A DNA stretch of 64,000 nucleotides from Myxococcales bacterium (GCA_045863395.1 BTVJ01000018.1:32001-96000), one strand, 5' to 3'. Shown: positions 1 to 64,000, counted from the stretch's first letter. A program made the numbers and translations. Notes: generated by a model not told the origin, from the sequence alone.

Positions 1-43
1 CCCGACGGTCGGCGACGTCCCCGCTGAGCAGGAGCCAGGCGCA

Positions 44-859
44 GTGAACTGTCCGAAGTGCGGCTTCGAGCAACCGGATCAGGCCGTGTGCCTGAGCTGC
101 GGCATCGTGTTTGCGAAGTACCGGCCCGACGCCCACCCGCCAGAAGCCCCCGCGCGCCCTGCCCACGACGTCTCCGCCCCGTCCGCCTTCGCGCAGCCCG
201 CTGGGCGCATCGGCCGCCTCCTCCGGCTTGGCGCGGCGCTGCTCTGCGCGATCAACGCCGCGATCATGTGGCTCAACGGCTCCGCGAAGGCCACGTTCGC
301 CATCTACGTCGCCCTGGTGTTCTTCGTCGTCGCATGCGCCCACCTGCTCCTGACCATCCGGCAGCGGGTCACCCTGCGCCAGCTCACCATCGAGCTGGCG
401 GTCGTCGCGGCGGTCTCCCTGGGCGCGAAGTTCTCGTACCCGCAGATCTTCGACCTGGACGAGCCCACCACCCAGGGCACACCCCCACCCCGAGTCCGTG
501 GCGAGTACGCAGCCTTCCTCGAGGCGACCCGCGCCTTCGACGCGACAGCGCGGGCGCTCGTGCTGGGCTCCCCCACGCTGGCCGACACATGGGCCGAGCA
601 GCGGTCCCGCCTGGACGGCCTGTCCGTCCGGGCCGCCTACGACGGGATCCCCACACGGGAGCGCGTCGCGGCCTACGAGGTCTCGGAGCTGGTCCGGCAG
701 GTGGCCGCGGAGCTCCAGCCCTTCTCCCCCGTGACGGCGAGCACCCCCCCGAGCCTGCCCGACGACGTCAAGGGGCGCATCGGCGGCCACCTGGCGACGC
801 TCCACGACGAGCGGCAGCGCCTGGAGCGGCTGGCGACCGAGGCAAGCGAGCCCGAGTAG
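44..859 (+). CDS. Zinc-ribbon domain membrane protein (N-terminal CxxC...CxxC, about 3-4 TM segments, helical C-terminus)
   Basis: Starts NCPKCGFEQ...CLSCG; hydrophobic stretches at aa ~62-130; GTG start with AGGAG upstream. Confidence 0.75.
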   Translation: MNCPKCGFEQPDQAVCLSCGIVFAKYRPDAHPPEAPARPAHDVSAPSAFAQPAGRIGRLLRLGAALLCAINAAIMWLNGSAKATFAIYVALVFFVVACAHLLLTIRQRVTLRQLTIELAVVAAVSLGAKFSYPQIFDLDEPTTQGTPPPRVRGEYAAFLEATRAFDATARALVLGSPTLADTWAEQRSRLDGLSVRAAYDGIPTRERVAAYEVSELVRQVAAELQPFSPVTASTPPSLPDDVKGRIGGHLATLHDERQRLERLATEASEPE

Positions 860-860
860 C

Positions 861-3800
861 TCAGTCGCAGAGCAGGTTTCGCAGCAGGGTGATCCCGAAC
901 TTCCCCGCGGTGACCAGGTCGACGCACCCGTCGCCATCCATGTCTCGCGCGTAGAGCCACTGGGGCTGGGGAGCGGAGTAGAGGGTGGTCGGGTTCTGCG
1001 CAAACTGGCGGTCCCCGATGCCGGCATACAAGTACACGGCGTTCTTGGGGGTGTCGGCGATGACGATGTCGAACAGGCCGTCCCCGTTGAAGTCCCCACC
1101 ATCGATCCCCGCGGCCTTCGACCCCGGGTAGTTGGAGTACGAGAAGGGCGTCTCGAAGGGCTGCTCTCCGACGGCGTGGCTCTTCCCGAAGGCCACCCGC
1201 ACGTCCTTCCCGACGGAGAGGACGTCCGAATAGAAGTCCTCGTCCGCGTTGACCTGCGCCACCGTAGCCGCCACCGGGTTCTGGGACACGACGGAGACCA
1301 GCCTCCCGTCCGACAGGATCCCCTTCTTCGCGTAGAGCACGGACACGTCGCTGATCAACGTGTTGAGCACGACGGCGTCCAGGTGCCCGTCCACGTCCAC
1401 GTCAGCGAGCATCAGGCGCACGGCCCCTGGATCCGCCTGCGCGGCGGCGTCGACGTAGGCCACCGAGTGCAGCTCGAAGGCGCCGTTCTTCAGAGACCGG
1501 TACACCTCCACGGACGCCGGCGTCGTCTCCTTGGCGGTCTTCACGAAGGGTTTGAGGGCCACGAGGTCGTCGACCCCGTCGCCGTCCATGTCACCGATGG
1601 CGATGTCGACCATCTTGCCGACCGCGGACCCGATGGGCTCCTTGTACACTGGTCCGGGCTGGGGCTCCTTGAGGAACACGTCCACGTGCACCGGGATGAT
1701 CTCCGGCGGGAGGCCGGTCGGCACGTTGGTCTGGTACGCCAGGATCAGGTCGGTTCGCCCGTCCCCGTTGAAGTCCCCCGAATCCATGTCCACGAACGGG
1801 CCCTTCTTGTAGCCCTTGGACTTCTCATCGACCACCCCCCATATGAGGGGGAAGCTGAACAGCCCCGGCGATCCCTGGGGCGCGACTCCGTCGGACGTGT
1901 AGACGAACATCAGGCCGGTGTCCATGACGGTGTGGGGCACCAGGGCGTCCAACCCCGGCATCCCGTCCGCCTCGGCCACGTGGAACACCTTGGGCACGAT
2001 GGGCTGGCACTTGTCGCCCGCGCAGTCCAGGGGCATGGGGAGGTTGGGAGCGCCCATGAAGGTCCCGTCCCCGTTGCCTGCGAGCAGCGTGACCTGCTTC
2101 ACCTTGGCGTTGAGCACGAGCAGGTCCAGCAGGTCGTCGTCGGTGAACTGCCCCGCCACGATGGACGACGGCTCCGGGCCGGCCACGTACCCCATCAAGG
2201 AGCCCGGCAGGGTGCTGCCGAGGAAGACCTGCAGGGAGTTGGCGCCTCCGTGAGCCACCGCGAAGTCGAGCTTGCCGTCGTCGTCGAAGTGCCCCGTCAC
2301 GATGGAGTTGGGCTTGCCTCCCGCGATGCCGAGGGGGGTCGTCTCGAAGTAGCCGTTGCCCTTGCCCGCGAGCAGGTAGAGCTGCCCGGACTTCTCGCTG
2401 GCCACCACCAGGTCGGGCCACGCCCCCCCACTGAAGTATCCCGTGGCCACGGCGACCGGATCCGCATCGACGACGGTGTCGTATGCCGCGACGAATCCGC
2501 CGCTGCCATCACCGAGGAACACGGACACCTTGGAGTCTCCCTGGGAGCCGACCACGACATCCGGGTGGCCGTCGCCGTCGAAGTCGGCCGCGTGGGGCGC
2601 GCGCGCCTTGGCGACACCTCCAAAGGACTTGGGGGTCGCGCTGAAGTAGGGGCGGTCTCCCTCGGTGACGTCCTCCCAGCGCGCAGGCTCGTTGCCGCGG
2701 AAGACGACGACCGTCTTGGCGTCCGTGGCCGTCACGGAGACCAGGTCGAGGCTGTCGTCCCCCGTGAGGTCCGTCGCCAGCAGCGCGGTCACCTTGAGCG
2801 CGTCGGGCATGAGCAGCACCTGCTGCCGCTCCGCCGTTCCGTCGTCGAGCTGGATCCACACCTCCACGGCGGGGGCCGGGGATGGGACCGCCAGGATGGC
2901 GTCCAGGTCTCCGTCGCCGTCGACGTCCACGAGCGCGGCCGCGTCCGCTCGTACCGAGATGAGGGGCTGCGCCGGCTCCAGGCGACCGTCTCCGACCGCG
3001 CGCATCAGCAGCGTCTCCGGCCCACCGATGACCAGCGCGTCGTCGAGGCCGTCGCCGTCCCAGTCCCCTCCGACGATCTGGGTGGGCGTCGACTTGGTCT
3101 CCATGTCCACCGAGCGCGCCTCCAAGAAGCGGAGCGGCATGACGACGAACACCTTGCGCGCCTCAGTCGCCGTGTTGCCCGCGGCGTCGCTGACCTCTAC
3201 TGTGACGAGCCCCTCGAAGGTCCCCTGGGCGATGTCGTGGAAGGTGAGGGACACGGTCGCCTCGCCCGCGGGTTCGCCGTAGCTTGCGGCCTCCTCCAGG
3301 TCCTCGTCCCCTCCGGTCAGGGTGGCCTTCACCGACGCGATGCCGCAGCCCTTGTCGCTTGCCGCGCCGCGCACGGCGAGGTCCCGCAGGATCACCTCCT
3401 GCCCGAGGGGGCGCTCCAAGGTCAGCTCGGGCGGCGTCAGGTCCACCATCCAGCTCCCGACGGCCTCCCCCTTCTGCCCGTCCTTCGCGGTGACACGCAC
3501 GCGAATGGCGAGTGGGCCCTCCGGCTGGCCCGCGGTGTCGACCGCGAGGGCGAAGAGGCCGCCCGTCGCCTTCGTGGCCGTTGCGACCACCGTGTCGCCG
3601 ATCATCGCCTCGACCAGCGCGATCCCAAGCTCGTGGGTAGCCTTCACCTTGAGGTCCACCGTGTCTCCGACGCAGCCCAGCAGCTCGGGCGCCTGGATGC
3701 TCACCTCGGGCCCTGGGATCGGCGCCGCCACGTCGTCCACCGTGCCGACGTCCTGCACGTCCTCGCCGGATGCCACGTCCTTCTTGCCCCCACCGCCGAT

Positions 3801-3950
3801 GGGCGCCGCGTTGCCGTCGTCGCCGCCACAGGCGGCCATGGCAACGAGGCTCACCCAAAGCGCGCACAGGGCCCAATGAAGCCCGGCCACGCTCGCCGAG
3901 GGCGTCCTCCACGCGCGCTGGACACCGCCCACTCGGGCCAAATCGGCCAT
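861..3950 (-). CDS. Large FG-GAP/VCBS-repeat (beta-propeller) lipoprotein with N-terminal Ig-like domains
   Basis: Many DxDGDGxxD / DFNGDGxxD repeats; lipobox-like MAAC; VDLTPP...DAAGN Ig-like motif; ATG at 3950 preceded by GGAGG. Confidence 0.85.
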   Translation of the reverse strand: MADLARVGGVQRAWRTPSASVAGLHWALCALWVSLVAMAACGGDDGNAAPIGGGGKKDVASGEDVQDVGTVDDVAAPIPGPEVSIQAPELLGCVGDTVDLKVKATHELGIALVEAMIGDTVVATATKATGGLFALAVDTAGQPEGPLAIRVRVTAKDGQKGEAVGSWMVDLTPPELTLERPLGQEVILRDLAVRGAASDKGCGIASVKATLTGGDEDLEEAASYGEPAGEATVSLTFHDIAQGTFEGLVTVEVSDAAGNTATEARKVFVVMPLRFLEARSVDMETKSTPTQIVGGDWDGDGLDDALVIGGPETLLMRAVGDGRLEPAQPLISVRADAAALVDVDGDGDLDAILAVPSPAPAVEVWIQLDDGTAERQQVLLMPDALKVTALLATDLTGDDSLDLVSVTATDAKTVVVFRGNEPARWEDVTEGDRPYFSATPKSFGGVAKARAPHAADFDGDGHPDVVVGSQGDSKVSVFLGDGSGGFVAAYDTVVDADPVAVATGYFSGGAWPDLVVASEKSGQLYLLAGKGNGYFETTPLGIAGGKPNSIVTGHFDDDGKLDFAVAHGGANSLQVFLGSTLPGSLMGYVAGPEPSSIVAGQFTDDDLLDLLVLNAKVKQVTLLAGNGDGTFMGAPNLPMPLDCAGDKCQPIVPKVFHVAEADGMPGLDALVPHTVMDTGLMFVYTSDGVAPQGSPGLFSFPLIWGVVDEKSKGYKKGPFVDMDSGDFNGDGRTDLILAYQTNVPTGLPPEIIPVHVDVFLKEPQPGPVYKEPIGSAVGKMVDIAIGDMDGDGVDDLVALKPFVKTAKETTPASVEVYRSLKNGAFELHSVAYVDAAAQADPGAVRLMLADVDVDGHLDAVVLNTLISDVSVLYAKKGILSDGRLVSVVSQNPVAATVAQVNADEDFYSDVLSVGKDVRVAFGKSHAVGEQPFETPFSYSNYPGSKAAGIDGGDFNGDGLFDIVIADTPKNAVYLYAGIGDRQFAQNPTTLYSAPQPQWLYARDMDGDGCVDLVTAGKFGITLLRNLLCD

Positions 3951-4006
3951 CGCCGCCTCCCATATCCTCGAATTCACAGTGGATTCACCTTGAGCGCAAG
4001 CAGGGG

Positions 4007-4035
4007 ATTATCCGGACCGGCAGCGCACAAGTCAA
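4007..4035 (-). promoter_or_regulatory. Putative sigma70 promoter for the FG-GAP gene
   Basis: TTGACT-N17-GATAAT on the minus strand. Confidence 0.55.
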
Positions 4036-4271
4036 CCGACGAGCCCTTCCCCGAGTGCTCGCTCCGGGCCGAGATCTCCCCCGGGACCGCCCGGGCCCTG
4101 CGACGAAGCGCCCGAGGTGCCGTGGCAGATCGACCACGCCCTGGATCGTCTCCGCAAACCGGGCTAGCCTGCGCGACGCAGTTGCGAGCCGCGTGGGCGC
4201 CCTCCTCGACGTGGCTGCGCACCGGCGCTAGACTGCCGCGTCGTCCCCATGAGCGAGGTCCGAGAGCTGAC

Positions 4272-4934
4272 ATGCACCGTGTTGAGTGGCGACTAGTGCA
4301 CCCGGTTCGCGAGGGCCACCGCGACCGGGTCGAGGAGCTGGGGGCGGAGCTCATGGAGCTCGACGCCTCACGCACGGCCGGTCTCGGCGACGACGAGCGA
4401 GCCTGGCTGATCGAGAGCGAGCTGGCGGCGCTGACCATCCCCCCCTGCGAGGCCACGGGGGCACCGCGGGTGGGCGACAGCCCGGACTGGGAGCGGCGCG
4501 CGCTGCTGGAGTTCCATGAGGACGATCCGCTGGACGAGCCCATGGACTTCGACGACTACGCAGAGCTCCGGCGCCTCGACTACGACTGCGCGCGGTGCCC
4601 CTACCGAACGCCCTACACGGCGTGGCCGCTCCGCCCGTGCGAGCTGGCGGCACACCCTCTGACGGACCTGGTGCCGGACGAGCGTACCGTCGAGCTGGCC
4701 CTGTCGGATCTGGAGCCCCCAGAGATGCTGGAGCTGGCCGGGTTGCTCGACGACCTCCGCCGCGAGGGCCGAGCCAGACCGACGTCCGAGGTGGACGCTG
4801 CGGACTTCCTGACGAAGGCATCGCTGTTCCTGCGCTTCTGGGCCACCCTCGGGTTCTCGGTCACGTCCCATGCCACCGAGGAGCCCCAGGCGGACGCGCC
4901 TGCGGGCGACGAAGACTACCGCCGGGGCTCCTGA
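4272..4934 (+). CDS. Hypothetical acidic protein with Cys cluster (C...CxxCPY...C)
   Basis: 3' part of ORF 1176..4934 from MHRVEWRL; protein-like composition, unlike the upstream shadow part of the ORF. Confidence 0.7.
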   Translation: MHRVEWRLVHPVREGHRDRVEELGAELMELDASRTAGLGDDERAWLIESELAALTIPPCEATGAPRVGDSPDWERRALLEFHEDDPLDEPMDFDDYAELRRLDYDCARCPYRTPYTAWPLRPCELAAHPLTDLVPDERTVELALSDLEPPEMLELAGLLDDLRREGRARPTSEVDAADFLTKASLFLRFWATLGFSVTSHATEEPQADAPAGDEDYRRGS

Positions 4935-4960
4935 CTCCCGCGCTACCACGGAGGATCTCG

Positions 4961-5617
4961 TTGAAGCTCTCGCTGCTCCTGTTCGCACTGCTGGTCGCCG
5001 CGCCCGCGCACGCCGACGTGGGCCGCGACGCCGCGCTGGACGCGGTCCGCGCGCTGGTCGAGGGCCCCGTCGCTGCCCGGTGGCAGGCCGGGAGCGCCGC
5101 TCCCCACCGCCTCAGCGGCTTCATCAGCCGCCCCTACGACGGGTCCCCGGCCGCCGTCGCCGCGGCCTTCCTTGGCGACCTGGCGCCGGTGTTCGGCTTC
5201 GATGCGCGGGAGCTCCGGGTCATCGGCCAGGAGACCATTGCCGGCGTGGCCGCGGTGCGACTGGAGCAGCGCGTCGACGGCGCCCCGGTGTTCGGGCGCA
5301 CCACGGTGGTGACCGTGGAGGCGGGACGGGCCACGTCGGTCACCGGCACCCCCGAGCCGATCCTCCTCGCGCCGCGGACCCGGGAGCTCTCTGGTCGCGA
5401 GGCCATCACAGCGGCGCTCGAGGCGATCGAGGTGGTAGAGCGCGACCTGGCGGCTCCCCCTGTGGCGAGCAGGGTCGTCATGGCCGCCGGGGCCGAGGGC
5501 CGCCTGGCGTGGCGAGTCTCCGCCGTGGTGGTGCCCCTCTCGGTGCACCTGACTGTGATCGTAGATGCCGAGACCGGCGCAGTGCTCCTGGTCGACAACG
5601 ACGTCCGGCACGGGTAG
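4961..5617 (+). CDS. Stand-alone secreted FTP/PepSY (M4/M36 protease propeptide-like) protein
   Basis: TTG start after GGAGG; signal peptide ...LLVAAPAHA; VRLEQRVDGAPVFG (FTP-like) and LAWRV...VIVDAETGAVL (PepSY-like). Confidence 0.75.
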   Translation: MKLSLLLFALLVAAPAHADVGRDAALDAVRALVEGPVAARWQAGSAAPHRLSGFISRPYDGSPAAVAAAFLGDLAPVFGFDARELRVIGQETIAGVAAVRLEQRVDGAPVFGRTTVVTVEAGRATSVTGTPEPILLAPRTRELSGREAITAALEAIEVVERDLAAPPVASRVVMAAGAEGRLAWRVSAVVVPLSVHLTVIVDAETGAVLLVDNDVRHG

Positions 5618-5626
5618 GAGGCCACG

Positions 5627-7414
5627 ATGAAGAGCGACCGCCTGAGACGCCTCCTGGCCTCCCTCGTCCTCGTGTCCGCCTGCGGGGACGATGCGACGAA
5701 CGCCGGCGACACGACGCCGCTGGCAGACACGACGAGCCTGGCTGAGCCCGACACGTCCGCCGCCGTGGACACGGCGACGAGCGAGGACAGCGCCACCGAG
5801 GGCTCACCAGACTCCGCAACACCGGACGACGCCGCCCCCGACGCGCTGGACGAACCAGACACGGGGGAGCCCGCCGGTCCGACGCCGCCCCTCGCCCGGG
5901 TCTACGCCAACAACCCCTTGGACGGCTCCCTCATCGAGGTGGAGCTGCCTCACATCCAGTCCCACGACGGCAAGCTGACCGGCGCCTTTGCGCGGGTATG
6001 GAACTGCACGCAGGCACCCGGCGGCAAGAAGGTCAACTACCAGGGCGTGACGCTGACGCTGTGCAACCAGGAGCAGACCGCCCTCCGAGGCGACGACGGA
6101 ACCTGGCTGCACGTGGACCCGCCGGCGTCTGACAAGGACGGCAACGACGCCTTCGCCGAGCTCATGATGTACTGGCACGTCAACCACATCCACGACTGGT
6201 TCAAGGACTCCTTCGGGATGTCCTCGCTGGACTTCTCCATGGATGCGCTGGTCAACGTGCAGTTCAGCATCTACGGCGGGTGGCTGCCCTTCGACAACGC
6301 GGCGTTCATCCCCAAGGAGTCCCTGGCCCAGCTCGGCCTTCCGCTGGACCTGAACGGCGACTCCATCATCTTCGGGCAGGGGACCAACGTGGACTTCAGC
6401 TACGAGGCCGACGTGATCTACCACGAGTACACCCACGCCATGATCGGCACGACCCGCCTCATGGGGGTGACCCTCGACGCCTACGGCCCGACCAACCTCC
6501 CCTCGGCGATGAACGAGGGCTTCGCGGACTACTTCGCGGCGACCCTCGCCGACGACCCCCTGATGGGCGCCTATGCGCTGAGCAACGTCTCCAGCATCTT
6601 CACCTCCGCCCCCCCCATGGACCTGAGCCGCGACCTGAGCGTGATGAAGCGGTGCCCCGACGATCTCACGACCGAGTTCCACGCGGACGGAGAGATCGTC
6701 GGCAGCGCCATGTGGTCCATCAGAGCTCAGCTCGGGCCCGCCGCAGCAGACGCAATCATCCTGAAGGCCATCCAGACCTTCACCAACGCGACGACCATCG
6801 ATGGCGCGTCCGAGGCGATCATCGAGGAGGCGGGCAAGCTCGATCCACCCCGTGACGCCGAGGTGGAGCAGATCCTCCGTGACCATGGCATGCTGGGCTG
6901 CAACCGGGTGATGCCGTACAAAGCGTTCCTCGCGACGGGCGGGGACTCCCTCCCGCTGGAGATCCCCGGCACGTCCACCACCGGGCTCCCGCAGTTCTTC
7001 AAGTGGGTGCCTGGGTTCGTCCAGTGGCGGTACACGCAGCCCACGGGCAAGGCAGGTTTCTCGATCATGCTGAAGATCGCCGCGGGCGGGGTCGGGGGCT
7101 TTGGTGGTGGGTCGCTGCCAACGCTATCGCTCCTCGCCAAGCGTGGCGGACAGCCGATCACGTATGCCTACGCGGGCGCGACGACGACCCACGACGCTGA
7201 GGTGGAGATCCCCCTCGTCCAGGGGAAGAGCGACGCCCAGGGGCTCACACCGTACACGGCCACCGTCTTCGGTGACTGCGTGGCCGAGGGCGACGTGGTT
7301 CTGCAGATCAAGAACACCAGCAAGACAGGGGGCCAGATCTACGCCCTCCAGATCTCGGCGCTCACCGAGGCGCCCGACGGGGACCCCACCTTCGGCGGCT
7401 GCGGCGGTCCGTAG
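5627..7414 (+). CDS. M4/M36 (thermolysin/fungalysin-like) zinc metallopeptidase lipoprotein lacking a propeptide
   Basis: Lipobox LVSAC; DNAAF, DVIYHEYTH (HExxH), AMNEGFADYF, HADGEI motifs; GGAGG RBS. Confidence 0.85.
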   Translation: MKSDRLRRLLASLVLVSACGDDATNAGDTTPLADTTSLAEPDTSAAVDTATSEDSATEGSPDSATPDDAAPDALDEPDTGEPAGPTPPLARVYANNPLDGSLIEVELPHIQSHDGKLTGAFARVWNCTQAPGGKKVNYQGVTLTLCNQEQTALRGDDGTWLHVDPPASDKDGNDAFAELMMYWHVNHIHDWFKDSFGMSSLDFSMDALVNVQFSIYGGWLPFDNAAFIPKESLAQLGLPLDLNGDSIIFGQGTNVDFSYEADVIYHEYTHAMIGTTRLMGVTLDAYGPTNLPSAMNEGFADYFAATLADDPLMGAYALSNVSSIFTSAPPMDLSRDLSVMKRCPDDLTTEFHADGEIVGSAMWSIRAQLGPAAADAIILKAIQTFTNATTIDGASEAIIEEAGKLDPPRDAEVEQILRDHGMLGCNRVMPYKAFLATGGDSLPLEIPGTSTTGLPQFFKWVPGFVQWRYTQPTGKAGFSIMLKIAAGGVGGFGGGSLPTLSLLAKRGGQPITYAYAGATTTHDAEVEIPLVQGKSDAQGLTPYTATVFGDCVAEGDVVLQIKNTSKTGGQIYALQISALTEAPDGDPTFGGCGGP

Positions 7415-7552
7415 GCCCTCCCCGGCAGGGTCGCCGGACCCTCCCCCAACCTCGCTCTTCAACTCCGGAACGTTTGCGTGCTACGCTGGCCGGACCAGCG
7501 CATGGTCTGAACGCACCGGAGCGGTCTGCCGCTCCGCTCGGGAGGTGTTTCC

Positions 7553-10500
7553 ATGGCACGCTCGCAACTCGTGGGGGCCCTCGGGGTGCTCCTCATGCTG
7601 CCGGGGGTACCGGCAACTGCCGTCCCCACCTCGGTCCTTGTCCAGGGGGTGCTGCGCTCCGAGGCCGGCGCGCCGGTGAGCGGCAGCTTCGCCTCCGTGG
7701 TTCGGATCTTCGACCAGGCCAACGGTGGGGCGCCCCTCTATGAGCAGCCTGCCACCCTCCAGGCCGACGGAGGCGTGTTCGACGTCACGCTGGGGCCACT
7801 GCCACTCGCGGCCGTGGACGGCGCCGAGCGGTGGCTGGAGGTGACCGTCGGGGGCCAGCCACCCCTGCCGCGCCAGCCCCTGCTCGCCGTGCCCTATGCC
7901 ATCCTGGCGGACCGAGCCACCCTAGCGAGCGGGGTCCAGTGCTCCGGGTGCGTCGGGGGGAGCGCCATCGGGGCCGGCGCCGTGGACGCCTCCCACATCA
8001 AGGCCGCGGCGGTGGGCGCGGACGCGGTCTCCTTCCCGTATGCCGGCAGCGCCACCAAGGGAGGCGCCGCCGCCGACCTGGCTTGCTCCGGGTGTGTGGG
8101 GGCGGGCGAGGTCTCCTTCGGTTACGCCGCCAGCGCCACGCCCGGTGGGCCGGCGACGGGGCTCGCCTGCTCGGGCTGCGTCGGCCCTGCCGCGCTGGCT
8201 GCCGCCGTGGACGACCGCTACGTCAACGCGACGGGTGATTCCATGACAGGCGCCCTCCACGTGGCGACACCGGGCCCTTATTCGGGCCCGCAGCTCCGAG
8301 TGGGGCCGGAGTCCGGCCACGCGCACCTGACCGTCGACCGGCCAGCGGCCGACGTCGAGGCCCGCCTCACCTTCCGCACGGCCACCACCACCCTCTGGCA
8401 GCAGTTCGTCGATGACGGCACCTCGGGTGGGTGTGACCAGACGTCCCTCCGGTGGCGCCCGGGCGGCTGGTCCGGCGGAGACTGCGCGCCCGCCATGCGC
8501 CTGACGGCCGGCGGAGACCTGACCGTGGCAGGAGGCCTCGCGACTGCGTCCCTGGCCGTGTCCGGCGCGTCTTCCTTGTCAGGGCCCGTGACGGTGTCGC
8601 CGCCGGGCGCATGGGCGGGACCGCAGGTGCGCGTCTCGCCGATTGCCTCCCACGCCTGGCTGGACGTCAACCGCCCCGCCGCCGACCAGGAGGCCGGCGT
8701 GTCCCTGAGCACCGGCGGCTCAGCCTCCTGGTACACGTTCGTGGACAACGCCAGCACCGGAGGCTGCGACACGACCTCGCTCCGCTGGCGCCCAGGCTCC
8801 TGGTCCGGCGGGGACTGCGCGCCGGCCATGAAGCTCAGCACGGGAGGCGACCTGACGGTGGCGGGCAAGGTCGGCGCCGGGGGCGACGTCACCATCGCCG
8901 GCTCGCTGATCGGCGACAGGACCGTCACCGTGACCACGGGGGGGACGTCTCTCCCGGCGGGCGTCCGCGCCTACCTGCCCCTCGACGGGAGCCTGGTCGA
9001 CGTCTCGGGCACGACGGACGTGACCGGCAGCCAGGTCACCTTCACGCCGGCGAAGCGCAACAACGGCGCGCAGCTCTCCGGCGGAACGACCACGCAGTGG
9101 ATCCGCCTCGCTCCGAGCGTCTTCACGGGCAACACCTTCAGCATCGCCATGTGGATCCGGCCCACATCGTCGGGCAGATACGTCGTCAGCCGCTCCGGGT
9201 CTGCCGGAGACAACGCCATCACGCTTGGGCTGAGCGAGGTCCTGATCCAGCAGTCGGGAGTCTCGATCCCTTCGCCCCCTCTCAATCAGTGGACCCACTA
9301 CGCCGTGACCTACAACGGGAGCATCGCGCGCATCTACTTCAACGGGTCCGAGGTCGCCACCTACACCGTGTCCGTGTCCAGCTTCGCCTTCACCTCCGAC
9401 CTGTGGCTCGGCCAGGAGCAGGACTGCGCCAACGGCTGCCTCGACGCGGGCCAGGCCTACTCCGGCCTCATGGACGAGGTGGTGGTCTACGCCCGAGCGC
9501 TGTCGCCGGCGGAGGTTCAGACGGTGCGTGACGTGACCGCCGCCGTGGGGTCCGGGTCCACGTCCAGCGACATCCAGGCCCTCGACATCCCGACGGCCGT
9601 CCGCATCGGGGGCGACGTGGTGGGGGCCAAGCCGGTCCCGCTGACCCAGACGACGCCACTACCGACGAGCGGCATCGTCGCCCATGTCCCCTTCGAGGGC
9701 TCTGCGACCGACGTCTCGGGCAAGGGCACCTCTGTGGTAGGCACCTCACTGTCCTACACATCCGGCTACAAGGGTCAGGCCGCCTCCTTCCCCGGCGGAA
9801 ACACGACGAGCGCAGTCCGCGTGGCCACCGGGGCGCTGCCTGGGTCCACGTTCACCGTAGCGTTCTGGCTGAGGCCCACGGCCAACGGCAAGTACGTCCT
9901 GTCCCGGACGGACGGATCCAACGACAATGGGCTGCTCATCGGCGTCGCTGGTGACGTGTGCGCAAAGACGAGCTGCCCGGCGCTGTCGGCGCTGCCCCTC
10001 AACACGTGGACCCACGTCGCGGTCACGAGCGACGGCTCGACGGCGCACTTCTACACCAACGGCGCCACGTGGGGCACCACATCCATCTCGGGCTCGTTCT
10101 CCTGGACGTCGGACCTCTGGATCGGCCAGGAGCAGGACTGCGCCAACGGCTGTCTGGATGCAAGCCAGGCCTATGCAGGCCTCGTCGACGAGCTGGTGGT
10201 CTATGATCGGGCCCTGTCGCCCGCCGAGATTGCGACGGTGATCTCCGTGGGCGGTGGCGTCCAGGAGTCGACCACCGTCGACGTGCTCAACGTGATCACG
10301 CCGGTGAACGCCGCCGCGTACTACGTGGGCGGCGCGTGCCCCGGCGGGGCACTGTGCGACGTCGCGGAGCGCTTCCTCGTGGGGGACGGGGTCGTTCTCC
10401 CGGGGGACGTGGTCGCGGTCGACGAGCTCCGGGACGCCTCAGTGCGCCTGAGTCGGCGACCCTATGAGAGCTCGGTCATGGGGGTGGTGTCGGGCGCCCC

Positions 10501-10819
10501 GGGCCTCTTGCTGGGCCGCGAGGTGGGGGGAGTCGCCGTTGCCCTCGGCGGGCGCGTCCCGGTCAAGGTCACGGGCGAGGGCGGCCCCATCCGCCGCGGC
10601 GACCTCTTGACGACCTCGTCGACGGCGGGGCACGCCATGCGCGCGGCAGAGGCCTGGAGAGGCGGCGTCATCGGCACCGCGCTCCAGCCCTTCGACGGTG
10701 AGGTCGGGCAGGTCCTGATGCTCGTGGCCCTCCAGCCGGCGGGCGGCGGAGCTTCGCTGGAGGCGCTCATGGAGCGCATCGAGGCGCAGGAGGCGCGCAT
10801 CCGCGCGCTGGAGCGATGA
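7553..10819 (+). CDS. Secreted fibre/adhesin-like protein with two LamG/pentraxin-like domains and a C-terminal chaperone-like (phage tail-fibre IMC/peptidase G2-like) domain plus coiled coil
   Basis: Signal peptide; CSGCVG repeats; two WTH(Y/V)AVT...LW(L/I)GQEQD...G(L)xDExxVYxRALS domains; DVAERF...GVVS..PG...GRVPVKV...GDLLT; terminal LEALMERIEAQEARIRALER. Confidence 0.8.
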   Translation: MARSQLVGALGVLLMLPGVPATAVPTSVLVQGVLRSEAGAPVSGSFASVVRIFDQANGGAPLYEQPATLQADGGVFDVTLGPLPLAAVDGAERWLEVTVGGQPPLPRQPLLAVPYAILADRATLASGVQCSGCVGGSAIGAGAVDASHIKAAAVGADAVSFPYAGSATKGGAAADLACSGCVGAGEVSFGYAASATPGGPATGLACSGCVGPAALAAAVDDRYVNATGDSMTGALHVATPGPYSGPQLRVGPESGHAHLTVDRPAADVEARLTFRTATTTLWQQFVDDGTSGGCDQTSLRWRPGGWSGGDCAPAMRLTAGGDLTVAGGLATASLAVSGASSLSGPVTVSPPGAWAGPQVRVSPIASHAWLDVNRPAADQEAGVSLSTGGSASWYTFVDNASTGGCDTTSLRWRPGSWSGGDCAPAMKLSTGGDLTVAGKVGAGGDVTIAGSLIGDRTVTVTTGGTSLPAGVRAYLPLDGSLVDVSGTTDVTGSQVTFTPAKRNNGAQLSGGTTTQWIRLAPSVFTGNTFSIAMWIRPTSSGRYVVSRSGSAGDNAITLGLSEVLIQQSGVSIPSPPLNQWTHYAVTYNGSIARIYFNGSEVATYTVSVSSFAFTSDLWLGQEQDCANGCLDAGQAYSGLMDEVVVYARALSPAEVQTVRDVTAAVGSGSTSSDIQALDIPTAVRIGGDVVGAKPVPLTQTTPLPTSGIVAHVPFEGSATDVSGKGTSVVGTSLSYTSGYKGQAASFPGGNTTSAVRVATGALPGSTFTVAFWLRPTANGKYVLSRTDGSNDNGLLIGVAGDVCAKTSCPALSALPLNTWTHVAVTSDGSTAHFYTNGATWGTTSISGSFSWTSDLWIGQEQDCANGCLDASQAYAGLVDELVVYDRALSPAEIATVISVGGGVQESTTVDVLNVITPVNAAAYYVGGACPGGALCDVAERFLVGDGVVLPGDVVAVDELRDASVRLSRRPYESSVMGVVSGAPGLLLGREVGGVAVALGGRVPVKVTGEGGPIRRGDLLTTSSTAGHAMRAAEAWRGGVIGTALQPFDGEVGQVLMLVALQPAGGGASLEALMERIEAQEARIRALER

Positions 10820-13128
10820 GGTGCCTCTGCGTGGCGCTGACATGCCTCCTCGCGGCCTGCGCTGGTGCGGAGACCGCCGTCCCGCTGCCCTCGGACGCGG
10901 GGGCAGACGCGGGCGAGGTCTCCGGCGCGGCGGACGCGGAGGGGGGCGACGCCAGGGACGCGAGCGCCGCGGGGCCCGACGCCGGGAACGACGCCTGGAT
11001 GGGCACGGACGGTGCGGATGCCGGTCCGGCGCCCACGGACGCGGCCGCTCTTGACGGTGCTCTCGAAGACGGAGCGCCCGCCGACGCCCTCTCCGACGGC
11101 GCGGCGGTGGACGCCGAACGGGAGCCGGACGCCGAAGACGTGCCAGACTCCGCGCCGTTGGACGTCTTGGACGCCGGCCCCGCGGACGTGCCGGACGCCA
11201 CGCCATCGGACGTCGAGCCGGCGGACGTCGAGCCGGCGGACGGGAACTCCCCAGACTCCGTTGTCGATCCTTGCCTCACCCTGGTCTGCGCCGACGGCGA
11301 CCCGTGCACGCTGGACTCATGCGACCCGACGGCGGGCTGCGAGCACACCGCGTACTCCTGCGACGACGACGACCCGTGCACGGCGGGCTCCTGCGACGGC
11401 GTGGGCGGGTGCATCACGACCGCGGTCCCGGGCTGCGTCGCCTGCGGCCTCGGGTGCGACGACGGCGACGCCTGCACGGAGGACCTCTGCGCCGCGGGCG
11501 TCTGCGCCTACGGACCCGTGTGGTGTGACGACGGGGATGCCTGCACGGACGACTCCTGCGCGCCCGCCGTCGGGTGCACCCACGCAGCGGAGGCCTGCGA
11601 CGACGGCGACGCCTGCACCACGGACGGCTGTGACGGCGGCTGCACGCACGCTGTCACGGACTGCGACGACGGCGACGCGTGCACCACGGACGCCTGCATG
11701 CCCGGAGCGGGCTGCGTCCACCCGTCGATCCTCTGCGACGACGGCGACGCCTGCACCGCGGACGCGTGCGACCCACTGGCCGGGTGCGCGTTCGACACCA
11801 AGCCCTGTGATGACGGCGACGCCTGCACCGCGGACTCCTGCACGCCGGACAAAGGCTGCCTCCATGCCCCCCTGGAGTGCGAGGCAGGCGGCTGCGCGGT
11901 CGTGGCCTGCGACCCGACCAGTGGGTGCGTGACCGTCGCCACGGGCTGCGACGACGGAGATCCATGCACGGTGGGCTCCTGTGCCGGGGGTGGCTGCCAG
12001 CAGGTCCCAGTGTCCTGCCAGGACGGCGACCCCTGCACCATCGACGCCTGCACCCGGGCCGCGGGCTGCACCTCGACCCCCGTCCTGTGCGACGACAGCG
12101 ACGCCTGCACGGTGGACGCCTGTGACCCGGACAAGGGCACCTGCGCGTCCTTCGGCGCGTCGTGCGGAGACGGCGACCCCTGTACGGCGGACACCTGCGA
12201 CCCGGCATCCGGCTGCACGAGCACCCCGTTCTCGCCGTGCGTCGGCTGCCGGACCGCCGCCGACTGCGACGACGCCGACCCCTGCACCGCTGATGCCTGC
12301 CTGCCGGACGGGACGTGCGCCAGCTCCCCCCTCCCCGTCTGCCTGACCTGCCAGACGACCGCGGACTGCGCGACGGATCCCTGCACCGTGGCCGCGTGCA
12401 TCCTGCTTCAGTGCGTCGTCACGCCCAAGCCCTGCGGAGACGGCGACCCCTGCACGATGGACACCTGCGCGGGCGGCCAGTGCGCCCACGCTCCGGTGGC
12501 CGGGTGCGCCGGGTGCGCAGGCCCCCTCGACTGCGCCGATGACGACCCGTGCACGGCGGACGGCTGCGAGGCAGGCGCCTGCGTCCACGCCCCCCGGAGC
12601 TGCGGCGACGGAGAGCTGTGCACGGCCGACGCCTGCGACCCGATCACGGGCACCTGCACCCACCTGGGCATCGAGGGGTGCCAGCCGTGCTCCCCCCAGG
12701 CGTGCGACGATGGCAACCCCTGCACCGAGGAGCTCTGCGCTGGCGACTGCGTCAACCACCTGACGGAGTGCGGCGACGGAGACCCCTGCACGTCGGACCA
12801 CTGCAACCCGGTCACGGGCACCTGCCACAACGACCCGAAGACGGGGTGCGCGGGCTGCGAGCTGGCCGGAGACTGCCAGGACGGCGATCCGTGCACCTCG
12901 GACACCTGCGTGCAGGGCGCCTGCACCCACACCGACGCCTGCGATGACGGGGACGACTGCACCATGGACGCGTGCGACGGCCTCACGGGCACCTGCACCC
13001 GGACGGGCATCACGGGCTGCAAGGCGTGCGAGCTGCTCGGTGACTGCGTGGACGGCGACCCTTGCACCCAGGACGCCTGCGACCCGGTCACGAAGACCTG
13101 CGCCTACACACCCGTCTGCGGACCCTGA
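10816..13128 (+). CDS. Cys-rich repeat surface lipoprotein (CDDGDxCTxDxC; Dictyostelium CTDC-like repeats)
   Basis: Lipobox LAAC; acidic DAG-rich linker; about 23 repeats; ATGA overlap with the fibre gene. Confidence 0.85.
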   Translation: MRCLCVALTCLLAACAGAETAVPLPSDAGADAGEVSGAADAEGGDARDASAAGPDAGNDAWMGTDGADAGPAPTDAAALDGALEDGAPADALSDGAAVDAEREPDAEDVPDSAPLDVLDAGPADVPDATPSDVEPADVEPADGNSPDSVVDPCLTLVCADGDPCTLDSCDPTAGCEHTAYSCDDDDPCTAGSCDGVGGCITTAVPGCVACGLGCDDGDACTEDLCAAGVCAYGPVWCDDGDACTDDSCAPAVGCTHAAEACDDGDACTTDGCDGGCTHAVTDCDDGDACTTDACMPGAGCVHPSILCDDGDACTADACDPLAGCAFDTKPCDDGDACTADSCTPDKGCLHAPLECEAGGCAVVACDPTSGCVTVATGCDDGDPCTVGSCAGGGCQQVPVSCQDGDPCTIDACTRAAGCTSTPVLCDDSDACTVDACDPDKGTCASFGASCGDGDPCTADTCDPASGCTSTPFSPCVGCRTAADCDDADPCTADACLPDGTCASSPLPVCLTCQTTADCATDPCTVAACILLQCVVTPKPCGDGDPCTMDTCAGGQCAHAPVAGCAGCAGPLDCADDDPCTADGCEAGACVHAPRSCGDGELCTADACDPITGTCTHLGIEGCQPCSPQACDDGNPCTEELCAGDCVNHLTECGDGDPCTSDHCNPVTGTCHNDPKTGCAGCELAGDCQDGDPCTSDTCVQGACTHTDACDDGDDCTMDACDGLTGTCTRTGITGCKACELLGDCVDGDPCTQDACDPVTKTCAYTPVCGP
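11287..13115 (+). repeat. Coding tandem array of ~23-29 aa Cys-rich repeats
   Basis: Recurrent tgcgacgacggcgac(g/c)cctgcac(c/g) DNA motif. Confidence 0.9.
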
Positions 13129-14832
13129 TCAGGGATTGACGGGGACAGGGGGCGCCAGCGGAGGCGGCTCATCGTCGGGCAGAGGCGACTCGTCGTCGAT
13201 GGGCACCGGCGGCGCCAGCGGAGGCGGCCCATCGTCGATGGGCACCGGCGGCGCCAGCGGAGGCGGCCCGTCGTCGTCGTCCGGCTCCGAGTCCCCCTCG
13301 CCGAACGTCGGCAACATGGGCGGCTCGTCACCCCCACCGCCAGGCCCGTCGACGCCGTACTCGTAGTCGTCGTAGGTGGGCTGCACGTCCTGGCCGCCCT
13401 CCGGCGGCTCACTCAGGTCGATGCCCTGCATCATGTCCTTGACCGACTCCTCCTCGCCCATCGGCCCAGACTCATGGCTTCGCGACCCGTCGGGGAAGTC
13501 CATGTGAAACTCGCGCCCCGTCTTGAGGGCCACCGCTTGGAGGGTCACGCGGGGGACGAACGTGATCACCGCGAGGCTCCCGATGAGCAGCAGCACGAAC
13601 GGCGCGACGGCGCGAATGACCTGCCCGAAGCTCTTGCCGAAGTAGCCGGCGGCCACGAACAGGTTGAGCCCCACCGGCGGCGTGAGGTAGCCGATCTCCA
13701 GGTTCACGATGAAGATCAGCGCGAGGTGCAGCGGATCGAACCCGAGGGCAGCGGCGGCAGGCGCGATCAGCGGCACGAAGAGGATGATGGCGCTGATGAT
13801 GTCCATCAGCATCCCCACCAAGAACAGGAACCCGTTGAGGATCAGAACGAACTGGAGCGGCGAGAGCGCCATGCTCTCGAGCTGGGCCTTCAGCTTCTCG
13901 GGGATCTCCTGGATGGTCAGGAACTCGTTGAACCCGAACGCCAGGGTGATGATGATCAGGATGCTCCCCATGAGCACCGCGGCCTCCGAGAGCAGGTCCG
14001 GGAGGTCGGCCACCTTGAGCTGCTTGTGGATGACGAGCTCGATGGCCAGCGCCAGCATCACGCTGATGGCCGCCGCCTGGGTCGCGCTGAACACCCCGAT
14101 GTAGATGCCGCCAAGGATGAAGACCGGCAGCGTCAGGGACCAGAGGCCGTCCCGGAAGGCCGCCCCGAGCTCTGCCCACGAGAAGGGCTGGCGCTTCACG
14201 TTGCGCCCGGTGAAGACGCAGTAGCCCGCGAGGCACGCGCCGATGACCAGGCCGGGCCCGATGCCCGCGATGAACAGGTCCTCGATGCTGACCCGCACCC
14301 CCTCCGCGGTCGCGAAGATCGCGTAGATGATCATCGGGATGGACGGCGGGATGATGATCCCGAGGGACCCAGCCGACGTGACGAGACCGAGACCGAAGCT
14401 CTCTTTGTATCCCGCCGCCAGGAGCGCTGGCAGCATGACGCCACCGATGGTGATCACGGTCACGGGGGACGAACCGCTGATCGCCGCGAAGAACATGCAG
14501 GCTACGACGGCAGAGACGGCCAGGCCCCCCGGCAGCCACCCGAACGTGGCGTTGGCGATGGCCACGAGGCGCTGCGCGATGGCCCCCCGACTCATGATGG
14601 CGCCAGCGATCATGAAGAAGGGGATGGCGACGAGGGTCGGCTCGTCGGCCAATGCCACCATCTTCTCCAACATATTGAAGTTCTTGGTGAACGACGAGAA
14701 GCTGGTCAGGTAGTCCTCGAAGCCCGTCTGCGGGAATACCGCGAAGCACGCGATGGTCACCCCGCCGATGACGACGAAGAGCGGCGCGCCCGTGAAGACG
14801 AGGAAGACCAGCGCGAGGAGGATCCAGATCAT
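13129..14832 (-). CDS. dctM: TRAP transporter large permease (DctM family) with acidic/Pro-rich C-terminal extension
   Basis: AIPFF, AISGSSP, SLGIIIPPSIPMI, GYLTPPVGLNLFV motifs; start MIWILL overlaps the upstream TGA. Confidence 0.9.
   Translation of the reverse strand: MIWILLALVFLVFTGAPLFVVIGGVTIACFAVFPQTGFEDYLTSFSSFTKNFNMLEKMVALADEPTLVAIPFFMIAGAIMSRGAIAQRLVAIANATFGWLPGGLAVSAVVACMFFAAISGSSPVTVITIGGVMLPALLAAGYKESFGLGLVTSAGSLGIIIPPSIPMIIYAIFATAEGVRVSIEDLFIAGIGPGLVIGACLAGYCVFTGRNVKRQPFSWAELGAAFRDGLWSLTLPVFILGGIYIGVFSATQAAAISVMLALAIELVIHKQLKVADLPDLLSEAAVLMGSILIIITLAFGFNEFLTIQEIPEKLKAQLESMALSPLQFVLILNGFLFLVGMLMDIISAIILFVPLIAPAAAALGFDPLHLALIFIVNLEIGYLTPPVGLNLFVAAGYFGKSFGQVIRAVAPFVLLLIGSLAVITFVPRVTLQAVALKTGREFHMDFPDGSRSHESGPMGEEESVKDMMQGIDLSEPPEGGQDVQPTYDDYEYGVDGPGGGGDEPPMLPTFGEGDSEPDDDDGPPPLAPPVPIDDGPPPLAPPVPIDDESPLPDDEPPPLAPPVPVNP
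13137..13279 (-). repeat. 39-bp tandem repeat (2 near-exact plus 1 degenerate copy) encoding DD(G/E)PPPLAPPVP(I/V)
   Basis: tcgtcgatgggcaccggcggcgccagcggaggcggccc at 13193 and 13232. Confidence 0.85.
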
Positions 14833-15797
14833 CAGTGGCTCCCCTCCCCGGCGGTCGCATCCTCCCCTCTCAGCGCCATCACGAAGCGCGCCCCGAACCG
14901 CACCACCATGACGGTCAGGGCCAGCGGGATGGGCAGCACCAGCAGCCACACCTTCAGGTCGATGGAGGCGAGCGTCGCCCCCATGCGCAGGCGGTCGAGC
15001 AAGTACCACACCGCCAGCACGAGCAGGATCGCGCAGAACGTCATGGTGACCAGGTGGCTCACGGCGTTGTACGCCGAGGCGAACCGCTGCGGGATGGCTT
15101 TGCGCACGAAGTCGATGCGGATGTGCTTCCCGTCATGGGTCGCCATGCTGGCGCCCACGAAGCCCACCCACATGATCAGGATCTTCGCGAGATCCTGCGA
15201 CCAGGAGTACCCAGGCCGCAGGTTCCACAGGATGGTGAGGATGTAGGCGCTCGCCGGCACCCAGGCGATCAGGAAGGCCGCGAGCTGGCCCCGTTGGCTG
15301 TAGAGGTGCGCGAACCAGCCAACGGCGACAAGGAAGGTGCCGATGCAGACCCACCGCGAGGGGGCCACCTCGATCAGCCGACCGAAGCCGTAGAGCACGG
15401 CGGTGATGCCGACGGCGATGCCGAGCCGGGCAGCGTGCCCGAATCGCCGCCGCTCCCGGTCCGCCGTGTAGACCGCGAACCAGGCGAGCCCGAGGGCTCC
15501 AAGGCCCACGATCAGGGGGCCAATCCAGCCGCGGGCGGCCTCGCGCAGCGACTCCGGGGGCTGCTGATAGGCCGAGTAGCCCGCCAGGCGGTAGACGACC
15601 CGCACGAAGGCGTTGTCCTGTGCGGTCATCTCCACATGGAGGATGTCGTAGAAGTACGTAAGCGCCATCGCGAGCAGCGCAAACGTCACGACGCCGCGCT
15701 CCACGATGTAGACCCCTGCGTCGAGGGCCTGCAGGAAGGTCCGGGGCTCGCCGGGGGCGAGCACCGGCGACTTGTCTAGGTCTAGGGGGGCCGCCAC
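14832..15797 (-). CDS. dctQ: TRAP transporter small permease (DctQ family), enlarged
   Basis: WSQDLAKILIMWVGFVGASMAT...HIRID motif; lies between dctP and dctM. Confidence 0.85.
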   Translation of the reverse strand: MAAPLDLDKSPVLAPGEPRTFLQALDAGVYIVERGVVTFALLAMALTYFYDILHVEMTAQDNAFVRVVYRLAGYSAYQQPPESLREAARGWIGPLIVGLGALGLAWFAVYTADRERRRFGHAARLGIAVGITAVLYGFGRLIEVAPSRWVCIGTFLVAVGWFAHLYSQRGQLAAFLIAWVPASAYILTILWNLRPGYSWSQDLAKILIMWVGFVGASMATHDGKHIRIDFVRKAIPQRFASAYNAVSHLVTMTFCAILLVLAVWYLLDRLRMGATLASIDLKVWLLVLPIPLALTVMVVRFGARFVMALRGEDATAGEGSH

Positions 15798-15869
15798 CGG
15801 TGCTCCTCCATGGCAGGGGTCATGGCAGGGGTCTCCGCGCGCCGCCCCCCAAACAGCGTCGGGCGGCCC

Positions 15870-16877
15870 CTACTTCTGCTTCTTCGCCTCGAGGACCTTG
15901 TCCAGCAGACCGCTCGCCTGGGGGACCCTCTTGCGGAAGATGTCCCACACCCCGCGGGTCGCCTTCTTGAGTTCTTCCTTCTCAGCCGCCGTGAGCTGGT
16001 AGAACTCGACGCCCGCCTTCTTGTAGTTCTCGACGAGGGGCTTGTTGAGCTTGCGCACCCAGTCGCGGCCGGTCTTCGTGTCCTCCGCGATGTTCGACGT
16101 CAGCATGGCCTGCAGGTCTGCCGGCAGCTTGTCGAACCACGCCTTGTTGTAGACCACGACGGCCGGCTGGTAGATGTGCTCGCTGAGGGTCAGCTTGCGG
16201 ATGCCCTGGTACCACTGGGCCGCGTACGCGAACAGCAGCGAGTTGTCGTAGCCCTGCACCACGCCGTTCTGGAGCGCGCTCGGCACCTCGGGCACCGCGA
16301 TGGGGCTGGGCGACGCACCGAGGGCGTTGTACATCTCGACATGGACGAAGCTCGGCTGGGAGCGGAGCTTGAGGCCCCTGAAGTCTCCGGGCGACTTGAG
16401 GAACCGGTCCTTGGTGGCCCAGTGGCGCCACCCGTTCTCCGCCCACTCGTAGAGCACGAAGCCCTTCTTGGCCAGGATCTCCTTCATGGGCTCGTACAGC
16501 ACATTGTCGAGCACGTGGTCGATCTGCCGGTAGTTGTCGAACAGGAACGGCAGCTCGAGGAGGTGCAGCTCCTCCACCGCGACGGCCATGGCGCCGGTGG
16601 ACACGCCGACCATCTCCAAGGTGCCCTGTTGGACGCGGCGGACCAGCGACTCCTCGCTGCCGAGCTGCCCGCCCAGGTAGATCTTCACCTTGATGCGCCC
16701 GCCGGACTCCTTCTCAACCCGCTTCTTGATGCGCTTGAGCAGCTCCGACCAGGGCGTCCCGTCCGGGGCGACCGTCCCGATGCGGAGCGTGAACTCCTGC
16801 GCATCCGCGGGCGGCGTCCCCAACACCAAGGCTCCCAACACCAGGGCCAGCACGGCCCACAGCTTCCTGCCTGACAT
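15870..16877 (-). CDS. dctP: TRAP substrate-binding protein (DctP/TatP-like)
   Basis: Signal peptide; LRIGTVAPDGTPW, GGQLGSE, ELPFLF, ENGWRH, LQNGVVQG. Confidence 0.92.
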   Translation of the reverse strand: MSGRKLWAVLALVLGALVLGTPPADAQEFTLRIGTVAPDGTPWSELLKRIKKRVEKESGGRIKVKIYLGGQLGSEESLVRRVQQGTLEMVGVSTGAMAVAVEELHLLELPFLFDNYRQIDHVLDNVLYEPMKEILAKKGFVLYEWAENGWRHWATKDRFLKSPGDFRGLKLRSQPSFVHVEMYNALGASPSPIAVPEVPSALQNGVVQGYDNSLLFAYAAQWYQGIRKLTLSEHIYQPAVVVYNKAWFDKLPADLQAMLTSNIAEDTKTGRDWVRKLNKPLVENYKKAGVEFYQLTAAEKEELKKATRGVWDIFRKRVPQASGLLDKVLEAKKQK

Positions 16878-16898
16878 GGTCATGCCTCCTCGCCCCGC

Positions 16899-17795
16899 CT
16901 ACTCCTCGAACAGGACGTCGATGTCCTCGTACAGCTCCTTGGCCTTGCGCTGCTCGATCTCCTGCTCTGCCTGGAGCTCCGGGATCACGTCGGGCTTCGC
17001 GTTGATCACGAACTGGAGCTGCTCCTCGAACATCGCCCGATCCTTGAGCTTCGGGGCCAGCATCTCGGCCATGAGCACGCGGGTGGCGAAGTAGTTGGGC
17101 TCGATCTTCAGCGCCCGCTGGAAGTGCTTCTTCGAGCGCTTCGGATCGCCGTTGGGGAAGGGGATCTTGGTGTAGTAGGCGCCAAAGTAGCGGTCCGGCG
17201 CGCCATAGAAGTACGTGGGGTCGAGCTTGCGGGCGGCGCCGATCATCGCGGCGACCTTGTCCTTGTTCTCGAGCACGTTGATCAGCGAGCTGGCGAGGCC
17301 CCACTTGCCCAGGTTGGTCGCGTACCAGTAGAGAGCCGGCACGCTCTTCTTGTCGACGACCTTGAGTGCCTTGTCGAAGGGCTCGCTGGCACACACCCGC
17401 TTCCTGAACTCGGCGTTCTTGCCACGCAGGGCCACCTCGGCCCAGTAGGTGCCCTTCTCGAAGGCGGCGAGCATGTCGGCCTTCTTCTCCTCGTCGAACC
17501 GCAGGTGCCCGTCCCCGAGGAAGTACCAGGCCCGCGACAGGCGCACCATCAGGTCCGTGTTGGACGGGTCGATCTGGACGGCGCGGTCCCAGGCCTCGAT
17601 GGCCTTCCGCAGCTCCGCCGGGTCGCTGCGCTTCGCCCAGTGGGCCTCGCCCTCCTTCTCCGCCGCGCCGGCGTCCCCTTGGAGCGTCCCCTTCGAGTAG
17701 AGGTCGTCGGCGCAGAGCCCCGACTGGCGCGACGCGCCGCACGCGGTGAGGGTCGCGAGGACGGCGATGGTGGCCGCCGTCATGATGCTACGCAT
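16899..17795 (-). CDS. TPR lipoprotein, TRAP transporter TatT-like component
   Basis: Lipobox LTAC; TPR-like helices; ALYWYA..LG.WG, DPTYFYG, KHFQRAL; first gene of the TRAP operon. Confidence 0.8.
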   Translation of the reverse strand: MRSIMTAATIAVLATLTACGASRQSGLCADDLYSKGTLQGDAGAAEKEGEAHWAKRSDPAELRKAIEAWDRAVQIDPSNTDLMVRLSRAWYFLGDGHLRFDEEKKADMLAAFEKGTYWAEVALRGKNAEFRKRVCASEPFDKALKVVDKKSVPALYWYATNLGKWGLASSLINVLENKDKVAAMIGAARKLDPTYFYGAPDRYFGAYYTKIPFPNGDPKRSKKHFQRALKIEPNYFATRVLMAEMLAPKLKDRAMFEEQLQFVINAKPDVIPELQAEQEIEQRKAKELYEDIDVLFEE

Positions 17796-17865
17796 GGTCT
17801 TCTCCTTCCTCGGGCTGGCGACGAAGCTCGTGCCGTCTGTCTATGCGGGTGTCCGTCGGCGAACC

Positions 17866-17895
17866 GTTATACCCGGCGCCGCTGGAACCGGTCAA
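17866..17895 (-). promoter_or_regulatory. Putative sigma70 promoter of the TPAT operon
   Basis: TTGACC-N18-TATAAC. Confidence 0.6.
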
Positions 17896-17925
17896 CCTGA
17901 AACCGGAATGCGCCCCAGCGCGACC

Positions 17926-18489
17926 CTACCAAGCGAGCCGGGATGCGATGGCCGTGACCGTATACAGGATGGCGAGCCAAATGAAGTACACGGCCCCCAC
18001 GAAGGGCCAGCGCTTCTCCTCGGGGACGCCGTAGAACGTGGGCGCGGCCACGTACACGAGCCATGCACCGTAGCCGACGCCGGCGAACATCAGGTACTCG
18101 CCGAAGGTCAGCCGCAGGATCATGAGCAGCGCGCTCAGCGCAGCGACCGCCGCGATGGGGAAGCTCGCCCAGGCGAAGAGGCGTACCCCGTTGTCCCCAG
18201 CCGCCCGCGCCCCGAAGTACGGCACGAGCAGGTCGACCACCCGGGCCATGGCGAAGACGGCGCCGATGACGGCGCCGATCTGCAGCACTGCGAACACCAG
18301 GAAGTACCCGAGGAGCCCATAGGTGAGGCCCGCGATGACGATGAGCGCCATGGCCACGCTCAACGCGAGGGCCAGCTCGATGATCGCCTGCTGCTTGTCC
18401 TCGGGGGCCGTGTAGAGCCGGTCCCAGGTCACGGGTGTGGGCTTGGTCAAGATCTCGATGGCCCTCGCCAGCACGGCCTGGTAGCTCAC
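17926..18489 (-). CDS. Yip1-like multi-pass membrane protein
   Basis: EILTKPxxxxW start; about 5 hydrophobic segments; YG...VY...PTFYGVPEEK pattern typical of bacterial Yip1 family. Confidence 0.7.
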   Translation of the reverse strand: MSYQAVLARAIEILTKPTPVTWDRLYTAPEDKQQAIIELALALSVAMALIVIAGLTYGLLGYFLVFAVLQIGAVIGAVFAMARVVDLLVPYFGARAAGDNGVRLFAWASFPIAAVAALSALLMILRLTFGEYLMFAGVGYGAWLVYVAAPTFYGVPEEKRWPFVGAVYFIWLAILYTVTAIASRLAW

Positions 18490-18517
18490 GACGCACTCCC
18501 TTGCCGGGTGCCCCCGA

Positions 18518-20005
18518 CTACTTCAGCAAGAAGACCATCTCCGAGTTTCCAATGCGGATCTCGTCGCCGTCCTTCAGGAACTGCTTGGTGATCTTGCGAC
18601 CGTTGACCAGCACCCCGTTGGTCGAGCCGAGGTCCGCGAGCTCGTAGCGCAGATCCTCGATCTTGATGCCCGCGTGGCGCCTCGACACAGACGAGTCGTC
18701 GATGACGATGGAGTTGCCCTCCATGGACCCGATGGTCGTGACGGCCTCGGTCAGGTAGTACTCCATGCCCGCGCAGGGCCCCTTCGTGACCTGCAGCCGG
18801 CCACGGCTCGGCCCCTGCGGACCCGACTCGATGACGACGACCTCGGGCTCGGGGGGGGGCCGCTCCGCGCGGCGGCGCAGGTAACCGGCGATCAGCTTGT
18901 AGATGAGGATCAGCAGGATGAGGCCGCCGAGCCCAATCCCGATCCACATGAGCAGCGTCTTCCACGCGAAGGGCTTCTCAGCCAGGTGCACGTCGCGGTC
19001 GGCCACGGTGGTCAGCTCCGCGCCCGCGACCTTCGCCTTCATCTGGAACTTGACGCGCCGCCCACCGTCCAGGTCCTCCGGCTTGAGGGTGACCACGTAC
19101 TGGCGCTTGATCTGCTCGGCGAGCTCCTCCCACGTCCGCTCGATGTCCGACCGGCTGGACTCGTCCGAGAGCAGCAGCGAGAAGCCGTTGGTCTTGTTGG
19201 AGAGGTCGCGCAGCGCGGGCAGGCCCTTCGTGGCGATGGTCGCATACCCGAGGCTGTAGACACGGATCCCCGACTCGGACGCCGTCTTGGCGATGTCGTC
19301 CACGAGCTTGCTGATCCGCTGCGGGTCCTTCTCCAGCTTGGAGTCGAGCCCGTCGGACATGATGACGATGACCTTCCGCCGCGTGGTGTCCAGGCGCCCG
19401 AACTCGTCCCGGATGCCCGCCCCGAGCTCACGCAGGAGCCGCTCGTAGAGGTTCAGATCCACCGACTTGTTCGGGTCTGGCTCCAGCCCCTCGTCGTCGT
19501 AGGTCTTGAGCTCGATACGCTCGATGTCGTCGCCGGTCTTGGGGCCGCCCTCCTGGAAGGAGAGCTTCCGCTGGAAGTCCTTCTCGTCGTAGACCCACAG
19601 GGCCACGCGGTCGGTGGGGCGCAAGCGCTGCGCGAGCTTCTGCGCGCCGGCGATCCCGACCTTCAGGGGGGGCGCCTGGAGGGTGTCAGCGTTGATGCGG
19701 TAATCGAAGTTCGCGCCGATGATTACCGCGACCGCCACGGACTCGGGCGTCTCGAAGTAGGGCTCGACCTTGATCGACCCCGTGATGGCCTTGTCGTCGA
19801 TCAGGATGGTCAGCGCATCGGGCGCCAGGTCGGGCACCACCCGGCCATCGTCGTCGAGCAGGTCGACGAAGAAGCGGATCTCATTGCGCTCCACGAACCG
19901 CGTCGCGTCGATGTCGTCGATGCGGAAGGACTTTGCAGCCGCGGGCACGGCAAGCGCGACCAGGGTCGCTCCGACGAGCATCAGGAGGGTGCGTGCTCTG
20001 ATCAT
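18518..20005 (-). CDS. Signal peptide - VWA-like domain - single TM - cytoplasmic FHA domain protein
   Basis: Signal peptide ...VPAAA; VIVIMSDG and RVYSLG VWA strands; TM LLMWIGIGLGGLILLILIY; FHA VSRRHA...DLGSTNG. Confidence 0.85.
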   Translation of the reverse strand: MIRARTLLMLVGATLVALAVPAAAKSFRIDDIDATRFVERNEIRFFVDLLDDDGRVVPDLAPDALTILIDDKAITGSIKVEPYFETPESVAVAVIIGANFDYRINADTLQAPPLKVGIAGAQKLAQRLRPTDRVALWVYDEKDFQRKLSFQEGGPKTGDDIERIELKTYDDEGLEPDPNKSVDLNLYERLLRELGAGIRDEFGRLDTTRRKVIVIMSDGLDSKLEKDPQRISKLVDDIAKTASESGIRVYSLGYATIATKGLPALRDLSNKTNGFSLLLSDESSRSDIERTWEELAEQIKRQYVVTLKPEDLDGGRRVKFQMKAKVAGAELTTVADRDVHLAEKPFAWKTLLMWIGIGLGGLILLILIYKLIAGYLRRRAERPPPEPEVVVIESGPQGPSRGRLQVTKGPCAGMEYYLTEAVTTIGSMEGNSIVIDDSSVSRRHAGIKIEDLRYELADLGSTNGVLVNGRKITKQFLKDGDEIRIGNSEMVFLLK

Positions 20006-20036
20006 GGCCTCTCGGGTGGGTGTGGGCGGTGGAGGG

Positions 20037-20759
20037 TCAATACAGCGACTTGAACTTCAGCTCCGTCCTGCCGAGCCGGATCTTGTCGTTGTCGATCAGC
20101 TCCTCCTTGGAGATGCGACGATCATTCAGATAGGTGCCGTTGGTCGAGTCCAGGTCGATGAGCGTGAACCGCCCGTTCTCGTGCCGGATGGCCGCGTGCT
20201 TCGACGACAGGTAGGCGTCGGTCAGCACGATGTCGCAGTCCGCCGCCGTGCCGATGACGTTGCGCCCCGTGACCAGGCGGAAGTCGTGGCCACGGTGCGC
20301 GCCGCCCAGCGCAACGATCCAGCCCACGCAGTCCTGTGCCCGGTCATCCATGATCTCCGAGACGTTGACCATCTGGGTCTTGTCGCTCTCGGAGAACTGC
20401 TCCACCGCCGCCTGCTGTGCGCGCTGCTGCTGCGGGGCCTGCTTCTGGCTACTCTTCTTCTTTCCGAAGAACCCCATGCCCTTCTCACCGCCCTGCTTGG
20501 TGTCCTGAGCAGCCCCGCCCTTCTTCTCCCCCTGAGCCGCCTGTCCCGCCTTCTCGCCGGCCTTCTGTCCGCCGCCCTTCTGGCCCTTGATCTTGGCCTG
20601 CAGCGCCTGCCCCGGCTTGTCCACCGCGGCGTTGAACTTGGAGGCCGCCTTGCTCTTCGCCTGGGCCTGGGCCGAATAGATCTTCCCTTTGACCCTCGCC
20701 TGTGCGCTGGATGTGCGCGACCGGACAAGTCCCTTGAAGAAGTCGATGATCACCTGCAT
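20037..20759 (-). CDS. FHA domain protein with Lys/Gln/Ala-rich N-terminal region
   Basis: C-terminal LSSKHA...LIDLDSTNGT...IRLG; start MQVIIDFF. Confidence 0.85.
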   Translation of the reverse strand: MQVIIDFFKGLVRSRTSSAQARVKGKIYSAQAQAKSKAASKFNAAVDKPGQALQAKIKGQKGGGQKAGEKAGQAAQGEKKGGAAQDTKQGGEKGMGFFGKKKSSQKQAPQQQRAQQAAVEQFSESDKTQMVNVSEIMDDRAQDCVGWIVALGGAHRGHDFRLVTGRNVIGTAADCDIVLTDAYLSSKHAAIRHENGRFTLIDLDSTNGTYLNDRRISKEELIDNDKIRLGRTELKFKSLY

Positions 20760-20866
20760 GTGCGAGCTGCCCAGCGTCGAGGTATCAGCGATCAGGCGAG
20801 TGACGTCAAGATCGTCGCACAGGCCCCCCCCGCGGTCAAGGACACTCGCCCCCGGGGCAAGCCGTG

Positions 20867-22408
20867 CTACGCAGGCTGGTACGCCCACACGTGGAACATG
20901 TTGATGTCACGCGCCGCGCTCCGGTACGTGAAGCGGATCTGGACCTGGTCCTCCTCGATCATGTCACCGGGGATGATGTACGGCCAGTTGCGCCACCGGT
21001 ACTTGCGATCCTTACCCGTCACGGCCCACGGCTCCGCCTTCTTGCCGTTGACCAGCGCGTCGGCCTGCCAGTCGCCGTGCGTGTAGTCGATGCGGAACAC
21101 GAGGATGAGCTGCCGCCCGAGCTTCACGTTCTTGATGGTGAACTGGCAGGTGCCGCCCTCGAAGGCCACGCCCTCGTCCTTGACCGCGGTGCCCTCCTCG
21201 GTGTCCGGGTACTTGAACTGCTGGCGCGAGCGGTATTGGTCGGTGAAGTCCCTGATCTCGAAGGCGTGGGCGCCCTCGCTCTGCGCGTTGAGCACGTCGA
21301 TCTCGTCGCACATGAGGAAGGTGGACCCGTCGAGCTTCAGCTCCTTCTCGAAGGGCGCGCTGCGGATCTTGATCTTGTCCCAGGCGACCTCCGCCTGGGC
21401 CGCCTCCAGCCGGGGGGCCTCCTTGGCGCGCAGCTTGTGCTCGAACAGGCCCTGCAGGGCCTCGCACGCCTTGGTCTGGAACCCGATGATGTGGTTCACC
21501 AGATCCATGCCCGTCTTGTCCTCCTGGTAGATGTTCCGGAGGTAGCGGATCTGGTTGCCGTAGTTGGCGAACTCCCGGGTGGAGGCGTGCTGCGGGTGCT
21601 GCGTCTCCAGCTCGCGGATCATCTCCTCTTCCAGGTCGATGAGCCGCAGGTTCATCCGCGGCAGGTTCCGCAGGTCGATCTGGTTGCACATCAGCAGCAT
21701 CTCGACGGTCAGGTAGGCGTAGAGCACGTCGCCCGCCCGGCGGATGTCCAGGTCGTGGTACAGGTACGAGTAGGTGGTCACGGCGAGCTTCGCGAGCTGC
21801 TGGATCCGGAAGATGGTGTACGGATCGAGGAAGGTCCCCACGACTCCGGCGATGGGCACGAAGCGCAGATCCAGCTCGTTCTCGCGCGGATCGTGCGGGT
21901 TCTTGGCGTCCGAGAGCTTCTTGACGTCCGACGTCAATGCCACGCGGGCAAGCTCGATCTCGCGGTTGAGATCGGGCTCCACGGCCGTCCACTCGATGCG
22001 GGACTTCTCGCTGATCCGCTTGTGGCCCTTGAACTCCGGGTTCTCCTTGTAGGCCACGTAGTCCGTGGGCTCCTCCAGGTAGCGGAGCACCAGGTACACG
22101 GTCTGCGGGAGCTTGAAGTCCGTGGGGTTCAGGACCTTGATCTCCGGCTCCGGGCGCCAGATGTCGCTGCCGGTGCCGTCGATGGCATAGCCGGGCTGGA
22201 TCTCCACCGCCAGCTCGTTGCGCCCACGCGCCGACACGCGCAGCCCGCCCGTCGCGGTCAGCACCACGCCCGGGCCATGGAACATGCGGTTGTGCAGCCG
22301 GTGCTTGTCGACGTGGTAGCGCTCCGCGTCGTTCCAGTCGTGCTCCGTGGTCATGAAGCCACGGAAGAAGTTGATCCTCTTGAACACCGCGCCGCCGTTG
22401 TCGGCCAT
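20867..22408 (-). CDS. CIS/phage-tail baseplate-associated protein (fibre-anchor-type N-terminus) with a C-terminal jelly-roll/carbohydrate-binding-like domain
   Basis: RINFFRG...RYH..KHRLHNR..HGPGVV...GLRV...IQPGYAIDGTG, a motif seen in genes downstream of eCIS baseplate genes; beta-rich C-terminus; AGGAG RBS. Confidence 0.7.
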   Translation of the reverse strand: MADNGGAVFKRINFFRGFMTTEHDWNDAERYHVDKHRLHNRMFHGPGVVLTATGGLRVSARGRNELAVEIQPGYAIDGTGSDIWRPEPEIKVLNPTDFKLPQTVYLVLRYLEEPTDYVAYKENPEFKGHKRISEKSRIEWTAVEPDLNREIELARVALTSDVKKLSDAKNPHDPRENELDLRFVPIAGVVGTFLDPYTIFRIQQLAKLAVTTYSYLYHDLDIRRAGDVLYAYLTVEMLLMCNQIDLRNLPRMNLRLIDLEEEMIRELETQHPQHASTREFANYGNQIRYLRNIYQEDKTGMDLVNHIIGFQTKACEALQGLFEHKLRAKEAPRLEAAQAEVAWDKIKIRSAPFEKELKLDGSTFLMCDEIDVLNAQSEGAHAFEIRDFTDQYRSRQQFKYPDTEEGTAVKDEGVAFEGGTCQFTIKNVKLGRQLILVFRIDYTHGDWQADALVNGKKAEPWAVTGKDRKYRWRNWPYIIPGDMIEEDQVQIRFTYRSAARDINMFHVWAYQPA

Positions 22409-22438
22409 GCGTCTCCTCCTGGAGGGGATACCCCGGGT

Positions 22439-23335
22439 CTATGGCTCCGCGGGCTCCTCGGGCGCCTCGTCCATGACGAGGCCGCTCCCGATGGCCGAAC
22501 CCACGCCGATCTGCATGATGCCCAGGACCCCCGACTCGCGCCGCTTCTCGGCGAAATCGAGCCAGTAGATGGTGTGGGCGGGCTTCTCGTTCTGGATGAT
22601 CTGATGGATCTTCATCAGGGCGTCCTCCGTGATCTCATCCGCCGCGAAGGGCAGCCGCACGATGAAGCAGTGCGACCGGTTCATGGGCGGCAGGATCACC
22701 GCGTCGACCCCCACGACGGAGGACACCCCCACCTGGAAGCCCCTGTGGGGCCAGCGGTTCTCTTCCACCTCAGGGGCGAGGCCCGTGAAGATCTCGAGGA
22801 AGATGCGCAGCGCCCGCGCGGTGCCGCGGATGTTGTAGAGCTCTGCCGCCCGCCGGATCAGCCGCCGCTTGCGGTCCACCGGCCAGTCCGGGTCCAGCGT
22901 CAGCGCCAGCCAGGACGCGAGCCACGGCAGGAAGTCCTCACGGGTCTCCAGGGGCCGGAAGAGCCGATCCATGGAGTCGATGTTCCCCTGCAGCGAGTCG
23001 TGCAGGTGGTGGAAGATCCACAGGTAGCGGCGCAGGAAGTCGCTGTCGACGCCCGTCCCGCTCATCTGGTACACGCTCGGCAGGTGCCGCACCAGGCTCT
23101 GCTTGATCACGTGGAGCTTGACCACGGCGCTGGAGTCCACCATGTGGCCCCGCGGCGGATCCTGGGACACCACCGAGTCCTCCGCTCCGTAGCTCTCGGT
23201 GAAGTGCACCTGTCCCGGCGGAAACCCGGCGCTCCGCAGAACGATCTGCGCGTCGTCCACGTGCAATCCGACCAGGTCGGGCAGGACGCGCTTGCGGCTG
23301 GGGAGCCGCGACGGGGTGGGTGTCTTGGTCGCCAC
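22439..23335 (-). CDS. PASTA domain fused to phage tail protein I (P2 gpI-like) baseplate wedge domain
   Basis: LPDLVGLHVDDAQIVL...VVSQDPPRG (PASTA); HLPSVYQ, FLRRYL, FLPWLASWL, LYNIRGT (gpI-like). Confidence 0.85.
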   Translation of the reverse strand: MATKTPTPSRLPSRKRVLPDLVGLHVDDAQIVLRSAGFPPGQVHFTESYGAEDSVVSQDPPRGHMVDSSAVVKLHVIKQSLVRHLPSVYQMSGTGVDSDFLRRYLWIFHHLHDSLQGNIDSMDRLFRPLETREDFLPWLASWLALTLDPDWPVDRKRRLIRRAAELYNIRGTARALRIFLEIFTGLAPEVEENRWPHRGFQVGVSSVVGVDAVILPPMNRSHCFIVRLPFAADEITEDALMKIHQIIQNEKPAHTIYWLDFAEKRRESGVLGIMQIGVGSAIGSGLVMDEAPEEPAEP

Positions 23336-23338
23336 GGG

Positions 23339-26300
23339 CTACACGATCCTCTCGTGGGCCTTCTCGACGACCTCGACGCCCACGAGGTGAGGGAGCTCAT
23401 CGGGAGCGAGCCGGAGCTGCTCCACCTCGGTGCGCCTCTCGGAGTCGATGATCCGGACCAGATCCACGAAGTCGACGCCGTCGACGTTCTCGATGACGTG
23501 GTAGAGGTCCACCTTGAACACGGCGCGCCCGAAGGGCCAGCCCTTGCCGTCGCGTCCACCGGCCAGCGGGTTCAGGAAGCGCCACAGGTTGGCCTGGATG
23601 TCGCGCTTGATGCGGTCGCTGGACCCGGAGGACCGCCGCACGATGCGCACCTCCACGGACATCTCCACGTAGCGCGGCTTCACCACGTTGACGATGGTGG
23701 TCAGGAGCTTCCGCTCATTGAGGTAGGTGCGCACCCGGCGCAACAGCTCCGTCGACGGGATGGGCTTCTCCAGCAGGTTGGCCGTGCCATCCTGGAGGCG
23801 CGGCAGCTTCGGAACGACGATGACGGTCACCTGCCCCTCCCGGTCGGTGGAGGGGAGCGCCTTCACGCGCGCTACGCTGTTCGACGCCTCCCGGCTCAGC
23901 CACTCGAAGTCCTCCGCCGTCACGGCGCGGTTCCTGGACTTGAGCATGTGGGGACCACGCAGCTTGGCGTCCTCGACCGACTCCAGGTCGCAGCCGCCGC
24001 TCGCTGGGAACGGGTTGGTCACCGCGTCGAGATAGGAGAAGCTCTGCTTCATGACGGTGATCGTGTCGGCGGCAACGTTCCCCTCCACGCCGCCGCCCAC
24101 CTGCCACGCGCTCGCGATGATGTTCTTCTCGCCCTTGGGTGGGACCATGCCGCGGGTGCCGTCGCCGAACCGGATCTCGCTGGTCACCGTGTCCTTGACG
24201 TAGTGCCTGCTGCGGGGGCCGCTGTCGTAGAGGTTGTCCACCTGATGCCACGTGATCAGGTACTCGGTCGTGAACTCAGGATCCTGTCGGAACGCGTCCT
24301 CCCCCTCCTCCGCTACGATGATGTCGATCTCGTCCCGCGAGGGGCGCTCGCGCTCCCGGATGACCACCCGCTGCCCGTCGAGCACCGGCGTCCGCGGGAA
24401 GGTGAACTTCTGGTTGGGCGTCCCCTGACTCGAGCCGAGGAGGCTGTCACGGAACGTCGAGATGTTCAGCGAGTAGCCGCAGTTGAGCAGAATCCGCTCC
24501 ACGCGCGGCGGCACGTCGTAGCCGCCCATCTCCAGCCGCGCCCGCAGCCAGTAGAGGTTCTCGCCGAAGCGCTTGCTGGTGCGCAGGTCCTTGGGGCCCA
24601 CGAACTGCACGAAGCCCGACTGCGTGAAGTTGTTCGTCCAGTCGTGCGGCAAGAGAGGGCTCCACGCCTTGCCCGACCAGTACTCCCAGACGACGCGCTG
24701 CTCGGCCGTCTCCCCCTCCAGCTCCGCGATCGCCCGAGGCTGCCGCCGCTGCCAGGCGCCGGACCGGCCAGGGAGGTTGCCGCCCGACGACTCGTCCACC
24801 GTGTGGAAGTAGATCTGGCACGTCGCGTTCGGGAATGGCTCGTTGAAGCCGAGGAAGATGGTCGGGCTCTCCTCGGCCACCGGCTGGAAGGCCTGGAAGG
24901 CGCGCCCCCCGCTCGCCGCCGTGGCCGTGTGGTCCGTGTACACGAAGTCGTTGAAGGACATGCAGTGCTTGAAGGGGCGGGGCTCCTCCGAGAAGCGGAA
25001 CGCGATGGCCTTGAAGGTCGGGGGCCGCAGCGGCCGCTCGTCGCGCCACACCCACCGATCCTCGACGTTCTCGTAGGCGCCCGGCACGCCGTAGTCGCCC
25101 TGCTCCACGCGCACCCGCAGCCACAGCCCGGTCTCGTCGTTGACCCGTGTCGCCTCCAGGTTCTTGGGGCGCTGGAACGTGAGCACACCGGACTTGGTGA
25201 AGGCGTTGGTCCCGTCCTGGAAGCCATACCAGCCTGGCTCGTCTGCCGGTACCCCGAAGGGAGTCGTCCGCCCGAGGAGGGTCCACTTCTTGCCGTTCCA
25301 GAACTCCCACCGCAGCTTCAGGTCCTGTGAAGCCACCGGGGCCTCGGCGACGCTCGGATCGCTGAGCTGCACCTCGATCTCGATGGTCGCGCCGTCCTGC
25401 GACAGGATGCTCTCGCACGCCACATAGAACATGGCGTCGACTCGCGGCTCTCGGTCGAACGGCAGGAAGTTGCGGTCCATGTCTCGCGGCAGGAACAGGT
25501 CGCCGTCCACGTTGGCGATGGCGCGGTCCGGCGGCACCCCCTCGCCGCTGATCTCGAGGCGGCCGAAGACCGTCTCGATCATGGTCTCCTCGGCGGAGCG
25601 GGGCACCTCGATGAGGCGCCCGCGAATCCAGTACTCCTCCGTATCGTTGACCATGGTCTTGGCCATGGTGGGCGGCCCCATGAACGCGACCATGTTCGGG
25701 TCGACGTCCTTCGGGTGCAGGTAGAGCTCCCGCCACCGCTCGCCGTTCCAGTACTCCCACTCCAGCAGGCGCGTCAGCTCCCGGTCGCTCCGGTGAGGGC
25801 AGTGGAACTGCACCGTGAGCACCGCGGCCTCGTTGAAGTTCTCGAAGCGCGGGTCCCCCAGGTAGATGTAACGATCGATGGCGCGGGTGCCCACGAACGG
25901 GTTGAAGCCGCCGCGCCCGCCGCGAGCCTCTTCGGTGACGTTGGTGATCAGGGTCTTGCCCGACTCCGGGTCGTGCTCCTGGACGACCACGCGCTGCATG
26001 ACCGTGTTGACCACGGTCACGTCCTCCTCGGTCTCGAAGGCGATCGCGCGGCTCCCCGCCCCAGCCTTCGTGGAGAACGCGGACCCTCGCGGGATGGTCA
26101 ACGAGTCGGTCTTGTCGCTGAGCGTGAAGGTCAGCAAGGCCCGCGCCGGCTGGGGCGGCTGGAGCGTCACCCCCATCAGATCCAGGAAGGCGAGGTAGTT
26201 CTTGTCCGGGACCCGGTTGAGCCGGTAGAGCGCCATCTCCATCATCCAGGCGAACAGCTCGATGAGCGTGATGCCCGGATCGCTGGCGTTGAAGTTGGTC

Positions 26301-26389
26301 CACTCCGGGCAGTACTGCGGGATCAGCCGGATCGCCTCGTCGACGATGTCCTCGAACTTCCGGTCGTCCAGGTTCGGCGTCGGGATCAT
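23339..26389 (-). CDS. Putative baseplate assembly protein (baseplate J / T4 gp6-like, long CIS type)
   Basis: PNLDDRKF...PEWTNFNASDPGITLIELFAW; three WE(Y/F)W(N/S)G..W modules; FGDG..GMVP, GGG.EGNV, RAVTAEDFE, FLNPL.GG.DG.GWPFGR. Confidence 0.92.
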   Translation of the reverse strand: MIPTPNLDDRKFEDIVDEAIRLIPQYCPEWTNFNASDPGITLIELFAWMMEMALYRLNRVPDKNYLAFLDLMGVTLQPPQPARALLTFTLSDKTDSLTIPRGSAFSTKAGAGSRAIAFETEEDVTVVNTVMQRVVVQEHDPESGKTLITNVTEEARGGRGGFNPFVGTRAIDRYIYLGDPRFENFNEAAVLTVQFHCPHRSDRELTRLLEWEYWNGERWRELYLHPKDVDPNMVAFMGPPTMAKTMVNDTEEYWIRGRLIEVPRSAEETMIETVFGRLEISGEGVPPDRAIANVDGDLFLPRDMDRNFLPFDREPRVDAMFYVACESILSQDGATIEIEVQLSDPSVAEAPVASQDLKLRWEFWNGKKWTLLGRTTPFGVPADEPGWYGFQDGTNAFTKSGVLTFQRPKNLEATRVNDETGLWLRVRVEQGDYGVPGAYENVEDRWVWRDERPLRPPTFKAIAFRFSEEPRPFKHCMSFNDFVYTDHTATAASGGRAFQAFQPVAEESPTIFLGFNEPFPNATCQIYFHTVDESSGGNLPGRSGAWQRRQPRAIAELEGETAEQRVVWEYWSGKAWSPLLPHDWTNNFTQSGFVQFVGPKDLRTSKRFGENLYWLRARLEMGGYDVPPRVERILLNCGYSLNISTFRDSLLGSSQGTPNQKFTFPRTPVLDGQRVVIRERERPSRDEIDIIVAEEGEDAFRQDPEFTTEYLITWHQVDNLYDSGPRSRHYVKDTVTSEIRFGDGTRGMVPPKGEKNIIASAWQVGGGVEGNVAADTITVMKQSFSYLDAVTNPFPASGGCDLESVEDAKLRGPHMLKSRNRAVTAEDFEWLSREASNSVARVKALPSTDREGQVTVIVVPKLPRLQDGTANLLEKPIPSTELLRRVRTYLNERKLLTTIVNVVKPRYVEMSVEVRIVRRSSGSSDRIKRDIQANLWRFLNPLAGGRDGKGWPFGRAVFKVDLYHVIENVDGVDFVDLVRIIDSERRTEVEQLRLAPDELPHLVGVEVVEKAHERIV

Positions 26390-26793
26390 AGATCTTGCTC
26401 TCTGCGCAGGTAGAACGGGTAGACGAGGTTGCGAATGGCGTTGGTGCGGATCACCCGGTAGGAGACGTCGACCAGCATCACGTTCTCGTTGGCTGAGTCC
26501 GGGTAGGCCGACACCTTCAGATCATCGATGCGCGGCTCCCACTTCACCAGCGCCTCGCGCACGTGGTAGGACACCAGCGAAGCCGTGGACGCGTTGTTGG
26601 GGTGGAACACGTACTCATGGATGCGGCAGCCGAAGTCGGGCCGCATGACGCGCTCCCCCGGCGCCGTGCCGAGGATGAGCAGGATCGCCTGCTCGATGGT
26701 CTCCTCGCCCTCCTTCTGGGCGATGTTCCCCGTCGCGTTGACGGTGAGTGGGTACGCCCATCCGACTCCGAGGAACGACTTCTTCCTGGCCAC
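26386..26793 (-). CDS. GPW/gp25 family baseplate wedge protein
   Basis: FLGVGWAYP...ILGTAPGERVMRPDFGC...WEPRI...NLVYPFYL; GTG start chosen; ATGA overlap with the baseplate-J gene. Confidence 0.92.
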   Translation of the reverse strand: MARKKSFLGVGWAYPLTVNATGNIAQKEGEETIEQAILLILGTAPGERVMRPDFGCRIHEYVFHPNNASTASLVSYHVREALVKWEPRIDDLKVSAYPDSANENVMLVDVSYRVIRTNAIRNLVYPFYLRREQDL

Positions 26794-26864
26794 GTGCTGC
26801 CCCTTTCCAGTCGCCCTGCCCCGCCCCACCAGCAGCCGCGCAACCCCGCGCGGCTACGGTCACC

Positions 26865-27053
26865 TCACGCGAGGCGCCCGTCGAAGTATCGGCCGCAATT
26901 CGGGCACTCCAGCCGGATGTGCACCTCGTCGGCCTCGACCTCCAGCGTCCCCTTCTTGCAGTACGGGCACTTGTGGCCCTCCGTGCGCCCGTTGTAGACC
27001 TCGTCGACGATGTCCTGCAGGAGATCGAGATCTTCGTAGGATAGCTCGCCCAT
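26865..27053 (-). CDS. Small (62 aa) zinc-ribbon protein heading the baseplate operon
   Basis: MGELSYEDL...CPYC...CPNCGRYF; GAGGAG RBS. Confidence 0.75.
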   Translation of the reverse strand: MGELSYEDLDLLQDIVDEVYNGRTEGHKCPYCKKGTLEVEADEVHIRLECPNCGRYFDGRLA

Positions 27054-27167
27054 CCGTCCTCTCCTCATCCACTGCCGGCAGAGACCGGGTTCGCGCAAGG
27101 GCTGCGGATCGCGCCTCACCGCCGGGCCACCACCCGCAAGAGAGACGACGCTCATCGAGGCCAGCCG

Positions 27168-27195
27168 ATAATAGCGATCCCCCCCGGCATGTCAA
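27168..27195 (-). promoter_or_regulatory. Putative sigma70 promoter of the baseplate operon
   Basis: TTGACA-N16-TATTAT, an AT-rich island in GC-rich DNA. Confidence 0.6.
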
Positions 27196-27288
27196 GCGGC
27201 AACGCCAGGAGCAATAGCTTGATTTCTCAAGAGATCCGCGACTGTGGAGGGCGACGACGGCGCCGAGGTCAGCGCAGGAGGAGGAGGA

Positions 27289-29040
27289 TCAGTTGCTGAC
27301 GCTGGGCTTGTAGATGGGCGCCTCGTAGCTGACGTTGACCTTCTGCTTGGGCTCCAGGACCTCGTTGAAGAAGATCGCCTGGCCCGCGCCGCAGTCGTCC
27401 GCCGGACGGATGACGTAGTCCTTGTCCTCGCCCTCCTCCAGCGCCTTGAAGGTGCCGTCCGCGAAGGTCTTGGTGACCGTGATGCCCGTGCCGAGCTTCA
27501 CGGGCTCGTCCACACAGATGCGCACCACACGACGGAGGATGGTGTCGGCGATCTTGTCGAGGGCCTCGCCGAAGCCGGCCGGGCTGCAGATGTTGGTGGC
27601 GACGCCGTTCTTTCCGAAGGCCTTGACGACCTGCAGATACCGCCCGCCCCAGTCGGACTGGCCCACTGCGCTCTCGCAGATGTAGGTGTTCTTGGCCAGC
27701 GGCCCCGGCCCGCCCTTTGACTTGAGGTAGGCGCGGATGCGCTCCTCCTCGCACTCCGCCGCGTCCTGACCTGCCTTGGTCGGGCACTTGAGGGCGCCGG
27801 TGGGGTCGCTGCCGGGAGCGGGCTTGCCGTCACCCGTGCCGACGACGCCGCCGACGATGGCGGCGACCAGGACGCGCGACGGGTCCGAGTTGACGCTGCG
27901 GAGCCCGTTGATGAACGTGCTCACGGGCTCCAGCGGCCCCTTGCCCGACGAGTCCTTCCAGGTCTTGGGCACGTACTCGCTGTCCGCGATGTCCCCCCCG
28001 ATGGGGTCTTTGCCGTCCGTGTCGCCGAGCAGGCCGCACACCTGCCAGGCCTCGGCGACGAGGGTGCCGTTCTTCAGGAACTTCTTGGGCATCTGGGGGG
28101 AGACGCTGCAGTCCTCCTCGTCGGACACGAAGATGATCACCTGGTAGGCGTCTTGCCGCAGGAAGCTCTTGGCCTGGTTGGCGTTGGGGCCGTTGACGTC
28201 CAGCGCAAGGAGCGCCGTGCGGAGGCCCATCTCGAGCTGCGGGTTCTTGTCCTGGAGGGCTCCGACCACCGCCATGCAACGGAACAGGTCTGCGACCGTC
28301 TGCCCCTCGGCGGCGGCGACCTCCGCGTCCACCCACGCCGGGAGCTTCGCCGGGCACCCATCGACGGCGGGCGGGTTGATGCAGCCTCGCAGGCTCATGT
28401 CGCCGCCGGGTGCGATGCACTGGTAGCGGCACGTGTCTCCGCCGCTCACCAGCTCCCCACAGCACTGGGCGCTCGTCGAGGCAGGCGTCGTGTTGTCGGT
28501 GCAGGACTTTCGGCAGTTGGAGTTGAGCGATCCGTTGGTGTTGGTCAGATACTGCGCCCCCTGGCTCGGCGGCTCGCACACCCACCCGGACGGCGTCGGG
28601 ACCTTGCCCTTGAGCGCCTTCTCGCAGTCGCCGTCCGTCAGGCACTTCTCCACGCGCCGCTCCAGACAGTTCGGCGGGAAGGGCTTGGGCAGCTCGTGGT
28701 GGAACTTGCCCATCTCCTTCTCGGACAGGCCGTCGGTGGTCACCACGGCCAGGCGAACGTCCACATTGACGAAGCCGGTGATCTTGCCAATGAACTCGTT
28801 GATGTTCGCCGCGAGCGCGTTCTGCTCCTGGCACATGGACACCGAGTTGTCGATGACCCAGAGGATGTCCAGCTTCACGGCGTCCGTGTTGCTGCGCTCG
28901 TCTGTGACCTGCGCCGAGAAGGAGTCGAGCACTCCCGCCACCGGCACGTCATTGCAGGCGGCGCCGAGGCCGGCTGCCAGGATCAAGGAGGGGGACAGCC
29001 ACGCGAGCCTCTGTGACAAGCGCTTCCGACTGGTGATCAT
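27289..29040 (-). CDS. Cys-rich VWA-domain lipoprotein (CglB-like architecture)
   Basis: Lipobox LGAAC; DILWVIDNSVSM (MIDAS DxSxS), LAVVTTD, IIFVSDEEDCS; many Cys. Confidence 0.8.
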   Translation of the reverse strand: MITSRKRLSQRLAWLSPSLILAAGLGAACNDVPVAGVLDSFSAQVTDERSNTDAVKLDILWVIDNSVSMCQEQNALAANINEFIGKITGFVNVDVRLAVVTTDGLSEKEMGKFHHELPKPFPPNCLERRVEKCLTDGDCEKALKGKVPTPSGWVCEPPSQGAQYLTNTNGSLNSNCRKSCTDNTTPASTSAQCCGELVSGGDTCRYQCIAPGGDMSLRGCINPPAVDGCPAKLPAWVDAEVAAAEGQTVADLFRCMAVVGALQDKNPQLEMGLRTALLALDVNGPNANQAKSFLRQDAYQVIIFVSDEEDCSVSPQMPKKFLKNGTLVAEAWQVCGLLGDTDGKDPIGGDIADSEYVPKTWKDSSGKGPLEPVSTFINGLRSVNSDPSRVLVAAIVGGVVGTGDGKPAPGSDPTGALKCPTKAGQDAAECEEERIRAYLKSKGGPGPLAKNTYICESAVGQSDWGGRYLQVVKAFGKNGVATNICSPAGFGEALDKIADTILRRVVRICVDEPVKLGTGITVTKTFADGTFKALEEGEDKDYVIRPADDCGAGQAIFFNEVLEPKQKVNVSYEAPIYKPSVSN

Positions 29041-29125
29041 GTCAACGTCTCCGTGTGTCGCTGCTCCCGAGCGACGCGACTGCGTTGGTGGCGTGGTGCG
29101 GTTCCGGGCGCCGCCCGATTTGGGA

Positions 29126-29154
29126 AGTATAGAGCCGCCCCCCGGTGGCTACAA
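29126..29154 (-). promoter_or_regulatory. Putative sigma70 promoter for the VWA lipoprotein gene
   Basis: TTGTAG-N17-TATACT. Confidence 0.5.
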
Positions 29155-29191
29155 GTCCGATGCCAGGTCGCACGTAACGGCGGTGAGGCGG

Positions 29192-30406
29192 TCAGCAGGG
29201 GCCCGGGGTGTACTGCATGATGCCGAAGCACTCGGCCGCGCAGGGGTTGGGGTAGGTCAGCCCGTCGACTCCGCAGACCGGGTCCTGCTGGTTCATGTCA
29301 CACTTGCAGACGCACACGTCGTCATAGAGCACGGCGACGCCGACCGCCGCCGAGAAGCACTGGTTCGGGTAGGTCTTGAAATCGGTCCCACACACGGGCG
29401 CCAGGTCCTTCTCGCACTCGGGGCAGGTGGCGTTCGAGAACACCATCGCCCCCTCGCAGGTGGCGAAGCAGTCGTTGCGGTAGCTCTTCACGTTGTTGTC
29501 CATGCCCCAGCCGCACACCGGCGCGCACGACGTGCTGCAGGCGGCGCACGCCGGGTTGCCCGCGAAGTCGCTCGGGCAGTTGCCGGCGCAGGCGAGCGTG
29601 GCCTCCGAGCACTTGGTGTTCTGGACGTGGCAGGAGTTGGGGTAGGTCTTGCCGTCGGTGCCGCAGACCGGCCAGTCCTGCTTCCCGCAGTTGCAGGCCG
29701 ACTTGCAGGGGCCGCAGTTCTTGAACGTCAGCGCCTCGACGCCCTCGTTGGCGCAAGAGAAGTCGCACCAGTCGGTGTACGTCTGGTCCGCCTTGTCGCA
29801 GTACTGGGCGTCTGGACCGCAGTCCAGGTTGGGGGGCGGTGCCTCGCACACACACGCGGCGCAGTCCTGGAGCAGGCACTTTCCGTCGAGCAGGTCCTGG
29901 AGGGAGATGCCCCCGCACTGGGCGAAGCAGTCGTTGGCGTAGTCCACGCCATCACAGCAGAGCGGGAAGTAGCCCTTGTCGATGCACTTGTTCTTCTCTT
30001 CGCAGGGGAGGTCCTCCACGTCGCCGGCGTCTTCCGTGTCCGCGGGCTCCGTGGCGTCTCCGTCGTCCTCGCTCCCCGTGTCCTCGGTGTCCGTCACGGA
30101 GCCGGCGTCGCTGCCGGTGTCGGTGACCTGCACGTCGGGTGTGACCGCCGTGTCGCCCCCTGCGTCGGAGGCGGTGTCGCCGGAGGTGGAGCCGTCGGGG
30201 ATCGCCGAGTCCGGCTGGTCCCCCGTGTCGGCGGTGCTCGTATCGCCCACCCCGCCAGCATCTGCCGTGTCCTCATCATTTGTGACATCGACGTTCCCGG
30301 ACGGGGTGCCGGTCGTGTCATCCGACGGGCAGGCCGAGAGCGCGATGAAGGCGGCGACGCCCGTGAAGAGGCCCAGGCGGTTGAGCAGGGCGCGGGTCGA
30401 TGTCAT
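29192..30406 (-). CDS. Kazal-type repeat lipoprotein (about 6 Kazal-like modules after a Asp/Thr-rich linker)
   Basis: [42 protein letters not shown]; lipobox LSAC. Confidence 0.85.
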
Positions 30407-30603
30407 GCGGGTCCTCATGCAGGTCCTCATCAAGGGCTGGTCCTGGTGTTGCCAGGTCGGGAGCTGTCAGCTTCGGGGAGTCTAGCACCGCCTCCGAGCG
30501 ACGATCAACCTCTGCGTCCCCTGACGGGGTCAGTTGACCGCGTTCACCGGGGCGACCAGAATGCCGTGCCAGTGAAACAGCAGAGATCACGGGAGTGGCG
30601 CCC

Positions 30604-32649
30604 ATGACACCGAGCACCGCAAGACGACTCGCTGGGGAGCGGTCGCCCCACCTGCGCCAGCACGCCGGAGACCCCGTCGACTGGTGGCCCTGGTGCCCTG
30701 ACGCCTTCGCACGCGCGCGGGAGGCCGACCTGCCCGTCCTCCTGTCCGTCGGGTACGCGGCCAGCCAGCTCTGCCAGGCCATGGGGGCGGAGAGCTTCGC
30801 TGACCCAGGGATCGCGTCCGAGGTCGACGGGCGGTTCATCTGCGTGAAGGTGGACCGGGAGGAGCGCCCGGACGTGGACCAGCTCTACCAGACCGCCGCC
30901 CAGCTCGCCATCGGCAGGGGGGGCTGGCCCCTGACGGTGTTCCTGCTTCCCGACGGGCGCCCCTTTCACGTGGCGACGTGGCTGCCCCGCGAGTCCCGGC
31001 CGGGGCAGCCCTCGCTGAAGGACGTGCTCCGCGTGGTGCACGAGGCCTGGGCTGCTCGGCGGCCGGACCTGGAGGCCCAGGCCGCCACGTGGCTGGACTC
31101 CCTGCGGCGGCTGGAGCCCGCGCGCCCGGCCGCGCCGACGGTGGAGCTGGTAGACGACGCCTGCGACGCCCTGGCGGCCCGCTTCGACGGGGTAGACGGC
31201 GGCTTTGGCCGCGCGCCCAAGTTTCCATCGACCCCGGCCCTGGCCCTCATCGGGCGCCAGGCGCGCCGCACGGGGGAGCCGCGGTGGCGCGACATGGTCC
31301 ACACGAGCCTCGAGCGGATGGCGGAGGGAGGCATTCGCGACCACCTGGACGGCGGATTTCACCGCTATGCGGCGGATAGTCGCTGGTTGTCACCGCATTT
31401 CGAGAAGATGCTCCCGGACAGCGCGCTCCTCGCAGTGGCCTACCTCGATGGTTGGCACCTGACTGGAGACGAGGGGTTCCTGGAGGTCGCGCGGGAGACC
31501 CTCGGGTTCATGGAGCGGCGCCTGCTGCGGGGGGATCTCTTCGCGGGCTCCATCGACGCCGACGCGCCCCCCGGCGGCTACTACCGCTGGACCCGGACCC
31601 AGGTGGAGGACACCCTGGGACCCGAGCATGCCCGCGCCTTCTGTTTCGCCTACGGGGTGCCCGAGCGGACCGATGAGGCCGTCGCCCTGCACCTCCCGCG
31701 GCCCTTCTCCGTGAGCGCACACCGGCTCGGGCGGTCCCTGGAGGATCTGGAGGCCCTGCTGGCGAGCTGCCGCCTGGCGCTCCTGAAGCGGCGCTCCGAG
31801 CGCCCGGCGCCGGCGACCAGGGCCAACGTGGTGGTCGCATGGAACGCGCTCGCGATCCGCGCCTTCGCCCGCGGGTGGCGAGCGACCGGCGACCGGGCGC
31901 TGCTGCTTCGAGCCACGGAGACCGCAGGCGCGCTCCTTCGGGGGGCCCTCGACGCCAGCGGACTCCTCTGCCGGGTGATTGTCGATGGAGCCCCGTTTCA
32001 GCCCGCATTCCTCGATGACCACTCGTTCTTGGCGGATGCACTGCTCGATCTGCATGAGGCAGACCCCAGCGGCCCATGGGTCTCGCGGGCTCGTTGGCTC
32101 GCTGACGAGCTCCTCTCGCGGTTCCTCGATGAGTCGGGGAGCAAGCTCTCGCTCTGCTCCGAGGCCCACGGGCCCCTGGCGCACCGCCCCGGCGCAACCT
32201 GGGACCAGTCGGAGCCCAGCCCCGCGGCCATTGCCGTGCGTGTGCTCCTGCGGCTCCACCAGCTCGAGGGGGACCAGCGCGCCTGGGACGCCGCCGAGCA
32301 GGTGCTCGTCGGCCAGGGCGAGGCGATGCGGGCCAACCCCGCAGCGCACGCCACGCTCATCGCGGTCGCGGACCGCTTCATCCAGCCGCCGGTGACGGTG
32401 GTCGTCGTGGGGAGCCCCGAGGACGCCCGCGCCGAGGAGCTGCGAGCGGCGGCGGCTCGGGCTGGCGACCCGGGAGCAGCGATTGTCTGTGTCCCCGACG
32501 ACGATCCGCGCTTGGCGCCGGGCTCAGGTCATCCACTCTTCGCGGGGCGCGGCGGCACCTCCGGAGCAGCCGCCTGGGTGCGAGTCGGCCACGCGTGGGA
32601 GGGGCCAGTGGCGACGCCACAGGAGCTCGTGGCGACCCTCCGCCGATGA
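30604..32649 (+). CDS. YyaL/SSP411 (DUF255) thioredoxin-domain protein, divergent
   Basis: SPHLRQHA..PVDW, KVDREERPDVD, GGWPLTVFL, APKFP, GGFHRY, PHFEKML. Confidence 0.9.
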   Translation: MTPSTARRLAGERSPHLRQHAGDPVDWWPWCPDAFARAREADLPVLLSVGYAASQLCQAMGAESFADPGIASEVDGRFICVKVDREERPDVDQLYQTAAQLAIGRGGWPLTVFLLPDGRPFHVATWLPRESRPGQPSLKDVLRVVHEAWAARRPDLEAQAATWLDSLRRLEPARPAAPTVELVDDACDALAARFDGVDGGFGRAPKFPSTPALALIGRQARRTGEPRWRDMVHTSLERMAEGGIRDHLDGGFHRYAADSRWLSPHFEKMLPDSALLAVAYLDGWHLTGDEGFLEVARETLGFMERRLLRGDLFAGSIDADAPPGGYYRWTRTQVEDTLGPEHARAFCFAYGVPERTDEAVALHLPRPFSVSAHRLGRSLEDLEALLASCRLALLKRRSERPAPATRANVVVAWNALAIRAFARGWRATGDRALLLRATETAGALLRGALDASGLLCRVIVDGAPFQPAFLDDHSFLADALLDLHEADPSGPWVSRARWLADELLSRFLDESGSKLSLCSEAHGPLAHRPGATWDQSEPSPAAIAVRVLLRLHQLEGDQRAWDAAEQVLVGQGEAMRANPAAHATLIAVADRFIQPPVTVVVVGSPEDARAEELRAAAARAGDPGAAIVCVPDDDPRLAPGSGHPLFAGRGGTSGAAAWVRVGHAWEGPVATPQELVATLRR

Positions 32650-32650
32650 G

Positions 32651-34177
32651 CTACTGCGCCACGTGCGCCGTGGTCGTGATCAAGGCCGGTACCCCCTGCC
32701 ACACGGTGCGCAGCTCCACGTAGCCGGCCCAGTGCTTCACGATGGCCTGGACGGCCCCCTTGTAGCGCGGCCGCCCCTGCGGGTCCGTCCCGTTGGGGGT
32801 CAGGTCCACCGAGGCCCAGGTCGCGTCGCGCAGGTCCGCGTCGTCGAGGGTGGCGCCGTCGGTGTACCATGCCTTGACGGAGGACACGGTGGGCGCCGCG
32901 CCTCCCTCGGCCTCGAGGAGGGCCTCCACCGTGTGGTTGAAGGCCCCAGAGGAGGTCCAGGCCGCCGTCAGGCGCAGATGTGGGCGCCCCGCGAGCACGG
33001 AGGCGACGAAGCCCTGGTACGCCTCCAGGTGCTTCCCTGTGGCCACGCCCAGCCCATAGCCGTCGACCAGGGCGGTGCGCGCGTCCAGGGTGGGGGCGTA
33101 CAGGGCCGTGGCGCCGAGCGGAGACACCGGATCGTTGGTCCCCCGCGCGATGAGCACCGCGCGCCCGGCCAGAGACGGCGCCAAGGTCGCCGGGTCGTCC
33201 ATGGAGCGCCACCAGACCCCGAGGGGACCAGCGAGCGTCTCCGCCCAGCGGTCGGCCTCCTGCTGCTCCGCCGCCTTGGCGCTCACGGCGCGGACCAGCG
33301 CCCAGAAGGCGGGCAGGTCCCCCGCGTCGGCGCCCGCGACGAAGAGCCCCTTCACCCGGGTATCGGCTGCACCTGCGAGCCAGAGCGCCCTGCCCCGCCG
33401 CCCCGCCCCCGCGAGCACGACGCGGGCAGGCGCAAGCACCGGGATGCCCGCCACCTCCGCCTTCTGCAGCGCCGCGGGCAGCTCGGCCACCGCCGTGATG
33501 GCCCGCAGGTACGTGCGGGCCATGGCGACGGTGAGGCTCCACTTGGGGTTGGCAGACTCGAGGGTGAGCAGCGTCGCGCAGTCGTCCAGGTCTTTCTGCT
33601 GGAGCAGGCGGTTGAAGCAGTCGGGGAACGCATCCGTGAGAGGCGGGGACTCCTTCGGGTTGAAGATGGTGTCGTCCGGCACCTGCCCGAGCACGAGCAC
33701 GGGCAGGCCGAGTAGCGCCGCCGTGCCCGCGCCGAAGTCGTCGTCGATGGACACGTCGACGCCGGCGTCCAGATCCGGCGTACCCTGCTGCATGACGACC
33801 AGCGCGCTGGCTCCGTCCGGCGCCAGCACCTGCGGCACGTAGAGGACCGCCGGGTGATCCCACGCGTTCCCGTGCCAGATGTGGCTCCGGAACGCGAACG
33901 GGACGAGCCAGACGCCGGCAGGCTCGTCGAGCAGCTTCACGTTGGCGCCCTTGAGCTGCAGGTTGAGCCCCTCCGCCGTCTGGATGGACTCGGCCGGCAG
34001 CAGCTCAGCTACCACGACCGGCGCCTTCGCGTCGGGCGCCTGGGCCACGTCGGCGACGTCCTCCGCGGTGCCCGCGTCGGCGCCCGGGCCCACCGGGCCA
34101 GGGTTCGTGACGGGATCGTCGCCCTCGCAGCAGGCGAGCGCGATGAGGAGGGCCACGGCAGGTCGCAGGTGGTTCAT
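32651..34177 (-). CDS. PqaA (PhoPQ-activated pathogenicity-related) family alpha/beta-hydrolase-like lipoprotein, nucleophile motif degenerate
   Basis: W.G..W.H..LYVP, LGQVP, W.L...M.R..LRA, AGAGRRG..LW, GTNDP; signal peptide ending LIALAC. Confidence 0.65.
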   Translation of the reverse strand: MNHLRPAVALLIALACCEGDDPVTNPGPVGPGADAGTAEDVADVAQAPDAKAPVVVAELLPAESIQTAEGLNLQLKGANVKLLDEPAGVWLVPFAFRSHIWHGNAWDHPAVLYVPQVLAPDGASALVVMQQGTPDLDAGVDVSIDDDFGAGTAALLGLPVLVLGQVPDDTIFNPKESPPLTDAFPDCFNRLLQQKDLDDCATLLTLESANPKWSLTVAMARTYLRAITAVAELPAALQKAEVAGIPVLAPARVVLAGAGRRGRALWLAGAADTRVKGLFVAGADAGDLPAFWALVRAVSAKAAEQQEADRWAETLAGPLGVWWRSMDDPATLAPSLAGRAVLIARGTNDPVSPLGATALYAPTLDARTALVDGYGLGVATGKHLEAYQGFVASVLAGRPHLRLTAAWTSSGAFNHTVEALLEAEGGAAPTVSSVKAWYTDGATLDDADLRDATWASVDLTPNGTDPQGRPRYKGAVQAIVKHWAGYVELRTVWQGVPALITTTAHVAQ

Positions 34178-34335
34178 GGCGAGCCATGCTAGCCGGGACC
34201 GCGCCCGAGTTCCAGCGGGCCCCGCGCGATGCCGCCCCGCCATTGGGCGCCCCAATCCGGACCGTCACAGGTCGGATTTGATCCGCGCGCTCCCCGGACT
34301 ACAATGGGAGCCCTCCAGGGGGCGGGAGCGGGACC

Positions 34336-35067
34336 ATGCGCATCGGCATCTTCTCCGACGTCCACAGCAACCACAGCGCTCTGCGGACCGTCATCGACTA
34401 CTGCCGTGGCGCTGGCGTGGAGCGCTTCATCTGTCTCGGAGACGTCATCGGCTACGGCGCCGAGCCCAACGAGTGCTGCGAGCTGATCCGCAACGTCGCC
34501 AACGTCACGCTCCTCGGCAACCACGACGCGGCGTGCATCGGCGTCATGGACACGAGCTACTACTACAAGGAGGCCCGTGACGCCCTGCTCTGGACCCGGG
34601 AGCGTCTGACCGCCGAGAACTTCCGGTGGCTCTACTCGCTTCCCTACTCGTTCCACTACGACAACCTGGCGTTCTACCACTCGGCCCCGATCCAGCCCTC
34701 GGGCTTCTACTACGTGGTCACCACGTCGGACGCGGATCTGCACTCCCGCATGGACGACCGGCTCCAGGAGTTCAACTTCGTCGGCCACTCGCACCTGACC
34801 AACATGTACGCGCTCGGCGGCCGCAAGGTGAAGGACGCGACCGGCGGCGAGTGCCGCGCCCTGGCGGGGCGCAAGTGGATCATCAACGTGGGCAGCGTGG
34901 GCCAGCCGCGGGACCGTGACCCGCGCACCTGCTTCGGCATCTTCGACACCGAGGCCCAGTCCTTCGAGCACGTCCGCCTGGAGTACGACGTGGACGCCAC
35001 CGCGAGCCGCATCCTGGACGCGGGGCTTGCACGCAAGTTCGCCCGGCGCCTCTACAGCGGCACCTGA
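34336..35067 (+). CDS. Calcineurin-like metallophosphoesterase
   Basis: DVHSN, LGDVIGYG, LGNHD, GHSH, NVGSVGQPRD. Confidence 0.92.
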   Translation: MRIGIFSDVHSNHSALRTVIDYCRGAGVERFICLGDVIGYGAEPNECCELIRNVANVTLLGNHDAACIGVMDTSYYYKEARDALLWTRERLTAENFRWLYSLPYSFHYDNLAFYHSAPIQPSGFYYVVTTSDADLHSRMDDRLQEFNFVGHSHLTNMYALGGRKVKDATGGECRALAGRKWIINVGSVGQPRDRDPRTCFGIFDTEAQSFEHVRLEYDVDATASRILDAGLARKFARRLYSGT

Positions 35068-35075
35068 CGCCCGCA

Positions 35076-35104
35076 TTGACACCCGCGCCGTGATTGGCTA
35101 GACG
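35076..35104 (+). promoter_or_regulatory. Putative sigma70 promoter for mrp
   Basis: TTGACA-N17-TAGACG. Confidence 0.5.
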
Positions 35105-35150
35105 GCAGGCGGGCGACGAGCCGCCCCACCCAACGCGCCAAGGAGCACCC

Positions 35151-36254
35151 GTGAGCCCGACCAAGCAATCGATCATCGAAGCGCTGCGCACCGTCATCGA
35201 TCCGGACCTGCGCCGCGACCTCGTGTCCCTCGGCATGATCCACGACCTCGCCGTCGACGGCGGCCGGGTCAGCGTGCGCGTCGAGCTCACGACCCCGGCC
35301 TGCCCGCTCAAGGCGCAGATCCAGGCGGACGTCGAGCGCGCCCTCCGCGGGGTGCCCGGCGTCACCGAGACGGCGGTGTCCATGTCGGCGCGCACCACGA
35401 CCAGCCGCGCACCGGAGAAGGCGGACCGCCTCCCCGGCGTGAAGAACGTCATCGCCGTGGCGAGCGGCAAGGGCGGGGTCGGCAAGTCGACGGTCGCGGT
35501 CAACCTGGCCATCGCGCTGCGGGAGGCGGGCGCGTCGGTCGGCCTCCTGGACGCGGACATCTACGGCCCGTCGGTGCCCATCATGCTCGGCATGAAGGAC
35601 CAACGGCCCATGGTGAACGAGCACCAGCAGATCGTGCCCCCGAACCGGTACGGCATCGACACCATCTCCATGGGCTTCCTGCTCAAGGACACCGACGCGG
35701 TGGTCTGGCGGGGCCCCATGCTCGGCAAGGCGCTCCAGCAGTTCATCGAGGACGTGGAGTGGGGCGAGAAGGACTACCTGGTCGTCGACCTGCCGCCGGG
35801 CACGGGGGACGTCCAGCTCTCCCTGACCCAGCTCATCCCGGTGAGCGGCACGGTCATCGTCACGACCCCCCAGGACGTCGCCTTCGCCGACGTTCTCCGC
35901 GCCATCCGCATGTTCAACATGACCAACACCCCCTTGCTCGGGGTGGTCGAGAACATGGCCTTCTTCCGCTGCCCCGACAACGGCAAGGACTACTTCATCT
36001 TCGGCGAGGGGCGCACGGCCCAGAGCTGCGAGCAGTACGGCCTCGAGCTGCTTGCGCGCCTCCCCCTGGATATGGTCGTGGCCCCCAGCGCCGACCGGGG
36101 CGTCCCCGCCATCATCGCGGAGCCCGGCGGCGATCAGGCGACCCGCTACCGCGCCCTGGCGGCCAAGGTGGCCTCCCTCCAGTCCATCCTCAACGCCGAG
36201 AAGGCGACCGGACCCAAGTTCGACGCGTTCTTCGGCGGTCCCGCCAAGGCGTGA
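35151..36254 (+). CDS. mrp: Mrp/ApbC/NBP35 Fe-S cluster carrier ATPase
   Basis: DPDL..DLVSLG, TTPACP, SGKGGVGKST, DADIYGPS, WRGPM, DLPPGTGD, ENM; GTG after AGGAG. Confidence 0.95.
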   Translation: MSPTKQSIIEALRTVIDPDLRRDLVSLGMIHDLAVDGGRVSVRVELTTPACPLKAQIQADVERALRGVPGVTETAVSMSARTTTSRAPEKADRLPGVKNVIAVASGKGGVGKSTVAVNLAIALREAGASVGLLDADIYGPSVPIMLGMKDQRPMVNEHQQIVPPNRYGIDTISMGFLLKDTDAVVWRGPMLGKALQQFIEDVEWGEKDYLVVDLPPGTGDVQLSLTQLIPVSGTVIVTTPQDVAFADVLRAIRMFNMTNTPLLGVVENMAFFRCPDNGKDYFIFGEGRTAQSCEQYGLELLARLPLDMVVAPSADRGVPAIIAEPGGDQATRYRALAAKVASLQSILNAEKATGPKFDAFFGGPAKA

Positions 36255-36270
36255 CCCCCCGGCGGGGTCA
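36252..36270. terminator. Short hairpin built from the stop codons of convergent mrp and phoU
   Basis: TGACCCC-ccggc-GGGGTCA; no U-tract. Confidence 0.3.
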
Positions 36271-36972
36271 GAGCTTGCCCGCGTGGCGAATGTCCGTCCC
36301 CTTCACCATGAATACGACCTGCTCCGCGATGTTGGTGCAGTGGTCGCCGATGCGCTCCAGGAACTTGGCCACCGACTGGATGTGGATGCCCCGCTCGACG
36401 GCCGTCGCGTCCTGGGTCATGGTCCGCAGCAGCGACCGGAAGATCTGGTGGTAGGCCTCATCCACCTCGTCGTCCCGCTCGATGACGACCTGGGCCTTTG
36501 CCGCGTCCCGCTCCACGAAGGCGTCGATGGCGTCGTGGACCATGGACTGGGCCAACGCGGCCGCGCGCCGGATGTCGTCGTAGGGACCGAGGCGCGGCTC
36601 CCGCGCCAGATCGACGGCCCGCTCGCAGATGTTGACCGCCAGGTCGCCGATGCGCTCCAGGTCCGTCACCATCTTGAGGGCCAGCGTGATGAAGCGCAGG
36701 TCCGAGCCGAGGGGCTGGCGCTTGGCCAGGATGAGCAGGCAGAGCTCGTCGGTGTCGATCTCGGCGCGGTTGACCTCCCGATCCACGCGGATGGTGGACC
36801 GGGCGAGCGCGGCGTCGCCGTCCTCCAATGCGCGCACCGCGTCCGAGATCATGCCCTCGACGCGCCCCGCCATCAGCAGGAGCTGGTCGCGCAGGCTCCG
36901 CAGCTCCGCCTCGAACTCCCGGTCCGTGTGCCGCTTCACTCCGCCCCTGTCGCCCGACCCGCTCGTCGCCAT
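36268..36972 (-). CDS. phoU: Phosphate signalling protein PhoU
   Basis: QP...DLR, DLERIGDLA.NI, DDEVD, LERIGDH..NIAE. Confidence 0.96.
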   Translation of the reverse strand: MATSGSGDRGGVKRHTDREFEAELRSLRDQLLLMAGRVEGMISDAVRALEDGDAALARSTIRVDREVNRAEIDTDELCLLILAKRQPLGSDLRFITLALKMVTDLERIGDLAVNICERAVDLAREPRLGPYDDIRRAAALAQSMVHDAIDAFVERDAAKAQVVIERDDEVDEAYHQIFRSLLRTMTQDATAVERGIHIQSVAKFLERIGDHCTNIAEQVVFMVKGTDIRHAGKL

Positions 36973-37021
36973 CGTCACCTCCTGCCAGGGCAGGGTAGCC
37001 CAGCCCCCCCGCCGTTGCACG

Positions 37022-37789
37022 TCAACCGAACTTCCCGGTGATGTACTCCTCGGTCCGCGTGTCCGACGGCGAGGTGAACAGCTTGTCCGTGCGGTCGTGC
37101 TCCACCAGCTCCCCCATGAGGAAGAAGGCCGTGAAGTCCGACACGCGGGCCGCCTGCTGCATGTTGTGGGTCACGATGACGATCGTGTAGTCGTCCTGCA
37201 GCGTGTGGATCAAGTCCTCGATGCGGGCCGTGGCGATGGGATCCAGCGCCGAGCAGGGCTCGTCCATCAGCAGCACCTCCGGGTCCACCGCAAGCGCGCG
37301 CGCGATGCACAGGCGCTGCTGCTGGCCTCCCGAGAGCCCCCCACCCGGCTTGTCCAGGCGGTCGCGCACCTCGTCCCAGAGCGCGGCCTGGCGGAGGGCC
37401 CGCTCCGCGATCTCACCCGCGGTGTCCCGGGACAGGCGCCCCGTGAGCTTCAGGCCGGCGAGCACGTTGTCGCGGATGGACATGCTGGGGAACGGGTTGG
37501 GCTTCTGGAACACCATGCCGACGCGCCGCCGGAGCAGCACCGGGTCGACGTCCGGGCCATAGATCTCCTGCCCGTCCAGCTCCACGCGCCCCGCGACCCG
37601 GGCGATGGGCGACAGCTCGTGCATGCGGTTGATGCAGCGGATGAAGGTGGACTTGCCGCAGCCCGACGGCCCGATGACCGCCGTGACGCGGTTGGCCGGG
37701 AGGCTGGCCGTGATCCCCTTGAGCACCTGCGCCTGACCGAACCAGGCGTCGAGGCCGGTCACGGCGATCTTCGCGGGGAGCTGCGTCAT
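37022..37789 (-). CDS. pstB: Phosphate ABC transporter ATPase
   Basis: [50 protein letters not shown]. Confidence 0.97.
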
Positions 37790-37791
37790 GG

Positions 37792-38661
37792 TCACCACTG
37801 GATGCGCCGCTGGAGGCGGGCGCGCAGGAAGATGGCGAAGGAGCTCATCACGAGCAGCGTGACGAGGAGCACCACGATACCCGCCGCGGCGTTGACCTGG
37901 AAGGCCTCCTGCGGCCTCGACACCCAGTTGAAGATCTGGATGGGCAGCACGGTGAACGGCGAGGACAGGGAGTCCGGCAGGAAGGTCACATAGGCCAGCG
38001 CGCCGACGACGATCAGGGGCGCAGTCTCGCCGATGGCGCGGGACAGGGCCAGGATCGCGCCGGTCAGGATGCCTGGCATGGCCATGGGCAGCACGACCTG
38101 GCGCACGGTCTCCCAGCGTGTGGCGCCCAGCCCCAGGGCGGTCTCGCGGAGGATGGGCGGGACGGTGCGCAGGGCCTCCCGGGAGGCGGTGATCACCACC
38201 GGCAGCACGAGCAGCGCCATGGTGGAGCCCCCGGCGAGGATGCTGCGGCCCATGCCGACGGCGCGGACGAAGATCTCCAGCCCGAGCAGCCCATAGATGA
38301 TGGACGGCACACCAGCGAGGTTGGCGATGTTGATCTCGATGAGGCGCGCGAGGCGCCCGGTCCCCCCGTACTCCTCCAGGTAGACCGCCGCCGCGACCCC
38401 GATGGGAAGTGCGATGAGGGCGGTGATCCCGATGAGCGCGAAGCTCCCGACGAAGGCCGGGAGGACGCCGGCCTTGATCGCGTGCCGCGACGGGTAGGAG
38501 GTGAGGAAGTCCCAGGAGAGGCGATCGAGCCCGGTCACCACGACGTCGCCCACGAGCACGGCGAGGACGACGAGAGGGAGCAGCGCCGCGCCGAGACAGG
38601 CGGCGGCGAAGGCGCGCTCGGCGAGGCGGCCGGCGCGGCGGCTGCGGGGGTCGAGCGACAC
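37792..38661 (-). CDS. pstA: Phosphate ABC transporter permease
   Basis: [23 protein letters not shown]. Confidence 0.96.
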
Positions 38662-38662
38662 C

Positions 38663-39565
38663 TCAGGCCCCCAGGCTGCGGCCGCGGAGCCGCTGCGCCG
38701 CCGCGTTCATGACGAAGGTCAGCAGGAACAGCACCATGCCGACCACGAAGATCGTCTGCGACTCGATGGTCCCGCTCGGCACGTCCCCCATGCTCACCTG
38801 GACGATGTAGGCGGTCATGGTCTCGATGGGCACCCGAGGGTCCAGAGTCAGGCGCGGCTGCTGGCCCGCGGCGATGGCGACGATCATCGTCTCGCCGACG
38901 GCGCGGGCCACCGCGAGGGTCACGGCGGCGACGATGCCGGAGCCGGCGGCCGGGACCACCACGCGGAAGATGGTGGGGATGCGGCCGGCGCCCAGGGCGT
39001 AGGACGCCTCCCGGAGGCTGCGGGGGACGGCGTACAGGGCGTCCTCACTCAGAGACGAGATCATGGGGATGATCATGATCCCCATGACGATGCCGGGCGA
39101 CAGCGCGTTGAAGCCGGCCAGCCCAGGGACGAACGATTGGAGCAGCGGGGACACGAACACCAGGGCGAAGTAGCCGTAGACGATGGTAGGGATGCCGGCG
39201 AGCAGCTCGATGGCCGGCTTGAGCACGGTCCGCACCCGCTCGGGCGCGAGCTCGCTCAGGTAGATGGCGGTCAGCAGCCCGAAGGGGAGCGCCACCACGA
39301 TGGCGATGCCGGCGGTGAGCAGCGTGCCGGTCACCAGAGGCCACACGCCGAAGCGCTTCTCCGCGAAGAGCGGTGTCCACTCCGTGTCCAGGAACACGTC
39401 GGCCAGGGAGACGTGCTGGAAGAAGGCCACCGTCTCGAAGAGGAGGACACCGATGATGCCGATGGTCGTCAGCAGGGACACGGCGCCGGACGCGAGCAGC
39501 GCGCCCTCGATGACGCGCTCTCGCAGGCCGCTCGCCCGACTCGGTCCGCCCGCACCCTGCTTCAC
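38663..39565 (-). CDS. pstC: Phosphate ABC transporter permease
   Basis: [29 protein letters not shown]. Confidence 0.96.
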
Positions 39566-39568
39566 TCC

Positions 39569-40573
39569 CTACTCCTTCGCCAGCAGCGCCTCGACGGTCA
39601 CCCCGACCGTCGAGCCGCGCCCCTCGAACACCGAGCCCGTCACGCGCTTGTCGAACCGGGCCTGGGCAAGCTCGTAGGCCTTCGGCGGGAGGGCAACGTA
39701 GCCCACCTCACCTACGAGGCCCTGCCCTGTCGCGCCCAGGTAGCTCTTCACGAACGCCTGCACCTCGGGGCGCTCCGCGTCCTTCTTGGACACGTAGATG
39801 AAGATCGGGCGAGACAAGGGCTGGTACGTGCCGCCCTTGATGGTCTCGGGGCTGGGGGCCACCGGCGCCGTGCCATTCTTGGGGTCGCCGTCGTCGATGG
39901 CGACGGTCTTGAGCTTTCCCTTGTTCTCGGCGACGTAGGCATAGCCGAAGAAGCCCAGAGCCAGCGGGTCGTTGGCGACCCCCTGGACCAGCACGTTGTC
40001 GTCCTCGCTGGAGGTGAAGTCCCCGCGGCTGGAGTGCTCGACGCCCACGATGGCCTGGGTGAAGTAGTCGTAGGTGCCGCTGTCCACGCCCGCTCCGAAC
40101 AGGTGGATCTCCTTGTCGGGCCAGCCCTCGCGCACGTCACTCCACTTCTTCACCGCCCCTTGGGCCTCGGGCGCCCAGAGCTTCTTCAGCTCGGCGACCG
40201 TCATGGTCCCGGCCCAGTCATTGGTCGGGTGGATGACCACCGCGAGGCCGTCGTAGGCGACCGGCAGCTCCACGTAGTCGATGCCCGCCTTGGAGCACGC
40301 CTCCACCTCGCTCGGCTTGATGGGCCGCGACGCCCCCGTGATGGCGACCTCGCCGGCGCAGAACTTCTTGAAGCCACCGCCCGTGCCCGAGACACCGATG
40401 GTCACCTTGGCCCCGCCGCCCTTCTGGAACTCCTCGGCGACGGCCTCGGAGATGGGGTAGACGGTGCTGGAACCATCCACGGTGATGATGGAGCCGGAGC
40501 CGGACGCGCTCCTCTTGCAGGCTCCGGGCGCGAGGGCCAGAGCAGATGCCAGCACCAGTGCGACGCTTCTCAT
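39569..40573 (-). CDS. pstS: Phosphate ABC transporter substrate-binding lipoprotein
   Basis: [33 protein letters not shown]. Confidence 0.95.
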
Positions 40574-40736
40574 GGGACGGACCTCCTCTCGGGGTGTGAG
40601 TCGGCGGAAGCCTGCGCCCACCGTGTTGCGGTCCCATGGCGCCTTCGTGACAAGGAGGGGCGCCGCTCCGTGGGTCCCGGCCGGGTCGTCGTCGGGGTCC
40701 TTGGATCGCCAGATCCCGCACGCACCGGCGCCGCGG

Positions 40737-40770
40737 AGTCTCTCTGCGCCCTGTGACATCCGCGTGACGC
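40737..40770 (-). promoter_or_regulatory. Pho box promoter upstream of pstS
   Basis: gCGTCAC-gcgg-ATGTCAC (11-bp period), then 10 bp, then GAGACT as -10; extra CTGTCAC half-site at 40782-40788. Confidence 0.75.
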
Positions 40771-40815
40771 CACGGAAACTTGTGACAGCCGTGTGTCGGA
40801 CACCCGGTCTTGGGC

Positions 40816-42558
40816 TCACGGGCGGGGGAGGGACACCCAGAAGATGGAGCCACGCTCAGGTCCCGGTCGGACGCCGACCCGCCCCCCCATCGCCTCGACC
40901 ATGTGCTTGACGATGGACAGGCCGAGCCCCGTGCCGCCCATGTCGCGTGAGCGCCCGGGGTCCACGCGGTAGAAGCGCTCGAAGATCCGGGCCCTGTGCC
41001 GGGGTTCGATGCCGGGCCCGTCGTCCTCCACCTCGATGAGGATGCGGCCCGGCCCCTCAGAGGCCGCCCGAACGACCGCGTGGCCGCCGGCCGGCGTGTA
41101 CTTGACCGCGTTGTCCAGCAGGTTGATCAGCACCTGCTCCAGGCCGCGGGCGTCAGCGAGGGCCTCCAGCGACGGGTGTACCTCGTTGGCGAGGACGATG
41201 TCCTTGCGCGCCGCCGCCTGGCCAACCGCCCCGGTCGCGGCGGCCACGACCCTGGCCACGGGCACCGGCGCCAGCTCCAGGGTGACGCGGCCCGCTTCGA
41301 TGCGCGAGATGTCCAGCAGGTCCGACACCAGCAGGGAGAGGCGGTCTGCGTGGCGCAGGATGCCGTCGGCGAACTTGCGTCCGCGGGCAGGGTCCTCCAT
41401 GGCCCCGTCGAGGAGCGTCTCCGCGTTGGCGCGGATCACGCTGAGGGGCGTGCGCAGCTCGTGGCTCACGTTGGCGACGAAGTCGCGCCGCACCGTCTCC
41501 AGTCGGCGAAGCTCCGTGACGTCGTGGAGCACGAGGACGACGCCGGCCCTGTCACCGAGCGCGGTCCCGCGGGCGAGGACGCGGCGCTGGCCATCGCCCG
41601 GAAGCGTCACCTCCACGGAGGCGGAGCCGGACTCCAACGACCTCGTGGCCAGCTCCTGGAGCGCCGGGAGGCGGATGAGCTCCAGGAGGCTGCGCCCGAC
41701 CGGCGAGGATCGCGCACCGAGCAGGGCCACGGCAGACGGGTTGACGTGCTGGACGTGCAGGTCCGCGTCCAGGGCGATCACGGCCTCGGACATGCCGTCG
41801 AGGACCGCCTCCGTCAGGTTGCGCTCCCGTGCGAGGGCGTCGACCACCTCCTCGAGCTCCCGGCCCAGCGCGTCGATGGGGCGGGCCAGGCCCGCCAGCT
41901 CGCCCTCCACATAGGGGACACGCCCACCGCGGGCCCTGGCGATGGTGCGCGCGGTCTCCACGAGGGCCCGGACCGTGCGCAGGGTCAGGTGCGACGCGAT
42001 CCAGCTCATGAAGGTCGCGAGCACCACGGCCGCCGCCGCGGCGACGACGAGCGCCCGGCGGAGGCTCGCGACGGCCTCCTCCTCGTCGGCGAGCGGGCGC
42101 GCGGCGCGGATGACGCGCCGTCCCTCCGGGGCATCCCACCCGATGGCCACGTAGAGGAGGTCCCGCCCCACCGTCGCGCTCTCCCGACGGGCGGCGCCTC
42201 GGCCCTGCGCCAGGGCCTGGTCCACCTCGGGCCGCCCCGCGTGGCTCGGGAGGTGGGGGACCTCCCGGTCATCCACGCTCGAATCCGCGATGACGCGGCC
42301 ATTGCCGTCCATGATCGTGAGGCGGGTCGCCGACTCCGCGGTCAGGTCGCGGAGAATCGCCCCCAGTGATGCCGTGTCGATGGGCCGGTGGATCAGGAGG
42401 GAGCGCACCCCCACCGCCTGGCGCTCCAGCTCCGCCTCCAGGCGCCCGTGCACCCAGCCTCGCAGCTCGCCCTCCAGGAGCGCGCCGCCACCGAGCAGGA
42501 CAACGAGCAGCAGGACCGTCGAGATGACGAAGAGCCGCCCGCGGATCCCCAGGCTCAC
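40816..42558 (-). CDS. phoR: Phosphate regulon sensor histidine kinase
   Basis: Two [48 protein letters not shown]. Confidence 0.93.
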
Positions 42559-43259
42559 GAGTCCTCGGCGTCGGGCCGCGAGCGGAAGCGGTAGCCGACG
42601 CCCCGGATCGTCTCGACGTAGGCCCCCGCCTCTCCGAGCTTCTCACGGAGGCGCTTCACGTGCGTGTCCACGGTCCGGGTCGTGATCTCCGCGTCGATCC
42701 CCCACACGTCGGACAGCAGCATGTCCCGGGTCTGCACCCTGCCCCTCCGAACCATGAACGTCGCCAGGAGCCGGAACTCCAAGGCCGTCAGGACGACCTC
42801 GTCCTCGTCCACCCAGACCCGGTGCGCCGCCTGGTCGAGGCGCAGCCGCCCGAAGGACTGCTCACTGGCCGGCTCGTCCGATGGGTGCGCGCGCCGCAGG
42901 ATGGCCTTCACGCGCAGCAGCAGCTCCCGCGTGCTGAACGGCTTGACGACATAGTCGTCGGCCCCCACCTCGAAGCCGACGACGCGGTCGATCTCGTCGC
43001 TGCGGGCCGTGAGCATCATCACCGGGACGTGGCGCGTGCGGTCGGCCATACGGAGCCGCCTGCACACCTCCGTCCCGGAGATGTCGGGGAGCATCAGGTC
43101 CAGGATCACCAGGTCCGGCGGAGGCTCCAGGGCGGCCAGGTCCAGCGCCTGGCGGCCGCTGGTGGCGACGCGCGTCCGGAAGCCCTCGCGCTGGAGGTTG
43201 TACTCGAGGATCTCGCAGAGGTCGGCCTCGTCATCGACGAGCAGGATGAGCTGTGTCAT
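42555..43259 (-). CDS. phoB: Phosphate regulon response regulator (OmpR family)
   Basis: VDDE, LDLMLP, MLTAR, GADDYVVKPF, RTVDTHVKRLR, TIRGVGY. Confidence 0.93.
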   Translation of the reverse strand: MTQLILLVDDEADLCEILEYNLQREGFRTRVATSGRQALDLAALEPPPDLVILDLMLPDISGTEVCRRLRMADRTRHVPVMMLTARSDEIDRVVGFEVGADDYVVKPFSTRELLLRVKAILRRAHPSDEPASEQSFGRLRLDQAAHRVWVDEDEVVLTALEFRLLATFMVRRGRVQTRDMLLSDVWGIDAEITTRTVDTHVKRLREKLGEAGAYVETIRGVGYRFRSRPDAEDS

Positions 43260-43280
43260 GGCAGTCCCCTGTACGCTCCT

Positions 43281-43302
43281 CCCGTGACGGACCCGTGACG
43301 GG
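43281..43302 (-). promoter_or_regulatory. Pho box upstream of phoB (autoregulation)
   Basis: CCGTCAC-gggt-CCGTCAC, 11-bp direct repeat. Confidence 0.7.
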
Positions 43303-43317
43303 AGGGAAACCGTTTGC

Positions 43318-43905
43318 TCATCGCGCGCGGGCCGCCCGGATGAGCTCGCGGAGCGCCTCCTTGTCCCCCGTGAAGTCCATGGCGTCGAGCAGGGTGTGGG
43401 CCCGGTCGAGGTCGCTGAGCCGTGGCACGACGAAGGCGGCAGCGTCGATGCGCTCGGTGGAGAACGTGAACACGTCCAGCAGGCGTCGCGCCTGGGCCGT
43501 GGTCACGGTCCGATGGTCGAGGGCAGCTTCGAGCACCGCCTTGCGGTCCGCTGCGAAGCTCGCCCTGCCGAGCTGGCGCACCAGGTCGCTCACCTCGGCG
43601 TCTCCGAGCGGCCGGGGGGCCACGGTGGGCGCGGGCACCATAGCCGGGACGGGGACCGAAACCTGGGGTTGCTCGGCACGGACCGCGAGCTCCAGCTCGG
43701 CGAGCCCAAGCTCCGCCTTCTCGAGCCGCTTGAGCAGCGAGCGGCGCGCCGTCTCGTCCAGCGGCGTCTCCGCGAGGGCCTGCGCGGACACGACCTGTCG
43801 GTGGATCTCGCGGATGCGCTCCAGGAGGGACACACGCTCCGAGGGCGGGCCGGCGGCGAGCGTGGGAGTCAACGCGACCAACGCGACACACAGCATGGCT
43901 CGCAT
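43318..43905 (-). CDS. Secreted DUF4476-like domain protein
   Basis: Signal peptide; ASF..DR..VL...T.AQ...LL..FTF..ERI pattern; AGGAGG RBS. Confidence 0.7.
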   Translation of the reverse strand: MRAMLCVALVALTPTLAAGPPSERVSLLERIREIHRQVVSAQALAETPLDETARRSLLKRLEKAELGLAELELAVRAEQPQVSVPVPAMVPAPTVAPRPLGDAEVSDLVRQLGRASFAADRKAVLEAALDHRTVTTAQARRLLDVFTFSTERIDAAAFVVPRLSDLDRAHTLLDAMDFTGDKEALRELIRAARAR

Positions 43906-45602
43906 CACACCTCCTGCTCGACCCCGAGGCGCGGTGTCTCCTCGGGGCCATCCACGGGCAACCTGGCTACGAAGCGTGCGCCACCGAGGGGCGACGCCTC
44001 CACGCGGACCGCGCCGCCGTGATCCGCCACGATTCGCGTCACGATGGCCAGCCCGAGCCCTGTCCCGTGCTCCTTGCGCGTGTAGTAGGGCTCGAACACA
44101 CGCTCGCGCTCAGAGGTTGGCACGCCAGGCCCATCGTCGTCCACCGTCAGCGCAACGTGGGCACCGCCGTCCGGTGCCACGCCCACGACCACGCGCCCTC
44201 CCGCAGGCGCGACGGCGTCGACGGCGTTCTGCACCAGGTTGCCCAGCACCTGCGCGAGCAGCTCCCCGTCGGCTCGCACCGTCGGGCACGGTGCCACCTC
44301 CGCCGTCACCTCCACCCGTGGGTCCACCCCCGCGTAGAGGCGCGCCACCTGCGCCACGAGGGCACCCAGCTCCAGCTCGTGGGGCACGGGCGCGGGGAGC
44401 CGCGCGAACCGCGAGAACTCCGTCACGATGCGCTTCATCCGCTCCACCTCCTCCAGAATGGTCGACGTCGACTCGGCGAAGATCTCGTCGAAGTCCGGGT
44501 GAGCGCGCGCTCGGGCCTTCTGCAGCGTCTCGATGCTCGTCTGGATGGGAAACAGAGGGTTCTTGATCTCGTGAGCGATGCGCCGCGCCATGTCCTTCCA
44601 CGCAGCGATGCGCTCGGCGCGGACCGCCCGCTCCAGAGTCGACTGCCGCGCCCGGGTCATCGTGTCGAAGGCGCCCACCAGGCGACCGACCTCGTCCCGG
44701 GAGCCCACGCGGGGCATGGGGACGTCCAGGTCGCCCTCGGTCACCCGGCGCGCGGCGTCCGCGAGCGCGACCAGGGGCCTCGTGATTCTGCGGGTCAGCA
44801 GGGCGCCGAGGAGCACGGCGAGGGCGGCGGCGACACCGGCCGCTGCCCCGGTGACGCGCAGCAGGGCCCCCTCACGCTCCTTCAGGGACTGCACCGAGAC
44901 CTCGACTCGCAGGCGAAAGGGGCCACCCATGTCCACGTCGGCGCGCTCCCAGCCCTCCCCCGCCGGCGCACCTTCCCCGACGAGGACAGCCCCGTCGGCG
45001 TCGAGCAGCACGACCCGCGCCTCCACCCCGGCCACCGCGACGAGGTCCCCGAGGGTCGCCTCGTCGAGGACGCGCCCCCCCAGGAGCACGAGGCGCTCTC
45101 CTGCCCGGTGCGCCAACTGCAGGGTGGGGCGGGGAACCAAGGCGCCGTCCCGCTCGAAGTCGGCCCATCGAAGTAGAGGGCCCACCGACGCCACCGCCTG
45201 GGGGTCGTCCTCGGCGAGGCCCAGGCGGTGGCCCAGCGCCACGACCCGGCCGTCGCTGTCGACGAAGGCCAGGAGATCCAGGCCGGGCGCCCCCATGAGG
45301 CGGCGGGCCAGGTGGAGCGCCTCGCGCTCGGCCGCCGGATCTCGCCGCAGGACGCCGCGGGCAAGGTCCTGGTCCACGGCTCGCAGCGCGGGCTCGGCCG
45401 CGAGGCGATCCATGGTCGCGCCCAGCTCCCTCACCATGGCGTCCAGACGAAGGGCCGCTCCCTCCCGCACCCCGGCAACCCGCGCCTCGAAGTCGCGCTG
45501 AAACGCGCTGCGCGCCTCGCGAACGAGGAGCAGGGCGACCACCGCCGGCCCGAGCAGCGCCACCACCACGAAGGCGAGCGTCAGGCGAGTGCGCACGCTC
45601 AC
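43905..45602 (-). CDS. HAMP-domain sensor histidine kinase (NtrY-like H box)
   Basis: DEVGRL..AF, AWKDMARRIAHEIKNPL, NLVQNA, DDGPG, GTGLGL; GTGA overlap with the upstream gene. Confidence 0.9.
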   Translation of the reverse strand: MSVRTRLTLAFVVVALLGPAVVALLLVREARSAFQRDFEARVAGVREGAALRLDAMVRELGATMDRLAAEPALRAVDQDLARGVLRRDPAAEREALHLARRLMGAPGLDLLAFVDSDGRVVALGHRLGLAEDDPQAVASVGPLLRWADFERDGALVPRPTLQLAHRAGERLVLLGGRVLDEATLGDLVAVAGVEARVVLLDADGAVLVGEGAPAGEGWERADVDMGGPFRLRVEVSVQSLKEREGALLRVTGAAAGVAAALAVLLGALLTRRITRPLVALADAARRVTEGDLDVPMPRVGSRDEVGRLVGAFDTMTRARQSTLERAVRAERIAAWKDMARRIAHEIKNPLFPIQTSIETLQKARARAHPDFDEIFAESTSTILEEVERMKRIVTEFSRFARLPAPVPHELELGALVAQVARLYAGVDPRVEVTAEVAPCPTVRADGELLAQVLGNLVQNAVDAVAPAGGRVVVGVAPDGGAHVALTVDDDGPGVPTSERERVFEPYYTRKEHGTGLGLAIVTRIVADHGGAVRVEASPLGGARFVARLPVDGPEETPRLGVEQEV

Positions 45603-46933
45603 CGGCCGCCCTCCCACCACGCACTCGCCAGGTCGAGGGCTCCGTGCCCGTCGAAGCGGACGTCTCGAAGGCCGCCCCTCACCCAGACCGAACGCCTCAG
45701 GTGCAGCAGCGGCCCGACCGCGCCGTCCGCGACCAGCGCGCCCAGGGCTCGCCGCGCCGCGCCGTCGTCGTCGTGGGTCACTCTGACGACCAGGTCTCGG
45801 GCTGCGGCCTCGTCACCAGCCGCTCCCAGCGCCTGCAGCGCGACCGCCAGAGGATCGGGCGCGCTCAGGCGCCGGATGCCCAGCCAGAGGGTCACGTCTG
45901 CCGCCGTGCCCACCCTCGAACCCGCGCCGCCCGACCGAATCGCCACGTCGCGGAGCGCCGCCGCGACATCCGCGAGCTCCCCCCCACCGGGGCCGAGCCC
46001 GATGACCACCGCCCCAAGGGGTGTGGGCGCGGGCCCCGAGCCTCCGAGGCCCGGGAGCAGGCCCTCCGCCCCGACCGCCTCTCGCTCCAGGCGGCTCAGG
46101 AGCGACGCCACGACCCCTGGGCCCGTCAGCGCCCCGGGAACGGCGGTCCGCCGCGGGTCCGACGGCCAGAGAGCGACGAGCTCGATGGTGGGCCCGTCCA
46201 CCCGCCGCACGTCCGGGAGCGACGCCAGTCGCCCCCCGCCGCGCAGCGACAGGTCCGCCTCGCCATAGAAGAGGCGCTCTGCCGCCTCCGCTGGGTGGTC
46301 CGCCCAGCGGACCTCCACCCGGTCCACGAAGGGGCGCCCGTCCGGGTGCGCCAGGTGGGGCAGCAGGATCGCGGCCCGGTCGCCCCCGCCCTGCAGCGCA
46401 AAGGGGCCCGCCCCGGTGTGGCCATCCCCGCCCAAGGGCAGGATCGCAGCCTGCGGGAGCGCCAGCAGGCGCTCCAGGGTCGAGCGGGGGATTGGCGCCT
46501 TCAGGCGCAGCACGAACCGCGCGGAGTCGACCACCTCGACCCTGAGGAGCGACGCGAGGACCCTCGCAGGGGAAGCCGCCGGGGCCGTGGAGAGGCGCCC
46601 GAGGGACCAGCGCACGTCCTCGCTGGTGACGGGGCGTCCGTCGTGAAAGCGCGCCTCGTCCGCCAGCGTGCAGGCGAGGTCGGCCCCGTCTGGCGCCGAC
46701 GAACGGAGCAATACGGGCCTCGACGCGCGGCCCTCGAGGGCGTAGAGGGGCTGGTGGACCATGACGGCGAGCTGTACCGCCTCATCCGACTCGGCCCGCA
46801 TGGGGTCGAAGCCCTCCACAGCGGGCAGGGTGAAGCGAAGTGTACCGCCCCACCGCGCTCGGCCAGCTCCGATTGCCGTCGTTGTCAGGCACACGAGGGC
46901 AACCGCACCGAGAGTGAGAGTGCCTCCTCTCAT
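45599..46933 (-). CDS. Divergent family-5 (peptide-type) ABC substrate-binding-like protein, with no permease nearby
   Basis: GGTLR, FDP, RFHDGRPVTSEDV.WSL, GAGPF, RPFVDRV. Confidence 0.7.
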   Translation of the reverse strand: MRGGTLTLGAVALVCLTTTAIGAGRARWGGTLRFTLPAVEGFDPMRAESDEAVQLAVMVHQPLYALEGRASRPVLLRSSAPDGADLACTLADEARFHDGRPVTSEDVRWSLGRLSTAPAASPARVLASLLRVEVVDSARFVLRLKAPIPRSTLERLLALPQAAILPLGGDGHTGAGPFALQGGGDRAAILLPHLAHPDGRPFVDRVEVRWADHPAEAAERLFYGEADLSLRGGGRLASLPDVRRVDGPTIELVALWPSDPRRTAVPGALTGPGVVASLLSRLEREAVGAEGLLPGLGGSGPAPTPLGAVVIGLGPGGGELADVAAALRDVAIRSGGAGSRVGTAADVTLWLGIRRLSAPDPLAVALQALGAAGDEAAARDLVVRVTHDDDGAARRALGALVADGAVGPLLHLRRSVWVRGGLRDVRFDGHGALDLASAWWEGGR

Positions 46934-48378
46934 GGCCCTCTCGCGCCGGGCCTCGAGCCGCGCACCTCGAGGAGCAGCAGCCGATCAGCGCCCGGACTGG
47001 CGGCGACGGCCAGCACCACCTCCAGCTCCCCGTCGTCGTCGGGGTCACCGGCAGCCGCGGCCCGGATCGGCGGCGTATCGGCGCTCCACAAGGAGCGCAC
47101 TGCGCCGTCGGCAGCGAGCTGGACCAGCTCTGCGCGGTCCCCTTCGGGCGGGACCGCCGAGGACGTCACGAGCACCTCGGGGATCCCGTCATCATCCAGG
47201 TCAGCGACCAGCGCGGGGAGCCCCCTGGCCCCCAGCGACCAGCTCCGTCTCTGGACGCTCGAGCCGCCAACCACGTCCAGCGCCCCGCCATCGCTCCTCA
47301 CCTCCATAACGTCGAGCTCGCCGGAGGCGGCCTGCTTCACGATGACTCGCTGGCTCCACTCGGCACCAGCGCCCGCCAGGGGCCGCGCGCCAGCGCCCGG
47401 CTCCCACAACCAGCGCGGGCCCGCCAGGCGCGCCTCGCCAAGGGCGAGCTCCCCGAGCAGCACCCCGCCCTCCGGCAAGCTCCCCGACAGGGGCATCCCA
47501 ACGGTCCGCACACCCGTCACCCGGAGGTCCCCGTCACCGGTGCGGCGGATGATCGCCACCTCGCCCAGAGACGTGGTCGCAGCGAGGAGATCGCAGCCGC
47601 CGTCCTGGCGCTCCACCGATACCAGCGACCCGACCGGCCAGCGGCTCGGCGCCTCGGCCCCCGGGAGCGCGTCCAGGGAGGGGCGCAGCGCGCTCCCGTC
47701 AGGCTGGAGCACCACCAAGGAGCGGCGCCCCAGCGCGGCGACGTCGTCACGCCCGTCTCCGTCCACGTCGCACACGGCGAGCGCCAGGACCTGCGGGGGC
47801 AGGCTGCCCGCCGCCAGGGGAGACAGCCGGGGCGACAGGCGCGCCGCTCCCCCACCCTGACCGAGGAGCGAGCGCAGCTCCACGTCCAGGCGCGCGCGGG
47901 CGAAGGAGGAGGCCACCGTCCCGCCGCCGATGCCCTGCGCCTTGTCCCAGAAGCTGCGCCGCCCTCGGACGGCGGTCGCCCGCAGCTCCACGTGACCGCG
48001 GGTCACCTCGAGCTCCACCAGCAGCACCAGGTCGACGCCCTGCACGTCGCCGTGGGCGCTCGCGGCCTCCTGAGTGTGCTCCCCGGGCGCCACGAGAGGG
48101 GCGACCAGGGGCGACGCGGCGCCCCTCGACCGTAGAAGCGCCTCCAGCCGGTCCTGGAGCAGCCCCGACGTCACCTCTACGAGCCGCGCCCCCGAGGAGG
48201 GCCAATCAGGGATCCGGGGCACCACGGCGTAGCCAATGCTCCGGGGGGCCACCGCAGAGAGCGCCAGGTCGAGTCCGGCGCACAGCCGCACCACCAGCTC
48301 CGAGGTTGTGGCGCCCAGCCCCCAGGCGGGCGTGACCGTACCCAGGACGAGCCCCACGGCGAGCAGAGTCACCCTCAT
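46930..48378 (-). CDS. Secreted FG-GAP/VCBS repeat protein
   Basis: DVDGDGRDD, DLDDDGIPE, DPDDDGELE. Confidence 0.7.
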   Translation of the reverse strand: MRVTLLAVGLVLGTVTPAWGLGATTSELVVRLCAGLDLALSAVAPRSIGYAVVPRIPDWPSSGARLVEVTSGLLQDRLEALLRSRGAASPLVAPLVAPGEHTQEAASAHGDVQGVDLVLLVELEVTRGHVELRATAVRGRRSFWDKAQGIGGGTVASSFARARLDVELRSLLGQGGGAARLSPRLSPLAAGSLPPQVLALAVCDVDGDGRDDVAALGRRSLVVLQPDGSALRPSLDALPGAEAPSRWPVGSLVSVERQDGGCDLLAATTSLGEVAIIRRTGDGDLRVTGVRTVGMPLSGSLPEGGVLLGELALGEARLAGPRWLWEPGAGARPLAGAGAEWSQRVIVKQAASGELDVMEVRSDGGALDVVGGSSVQRRSWSLGARGLPALVADLDDDGIPEVLVTSSAVPPEGDRAELVQLAADGAVRSLWSADTPPIRAAAAGDPDDDGELEVVLAVAASPGADRLLLLEVRGSRPGARGP

Positions 48379-50540
48379 GGGCCCTCCAGGCGGTGCCCCG
48401 CCGCCAAGGATCGGTCTCCAGAGACCACCCGGCGGAAGAGGGGCGCTGCGAACCGGCCACCGCTGGCCCCGGGTACGGGGCCGTGGTCGTCACGGCCGAT
48501 CCACACACCCACGACGAGCCCTGGCACGTACCCGACGAACCAGCTGTCGCGCCCGTCGTCGCTGGTCCCCGTCTTCCCCGCAACGTCCATGCCCTCGATG
48601 GCCGCGGCCGTCCCAGTCCCGCCCTGGACGACCGCCCGGAGCATCCGCCCAAGGGACGCAGCGACATCGGAGGGCAGCGCCCGGACCGCGGCTGGGGGTG
48701 ACGGCCAGACGTTCCGCCCCGCCGGGTCGATCACGGCCTCCACCAGCCGTGGCTCGAGCCGCAGCCCGCCGGCCGCCACGGTCCCGTAGGCCTGGGTCAG
48801 CTCCAGGACCGTGACGTCCGAGGAGCCCAGCGCCAGCGTCAGATCCACGCCCAGGGGAGAGCGCACTCCCATACGATGGGCAAGCTCCTTCACCGTCGCG
48901 ACCCCGACTGCACGCAGCAGCGCTACGGCGGCCACGTTGCTCGACCGTGCGAAGGCGTCCGTGACGCCGAGGGTCTCACCGGCCTCTCCGCCGCCGGGCC
49001 ACCAGGTCCCTCCGCGGCCGTCGGACCAGCCTCGCCGGGGCAGCTCGATGTTCCCGTCGGGGCGGATGGCGCCCGCGACCAGGCCTGCCGCGTACACGAA
49101 GAGCTTGAAGGTGGAGCCGGGCTGCCGCCGGGCCTGCACGGCCCGGTTGAAGGGGTGCGTCTCGAAGGACTCCCCGCCGACCAGCGCCCGGACGGCACCG
49201 GTGCGTGGATCCAGCGCGACGACCGCCGCCTGGGGCCCCAGCTCCGGCCACACCCGGTCGCCACCCGCAAGCAGTCGCACCGCCAGCTCGTCGCCTGGTC
49301 GCAGGGACGACGAGCGCCCCGGCGCATAGCGCCGCTCCAGGTCTGCGAGCTCCAGCCGCGCGCGCGACCCGCCCAGATCCAAGTCCGCCGCACCACGCCG
49401 CTGGTCCACGGACCGCACGATGGCCGGCACCACCTGGCCTGGGCGCGCCGGTCGCAGCCGTCGCGCCGCCCGAAGCTCCGCCAGGCGCCCGCTGCCGGCC
49501 CCGTGCTGTGGGCGCGACGCCCAGACGCCGGTCTCCTGGTCGATCCCGCGCAGCCCCTCGGCCACCGCCGCCTCTACGTCCCCTTGGAGGCGCAGGTCCA
49601 GCGTCGTGCGCACCCGGAGCCCTCCCCGCAGGATGGCCCCAGGGCTCAGATGCGTCAGCAGCTCCCGCCGCACCGCGTCCACGAAGTACCCTCCAGAGCT
49701 GGGCAGCGTGGCGCCGGGCGCGGCGGGCAGCGGCGCAGCCATGGCCAGCCGGGCGACGGCAGGCTCCACGAGCCCGTTGGCGATCATCTGCTCCAGCACG
49801 TACCGGCGCCGCCGCCGCGCCGCCTCCGGCGCGACGAAGGGCGACAGGCGCCCCGGCGACTGAACCACGCCGGCGAGCAGGGCCGCCTCGGCCAGATCGA
49901 CTCCCTGCACGTCCTTACCGAAGTAGAAGCGCGCCGCCTCCTGCACCCCCCAGCGGCCGTGCCCGAAGTAGATCTGGTTGAGGTAGAGCGCCAGGATGGC
50001 GTCCTTGGTCAGCTCGCGCTCCAGCTTGATGGCGAGCACGGCCTCCCGCAGCTTGCGCGACAGGGTCTTCTCGGCGCTCAGATAGAAGGTGCGAGCGACC
50101 TGCTGCGTGATGGTGGAGCCCCCCTGGGCCAGTCGCCCCTCCCCCAGGTCTCGAAGCAGCGCGCGGGCGATTCCGAGCGGGTCGAGCCCCCGATGCCGCA
50201 GAAAGTCTGCGTCCTCGGCCGCGATGACCGCCAGGCGCAGGTGTCTCGGCAGGGCCTCCAGGGGAACGACCGTGCGCCGCTCGACGAAGAGCTCGTCGAT
50301 GACGGTCCCGTCCGCATCCAGGACACGGGTGACCTGCGGCACGGACCGGGCGTACTCGTCGAACGTGAACACCGGGGGCAGGCGGGCATCCACCCACAGC
50401 CACGCGCCCCACCCGCCCACGGCCAGCAGCACCGCCAGCGCGAGCCCCCACGCCAGCACCCGCCGCACCACGCGGGCGAAGGTCCAGGGCTTGACGGCCT
50501 GCTGCGCAGACCTGCTTCGCTTGGGTGCCACGGCGCGCAT
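48375..50540 (-). CDS. mrcA: Class A penicillin-binding protein (PBP1A type: transglycosylase, OB-like insert, transpeptidase)
   Basis: AAED..F..H.G, QGGSTITQQ, RKLRE, YLNQIYFG; RQPGSTFK (SxxK), SSN, KTGT. Confidence 0.88.
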   Translation of the reverse strand: MRAVAPKRSRSAQQAVKPWTFARVVRRVLAWGLALAVLLAVGGWGAWLWVDARLPPVFTFDEYARSVPQVTRVLDADGTVIDELFVERRTVVPLEALPRHLRLAVIAAEDADFLRHRGLDPLGIARALLRDLGEGRLAQGGSTITQQVARTFYLSAEKTLSRKLREAVLAIKLERELTKDAILALYLNQIYFGHGRWGVQEAARFYFGKDVQGVDLAEAALLAGVVQSPGRLSPFVAPEAARRRRRYVLEQMIANGLVEPAVARLAMAAPLPAAPGATLPSSGGYFVDAVRRELLTHLSPGAILRGGLRVRTTLDLRLQGDVEAAVAEGLRGIDQETGVWASRPQHGAGSGRLAELRAARRLRPARPGQVVPAIVRSVDQRRGAADLDLGGSRARLELADLERRYAPGRSSSLRPGDELAVRLLAGGDRVWPELGPQAAVVALDPRTGAVRALVGGESFETHPFNRAVQARRQPGSTFKLFVYAAGLVAGAIRPDGNIELPRRGWSDGRGGTWWPGGGEAGETLGVTDAFARSSNVAAVALLRAVGVATVKELAHRMGVRSPLGVDLTLALGSSDVTVLELTQAYGTVAAGGLRLEPRLVEAVIDPAGRNVWPSPPAAVRALPSDVAASLGRMLRAVVQGGTGTAAAIEGMDVAGKTGTSDDGRDSWFVGYVPGLVVGVWIGRDDHGPVPGASGGRFAAPLFRRVVSGDRSLAAGHRLEGP

Positions 50541-50637
50541 GATAGCGCGCACGCTGCCATGCGCCAGAAAGGCGCCGCTCGGGCGGAGTGCAATGCGTTG
50601 AGAAGCCGGACGGGGACTCGGGAGGCAGGGGCGAGGT

Positions 50638-50901
50638 CTACTTTCGCCGGACGACGTCCTCGGCGTTCTCCACCTCGACCACGTCGGACTTGTCGCCGTG
50701 CGCGTCGGGCAGCTCCTTGTTGCGAGGGGTGACGTCCACCTCGTCGCCGTCCTTGGAGCTGCGCTTGAAGTTCCGGATGCCCTTCCCCAGGGCGTCGCCG
50801 ATCTGGGGGAGCTTCCCCGCACCGAAGACGATGAGCACGATCACGAGGATCAGGATGAGCTCCGGGATGCCCAGGTTACCGATGATGGCGAATCCAGTCA
50901 T
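50638..50901 (-). CDS. tatA: Twin-arginine translocase TatA/E subunit
   Basis: [35 protein letters not shown]. Confidence 0.95.
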
Positions 50902-51039
50902 GCTCTCGTGTCTCACCTCGCCGCGCGCCTCCGGCCGGGGAACTCCCACCCAAGGCGCCGCCAGCACGCGTGGGGACCTACATAGCACCGCGGTTGCGCG
51001 CGATCAACCGGCCGCGAAGCCGGAGCCGCCCGTTGCCAC

Positions 51040-52353
51040 CTACTTCTTGAGGCCGCCGAAGCTTTCGATGGCCTTCCCCGCCTTCTCCGCCCGGTCGATG
51101 GTGTCCTCGACCCGCCTCACGCTCCCCTCGGCCTTGCCCTTCACACGCCCTGGGGTGTTCGCGGTCTGCTCGACCTTGCGCGAGTACTTGTCGGGCTCGC
51201 GCAACGCCTCGTCCTGCTTTCGCAGGGCGTCGTCCGCAGACTTCTCCGGGTCCTTCACCTCGTGCAGCGGCGGCACCTTCACGTTGCCCGCGGCGTCGGT
51301 GGTGATCTTGTCGCCCCAGGAGATGATGATGTCGAACTCCGTCTCCCAGTCGATGGGGACCAGCATCGTCCAGGGGTGATTGACCAGCGTCTGGAGGATC
51401 GCCGCAGTGTTGAAGTCCGTCACCGTGCTCTTGTGCCAGATGATCGGGTGCTCCCGCTCGTGCTTGTCGACGCCCGAGTCCTCGACCGTGTACTTCGCCT
51501 TCTTCAGGTACTTCTCGATGCGCTCGACCTCATCCTCGCCGTACTCCCCGATCGAGTTGATCAGCTTGATGCGCGCGTAGCCCGTCAGGCGCTTGAACTC
51601 CGGATCCCCATGCAGCGAGCGCATGTCCGGATCGATGCGCGCCTTGTGCAGCCGGCTGTTCGACTCCTCCGTGTTGAGGTCCTGGAGTCGCTGCAGATAC
51701 TCGATGGCCGTCTTCTCGCGGCTCGTCATGGCGTACATGCACGCCGCGTTGTAGATGGCTCCCTCGAAGCCCGGATCCGCGTCGATGCCCTTCTCGTACT
51801 CCGCGAGCGCCGCGTCGTACTGCCGCTTCTTGGCCAGTGCGTAGCCCTTGTCGTTGAAGGCCCGCGCCGCCTTCGTCTCCTTGGCGGACGCCGGGCGGGG
51901 CACGTACTTCTCACGCCGGGTCGGCGCCACGGTCCGAGCCTCCTCTCGCCTTGCATCCACCGGCGGCCCCACCTTCTCGACGGCGCCCTCCGTCGGCCTG
52001 GCCGATGAGCGCCCCGTGCGCGCCGCGTCCCGCTCACCGCTCGGGCGCTGGTTGAGGCGGCCGAGCGCCGACTCGGCCATGAAGGCACCCTCGTCGTCTC
52101 CGTTCACATAGAGGTAGTTGAACGCCTGGATGGCAACGTGACGCTCCGCCTCTTTGACCGCTTTGGGATCCCGATAGGCCTCCCACAACGCCGCGCACTG
52201 CTTCAGCTCCTCCAGCGGGCTGGCGTCGAACTTCCCGAAGATCCCCATACAGCGCTGCTCGCTGCGCGCCCAGTCGTCGGCGCTGGCCACGGCGGGCGCA
52301 CTCAGGACAGCGCCGACGGCGGCGGCGAACAGCACTCTGTCTCTAGCATTCAC
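51040..52353 (-). CDS. Secreted TPR protein with a LytR_C-like domain
   Basis: Signal peptide; TPRs (YNAACMYA); RIKLINSIG...V...L....YTV...G...DIIISWG; GTG after GGAGGAGG. Confidence 0.75.
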   Translation of the reverse strand: MNARDRVLFAAAVGAVLSAPAVASADDWARSEQRCMGIFGKFDASPLEELKQCAALWEAYRDPKAVKEAERHVAIQAFNYLYVNGDDEGAFMAESALGRLNQRPSGERDAARTGRSSARPTEGAVEKVGPPVDARREEARTVAPTRREKYVPRPASAKETKAARAFNDKGYALAKKRQYDAALAEYEKGIDADPGFEGAIYNAACMYAMTSREKTAIEYLQRLQDLNTEESNSRLHKARIDPDMRSLHGDPEFKRLTGYARIKLINSIGEYGEDEVERIEKYLKKAKYTVEDSGVDKHEREHPIIWHKSTVTDFNTAAILQTLVNHPWTMLVPIDWETEFDIIISWGDKITTDAAGNVKVPPLHEVKDPEKSADDALRKQDEALREPDKYSRKVEQTANTPGRVKGKAEGSVRRVEDTIDRAEKAGKAIESFGGLKK

Positions 52354-52400
52354 GGCGTCCTCCTCCACGGGCCGCGCCGAGCAGGGCGAGGCGCCGCAAG

Positions 52401-52430
52401 ACGATAGCAAACCCCTCCGAAGAGCGTCAA
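52401..52430 (-). promoter_or_regulatory. Putative sigma70 promoter for the TPR gene
   Basis: TTGACG-N18-TATCGT with an extended TG. Confidence 0.5.
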
Positions 52431-52712
52431 CGCGCCGGGGCCCACGCGCGCTTCCCCCAGGCGTGCAGCACCATCGCCGGCGCCGCCACATAGTGACGCA
52501 CGGACCACGCAGAGGTGCTTGCCCGCACCAAACATTCCTGAAGTGAACGCGAGGTCCCCGTGGCCGAGCCGTTGTGCGAGGGCCTGCCGAGGCACCACGC
52601 CGACGGACCGCAAGCCGGGGGGGTGGAGGGGATGGGAGGGGAGGAAGGCGTCTGGGAGGCGATGCAGGGAGGCGATGCGGGGAGCGGCAGCCGGCGGTGA
52701 CTCAGCGAGCCA

Positions 52713-54458
52713 TTAGCCGCCAGCGTTGAACACGAACGGCCACTGCACCACGCACACACCGCCCTCCGGCTTGGCGAACCGCATGCGGCGGATTGCGCGG
52801 AGGACGCAGCCCTCGACGTTCTTGTTGCCCATGGACGAGTCCACCGTCGTCGCGCCGGCCACCTGGCCCTCCAGGTTGATGGTCCAGCGAACGGTGATCT
52901 TGCCACCGAGCTTCGGGTGGAGCTGCAGCTCGCGCTCGTAGCAGGCGCGGATGGCGCCGGCGCGGCGGCGCACCACCGACTGGATGTTGCTCTTCTGGCA
53001 AAAGCCCTGTGACGACCCGGAACCCAGCGAGATGTTGCCCACCTTCTTTGCGGCCTTCTTGCCCAGGTTGGCCGACACGCCCGCGCCGCCGCCCGTGTCG
53101 ATCTTGCCCAGGCCGTGGATGCGGCCGTAGCCGCCGGTCCCGCCGCCGCCCGTGCCGGTCCCCTTGAAGCCCATGCCGCCCGAGCCGTGGCCCATGACGA
53201 ACTCGGACCCGGTGCCGCTCATCGCGATGGCGATCTTGTTGGAGAACCCGCTGGTGTTCGACGACAGGATGTTGGCGATGGCGCCCTTTCCGCCGAGCTT
53301 GTTGGTGGACAGCAGGTCATTGAGGCCGACCTTCTTCGGGTCGATCTTGTCGACCATCTTGCCGTCCTTCTTGGGCACCTTGCTCTCGATCTTGGGGTCG
53401 ATGTCAGGGTCGCCGAACTTGCCCTCCTCACCCTCGGCCTTCTTGCCCGTGGTGTCCTCCTCCTCGCCGAGCTCCAGCTCCTCCTCCTTCTCCTCCTCCT
53501 TCTCAGAGACGGAGACCTCGATCTTCATGTACTTCTTGATGTCGGGGCGCTTCTTGCGGACCGCCTCCTCCTTCCAGACGTACAGGGTGGCGAGGATGAA
53601 GGCGATCTGGACGACCGCCGACAGGAAGGTCGTGGCGAACACGTTCTTGTCGAAGGCCAGCCACGCGCCGCCGACGATGCGCTCCTCCGGCTGGATGAAC
53701 TGGAAGAACAGGCTGAGCTGCCCGAAGTTGACGATGCCCCAGTCGCCGAGCTCCACGTCCACGTAGTTGGCGCCGCTCGCCGCACCCGTGTGCTTCTTGA
53801 CGTAGTCGGCGATGGTCTCGGTGTTGCCGCGGATGGTGACCTTGCCGTCCAGGTCCGAACGCAGGCCCACCTTGTAGTTGCCCTTGCGGTCGCCCTTGAA
53901 GAGCATGAACTTCTTGGGCAGGTGCTCCGCGGGGAGGATGAAGGTGTTGCGAAGGTCCTCGCCGACGGTGACGTTGGAGGGCTCCGTGAGCACACGCTCC
54001 TGGATGATCGTGCCGTTCCAGAGCAGCGCCACCCGCAGGAAGCGCGAGTCCGACCGCCACGCCGGGTTCGAAGCGAAGACGACGAGGGTGCCGAGGATGA
54101 CGGCAGCCGCGCCTGCGGCCACCAGGGTGTAACCGAGGCCGACGATGATCGACTCGCCCTTCGGGAGGGCCAGGATCTCGGCCGAGTCGAAGAAGTAGAC
54201 CATCAGCGCCAGCAGGGTGAGCACCCCGCTGATGGTGTTGGACATGGCCAGCCCGCGCTTGCGGAAGAACAGCGATGCGCCGGAGAAGGCCACCACCAGC
54301 GCGGAGAAGCCGAGCAGCACGAGCCCGAGGTTGAACTCGATGCCCGAGACCGCGATCTCGCTCCACTTGAGGATGAACCATGGAGCCTGGTCGCCTCCCA
54401 GGACTCCCGCGGCCATGACCAGCGCTCCCAGGATGCTCAGAATATTGCCTGTCCTCAT
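52713..54458 (-). CDS. AgmX/PglI (GltG-like) TonB-C-terminal-domain inner-membrane protein
   Basis: LRVALLWNG.II.E, EGEEGKFG, GG.G.KGTGTGGGG, IRACYERELQ..P.L.GK....W.I, CV.......RF..P.GG...V.WPF.F. Confidence 0.82.
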   Translation of the reverse strand: MRTGNILSILGALVMAAGVLGGDQAPWFILKWSEIAVSGIEFNLGLVLLGFSALVVAFSGASLFFRKRGLAMSNTISGVLTLLALMVYFFDSAEILALPKGESIIVGLGYTLVAAGAAAVILGTLVVFASNPAWRSDSRFLRVALLWNGTIIQERVLTEPSNVTVGEDLRNTFILPAEHLPKKFMLFKGDRKGNYKVGLRSDLDGKVTIRGNTETIADYVKKHTGAASGANYVDVELGDWGIVNFGQLSLFFQFIQPEERIVGGAWLAFDKNVFATTFLSAVVQIAFILATLYVWKEEAVRKKRPDIKKYMKIEVSVSEKEEEKEEELELGEEEDTTGKKAEGEEGKFGDPDIDPKIESKVPKKDGKMVDKIDPKKVGLNDLLSTNKLGGKGAIANILSSNTSGFSNKIAIAMSGTGSEFVMGHGSGGMGFKGTGTGGGGTGGYGRIHGLGKIDTGGGAGVSANLGKKAAKKVGNISLGSGSSQGFCQKSNIQSVVRRRAGAIRACYERELQLHPKLGGKITVRWTINLEGQVAGATTVDSSMGNKNVEGCVLRAIRRMRFAKPEGGVCVVQWPFVFNAGG

Positions 54459-54671
54459 CTCATACCCTCAGCTGCTTCAGCGCTCCATCCCTCTCGGGGC
54501 GACGATCCGAGCGCCCAGACCCGGCGCGCCCGGCTCGAACTCTCGAGGGGCCGACCAGCTCCCCGCCCTGCGGGGACCCTGCCAACCTTTCCCTCTCAGT
54601 GGTCGCAGCTCCGGAGTCGCGATGTCGGCGTTGGTTACGATGCCCTGTCAGCACCGGCCAGCAAGGCGCAG

Positions 54672-54701
54672 ACTGTACCAACGCGCCAACCGCTCCGTCA
54701 A
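54672..54701 (-). promoter_or_regulatory. Putative sigma70 promoter of the gltG-like gene (implies a ~200-nt leader)
   Basis: TTGACG-N18-TACAGT. Confidence 0.5.
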
Positions 54702-54895
54702 GCAAGAACTCCGCTGATTTCCTTGGTCCGCGTGCCCTTGCGACCACCCGCCGGCCTGGACCGCCCCGGTCCCGACCAGCCTGCCATGCCCCGCTGAGAC
54801 AGTCCCTTTTCACTCAAGTTCCACGACCCCGCGTTCGAGGGGCAAATTTTTTTCGAGCCGGATCGTGGACCCTGGACGCACCGAGTGCGACGACC

Positions 54896-55633
54896 TTACT
54901 TCACCGCTGCCCCCCCCGCGTCCAGCGCGCGAAGGGTGCGCTCCAGGTCCTTCCTGGCACCCAGCGACTCATAGAGGCGAACGAGGCGGACGCGGACCCG
55001 GCGCGGGAATGCCGAGCCGAGCACGACCTCCTCGAGCTGGGCTGCGGCCAGGGCGGCTTCGCCGGTCATCACATAGACGTCGGCGAGGCGCGTCCGCGCG
55101 ACGAGGTCCCTCGGCGACTCGGCGACGAGCCCCTCCAGCACGCTGCGCGCGGTGGCGAGGTCGCCCGCAGTGATGGACACCTCGGCCAGCCGGCGCCGCG
55201 CCTCCCGCATCCAGGGCGCCAGCTCCATCGCTGCGCGGTAGGCGCCGCGGGCCGCGTCCAGGTCGCCGTGATCCTCGTACAGGATCCCGCGCTGGAGTGG
55301 GATGAGTGGCCCCCTCGGGAACGCCGCCTCGGCCTGGCGCAGGTGCTCGAGCAGCGCCTCGAGCGGGGCCCCGACCAGGCGGCCGCACTTCACGGCGTTG
55401 ACCCTCGCGATCCACCACGTAGGGAGCACCACGGTCGCGTCCTCGAAGGCCCGGCACGCCTTGGCGACGGCTCCGTTCTCCAGATACGCGTCACCCAGCT
55501 CGACCAGCCACTTCGCGCGGACCGTCGGGTCCCGGGTCGCGGGCTCCCGGGGCAGCTCGCGTGCACCGGCACCGACGGCCCCGAGGAGGACCAGCGCGGC
55601 AACGACGACGCGGCGAGCACACTTTGAAACCAT
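54896..55633 (-). CDS. Secreted TPR protein
   Basis: Signal-like N-terminus; LGDAYL..G...A, RGILYE..GD.D.A...YR.A..LAP TPR pattern. Confidence 0.75.
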   Translation of the reverse strand: MVSKCARRVVVAALVLLGAVGAGARELPREPATRDPTVRAKWLVELGDAYLENGAVAKACRAFEDATVVLPTWWIARVNAVKCGRLVGAPLEALLEHLRQAEAAFPRGPLIPLQRGILYEDHGDLDAARGAYRAAMELAPWMREARRRLAEVSITAGDLATARSVLEGLVAESPRDLVARTRLADVYVMTGEAALAAAQLEEVVLGSAFPRRVRVRLVRLYESLGARKDLERTLRALDAGGAAVK

Positions 55634-55710
55634 GATTCCGTCGGGTATATGTGGCTTGGTTCCTGAGCGGGACGAGCACGCTCCTCACACTATATGGCAC
55701 CAGCGGCATT

Positions 55711-56409
55711 ATGCGGCGACCGTCGACCCTGTCAATGCTTCTGCTTGGGCTCGGCGTGGCCTTGGCGCACGGGCCCGCACGCGGCGAGGACGCCCCCTGG
55801 CCTGCGCCGGTCGAGCCGGTGTCGCCCTACTACAACGGCACCTGGCTCTCCATCGTGGCGGGAGGGGGCATCGGCCTGCTCGCCGACGAGGCCCTGGACG
55901 GCCGTATCGGCGGGGGAGTCGAGGTAGGGGGCCGCATGGCCCTGGTGCTCCAGCTCGTCGACCTGGAGCTGATGTACCGCTACGGCCACTACGCTGTAAC
56001 CTCCGATGCAACCGACGTCACCCTCCACCGCCACTCGATCATCGCGGACGTGAAGATCCACCCCCTCTTCCTCATCGTGATGGCCGGCAACCACCTGCTC
56101 GCGGGGCTCTACGTGCAGACGGGGGTCAGCGCCGAGCTGGCCGACGCGCGCGCCCCGTCGGCGGGCGTCGACGAGCTGGTCTCGGGCGCGGGGGTCCACG
56201 TGGGGTGCGGGTTCGATCTCCCTCTGACCCCCCCCAACGCAGGGTCCAGCCTCTGGATCGGGCTCAACTACCGGGCGAACTTCACGACCCTCGACCCGCC
56301 CTCCCCACTCGACGACCTGGACGAGCACCTGTTCGCGATCCAGCTCCACTACCGCCACAACAACCTGCAGTACGGGCACGTGCCGCGGCCACCCGACTTC
56401 GGGTTCTGA
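55711..56409 (+). CDS. Putative outer-membrane beta-barrel protein
   Basis: Signal peptide; about 8 alternating amphipathic strands; aromatic C-terminus (DFGF). Confidence 0.6.
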   Translation: MRRPSTLSMLLLGLGVALAHGPARGEDAPWPAPVEPVSPYYNGTWLSIVAGGGIGLLADEALDGRIGGGVEVGGRMALVLQLVDLELMYRYGHYAVTSDATDVTLHRHSIIADVKIHPLFLIVMAGNHLLAGLYVQTGVSAELADARAPSAGVDELVSGAGVHVGCGFDLPLTPPNAGSSLWIGLNYRANFTTLDPPSPLDDLDEHLFAIQLHYRHNNLQYGHVPRPPDFGF

Positions 56410-56415
56410 CCCCCG

Positions 56416-57462
56416 CTACTCCTTCCAGATGAACTTCCACGGGTGGCGCTTCAGGTCCTTCACCATCTCCTTGACGTCGTCGTAGAGCTCCCGGTCGCCC
56501 ATCAGCGCGCCGACCGTGCCCCGCCCGTCCCGGAGCTGCGCCGAGATGTCCTTGGCGTCGCTCAGGATCCCGTCCACCCGGTCCAGCGTCCCGAGGACCC
56601 GCACCTTCCCCTCCTCGCCGATGGACTTGAAGGTGCTCGCGGTCTCCTTGAAGGTCCCGGCCGTGTCCTTGAAGGTGTCGAGGGTGCTCTGGACCTTGCC
56701 GACGACGGGCTGGATGGCCGAGTTGACGGTGACCGAGATCTTGCGGGCGTTCTCGGCCGTGGCCCGCACGTCCTGGAGCGTCGCCCGCACGTCCGAGCCG
56801 TCGCCGAGGCCTGCCTGCACCGACGCGAGCACCTGGTCCACCTTGTCCGTGGTGGCCGTCAGCCGGTCGACGAAGGCGAGCAGCTTCGGGCGGGCCTCGG
56901 TGACGAGCACCCCCGCGTCCTTGACCGTCGTGTTGACGTTCTGCAGCAGCTCGTGGACGAGGGCCCGGTTGTCCTTGAGCAGCAGGTTGACCTCCGTGAG
57001 GGTCGCCTCCACCTGCTGGCCGATCTTCTCCAGTTGAAACGGCGCCATCCCGACGATGACGAAGCCAGGCTCCACGGACGGGCGCTCCCAGCTCCCCGGG
57101 TCGATCTCCACGTACTTCTCGCCCAGCACGCCCAGCGTCGTGATGTAGGCGCTCGCGTCGTCGTGGACGGCCTCCACCTTGTCCGCCTCGATCTCGAGGC
57201 GCACGCGGACCTGGACCCGGCGGCCGAGCTTCGGGTCCTCGCGGCCGCCCCAGAAGGCGACCTCCTCCACCTTGCCGACCGTGACGCCGCTGATCTTGAC
57301 CGGAGCGCCGGCCTTCAGGTTGACGCTGTTCGGGAAGTCCGCGAAGAGGACCGCGCCCTTCTTCGTGGTGAAGTCCCCGAGCAGGAAGACGAACGCCACG
57401 AAGAGGGCGAGGCACACGATCACTAGCGCCCCGACCTTGACCTCGAGTGCACGCTCCTTCAC
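56416..57462 (-). CDS. mlaD: MCE/MlaD family protein with long helical C-terminus
   Basis: EVKVGA, L..GAPVKISGV.VGKV, GVLGEKYVEI.PG, GTVGAL..D.ELY. Confidence 0.92.
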   Translation of the reverse strand: MKERALEVKVGALVIVCLALFVAFVFLLGDFTTKKGAVLFADFPNSVNLKAGAPVKISGVTVGKVEEVAFWGGREDPKLGRRVQVRVRLEIEADKVEAVHDDASAYITTLGVLGEKYVEIDPGSWERPSVEPGFVIVGMAPFQLEKIGQQVEATLTEVNLLLKDNRALVHELLQNVNTTVKDAGVLVTEARPKLLAFVDRLTATTDKVDQVLASVQAGLGDGSDVRATLQDVRATAENARKISVTVNSAIQPVVGKVQSTLDTFKDTAGTFKETASTFKSIGEEGKVRVLGTLDRVDGILSDAKDISAQLRDGRGTVGALMGDRELYDDVKEMVKDLKRHPWKFIWKE

Positions 57463-58206
57463 CTAGAGCTCCATGGGGCCTTCCGCCCTCCCCTCGATGA
57501 ACTGACGGACGATGGGATCCCGGGTCTCCCGGAACGCCTGTGGGGGGCCATCCAGAAGAATCCTCCCTTGATAGAGCATCGCGATCCGATCCGCAATGCC
57601 GAAGATGCTCCGCAGATCGTGGGACACGACCACCGACGTGACACCCAGATCGTCGGTCAGGGAGCGGATGAGGCGGTCCACATTGGCCGCTGCCAGCGGG
57701 TCGAGGCCCGTGGTCGGCTCGTCGAAGATCACGAACTCCGGGTCCATGGTCAGCGCACGGGCGATGGCCACGCGCTTGCGCAGGCCGTCGCCGATGTCCG
57801 CAGGGAAGCGCTCTGCCATGCGGTCCATCTGCACGTCCCGCAGCCGCGACATGGCGCGCTCCACGGCCTCCCCCCGAGTCAGCTTGTGGTGCTTGCGCAG
57901 CGGGAGGACGACGTTGTCGAGCAAGGACATGGAGTCGAACAGCGTCGAGTGCTGGAAGACCATCGCGCACTTGCGCCGTATCCGGTAGAACTCGCGCTCC
58001 TTCAGGTGGGTCACGTCCTCACCGTCCAGGATCACCCGCCCCGCGTCAGGCCGCAGCAGCCCCACCAGGTGCTTGACCAGCACCGACTTGCCCGCCCCCG
58101 AGATGCCGATGATGAACAGGATCGAGCCCGTGTCGACGCGGAGCGAGACCCCGTCGAGCACGACCTTTGGCCCGAAGCGCTTGTGGATGTCGATGAACTC
58201 GATCAC
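57463..58206 (-). CDS. mlaF: MCE-system ABC ATPase B (degenerate signature DIGDG)
   Basis: GISGAGKS, VFQ..TLFDSM, IGDGLRKRVAIARAL, FDEPTTGLDP, VSHD; GTG start overlaps the mlaE stop. Confidence 0.9.
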   Translation of the reverse strand: MIEFIDIHKRFGPKVVLDGVSLRVDTGSILFIIGISGAGKSVLVKHLVGLLRPDAGRVILDGEDVTHLKEREFYRIRRKCAMVFQHSTLFDSMSLLDNVVLPLRKHHKLTRGEAVERAMSRLRDVQMDRMAERFPADIGDGLRKRVAIARALTMDPEFVIFDEPTTGLDPLAAANVDRLIRSLTDDLGVTSVVVSHDLRSIFGIADRIAMLYQGRILLDGPPQAFRETRDPIVRQFIEGRAEGPMEL

Positions 58207-59018
58207 TCCGCGAACACCATGTAGCCGAGGCCGCTCAGGATGAAGTCGAGCACGATCACCGCGAAGGAGCAGTTGACCACGCTGCGGGTGGTCGCCCACC
58301 CCACCCCCTCGCTGCCGCCGGTCGCGTTGAGGCCCGCGTGGCCCGCGATCACCGGGATCGCCGCGCCATAGGCCAGCGCCTTGGACATGCCGACCCACAC
58401 GTCCTCCCACTCGACGAGCGTCATCTTGAGGAAGGTGGCGACCGGGATGTCGAACCCGAAGTGCCCCATGAGCATGCCCGTCAGGGTGGCGACGAGCACC
58501 GCGTAGATGGTCAGCATGAACACCATGACGATGGACGCCACGAAGCGCGGCACGACCAGGTAGTTCACCGGATCGGCGTTCGACATGCGCAGCGCGTCCA
58601 CCTGCTCGGTGACGACCATGCTGCCTATCTCGGCGGCGATGGCGCTCCCCGTGCGGGTCGCGACCATCAGCCCGGTGATTGTCGGGCCGAACTCCCGGAC
58701 CATGGTCTTGATGAAAGCGGGGCCGATCATGGTGAAGTCGGGGAGGATGGTCTTCACCTGGAGCGCCACCTGGAAGATGCTGATCATCCCCAGGAACCCG
58801 AGCGTGGCAGTGATGAACAGGACGCTCTTGTTCCCGATGATGAAGAGCTGCTCCGCGATCTGCCCTCGGGTGCGCCGGCCGACGACCAGGTAGCGGAGCG
58901 TCAAGAAGAAGATGGACCACAGCTCGAGGGCGACGCTCACCGGCCGCACGAAGGGGCCACCGACGGCGGCCAGGGCGCGCTCCACGGCGGACGGGCGTGC
59001 GGAGTCCACGGGCGCCAC
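58203..59018 (-). CDS. mlaE: MCE-system permease (MlaE family), copy 2
   Basis: REFGPTITG, GSAIAAEIGSMVVTEQVDAL, YLVVPR, GVG.ATTRSVV. Confidence 0.93.
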   Translation of the reverse strand: MAPVDSARPSAVERALAAVGGPFVRPVSVALELWSIFFLTLRYLVVGRRTRGQIAEQLFIIGNKSVLFITATLGFLGMISIFQVALQVKTILPDFTMIGPAFIKTMVREFGPTITGLMVATRTGSAIAAEIGSMVVTEQVDALRMSNADPVNYLVVPRFVASIVMVFMLTIYAVLVATLTGMLMGHFGFDIPVATFLKMTLVEWEDVWVGMSKALAYGAAIPVIAGHAGLNATGGSEGVGWATTRSVVNCSFAVIVLDFILSGLGYMVFAE

Positions 59019-59795
59019 CTAGTGCCCCAGGTTGCCGAGGAAGGTCACGAGGTAGTCCACGGCGAAGATGCCGATGGCGCTCGCGACGACGCTCGCGTTG
59101 ACCGCGCGCCCGACCCCCGTGGCGCCGCCCTTCACGGCGAGGCCGAAGTGGCACGAGACGAGCGAGATTGACAGCCCGAAGAAGAAGGCCTTGATGAGCC
59201 CCATCAGGAACTCGTCGAGGAGGTGGCTCTCGAAGACCCCCCAGAAGAACACGCGCCAGTCCACGCGCAGCAGGAACTGGCTCGTGATGGCGCCCCCGAG
59301 CAGCGCGAACAGGTCGCCGAGGCAGGTCAGCAACACGAGCATGACCATCATCGCAAACACCCGCGGCACGACCAGGTAGCGGATGGGATCGATGGCCAGG
59401 GCCCGCAGCGCGTCCACCTGCTCGGTGACGGTCATGGTGCCGAGCTCGGCGGTGTTGTTGGCGCCGACGCGCCCCGAGAACATCAGGCCGATGAGCACCG
59501 GGCCGATCTCGGCGAGGACGGCGAAGCCGGCGCCCCACCCGAGGAGGCCCGTGGCGCCCGTGCGGCGGACGAACTCGCCGCTCTGGATGACCATGATGGC
59601 GCCCGTGAACAGGGCCGTCAGGACGACGATGGGGTAGCTCTTGACCCCGACCTTGTAGAGGTTGCGCCAGGTCTCCCGGCCGTCGAACTGGGGCGGGAAG
59701 AAGGACGCGATCACGCGGCCGAAGATCACCGCCACGCCGCCGGCCTGCTCGGCGATGGTGAGGAACCCCCGGCCGATGGCTGCGACCATCCTCAT
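59019..59795 (-). CDS. mlaE: MCE-system permease (MlaE family), copy 1
   Basis: EIGPVL, GRVGA..TAELGTM.VTEQVDAL, YLVVPR, GVGRAV..SVV. Confidence 0.93.
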   Translation of the reverse strand: MRMVAAIGRGFLTIAEQAGGVAVIFGRVIASFFPPQFDGRETWRNLYKVGVKSYPIVVLTALFTGAIMVIQSGEFVRRTGATGLLGWGAGFAVLAEIGPVLIGLMFSGRVGANNTAELGTMTVTEQVDALRALAIDPIRYLVVPRVFAMMVMLVLLTCLGDLFALLGGAITSQFLLRVDWRVFFWGVFESHLLDEFLMGLIKAFFFGLSISLVSCHFGLAVKGGATGVGRAVNASVVASAIGIFAVDYLVTFLGNLGH

Positions 59796-60529
59796 GCGGC
59801 GAGGCCGTGGTCGGCGCCGGTGAAGAAGGTGTTGACGACGTCATCGGGGCTCGCCGAGCCCTCGGTGAAGGTCCCGTCGAAGCGCACGCGGCCCTCGAAG
59901 ATCAGCAGGTAGCGATCACACACGGCGCGCATGCGGTCGATGTCGTGGCTGATCACCAGGGTCGTCGAGTCCCCCGGGCGGTGCAGCGCCTTGACCAGCG
60001 CGAAGATCTTGGACGACGTCACCGGGTCCAGGCCGGCCGTCGGGTCGTCGTAGAGCAGGATGGGCGCCTCCGCGATGGTCGCCCGCGCCAGTGACACCCG
60101 CTTCTTCATGCCCCCGCTCAGCTCCCGCGGATAGAGGGCGCCCGCGCGGGGGAGATCGACGTCCCGCAGGCGCGCGGCGACCCGCTCGCGGATCTCTCCC
60201 TCGGGCACGCCGTCCTGGGCCAGGGGGAACGCGACGTTCTCGGCGACCGTCATGAAGTCGAACAGCGCGTAGTTCTGGAAGAGCACGCCGTACTGGCGGC
60301 GGACCGCGGCGAGGGCCACCCCGTCCAGACGGGCAAGGTCCTGACCCTGTACCTCGACGGTGCCCCGATCCGGGCGCACGAGCCCACACAGTATCTTCAG
60401 TAGCACGCTCTTCCCGGCGCCGCCCGGCCCGATGACGCCGAGCAGCTCCCCCCGGCGCAGGTGCAGGTCGACGCCATCGAGGACGTGCACGTCTCCGAAG
60501 CGCTTGCAGATGTCACGCGCCAGAATCAC
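59792..60529 (-). CDS. mlaF: MCE-system ABC ATPase A (Walker B catalytic Glu replaced by Asp)
   Basis: GPGGAGKS, FQNYALFD, LSGGMKKRV, LLYDDPTAGLDP, ISHD; GTG after GGAGG, overlapping the upstream TGA. Confidence 0.9.
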   Translation of the reverse strand: MILARDICKRFGDVHVLDGVDLHLRRGELLGVIGPGGAGKSVLLKILCGLVRPDRGTVEVQGQDLARLDGVALAAVRRQYGVLFQNYALFDFMTVAENVAFPLAQDGVPEGEIRERVAARLRDVDLPRAGALYPRELSGGMKKRVSLARATIAEAPILLYDDPTAGLDPVTSSKIFALVKALHRPGDSTTLVISHDIDRMRAVCDRYLLIFEGRVRFDGTFTEGSASPDDVVNTFFTGADHGLAA

Positions 60530-61641
60530 GGGCCGCCTCCGTAGGTCCACGGGACGGTAGGATCGGTCCATGGCGGCGCCGGGCCAGGATCGACGCCCGT
60601 GCGCGCGAGCTCCTTCGCGCGCTGGACCCAGCGAGACTCCGGGCGCTCCCGGGCGAGGCGCTCCGCGAGGGCCGCGGCGTCGGCCCCTCGGCCAGCGCGC
60701 ACGTACAGCTCCGCGAGCTGGAACAGCGCGTCGTCGTACATCTTGCTGAACGGGTACTCGCGCACGAACACCTCGAAGGCAGAGATGGCGCCCGGCAGGT
60801 CGCCCAGCGTGTCCCGCAGGAGCAGCGCGATGCGGTACTGGCTCCGATGGTAGTACAGGGTCTCGTAGTTGCCGAAGAACAGGGGCTTCTCGCGGGTGCG
60901 CACCAACGTCGTCAGGCTGTCGAGCTCCTCCTCGTAGAGAGCGAGGCGGTGCTGCACGTCGGCGCGGAGCCAGAGCGCGTCGTCCCAGAGCGCCTCTCGT
61001 GGGTACACGGTCGTCAGGTCCGTGAGCAGGGCGAGGGCGGCGCGGTCGTCCGCCTCGGTGCCCCGGGCCAAATGGATGCGGGCGCCCTCGAACAGCAGGT
61101 TGTCCGCGAGGGGCGTCCGCCGCAGCGCGTCGAAGCGCGAGCGGTAGAAGCCGAGGAGCCAGTCGCGCCCCTCCGGAGTACCGCCAAAGTGCTGCTGGAG
61201 ATACTGGAGCGCTCGAAGCCCGGCGATGGTGTCCGGGAAGCGGTCGACGACGCGGGTGATGGCGTCGAGGCCCTCCCCTTGCGTCGCAGGCTGGTCGTAG
61301 ACGACGCGCGCCGCGCGAAACACGAGGCGAGCCCGCGCCTCCCGGTCCGCCGTCGCGCGTGAGGCCGCCAGGTAGGCCCGCACGGCGTCCTCGGTGCGCC
61401 CGAGGGCCAGCAGCGCGTCTGCCCGCCCTTGCTCCGTGTCCGTGCGCCCCCGCGCATGGGGTGCGGTCTCGCGCAACGCCCCGTATGCCTCGAGCGCCTC
61501 GTGAGCGTCTCCGCGACGGAGGGCTCGGTCCGCGTCCACGAGCTGAGCCTCCCACGCGACGACGCCAGGGTCCCGGAGGCACCCGAGCATGCCCAGGACG
61601 AGGACGACCACCAGCGCGTGGGGCGCCCACCTGAGCGTCAC
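60526..61641 (-). CDS. TPR lipoprotein (BamD/YbgF-like repeats)
   Basis: Lipobox MLGC; repeated (F/Y)P.S...DDAL TPR motifs; GTGA overlap with suhB. Confidence 0.78.
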   Translation of the reverse strand: MTLRWAPHALVVVLVLGMLGCLRDPGVVAWEAQLVDADRALRRGDAHEALEAYGALRETAPHARGRTDTEQGRADALLALGRTEDAVRAYLAASRATADREARARLVFRAARVVYDQPATQGEGLDAITRVVDRFPDTIAGLRALQYLQQHFGGTPEGRDWLLGFYRSRFDALRRTPLADNLLFEGARIHLARGTEADDRAALALLTDLTTVYPREALWDDALWLRADVQHRLALYEEELDSLTTLVRTREKPLFFGNYETLYYHRSQYRIALLLRDTLGDLPGAISAFEVFVREYPFSKMYDDALFQLAELYVRAGRGADAAALAERLARERPESRWVQRAKELARTGVDPGPAPPWTDPTVPWTYGGGP

Positions 61642-62441
61642 CGTGCGCCCTCGTCGAACAGGACGGCACGGAGCGCCTCGTGAAGGAGGCCGTTGCTCGC
61701 CAGGGTCCGCCGCGCCGAGATGTCGTGAGGGCCCCCGTCGAAGTCGGTCACGGCCCCGCCCGCCTCCGTGATCAGCAAGGTCCCTGCCGCCACGTCCCAC
61801 GGATGCAGCCCCTGCTCCCAGAACCCGTCCGCTCGCCCTGCGGCGATGCAGCACAGGTCGTAGGCAGCCGACCCACTGCGGCGCAGCCCGTGGGCGCTCA
61901 TCAGGGCGCGGCGCACGCGGGCGAGCAGCTCGTCGATGACCTCCCTCCGGTCGTAGGGGAAGCCGGTGACCAGGAGCGCGTCGGCGATGGCGTCGACCCT
62001 GGAGACGCGGATCGGGCGCCCGTTTCGGAACGCGCCGCCCCCCCGGACCGCGTGGAAGGTCTCCTCGTAGAAGGGGGCGTGGACGCACCCGAACACGATC
62101 CGGCCTCGCCGCTCGAGCGCCACGGACACGGCGAACACCGGGTAGCCGTGGATGAAGTTGGTGGTCCCGTCCAGCGGGTCGACGATCCAGCGGTAGCCGC
62201 TCGTCCCCGGCCGTGGCTCACCGGACTCCTCGGCGAACCAGCCATCGTCTGGGAAGGCGCGGGTCACGCACGCGGAGATGTGCGCCTCAGCCTCCCGATC
62301 CGCGTCACTGACGAAGTCGATCTCGCCCTTGCGATCCCACCGCGTGAGCTCCCCGTAGGAGTCCATCAGGATGTCGCCCGCCGTGCGGGCCATGCGCAAG
62401 CCGAGCTCGACGCGCTCGACGAATGCTGGCGTACCTTCCAT
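61638..62441 (-). CDS. suhB: Inositol monophosphatase family protein
   Basis: AEE, WIVDPLDGTTNF, TGFPY, RRSGSAA.DL, WDVAAG. Confidence 0.93.
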   Translation of the reverse strand: MEGTPAFVERVELGLRMARTAGDILMDSYGELTRWDRKGEIDFVSDADREAEAHISACVTRAFPDDGWFAEESGEPRPGTSGYRWIVDPLDGTTNFIHGYPVFAVSVALERRGRIVFGCVHAPFYEETFHAVRGGGAFRNGRPIRVSRVDAIADALLVTGFPYDRREVIDELLARVRRALMSAHGLRRSGSAAYDLCCIAAGRADGFWEQGLHPWDVAAGTLLITEAGGAVTDFDGGPHDISARRTLASNGLLHEALRAVLFDEGAR

Positions 62442-62772
62442 GCAGGAGTCCTCGACAGCGTGTGCACCTGGCGCACAGGACACGGTTGAGCGGTCCGCGA
62501 CCCGTCCGGGGCGGCGACGCAGACCGCCGATGGGCGGAGGAGTATAGGCCACGCGCTGTCCGAAGGGAAGGCGCGGAGAACCACCTTGGCTGGCGGCCCG
62601 ACCATCGGCGTGACGGCGCTGCGGCCCCGGCCCGGGGCACGTCGGCGCTGGTCTCGCGCGCCCCATACCCGACCGCCGGACGGCCCTCACCCTTGACGAG
62701 AGAGTCGCCCATGGTACCGTACCCGTCCGCTGTCCCACCCGGCCCCCTCGCGGGATCCCGACGGAGGTCACG

Positions 62773-63741
62773 ATGATGAAACGACAACTGGTGGCGGGGC
62801 TCGCGCTCGCCCTGGCCTTCGTCACGCCGGCCCTGGCCGAGCCCGTGACCGGCGACTGGATGAGTCGCCCTTCCGAGAGCTTCGGCAACACGGTCACGCA
62901 CCGGCTCCAGCTCACGACCGACGGGGCCGCCGTAAAGGGAGACCTGACGGTCACCACGTCCATGCCCGTGCCGCTGTCGAGCTGGGTGGACCGCTTCTGC
63001 AACGGAAACGAGGTGCTGGAGCAAATCGTCCGCTACCGGGTCACCGGGACCCAGGCGGGCTCCCGCCTCGACCTGCGCTACCAGGGCCCGAAGATCGAGT
63101 CCTGTACCTGCGAGTCCAAGTGCATCGTCAAGGACCGCTCGGGCAGCATCTCCGCCGCGATCAACGGCGCTCAGTTGGTCTGGGGTGACCGCATCCTCTA
63201 CGGTGCCATTGCGTCCCAGGACGGACAGGCGACGGTCCCCGAGGAGCTGCCCCCGGCTGACCTCCCAGTCACGGGGTCCTGGACCACGGCCCCCACGTCC
63301 AGCCTGGACGTCACCACCACGCGGCTGTTGGACCTGCAGGACCAAGGGGGTGTGATCGCGGGGACCTACGCAGAGCGCACGATGCGCCCGTTCCCCCTGT
63401 CGAGCTGGCGCGACCGCTTCTGCGGTGGCTCCGAGGCCTGGGAGATGGTCGAGCAGTGGGAGGTCAAGGGCACGAGGCGCCTGGACGCCGTGACCATCGA
63501 GGCGGGGAAGGGCCGCATCACCGTGTGCTCTTGTCCGCAGAAGTGTCGGGCGTCGTCTCGCGGAGCAACGCTGTCGCTCAAGGTGACGGCGGATGGGCAG
63601 CAGCTCCGGGGCGACACGGGGGTGTACGGCCGGGCCGCCGTACCGCCACCGCTCCCGGCACCCACGCTGCTCCCGGACCCGACGGACGCGCCACCCACTC
63701 TGGACGCCTACCCCCAGGCGAGCCCCGCGCCCACCCCGTAG
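62773..63741 (+). CDS. Secreted protein with two tandem ~120-aa Cys-containing domains and a Pro-rich tail
   Basis: Signal peptide ...TPALA; duplicated VTG.W...PLSSW.DRFC.G.E...V.GT...I..C.C..KC; GGAGG RBS. Confidence 0.8.
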   Translation: MMKRQLVAGLALALAFVTPALAEPVTGDWMSRPSESFGNTVTHRLQLTTDGAAVKGDLTVTTSMPVPLSSWVDRFCNGNEVLEQIVRYRVTGTQAGSRLDLRYQGPKIESCTCESKCIVKDRSGSISAAINGAQLVWGDRILYGAIASQDGQATVPEELPPADLPVTGSWTTAPTSSLDVTTTRLLDLQDQGGVIAGTYAERTMRPFPLSSWRDRFCGGSEAWEMVEQWEVKGTRRLDAVTIEAGKGRITVCSCPQKCRASSRGATLSLKVTADGQQLRGDTGVYGRAAVPPPLPAPTLLPDPTDAPPTLDAYPQASPAPTP

Positions 63742-63854
63742 CGGCGGCTCGCTCGACCGCGCTGGAAGATGTGCGCTCCGTCGCCCCTTGCAGCAGACGA
63801 AAGTTGACGCCCCAGCCCGCAGCGGGCAGGTTTGGATTCAGGAGGCGCACAGCC

Positions 63855-64000
63855 ATGAACAGAGTCTTTCGAACCGCGCTCGCCGGAGCGCTGGTCGCCG
63901 CGGCCGCGTGCCACTCGACGGTCGCCCCTGACTCCGCACCGCCTGGCGCACACCCGGAGGGAGGCGCCGAAGCCGCGGGCACCAAGGAATCCGGCAAGCC
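63855..64000 (+). CDS. Partial lipoprotein, runs off the window end
   Basis: AGGAGG RBS, MNRVFRTALAGALVAAAAC lipobox, open to the window end. Confidence 0.6.
   Translation, partial: MNRVFRTALAGALVAAAACHSTVAPDSAPPGAHPEGGAEAAGTKESGK

Follow-up and report, generated by a model that had tools for sequence, protein, structure and literature searches.

A dispersed contractile injection system of Myxococcota: its wedge operon and co-inherited FHA-domain proteins

The locus and its genes

Between positions 17926 and 27053 the window, by which we mean the whole 64 000-nucleotide stretch that was analysed, carries eight open reading frames, all of which are intact and lie on the − strand (Table 1); this set of co-oriented genes, proposed in a preliminary description of the region, is borne out by ORF calling and by Pfam and TIGR matches. 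A homologue of the Zn-ribbon gene lies 5′ of gp25 in 37 of the 46 related loci with at least 3.5 kb of sequence upstream of baseplate J. The J protein itself is found in 45 of 60 relatives, with full-length matches that are 48–63% identical apart from a single one at 31%, and in 71 of 73 related loci the match to the gpI-like subunit starts within the N-terminal PASTA region. Of the 49 ORFs picked in the window, 47 were searched with Pfam, and none of these matched a sheath, tube, spike, PAAR, LysM, cap, capsid, terminase or integrase family; both flanks are, as previously described, ordinary host DNA (with genes for a TRAP transporter, Pst/Pho, Mla and lipoproteins). The reported lack of tail and phage genes holds for the window alone; tail parts occur elsewhere in the genome.

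Table 1. Features of the wedge operon and adjoining genes (window coordinates).
Feature	Position	Strand	Basis or remarks
Sigma-70-type promoter of the wedge operon	27168–27195	−	Motif scan; TTGACA-N16-TATTAT
Zn-ribbon protein	26865–27053	−	62 aa, CxxC..CxxC; opens the wedge operon
gp25/Afp9/TssE-like sheath initiator	26386–26793	−	PF04965, E 1e-26
Long baseplate J (gp6/Afp11-like)	23339–26389	−	1016 aa; PF04865; TIGR02243, E 3e-115
PASTA + Tail_P2_I protein (gpI/TssG-like wedge subunit)	22439–23335	−	PF03793 + PF09684
C13, putative TssK-like baseplate connector	20867–22408	−	513 aa; AF2 model, Foldseek
Soluble FHA protein	20037–20759	−	Pfam scan
Signal-VWA-like-TM-FHA protein (bitopic)	18518–20005	−	Pfam scan, Foldseek
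Yip1-like membrane protein	17926–18489	−	PF04893, E 2e-7

The wedge promoter is the sole promoter-like site found in 17000–28000 and, since one such site is expected there by chance (shuffle mean 0.8), the match by itself proves little. In 44 of 52 related loci, however, a site scoring at least 9/12 lies no more than 250 nt 5′ of the Zn-ribbon gene, compared with 1.8% of shuffles, and is present even where the hub gene lies directly upstream. The near-consensus promoter is both present and conserved, and the wedge operon appears to form a transcription unit of its own. The weak internal site that had been noted before the FHA gene (TTGACC-N17-GACGAT, 20839–20811, − strand) exists in the sequence but scores 8/12, and sites of at least 9/12 precede the FHA gene in just 4 of 41 related loci (2.7% of shuffles).

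The remainder of the machine in the same genome

The source genome (G000), assembled in 186 contigs, carries the system split over contigs C18 (wedge), C80 and C90, and a genome-wide search upheld the earlier suggestion of a domesticated contractile injection system (CIS) divided among loci, while the label `baseplate-only' proved to be wrong. The tail module (C80:6320–19139) encodes a Pvc16 cap, a sheath, a tube, a putative chaperone, DUF6760, a second sheath, a second tube, a putative tape measure of 1573 residues, a CIS_tube-LysM protein and a GPD hub; the families matched are PF04984/PF17482 (two sheaths), PF06841 (two tubes), PF19266 with PF01476 (LysM) and PF05954 (hub). The spike module (C90:17188–21400) comprises a gp5 OB protein (PF04717), PAAR (PF05488), DUF2169 and a 282-residue protein. 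Each of these two modules lies inside its contig, surrounded by host genes. An FHA-coiled-coil/AAA/DUF1257 operon on C97, a pentapeptide gene on C81 and a DUF4157 gene on C54 are homologous to genes that lie 3′ of the FHA genes where other families have a one-piece locus; in such loci an AAA ATPase (PF00004) is accompanied by DUF1257/DUF2997. This ATPase, whose homologue here is on C97, was found in 42 of the 45 relatives with J and in 5 of the 15 without it. Nine DUF4157 proteins of up to 2684 residues are encoded, two of them with peptidoglycan-binding domains and one of these with an M15 peptidase domain. The genome also carries a separate canonical type VI secretion system (T6SS) on C11, with VipA/VipB/TssF/TssG matches, and a separate prophage-like region on C60. 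No capsid, terminase, portal or integrase gene was linked to the tail genes among the 47 of 49 window ORFs and the 12 C80 ORFs.

Distribution, dispersal and inheritance

The system is present in 78 of 301 Myxococcota genomes, about a quarter, and is single-copy in most. On a quick tree of C13 (53 rows), the 20 family labels require 19 changes, which is the minimum and was equalled by none of 200 shuffles; to judge from these sequences, the system follows the host families across Myxococcota. Sheath identity is 83–93% across the class. A sheath match accompanies J in 44 of 45 J-positive relatives, the lone exception being an 80% complete genome, and the hub gene lies directly upstream of the wedge genes in 36 of 46 related loci. 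In contrast to J, found in 45 of the 60 relatives, TssL (PF09850) was found in only five.

In one family, represented by G309, the system forms a single locus of about 30 kb from Pvc16 to the pentapeptide gene, with matching gene order in G269 and G273 and a converging PP2C gene. Pfam scans of 25 ORFs within and next to the G309 locus matched no holin or lytic enzyme, and the one-piece locus showed no TssJ/TssM-like gene for an outer-membrane channel. For the preliminary description, FHA/VWA/Yip1 genes not conserved next to the baseplate genes, together with a contiguous locus in relatives, would have signified a recent deletion remnant or an assembly artefact. Relatives with sheath, tube, hub and wedge genes together do exist, but the split is an old rearrangement rather than a remnant, and the FHA and VWA genes stay. 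In the one-contig relative G045 the sheath (731.5 kb), J (746.5 kb) and VWA-FHA (753.6 kb) genes lie well apart from the AAA (4214 kb) and spike (7108 kb) genes, and dispersal is therefore not an artefact of assembly. G001, from a sister family, has the identical break, with the same upstream gene and TRAP genes downstream, and an 11 kb contig piece from a public run spans 20096–31000 without gaps and with 20 differing letters.

We conclude, with a probability of roughly 95%, that the wedge operon in the window belongs to a complete CIS inherited vertically in Myxococcota.

The FHA, VWA-TM-FHA and Yip1 genes

The soluble FHA protein has an amphipathic basic N-terminus, a low-complexity linker, an invariant Thr128 and a C-terminal FHA domain. 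Its partner is predicted to consist of a signal peptide, a periplasmic VWA-fold region, a single TM helix and a cytoplasmic FHA domain, with hydrophobic segments at 6 and 350; the VWA fold is backed by a Foldseek match to BatB (E 4e-9). VWA domains with a MIDAS site carry the metal-binding motif DxSxS, which this region lacks: in 36 rows there is no Asp at the expected column, and the Asp of a later S-D-G alone is invariant. FHA domains that bind phosphothreonine use the Arg of a G-R motif together with S-x-x-H and N-G. S-x-x-H and S-T-N-G are retained, but at the position after Gly, where the phosphate-binding Arg is usual, all 41 of 41 soluble FHA sequences have Thr, and only 5 of 36 VWA-TM-FHA sequences have Arg.

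Both genes are joined to the system, as had been proposed: with profile thresholds set by the analyst and genomes that, being related, are not independent, FHA was found in 72 of 78 C13-positive and 0 of 223 C13-negative genomes, and VWA-TM-FHA in 75 of 78 and 2 of 223, respectively. The worry that their linkage was merely positional is not sustained. Both genes are retained where they have moved to another contig (family f8), and they are absent together with the machine from f11, G004 (f4) and G015, G027, G060 and G256 (f8). On this evidence, the two genes belong to the machine, being kept and lost with it even when unlinked. The Yip1 gene, formerly counted as part of the system, had no match in 60 relatives or 57 loci, and in the closest relative the VWA-FHA gene is followed by TRAP genes; Yip1 is a real gene, but a lineage-specific neighbour outside the system.

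C13, a putative TssK-like connector

C13 has no Pfam match and only a weak N-terminal match to NF053767 (CIS13; E 2e-10), far below the cut-off. Its AF2 model (pLDDT 82, pTM 0.38) predicts a shoulder β-sandwich (residues ∼10–192), a four-helix neck (193–328) and a CBM35-like jelly-roll head (340–513); neither a fibre shaft in the model nor a TM helix in the sequence was found. The `fibre anchor' of the preliminary description is a real gene, whose product is better described as a TssK-like shoulder and helical neck with a conserved CBM-like head. The best Foldseek match was TssK (E 6e-7), with structural alignments of Z 9.5 and rmsd 11.8 over 259 residues for TssK and of Z 10.2 and rmsd 12.5 over 234 residues for VIA IglD. 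Such matches are limited to the shoulder and neck (Z 8.3–10.2, rmsd 11–13), with no T6SS_VasE Pfam match; among the best 50 rows of a search of 48 161 chains, only TssK and IglD cover both parts together. The head matches carbohydrate-binding modules (Z 10.1–10.6, rmsd about 3; for one of them, Z 10.6 and rmsd 2.7 over 121 residues) and a GH172 β-sandwich (TM 0.80), while the shoulder also matches a lactococcal phage receptor-binding protein (RBP; Z 9.1, rmsd 4.5, 136 residues). Mean pairwise identity is 0.60 for the shoulder, 0.52 for the head and 0.35 for the neck, so that the head is conserved, unlike a variable host-range tip. The TssK-like fold is not diagnostic, since ordinary eCIS have eBAP3 fibres that also resemble TssK, and a likeness to TssG is known for Tail_P2_I (PMC12923769).

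Possible modes of action

The two FHA-domain proteins, one of them membrane-spanning, may dock the machine to the inner membrane in an undescribed way. The particle would assemble in the cytoplasm, with C13 trimers binding gpI through the shoulder, as TssK does on TssG, and the soluble FHA protein, together with the cytoplasmic FHA domain of the bitopic protein, would dock the conserved C13 head on the inner membrane. The FHA proteins would thereby stand in for TssL/TssM, the periplasmic VWA region could hold or sense the envelope, phosphorylation of Thr (Thr128) might gate assembly or firing and the tube, shot outward, would carry cargo linked to DUF4157 or DUF2169 into cells in contact. Precedents for individual steps have been outlined: the TssK head binds TssL/TssM (PMC6300606), Fha drives assembly of the T6SS membrane complex and baseplate (bioRxiv 10.1101/2023.12.21.572528), bitopic CisA is required for firing of the Streptomyces CIS (PMC12237407) and the archaeal T6SS has a conserved membrane gene as its hallmark (PMC11566945). 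We infer physical tethering to the membrane, and give such TssJLM-independent docking with outward firing close to an even chance; it is favoured because FHA and VWA-TM-FHA are co-inherited, the C13 head is conserved, TssL is rare and no lysis-gene match was found. The gating step is weakened by the missing phosphate-binding Arg in both FHA domains. That the whole constitutes a further, independently evolved T6SS-like machine for contact-dependent killing, with an eCIS-type tail maintained as a core organelle in several Myxococcota lineages, a TssK-like connector and a Thr-gated FHA/VWA-TM-FHA dock replacing TssJLM, is a tentative proposal to which we give a little under even odds; if true, eBAP3-type eCIS baseplates and the TssK–TssG–Fha core of canonical T6SS would have in it an intermediate that is still alive.

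Several observations run against docking. The TssK matches have an rmsd of about 12 and come from a model of pTM 0.38; a CBM35/GH172-like head and a PASTA domain on gpI fit binding of a target surface from outside; the one-piece locus showed no TssJ/TssM-like channel gene; the cap and putative tape measure fit a particle of fixed length; FHA does not adjoin C13 in 15 of 57 loci; and the source genome already possesses a canonical T6SS.

The main rival, possible but somewhat less likely, is that the machine is a released, tailocin-like eCIS, in which C13 would be a short receptor-binding protein gripping the target surface with its CBM-like head and PASTA; the FHA and VWA-TM-FHA proteins would then be dedicated to signalling (in expression, assembly, cargo loading or release) and be no anchor. 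The carbohydrate-binding and phage RBP matches, the full eCIS gene set including the cap, the nine DUF4157 proteins with their two peptidoglycan-binding members and the account of Myxococcota MAG clusters outlined in PMC11937823 all suit release. However, conservation of the head across families comes close to that of the shoulder, C13 has no shaft, the one-piece locus has no lysis-gene match, a membrane-spanning partner is co-inherited and the tree tracks host families, whereas the fibres described in PMC12923769 are variable and often transferred.

It is unlikely that the system works like the cytoplasmic CIS of Streptomyces, with VWA-TM-FHA, as an analogue of CisA, bringing it to the inner membrane under envelope stress and the cell turning it on its own envelope in the course of regulated death or development. 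The co-inherited bitopic partner, for which PMC12237407 outlines a precedent, and the one-piece locus devoid of an outer-membrane channel gene are compatible with this reading, and vertical inheritance with high sheath identity suggests a housekeeping-like role; on the other hand, the presence of a spike, PAAR, DUF2169 and nine DUF4157 proteins points towards other cells as the recipients of cargo, and the very high expression of tube genes reported for Myxococcota MAGs, possibly of this family (PMC11937823), is harder to square with self-killing.

A tail-less wedge ring serving with FHA/VWA/Yip1 as an envelope scaffold, as the preliminary description had envisaged, agrees with the separate conserved promoter and the window devoid of tail genes but is very improbable: since every missing part (sheath, tube, hub, LysM, cap, spike and PAAR) is present in the same genome and J accompanies sheath and spike in relatives, the scaffold is unsupported, the hub position and the unconserved Yip1 also speak against it, and co-occurrence of J, sheath and spike refutes a tail-less state for the lineage as a whole. 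A recent deletion remnant, prophage debris or an assembly artefact, which the 186 contigs and the prophage-like region on C60 might suggest, is refuted by the intact modules inside contigs, the identical break in G001, the dispersed one-contig relative and the gap-free public-run piece, and has a negligible chance of being correct.

Implications

Publications already describe eCIS split across loci, fibres that resemble TssK and the occurrence of eCIS in MAGs of Myxococcota. The claim of an undescribed architecture falls as regards splitting, of which 13 eCIS cases were known (PMC6899500); it may stand for the FHA/VWA module, which the literature searches did not find. Since the genes are scattered, cluster-based eCIS surveys would miss or truncate the system. 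Most Myxococcota lineages outside Myxococcus are uncultured. Given its high sheath identity across a class and its presence in roughly one in four of the genomes sampled from the phylum, the machine is a strong candidate for a weapon with which non-Myxococcus lineages kill prey, and the co-inherited FHA and VWA-TM-FHA genes offer direct deletion targets. If the module is a dock, it represents a new way for a cell with two membranes to hold a CIS in place and has a bearing on the origin of T6SS from free tails.

Comparison with known systems

The system resembles eCIS/PLTS in its tube, sheath, LysM protein, gp27-like hub, gp5 spike, gp25, PAAR, baseplate J, Afp16 cap and DUF4157 proteins, with marker genes of the Afp1/5, Afp2/3/4, Afp7, Afp8, Afp9, Afp10, Afp11 and Afp16 types, and hub and spike are encoded by separate genes, as in lineage II (PMC6899500, PMC4122934). 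It differs in occupying at least three loci in the source genome, and as many as six when the genes for AAA, pentapeptide and DUF4157 proteins are included, with no single cluster, in a tree that follows host families and in the co-inherited FHA and VWA-TM-FHA proteins; the term `FHA' does not occur in the main texts of PMC6899500, PMC4122934 and PMC8213781. The PLTS-like clusters of uncultured Myxococcota MAGs, with a highly expressed gp19 tube and sheath, possibly belong to the same family; they are presented as ordinary released eCIS in PMC11937823, the main text of which does not mention FHA.

Compared with the eBAP3/Tail_P2_I type (PMC12923769), the order is the same, a Tail_P2_I gene followed by that of a protein with a TssK-like shoulder, but here there is a four-helix neck and a conserved jelly-roll head instead of a shaft and variable tip, and PASTA, a term absent from the main text of that paper, is fused to Tail_P2_I. 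The putative TssK-like connector, the Fha-like accessory protein with a disordered linker, PAAR, the DUF2169 adaptor and the PP2C gene converging on the one-piece locus recall canonical T6SS, from which the system is set apart by a single-chain gp18-type sheath (PF04984), a gp19 tube, a cap, a putative tape measure and a C13 head that differs in fold from that of TssK; the CIS loci scanned had no matches to TssB/C, TssF/G, TssJLM or ClpV families.

Membrane-docked CIS include, as outlined in the respective reports, the Streptomyces CIS with CisA (PMC12237407), the haloarchaeal T6SS (PMC11566945) and the Anabaena tCIS (PMC8894136), as well as the likewise split Amoebophilus T6SS-iv (as described in PMC6899500). 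The present system, known from its genes, shares with them eCIS-type structural genes and a conserved membrane element. C13 is devoid of a TM helix, unlike Anabaena Cis13 (PMC8894136), and the candidate adaptor here is a signal-VWA-TM-FHA protein with a soluble FHA protein; the host is a diderm myxobacterium.

The wedge operon and its promoter

The eight co-oriented ORFs of the preliminary description are all on the minus strand of the window, which corresponds to C18:32001-96000 of the source genome, G000. Two intergenic gaps stand out, one of 71 nt behind the Zn-ribbon gene and one of 107 nt ahead of FHA, all others measuring −4 to 31 nt; the GC content (65–68%) matches that of the genes on either side. 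A Pfam scan of the window ORFs gave no match for the 513-aa protein, which is called C13 here after a weak N-terminal match to NF053767; as previously described, matches to tail, head or integrase families were lacking in 47 of the 49 picked ORFs that were scanned. The promoter claimed ahead of the operon is present as the sole match of a consensus scan (chance expectation 0.8), and the evidence for this predicted element is its conservation: a site of at least 9/12 lies within 250 nt of the Zn-ribbon gene in 44 of the 52 related loci with enough upstream DNA (shuffles, 1.8%). The internal promoter proposed before the FHA gene is not conserved, a site of at least 9/12 being present upstream of FHA in 4/41 related loci (shuffles, 2.7%). 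The public RNA runs compared (four of the 23 listed) all consist of assembled contigs; coverage in the deepest one is even across the operon and its two flanks, and neither transcription nor co-transcription can be read from them.

Two lipoprotein-like ORFs of the window are listed in the table; the Cys-rich one also stands upstream of the wedge in the relative G001. In family f44 (L157–L161, L163) the Zn-ribbon gene occurs as a tandem duplicate ahead of gp25.

Positions and family matches of the features (unprefixed positions refer to the window; C-numbers are contigs of the source genome, G000)
Feature	Position	Matches and remarks
Promoter	27195-27168	Ahead of Zn-ribbon gene
gp25		PF04965
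Baseplate J		PF04865 + TIGR02243
gpI		PASTA + Tail_P2_I
C13	20867-22408 (-)	513 aa
Soluble FHA protein	20037-20759 (-)	FHA
VWA-TM-FHA	18518-20005 (-)	FHA; weak VWA
Yip1-like		Yip1
Cys-rich lipoprotein-like ORF	27289-29040 (-)	Weak Bdellovibrio MIDAS adhesin family match, E 6.5e-11
Lipoprotein-like ORF	29192-30433 (-)	Kazal repeats
Tail module	C80:6320-19139	Pvc16_N, sheaths, tubes, DUF6760, CIS_tube-LysM, GPD hub
Spike module	C90:17188-21400	gp5 OB spike, PAAR, DUF2169, 282-aa protein
282-aa protein after DUF2169	C90:20552-21400 (L013:12553-13401)	Beside PAAR in L131, L135, L146 too
FHA-coiled-coil, AAA ATPase, DUF1257 operon	C97:17692-21794 (L136)	Homologs behind FHA genes in one-piece CIS loci
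Prophage-like region	C60:5400-43400 (L008)	Own sheath gene; terminase-, portal-, capsid- and baseplate-like ORFs (judged by eye)
Orphan PAAR-domain gene	C10:26375-26968 (L014)	Distant from both injection systems
Separate canonical T6SS	C11:89782-144426 (L204, L205)	TssB, C, K, E, F, G, L, M

Tail and spike modules on other contigs

A whole-genome family search of G000 (97% complete, 186 contigs) revealed a complete but dispersed contractile injection system (CIS) gene set, with the tail module on C80, the spike module on C90 and the wedge on C18, which bears out the suggestion of a domesticated CIS split across loci and contradicts a tail-less wedge, since sheath, tube, hub, LysM and cap genes are found on C80 and spike and PAAR genes on C90. 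The C80 genes run in a single direction in the order Pvc16_N, 386-aa sheath, gp19 tube, a 123-aa gene without a Pfam match (putative tail chaperone), DUF6760, 613-aa sheath, second tube, a 1573-aa low-complexity ORF (putative tape measure), CIS_tube-LysM and GPD hub. Both loci are interior to their contigs, with host genes on each side. No named family or fold was found in the ESM Atlas for the 282-aa protein of the spike locus.

A Baseplate_J match on C29 lies in an unrelated membrane-protein region and was set aside; the C60 sheath sits in a prophage-like region.

Gene order in relatives

Of 60 relatives (two from the same order, the other 58 from the class), 45 gave a match to J, 46 to the first sheath, 44 to the spike and 44 to VWA-TM-FHA; the full-length best matches of the first sheath are 83–93% identical, with one at 69%. 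VWA-TM-FHA is present in 43 of the 45 J-positive genomes, the two misses being 62% and 77% complete, and in one of the 15 J-negative ones.

A profile (alignment) search of genome contigs confirmed 278 of 323 candidates, the best 80 of which were examined, while a single-protein query of the same contigs confirmed none of 24. The record titles of these 80 loci include Myxococcota, Myxococcales, Deltaproteobacteria, Kofleriaceae, Haliangiales and Polyangia MAGs, and this set and the G-numbered genomes, both drawn from GTDB 232, are not independent. Six records titled Enterobacteriaceae or Klebsiella (L064, L076, L081, L091, L104, L112) contain this myxobacterial locus with unchanged gene order, and their titles are probably wrong; L054 and L055, eCIS loci of a different kind that have the canonical order and come from two relatives, were excluded from ortholog counts.

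Downstream of C13, FHA is found in 42 of the 57 loci from the best 80 with at least 4 kb of downstream sequence, and a long VWA-FHA match in 39/57, the coverage filter missing some diverged copies. The proposed linkage of the wedge to FHA, VWA and Yip1 genes holds for the first two and fails for Yip1, which was found in 0/57 loci and in none of the 60 relatives by a single-protein query that distant homologs could escape; varying other genes lie downstream of VWA-FHA in 31 loci. Upstream of J, the hub is present in 36 of the 46 loci with at least 3.5 kb of sequence, and a spike or PAAR gene lies in the locus in 3/46. By these counts, the system normally forms a single locus in this class, running from cap to VWA-TM-FHA, and its spike lies elsewhere. 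An extra break directly upstream of the Zn-ribbon promoter is common to G000 and G001, and the hub is absent from that place in G003, G009 and family f8 too; such a break would be harmless because of the conserved internal promoter ahead of the Zn-ribbon gene.

Dispersal is also evident in G045, which is a single contig: the sheath gene lies at 731.5 kb, J follows at 746.5 kb, AAA is found at 4,214 kb and the spike at 7,108 kb. In family f50 (G309), on the other hand, the whole system is one run of ~30 kb: Pvc16, sheath, tube, chaperone, DUF6760, sheath, tube, low-complexity region, CIS_tube, hub, two spikes, Zn-ribbon, gp25, J, PASTA-gpI, C13, FHA, signal-TM-FHA (the VWA-TM-FHA counterpart), TM-Zn-FHA, FHA-coiled-coil, AAA, DUF1257, DUF2997, DUF4157, pentapeptide and a small ORF, with a convergent PP2C gene. 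This order is repeated in G269 and G273 (without a first-tube match there) and in L123, L132, L134, L113 and L115. In L123, L127 and L130 the second spike carries a long C-terminal extension rich in Gly, Ala and Ser (>1000 aa in all in L127).

Homologs of the 3' end of the one-piece run are found on C97, C81 and C54 of G000. The AAA gene occurs in 42/45 J-positive versus 5/15 J-negative relatives, and these genes are tied to the CIS more loosely.

Co-inheritance of C13 and the FHA genes

Across 301 genomes of the phylum, each at least 85% complete, profile cut-offs chosen in this analysis (E up to 1e-60 for C13, 1e-32 for VWA-TM-FHA and 1e-36 for FHA) gave matches in 78, 77 and 72 genomes, respectively. 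The caution that the FHA linkage might be positional only can be lifted: VWA-TM-FHA is present in 75 and FHA in 72 of the 78 C13-positive genomes, compared with 2/223 and 0/223 C13-negative ones, in a comparison in which the profiles were built from CIS-linked copies, 5–9 candidates were scored per genome and related genomes are not independent. Where the two genes have been relocated relative to the wedge (f8; G155, G180, G266) they are still retained, and both are absent together with the CIS inside otherwise positive families (G004; G015, G027, G060, G256) and in all searched f11 genomes.

In a C13 tree of 53 rows built by a quick method, the 20 family labels require 19 changes, which is the minimum, and 17 of the 18 out-of-class rows split off with support 100, the remaining one being a very long branch. 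As the tree follows the family labels, vertical descent of the CIS looks likely. The Atlas cluster is commonest in Myxococcota; a 505-aa Atlas cluster (58 members, commonest in Spirochaetota) with a C13-like head (TM 0.84) suggests that machines of this type may also occur in other phyla. Families f57 and f60 (G221, G262, G283, G287, G319) hold a second, diverged full-length C13 copy, which in L175 lies apart from CIS genes.

The putative connector C13

The AF2 model of C13 (20 sequences; pLDDT 82, pTM 0.38) consists of a beta-sandwich, a four-helix domain and a jelly roll, without a shaft, a domain order like that of TssK. Foldseek ranked TssK first (E 6e-7, TM 0.22), and VIA aligned residues 8–317 with IglD (Z 10.2, rmsd 12.5, 234 residues) as well as with TssK (Z 9.5, rmsd 11.8, 259 residues). 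The shoulder on its own matched a phage RBP (Z 9.1). The helical part on its own matched helical bundles of unrelated proteins (Z up to 11.1), an arrangement that is common, while the head matched CBM35/CBM6 modules (Z 10.6, rmsd 2.7, 121 residues); Atlas feature matches of the head were all below 0.9. No eCIS fibre structure was among the best 50 matches of the wide fold search. Mean pairwise identity is 0.60 in the shoulder, 0.35 in the neck and 0.52 in the head (20 sequences), and the head holds many invariant basic and aromatic residues, including R393, R395, K399, R471, W472 and R473. In the T6SS, the TssK shoulder binds the baseplate and its head binds TssL/TssM, according to PMC6300606. 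The likeness should not be over-read: PMC12923769 reports a resemblance to TssK for eBAP3 fibres generally and one to TssG for Tail_P2_I.

The FHA module as a proposed membrane link

The soluble FHA protein comprises a basic amphipathic N-terminus, a low-complexity linker and the FHA domain, in which Thr occupies the position of the phosphate-site motif where FHA domains usually have Arg. Its Thr128 is invariant (41/41) and is followed three places on by Ile, Val, Leu, Phe or Met; the FHA-coiled-coil protein on C97, whose FHA keeps the G-R motif, could read this residue. VWA-TM-FHA displays a signal segment, a periplasmic VWA-fold part without DxSxS, one TM helix and an FHA domain, the last being better conserved than the periplasmic part (0.60 versus 0.31). 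Hydropathy revealed no TM segment in the structural CIS proteins, so that VWA-TM-FHA alone among membrane proteins is consistently linked to the wedge. A borrowed T6SS membrane complex was rejected, TssL having been found in five of the 60 relatives and not in the other 55.

No description of this module with a Myxococcota CIS was found in the literature searched, whose reach excluded most subscription papers, and a term search of the main texts of PMC8213781 and PMC4122934 found no mention of FHA; Table S16 of PMC11937823 may list these genes. PMC6899500 gives 13 split loci, with Myxococcus and Sorangium in its eCIS tables and Haliangium in its genome list only. The literature covered also includes PMC11566945, PMC8894136, PMC12237407, bioRxiv 10.64898/2026.08.24.746745 and 10.1101/2023.12.21.572528.

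Function and comparison with known systems

The reading tentatively preferred here, with a probability of about 0.45, is a docked, outward-firing CIS. The C13 head would dock on the FHA module, phosphorylation would gate the machine, and the tube would be fired outward with DUF4157 and DUF2169 proteins as putative cargo; it would have to cross the cell wall and the outer membrane with no TssJM-like channel to pass through. Nine scattered DUF4157 proteins of G000 (220–2684 aa; C16, C68, C50, C19, C30, C24, C37, C1, C54; L196–L203, L138) are candidates; the peptidoglycan-binding domains of those on C19 and C24, and the M15 peptidase also present in the latter, point to bacterial targets.

A released particle with the FHA proteins as regulators is a serious competitor, though a less probable one; it would share the eCIS-like gene content, and VWA-TM-FHA would then be a regulator and not an anchor. 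A docked CIS directed at its own cell, which would keep the membrane link and differ in the direction of firing, is unlikely. A scaffold or remnant, suggested by the window's lack of tail genes, is highly improbable given the C80 and C90 genes and the co-occurrence; of the original interpretation, the split CIS and the co-inheritance of FHA and VWA-TM-FHA survive, and Yip1 and the tail-less scaffold do not.

On C11, G000 carries a separate canonical T6SS; among the relatives, TssL was found in only 5/60. In its gene content the injection system of C18, C80 and C90 belongs to the eCIS/PLTS superfamily rather than to the canonical T6SS; if docking on the FHA module holds, it would work like a membrane-docked CIS.
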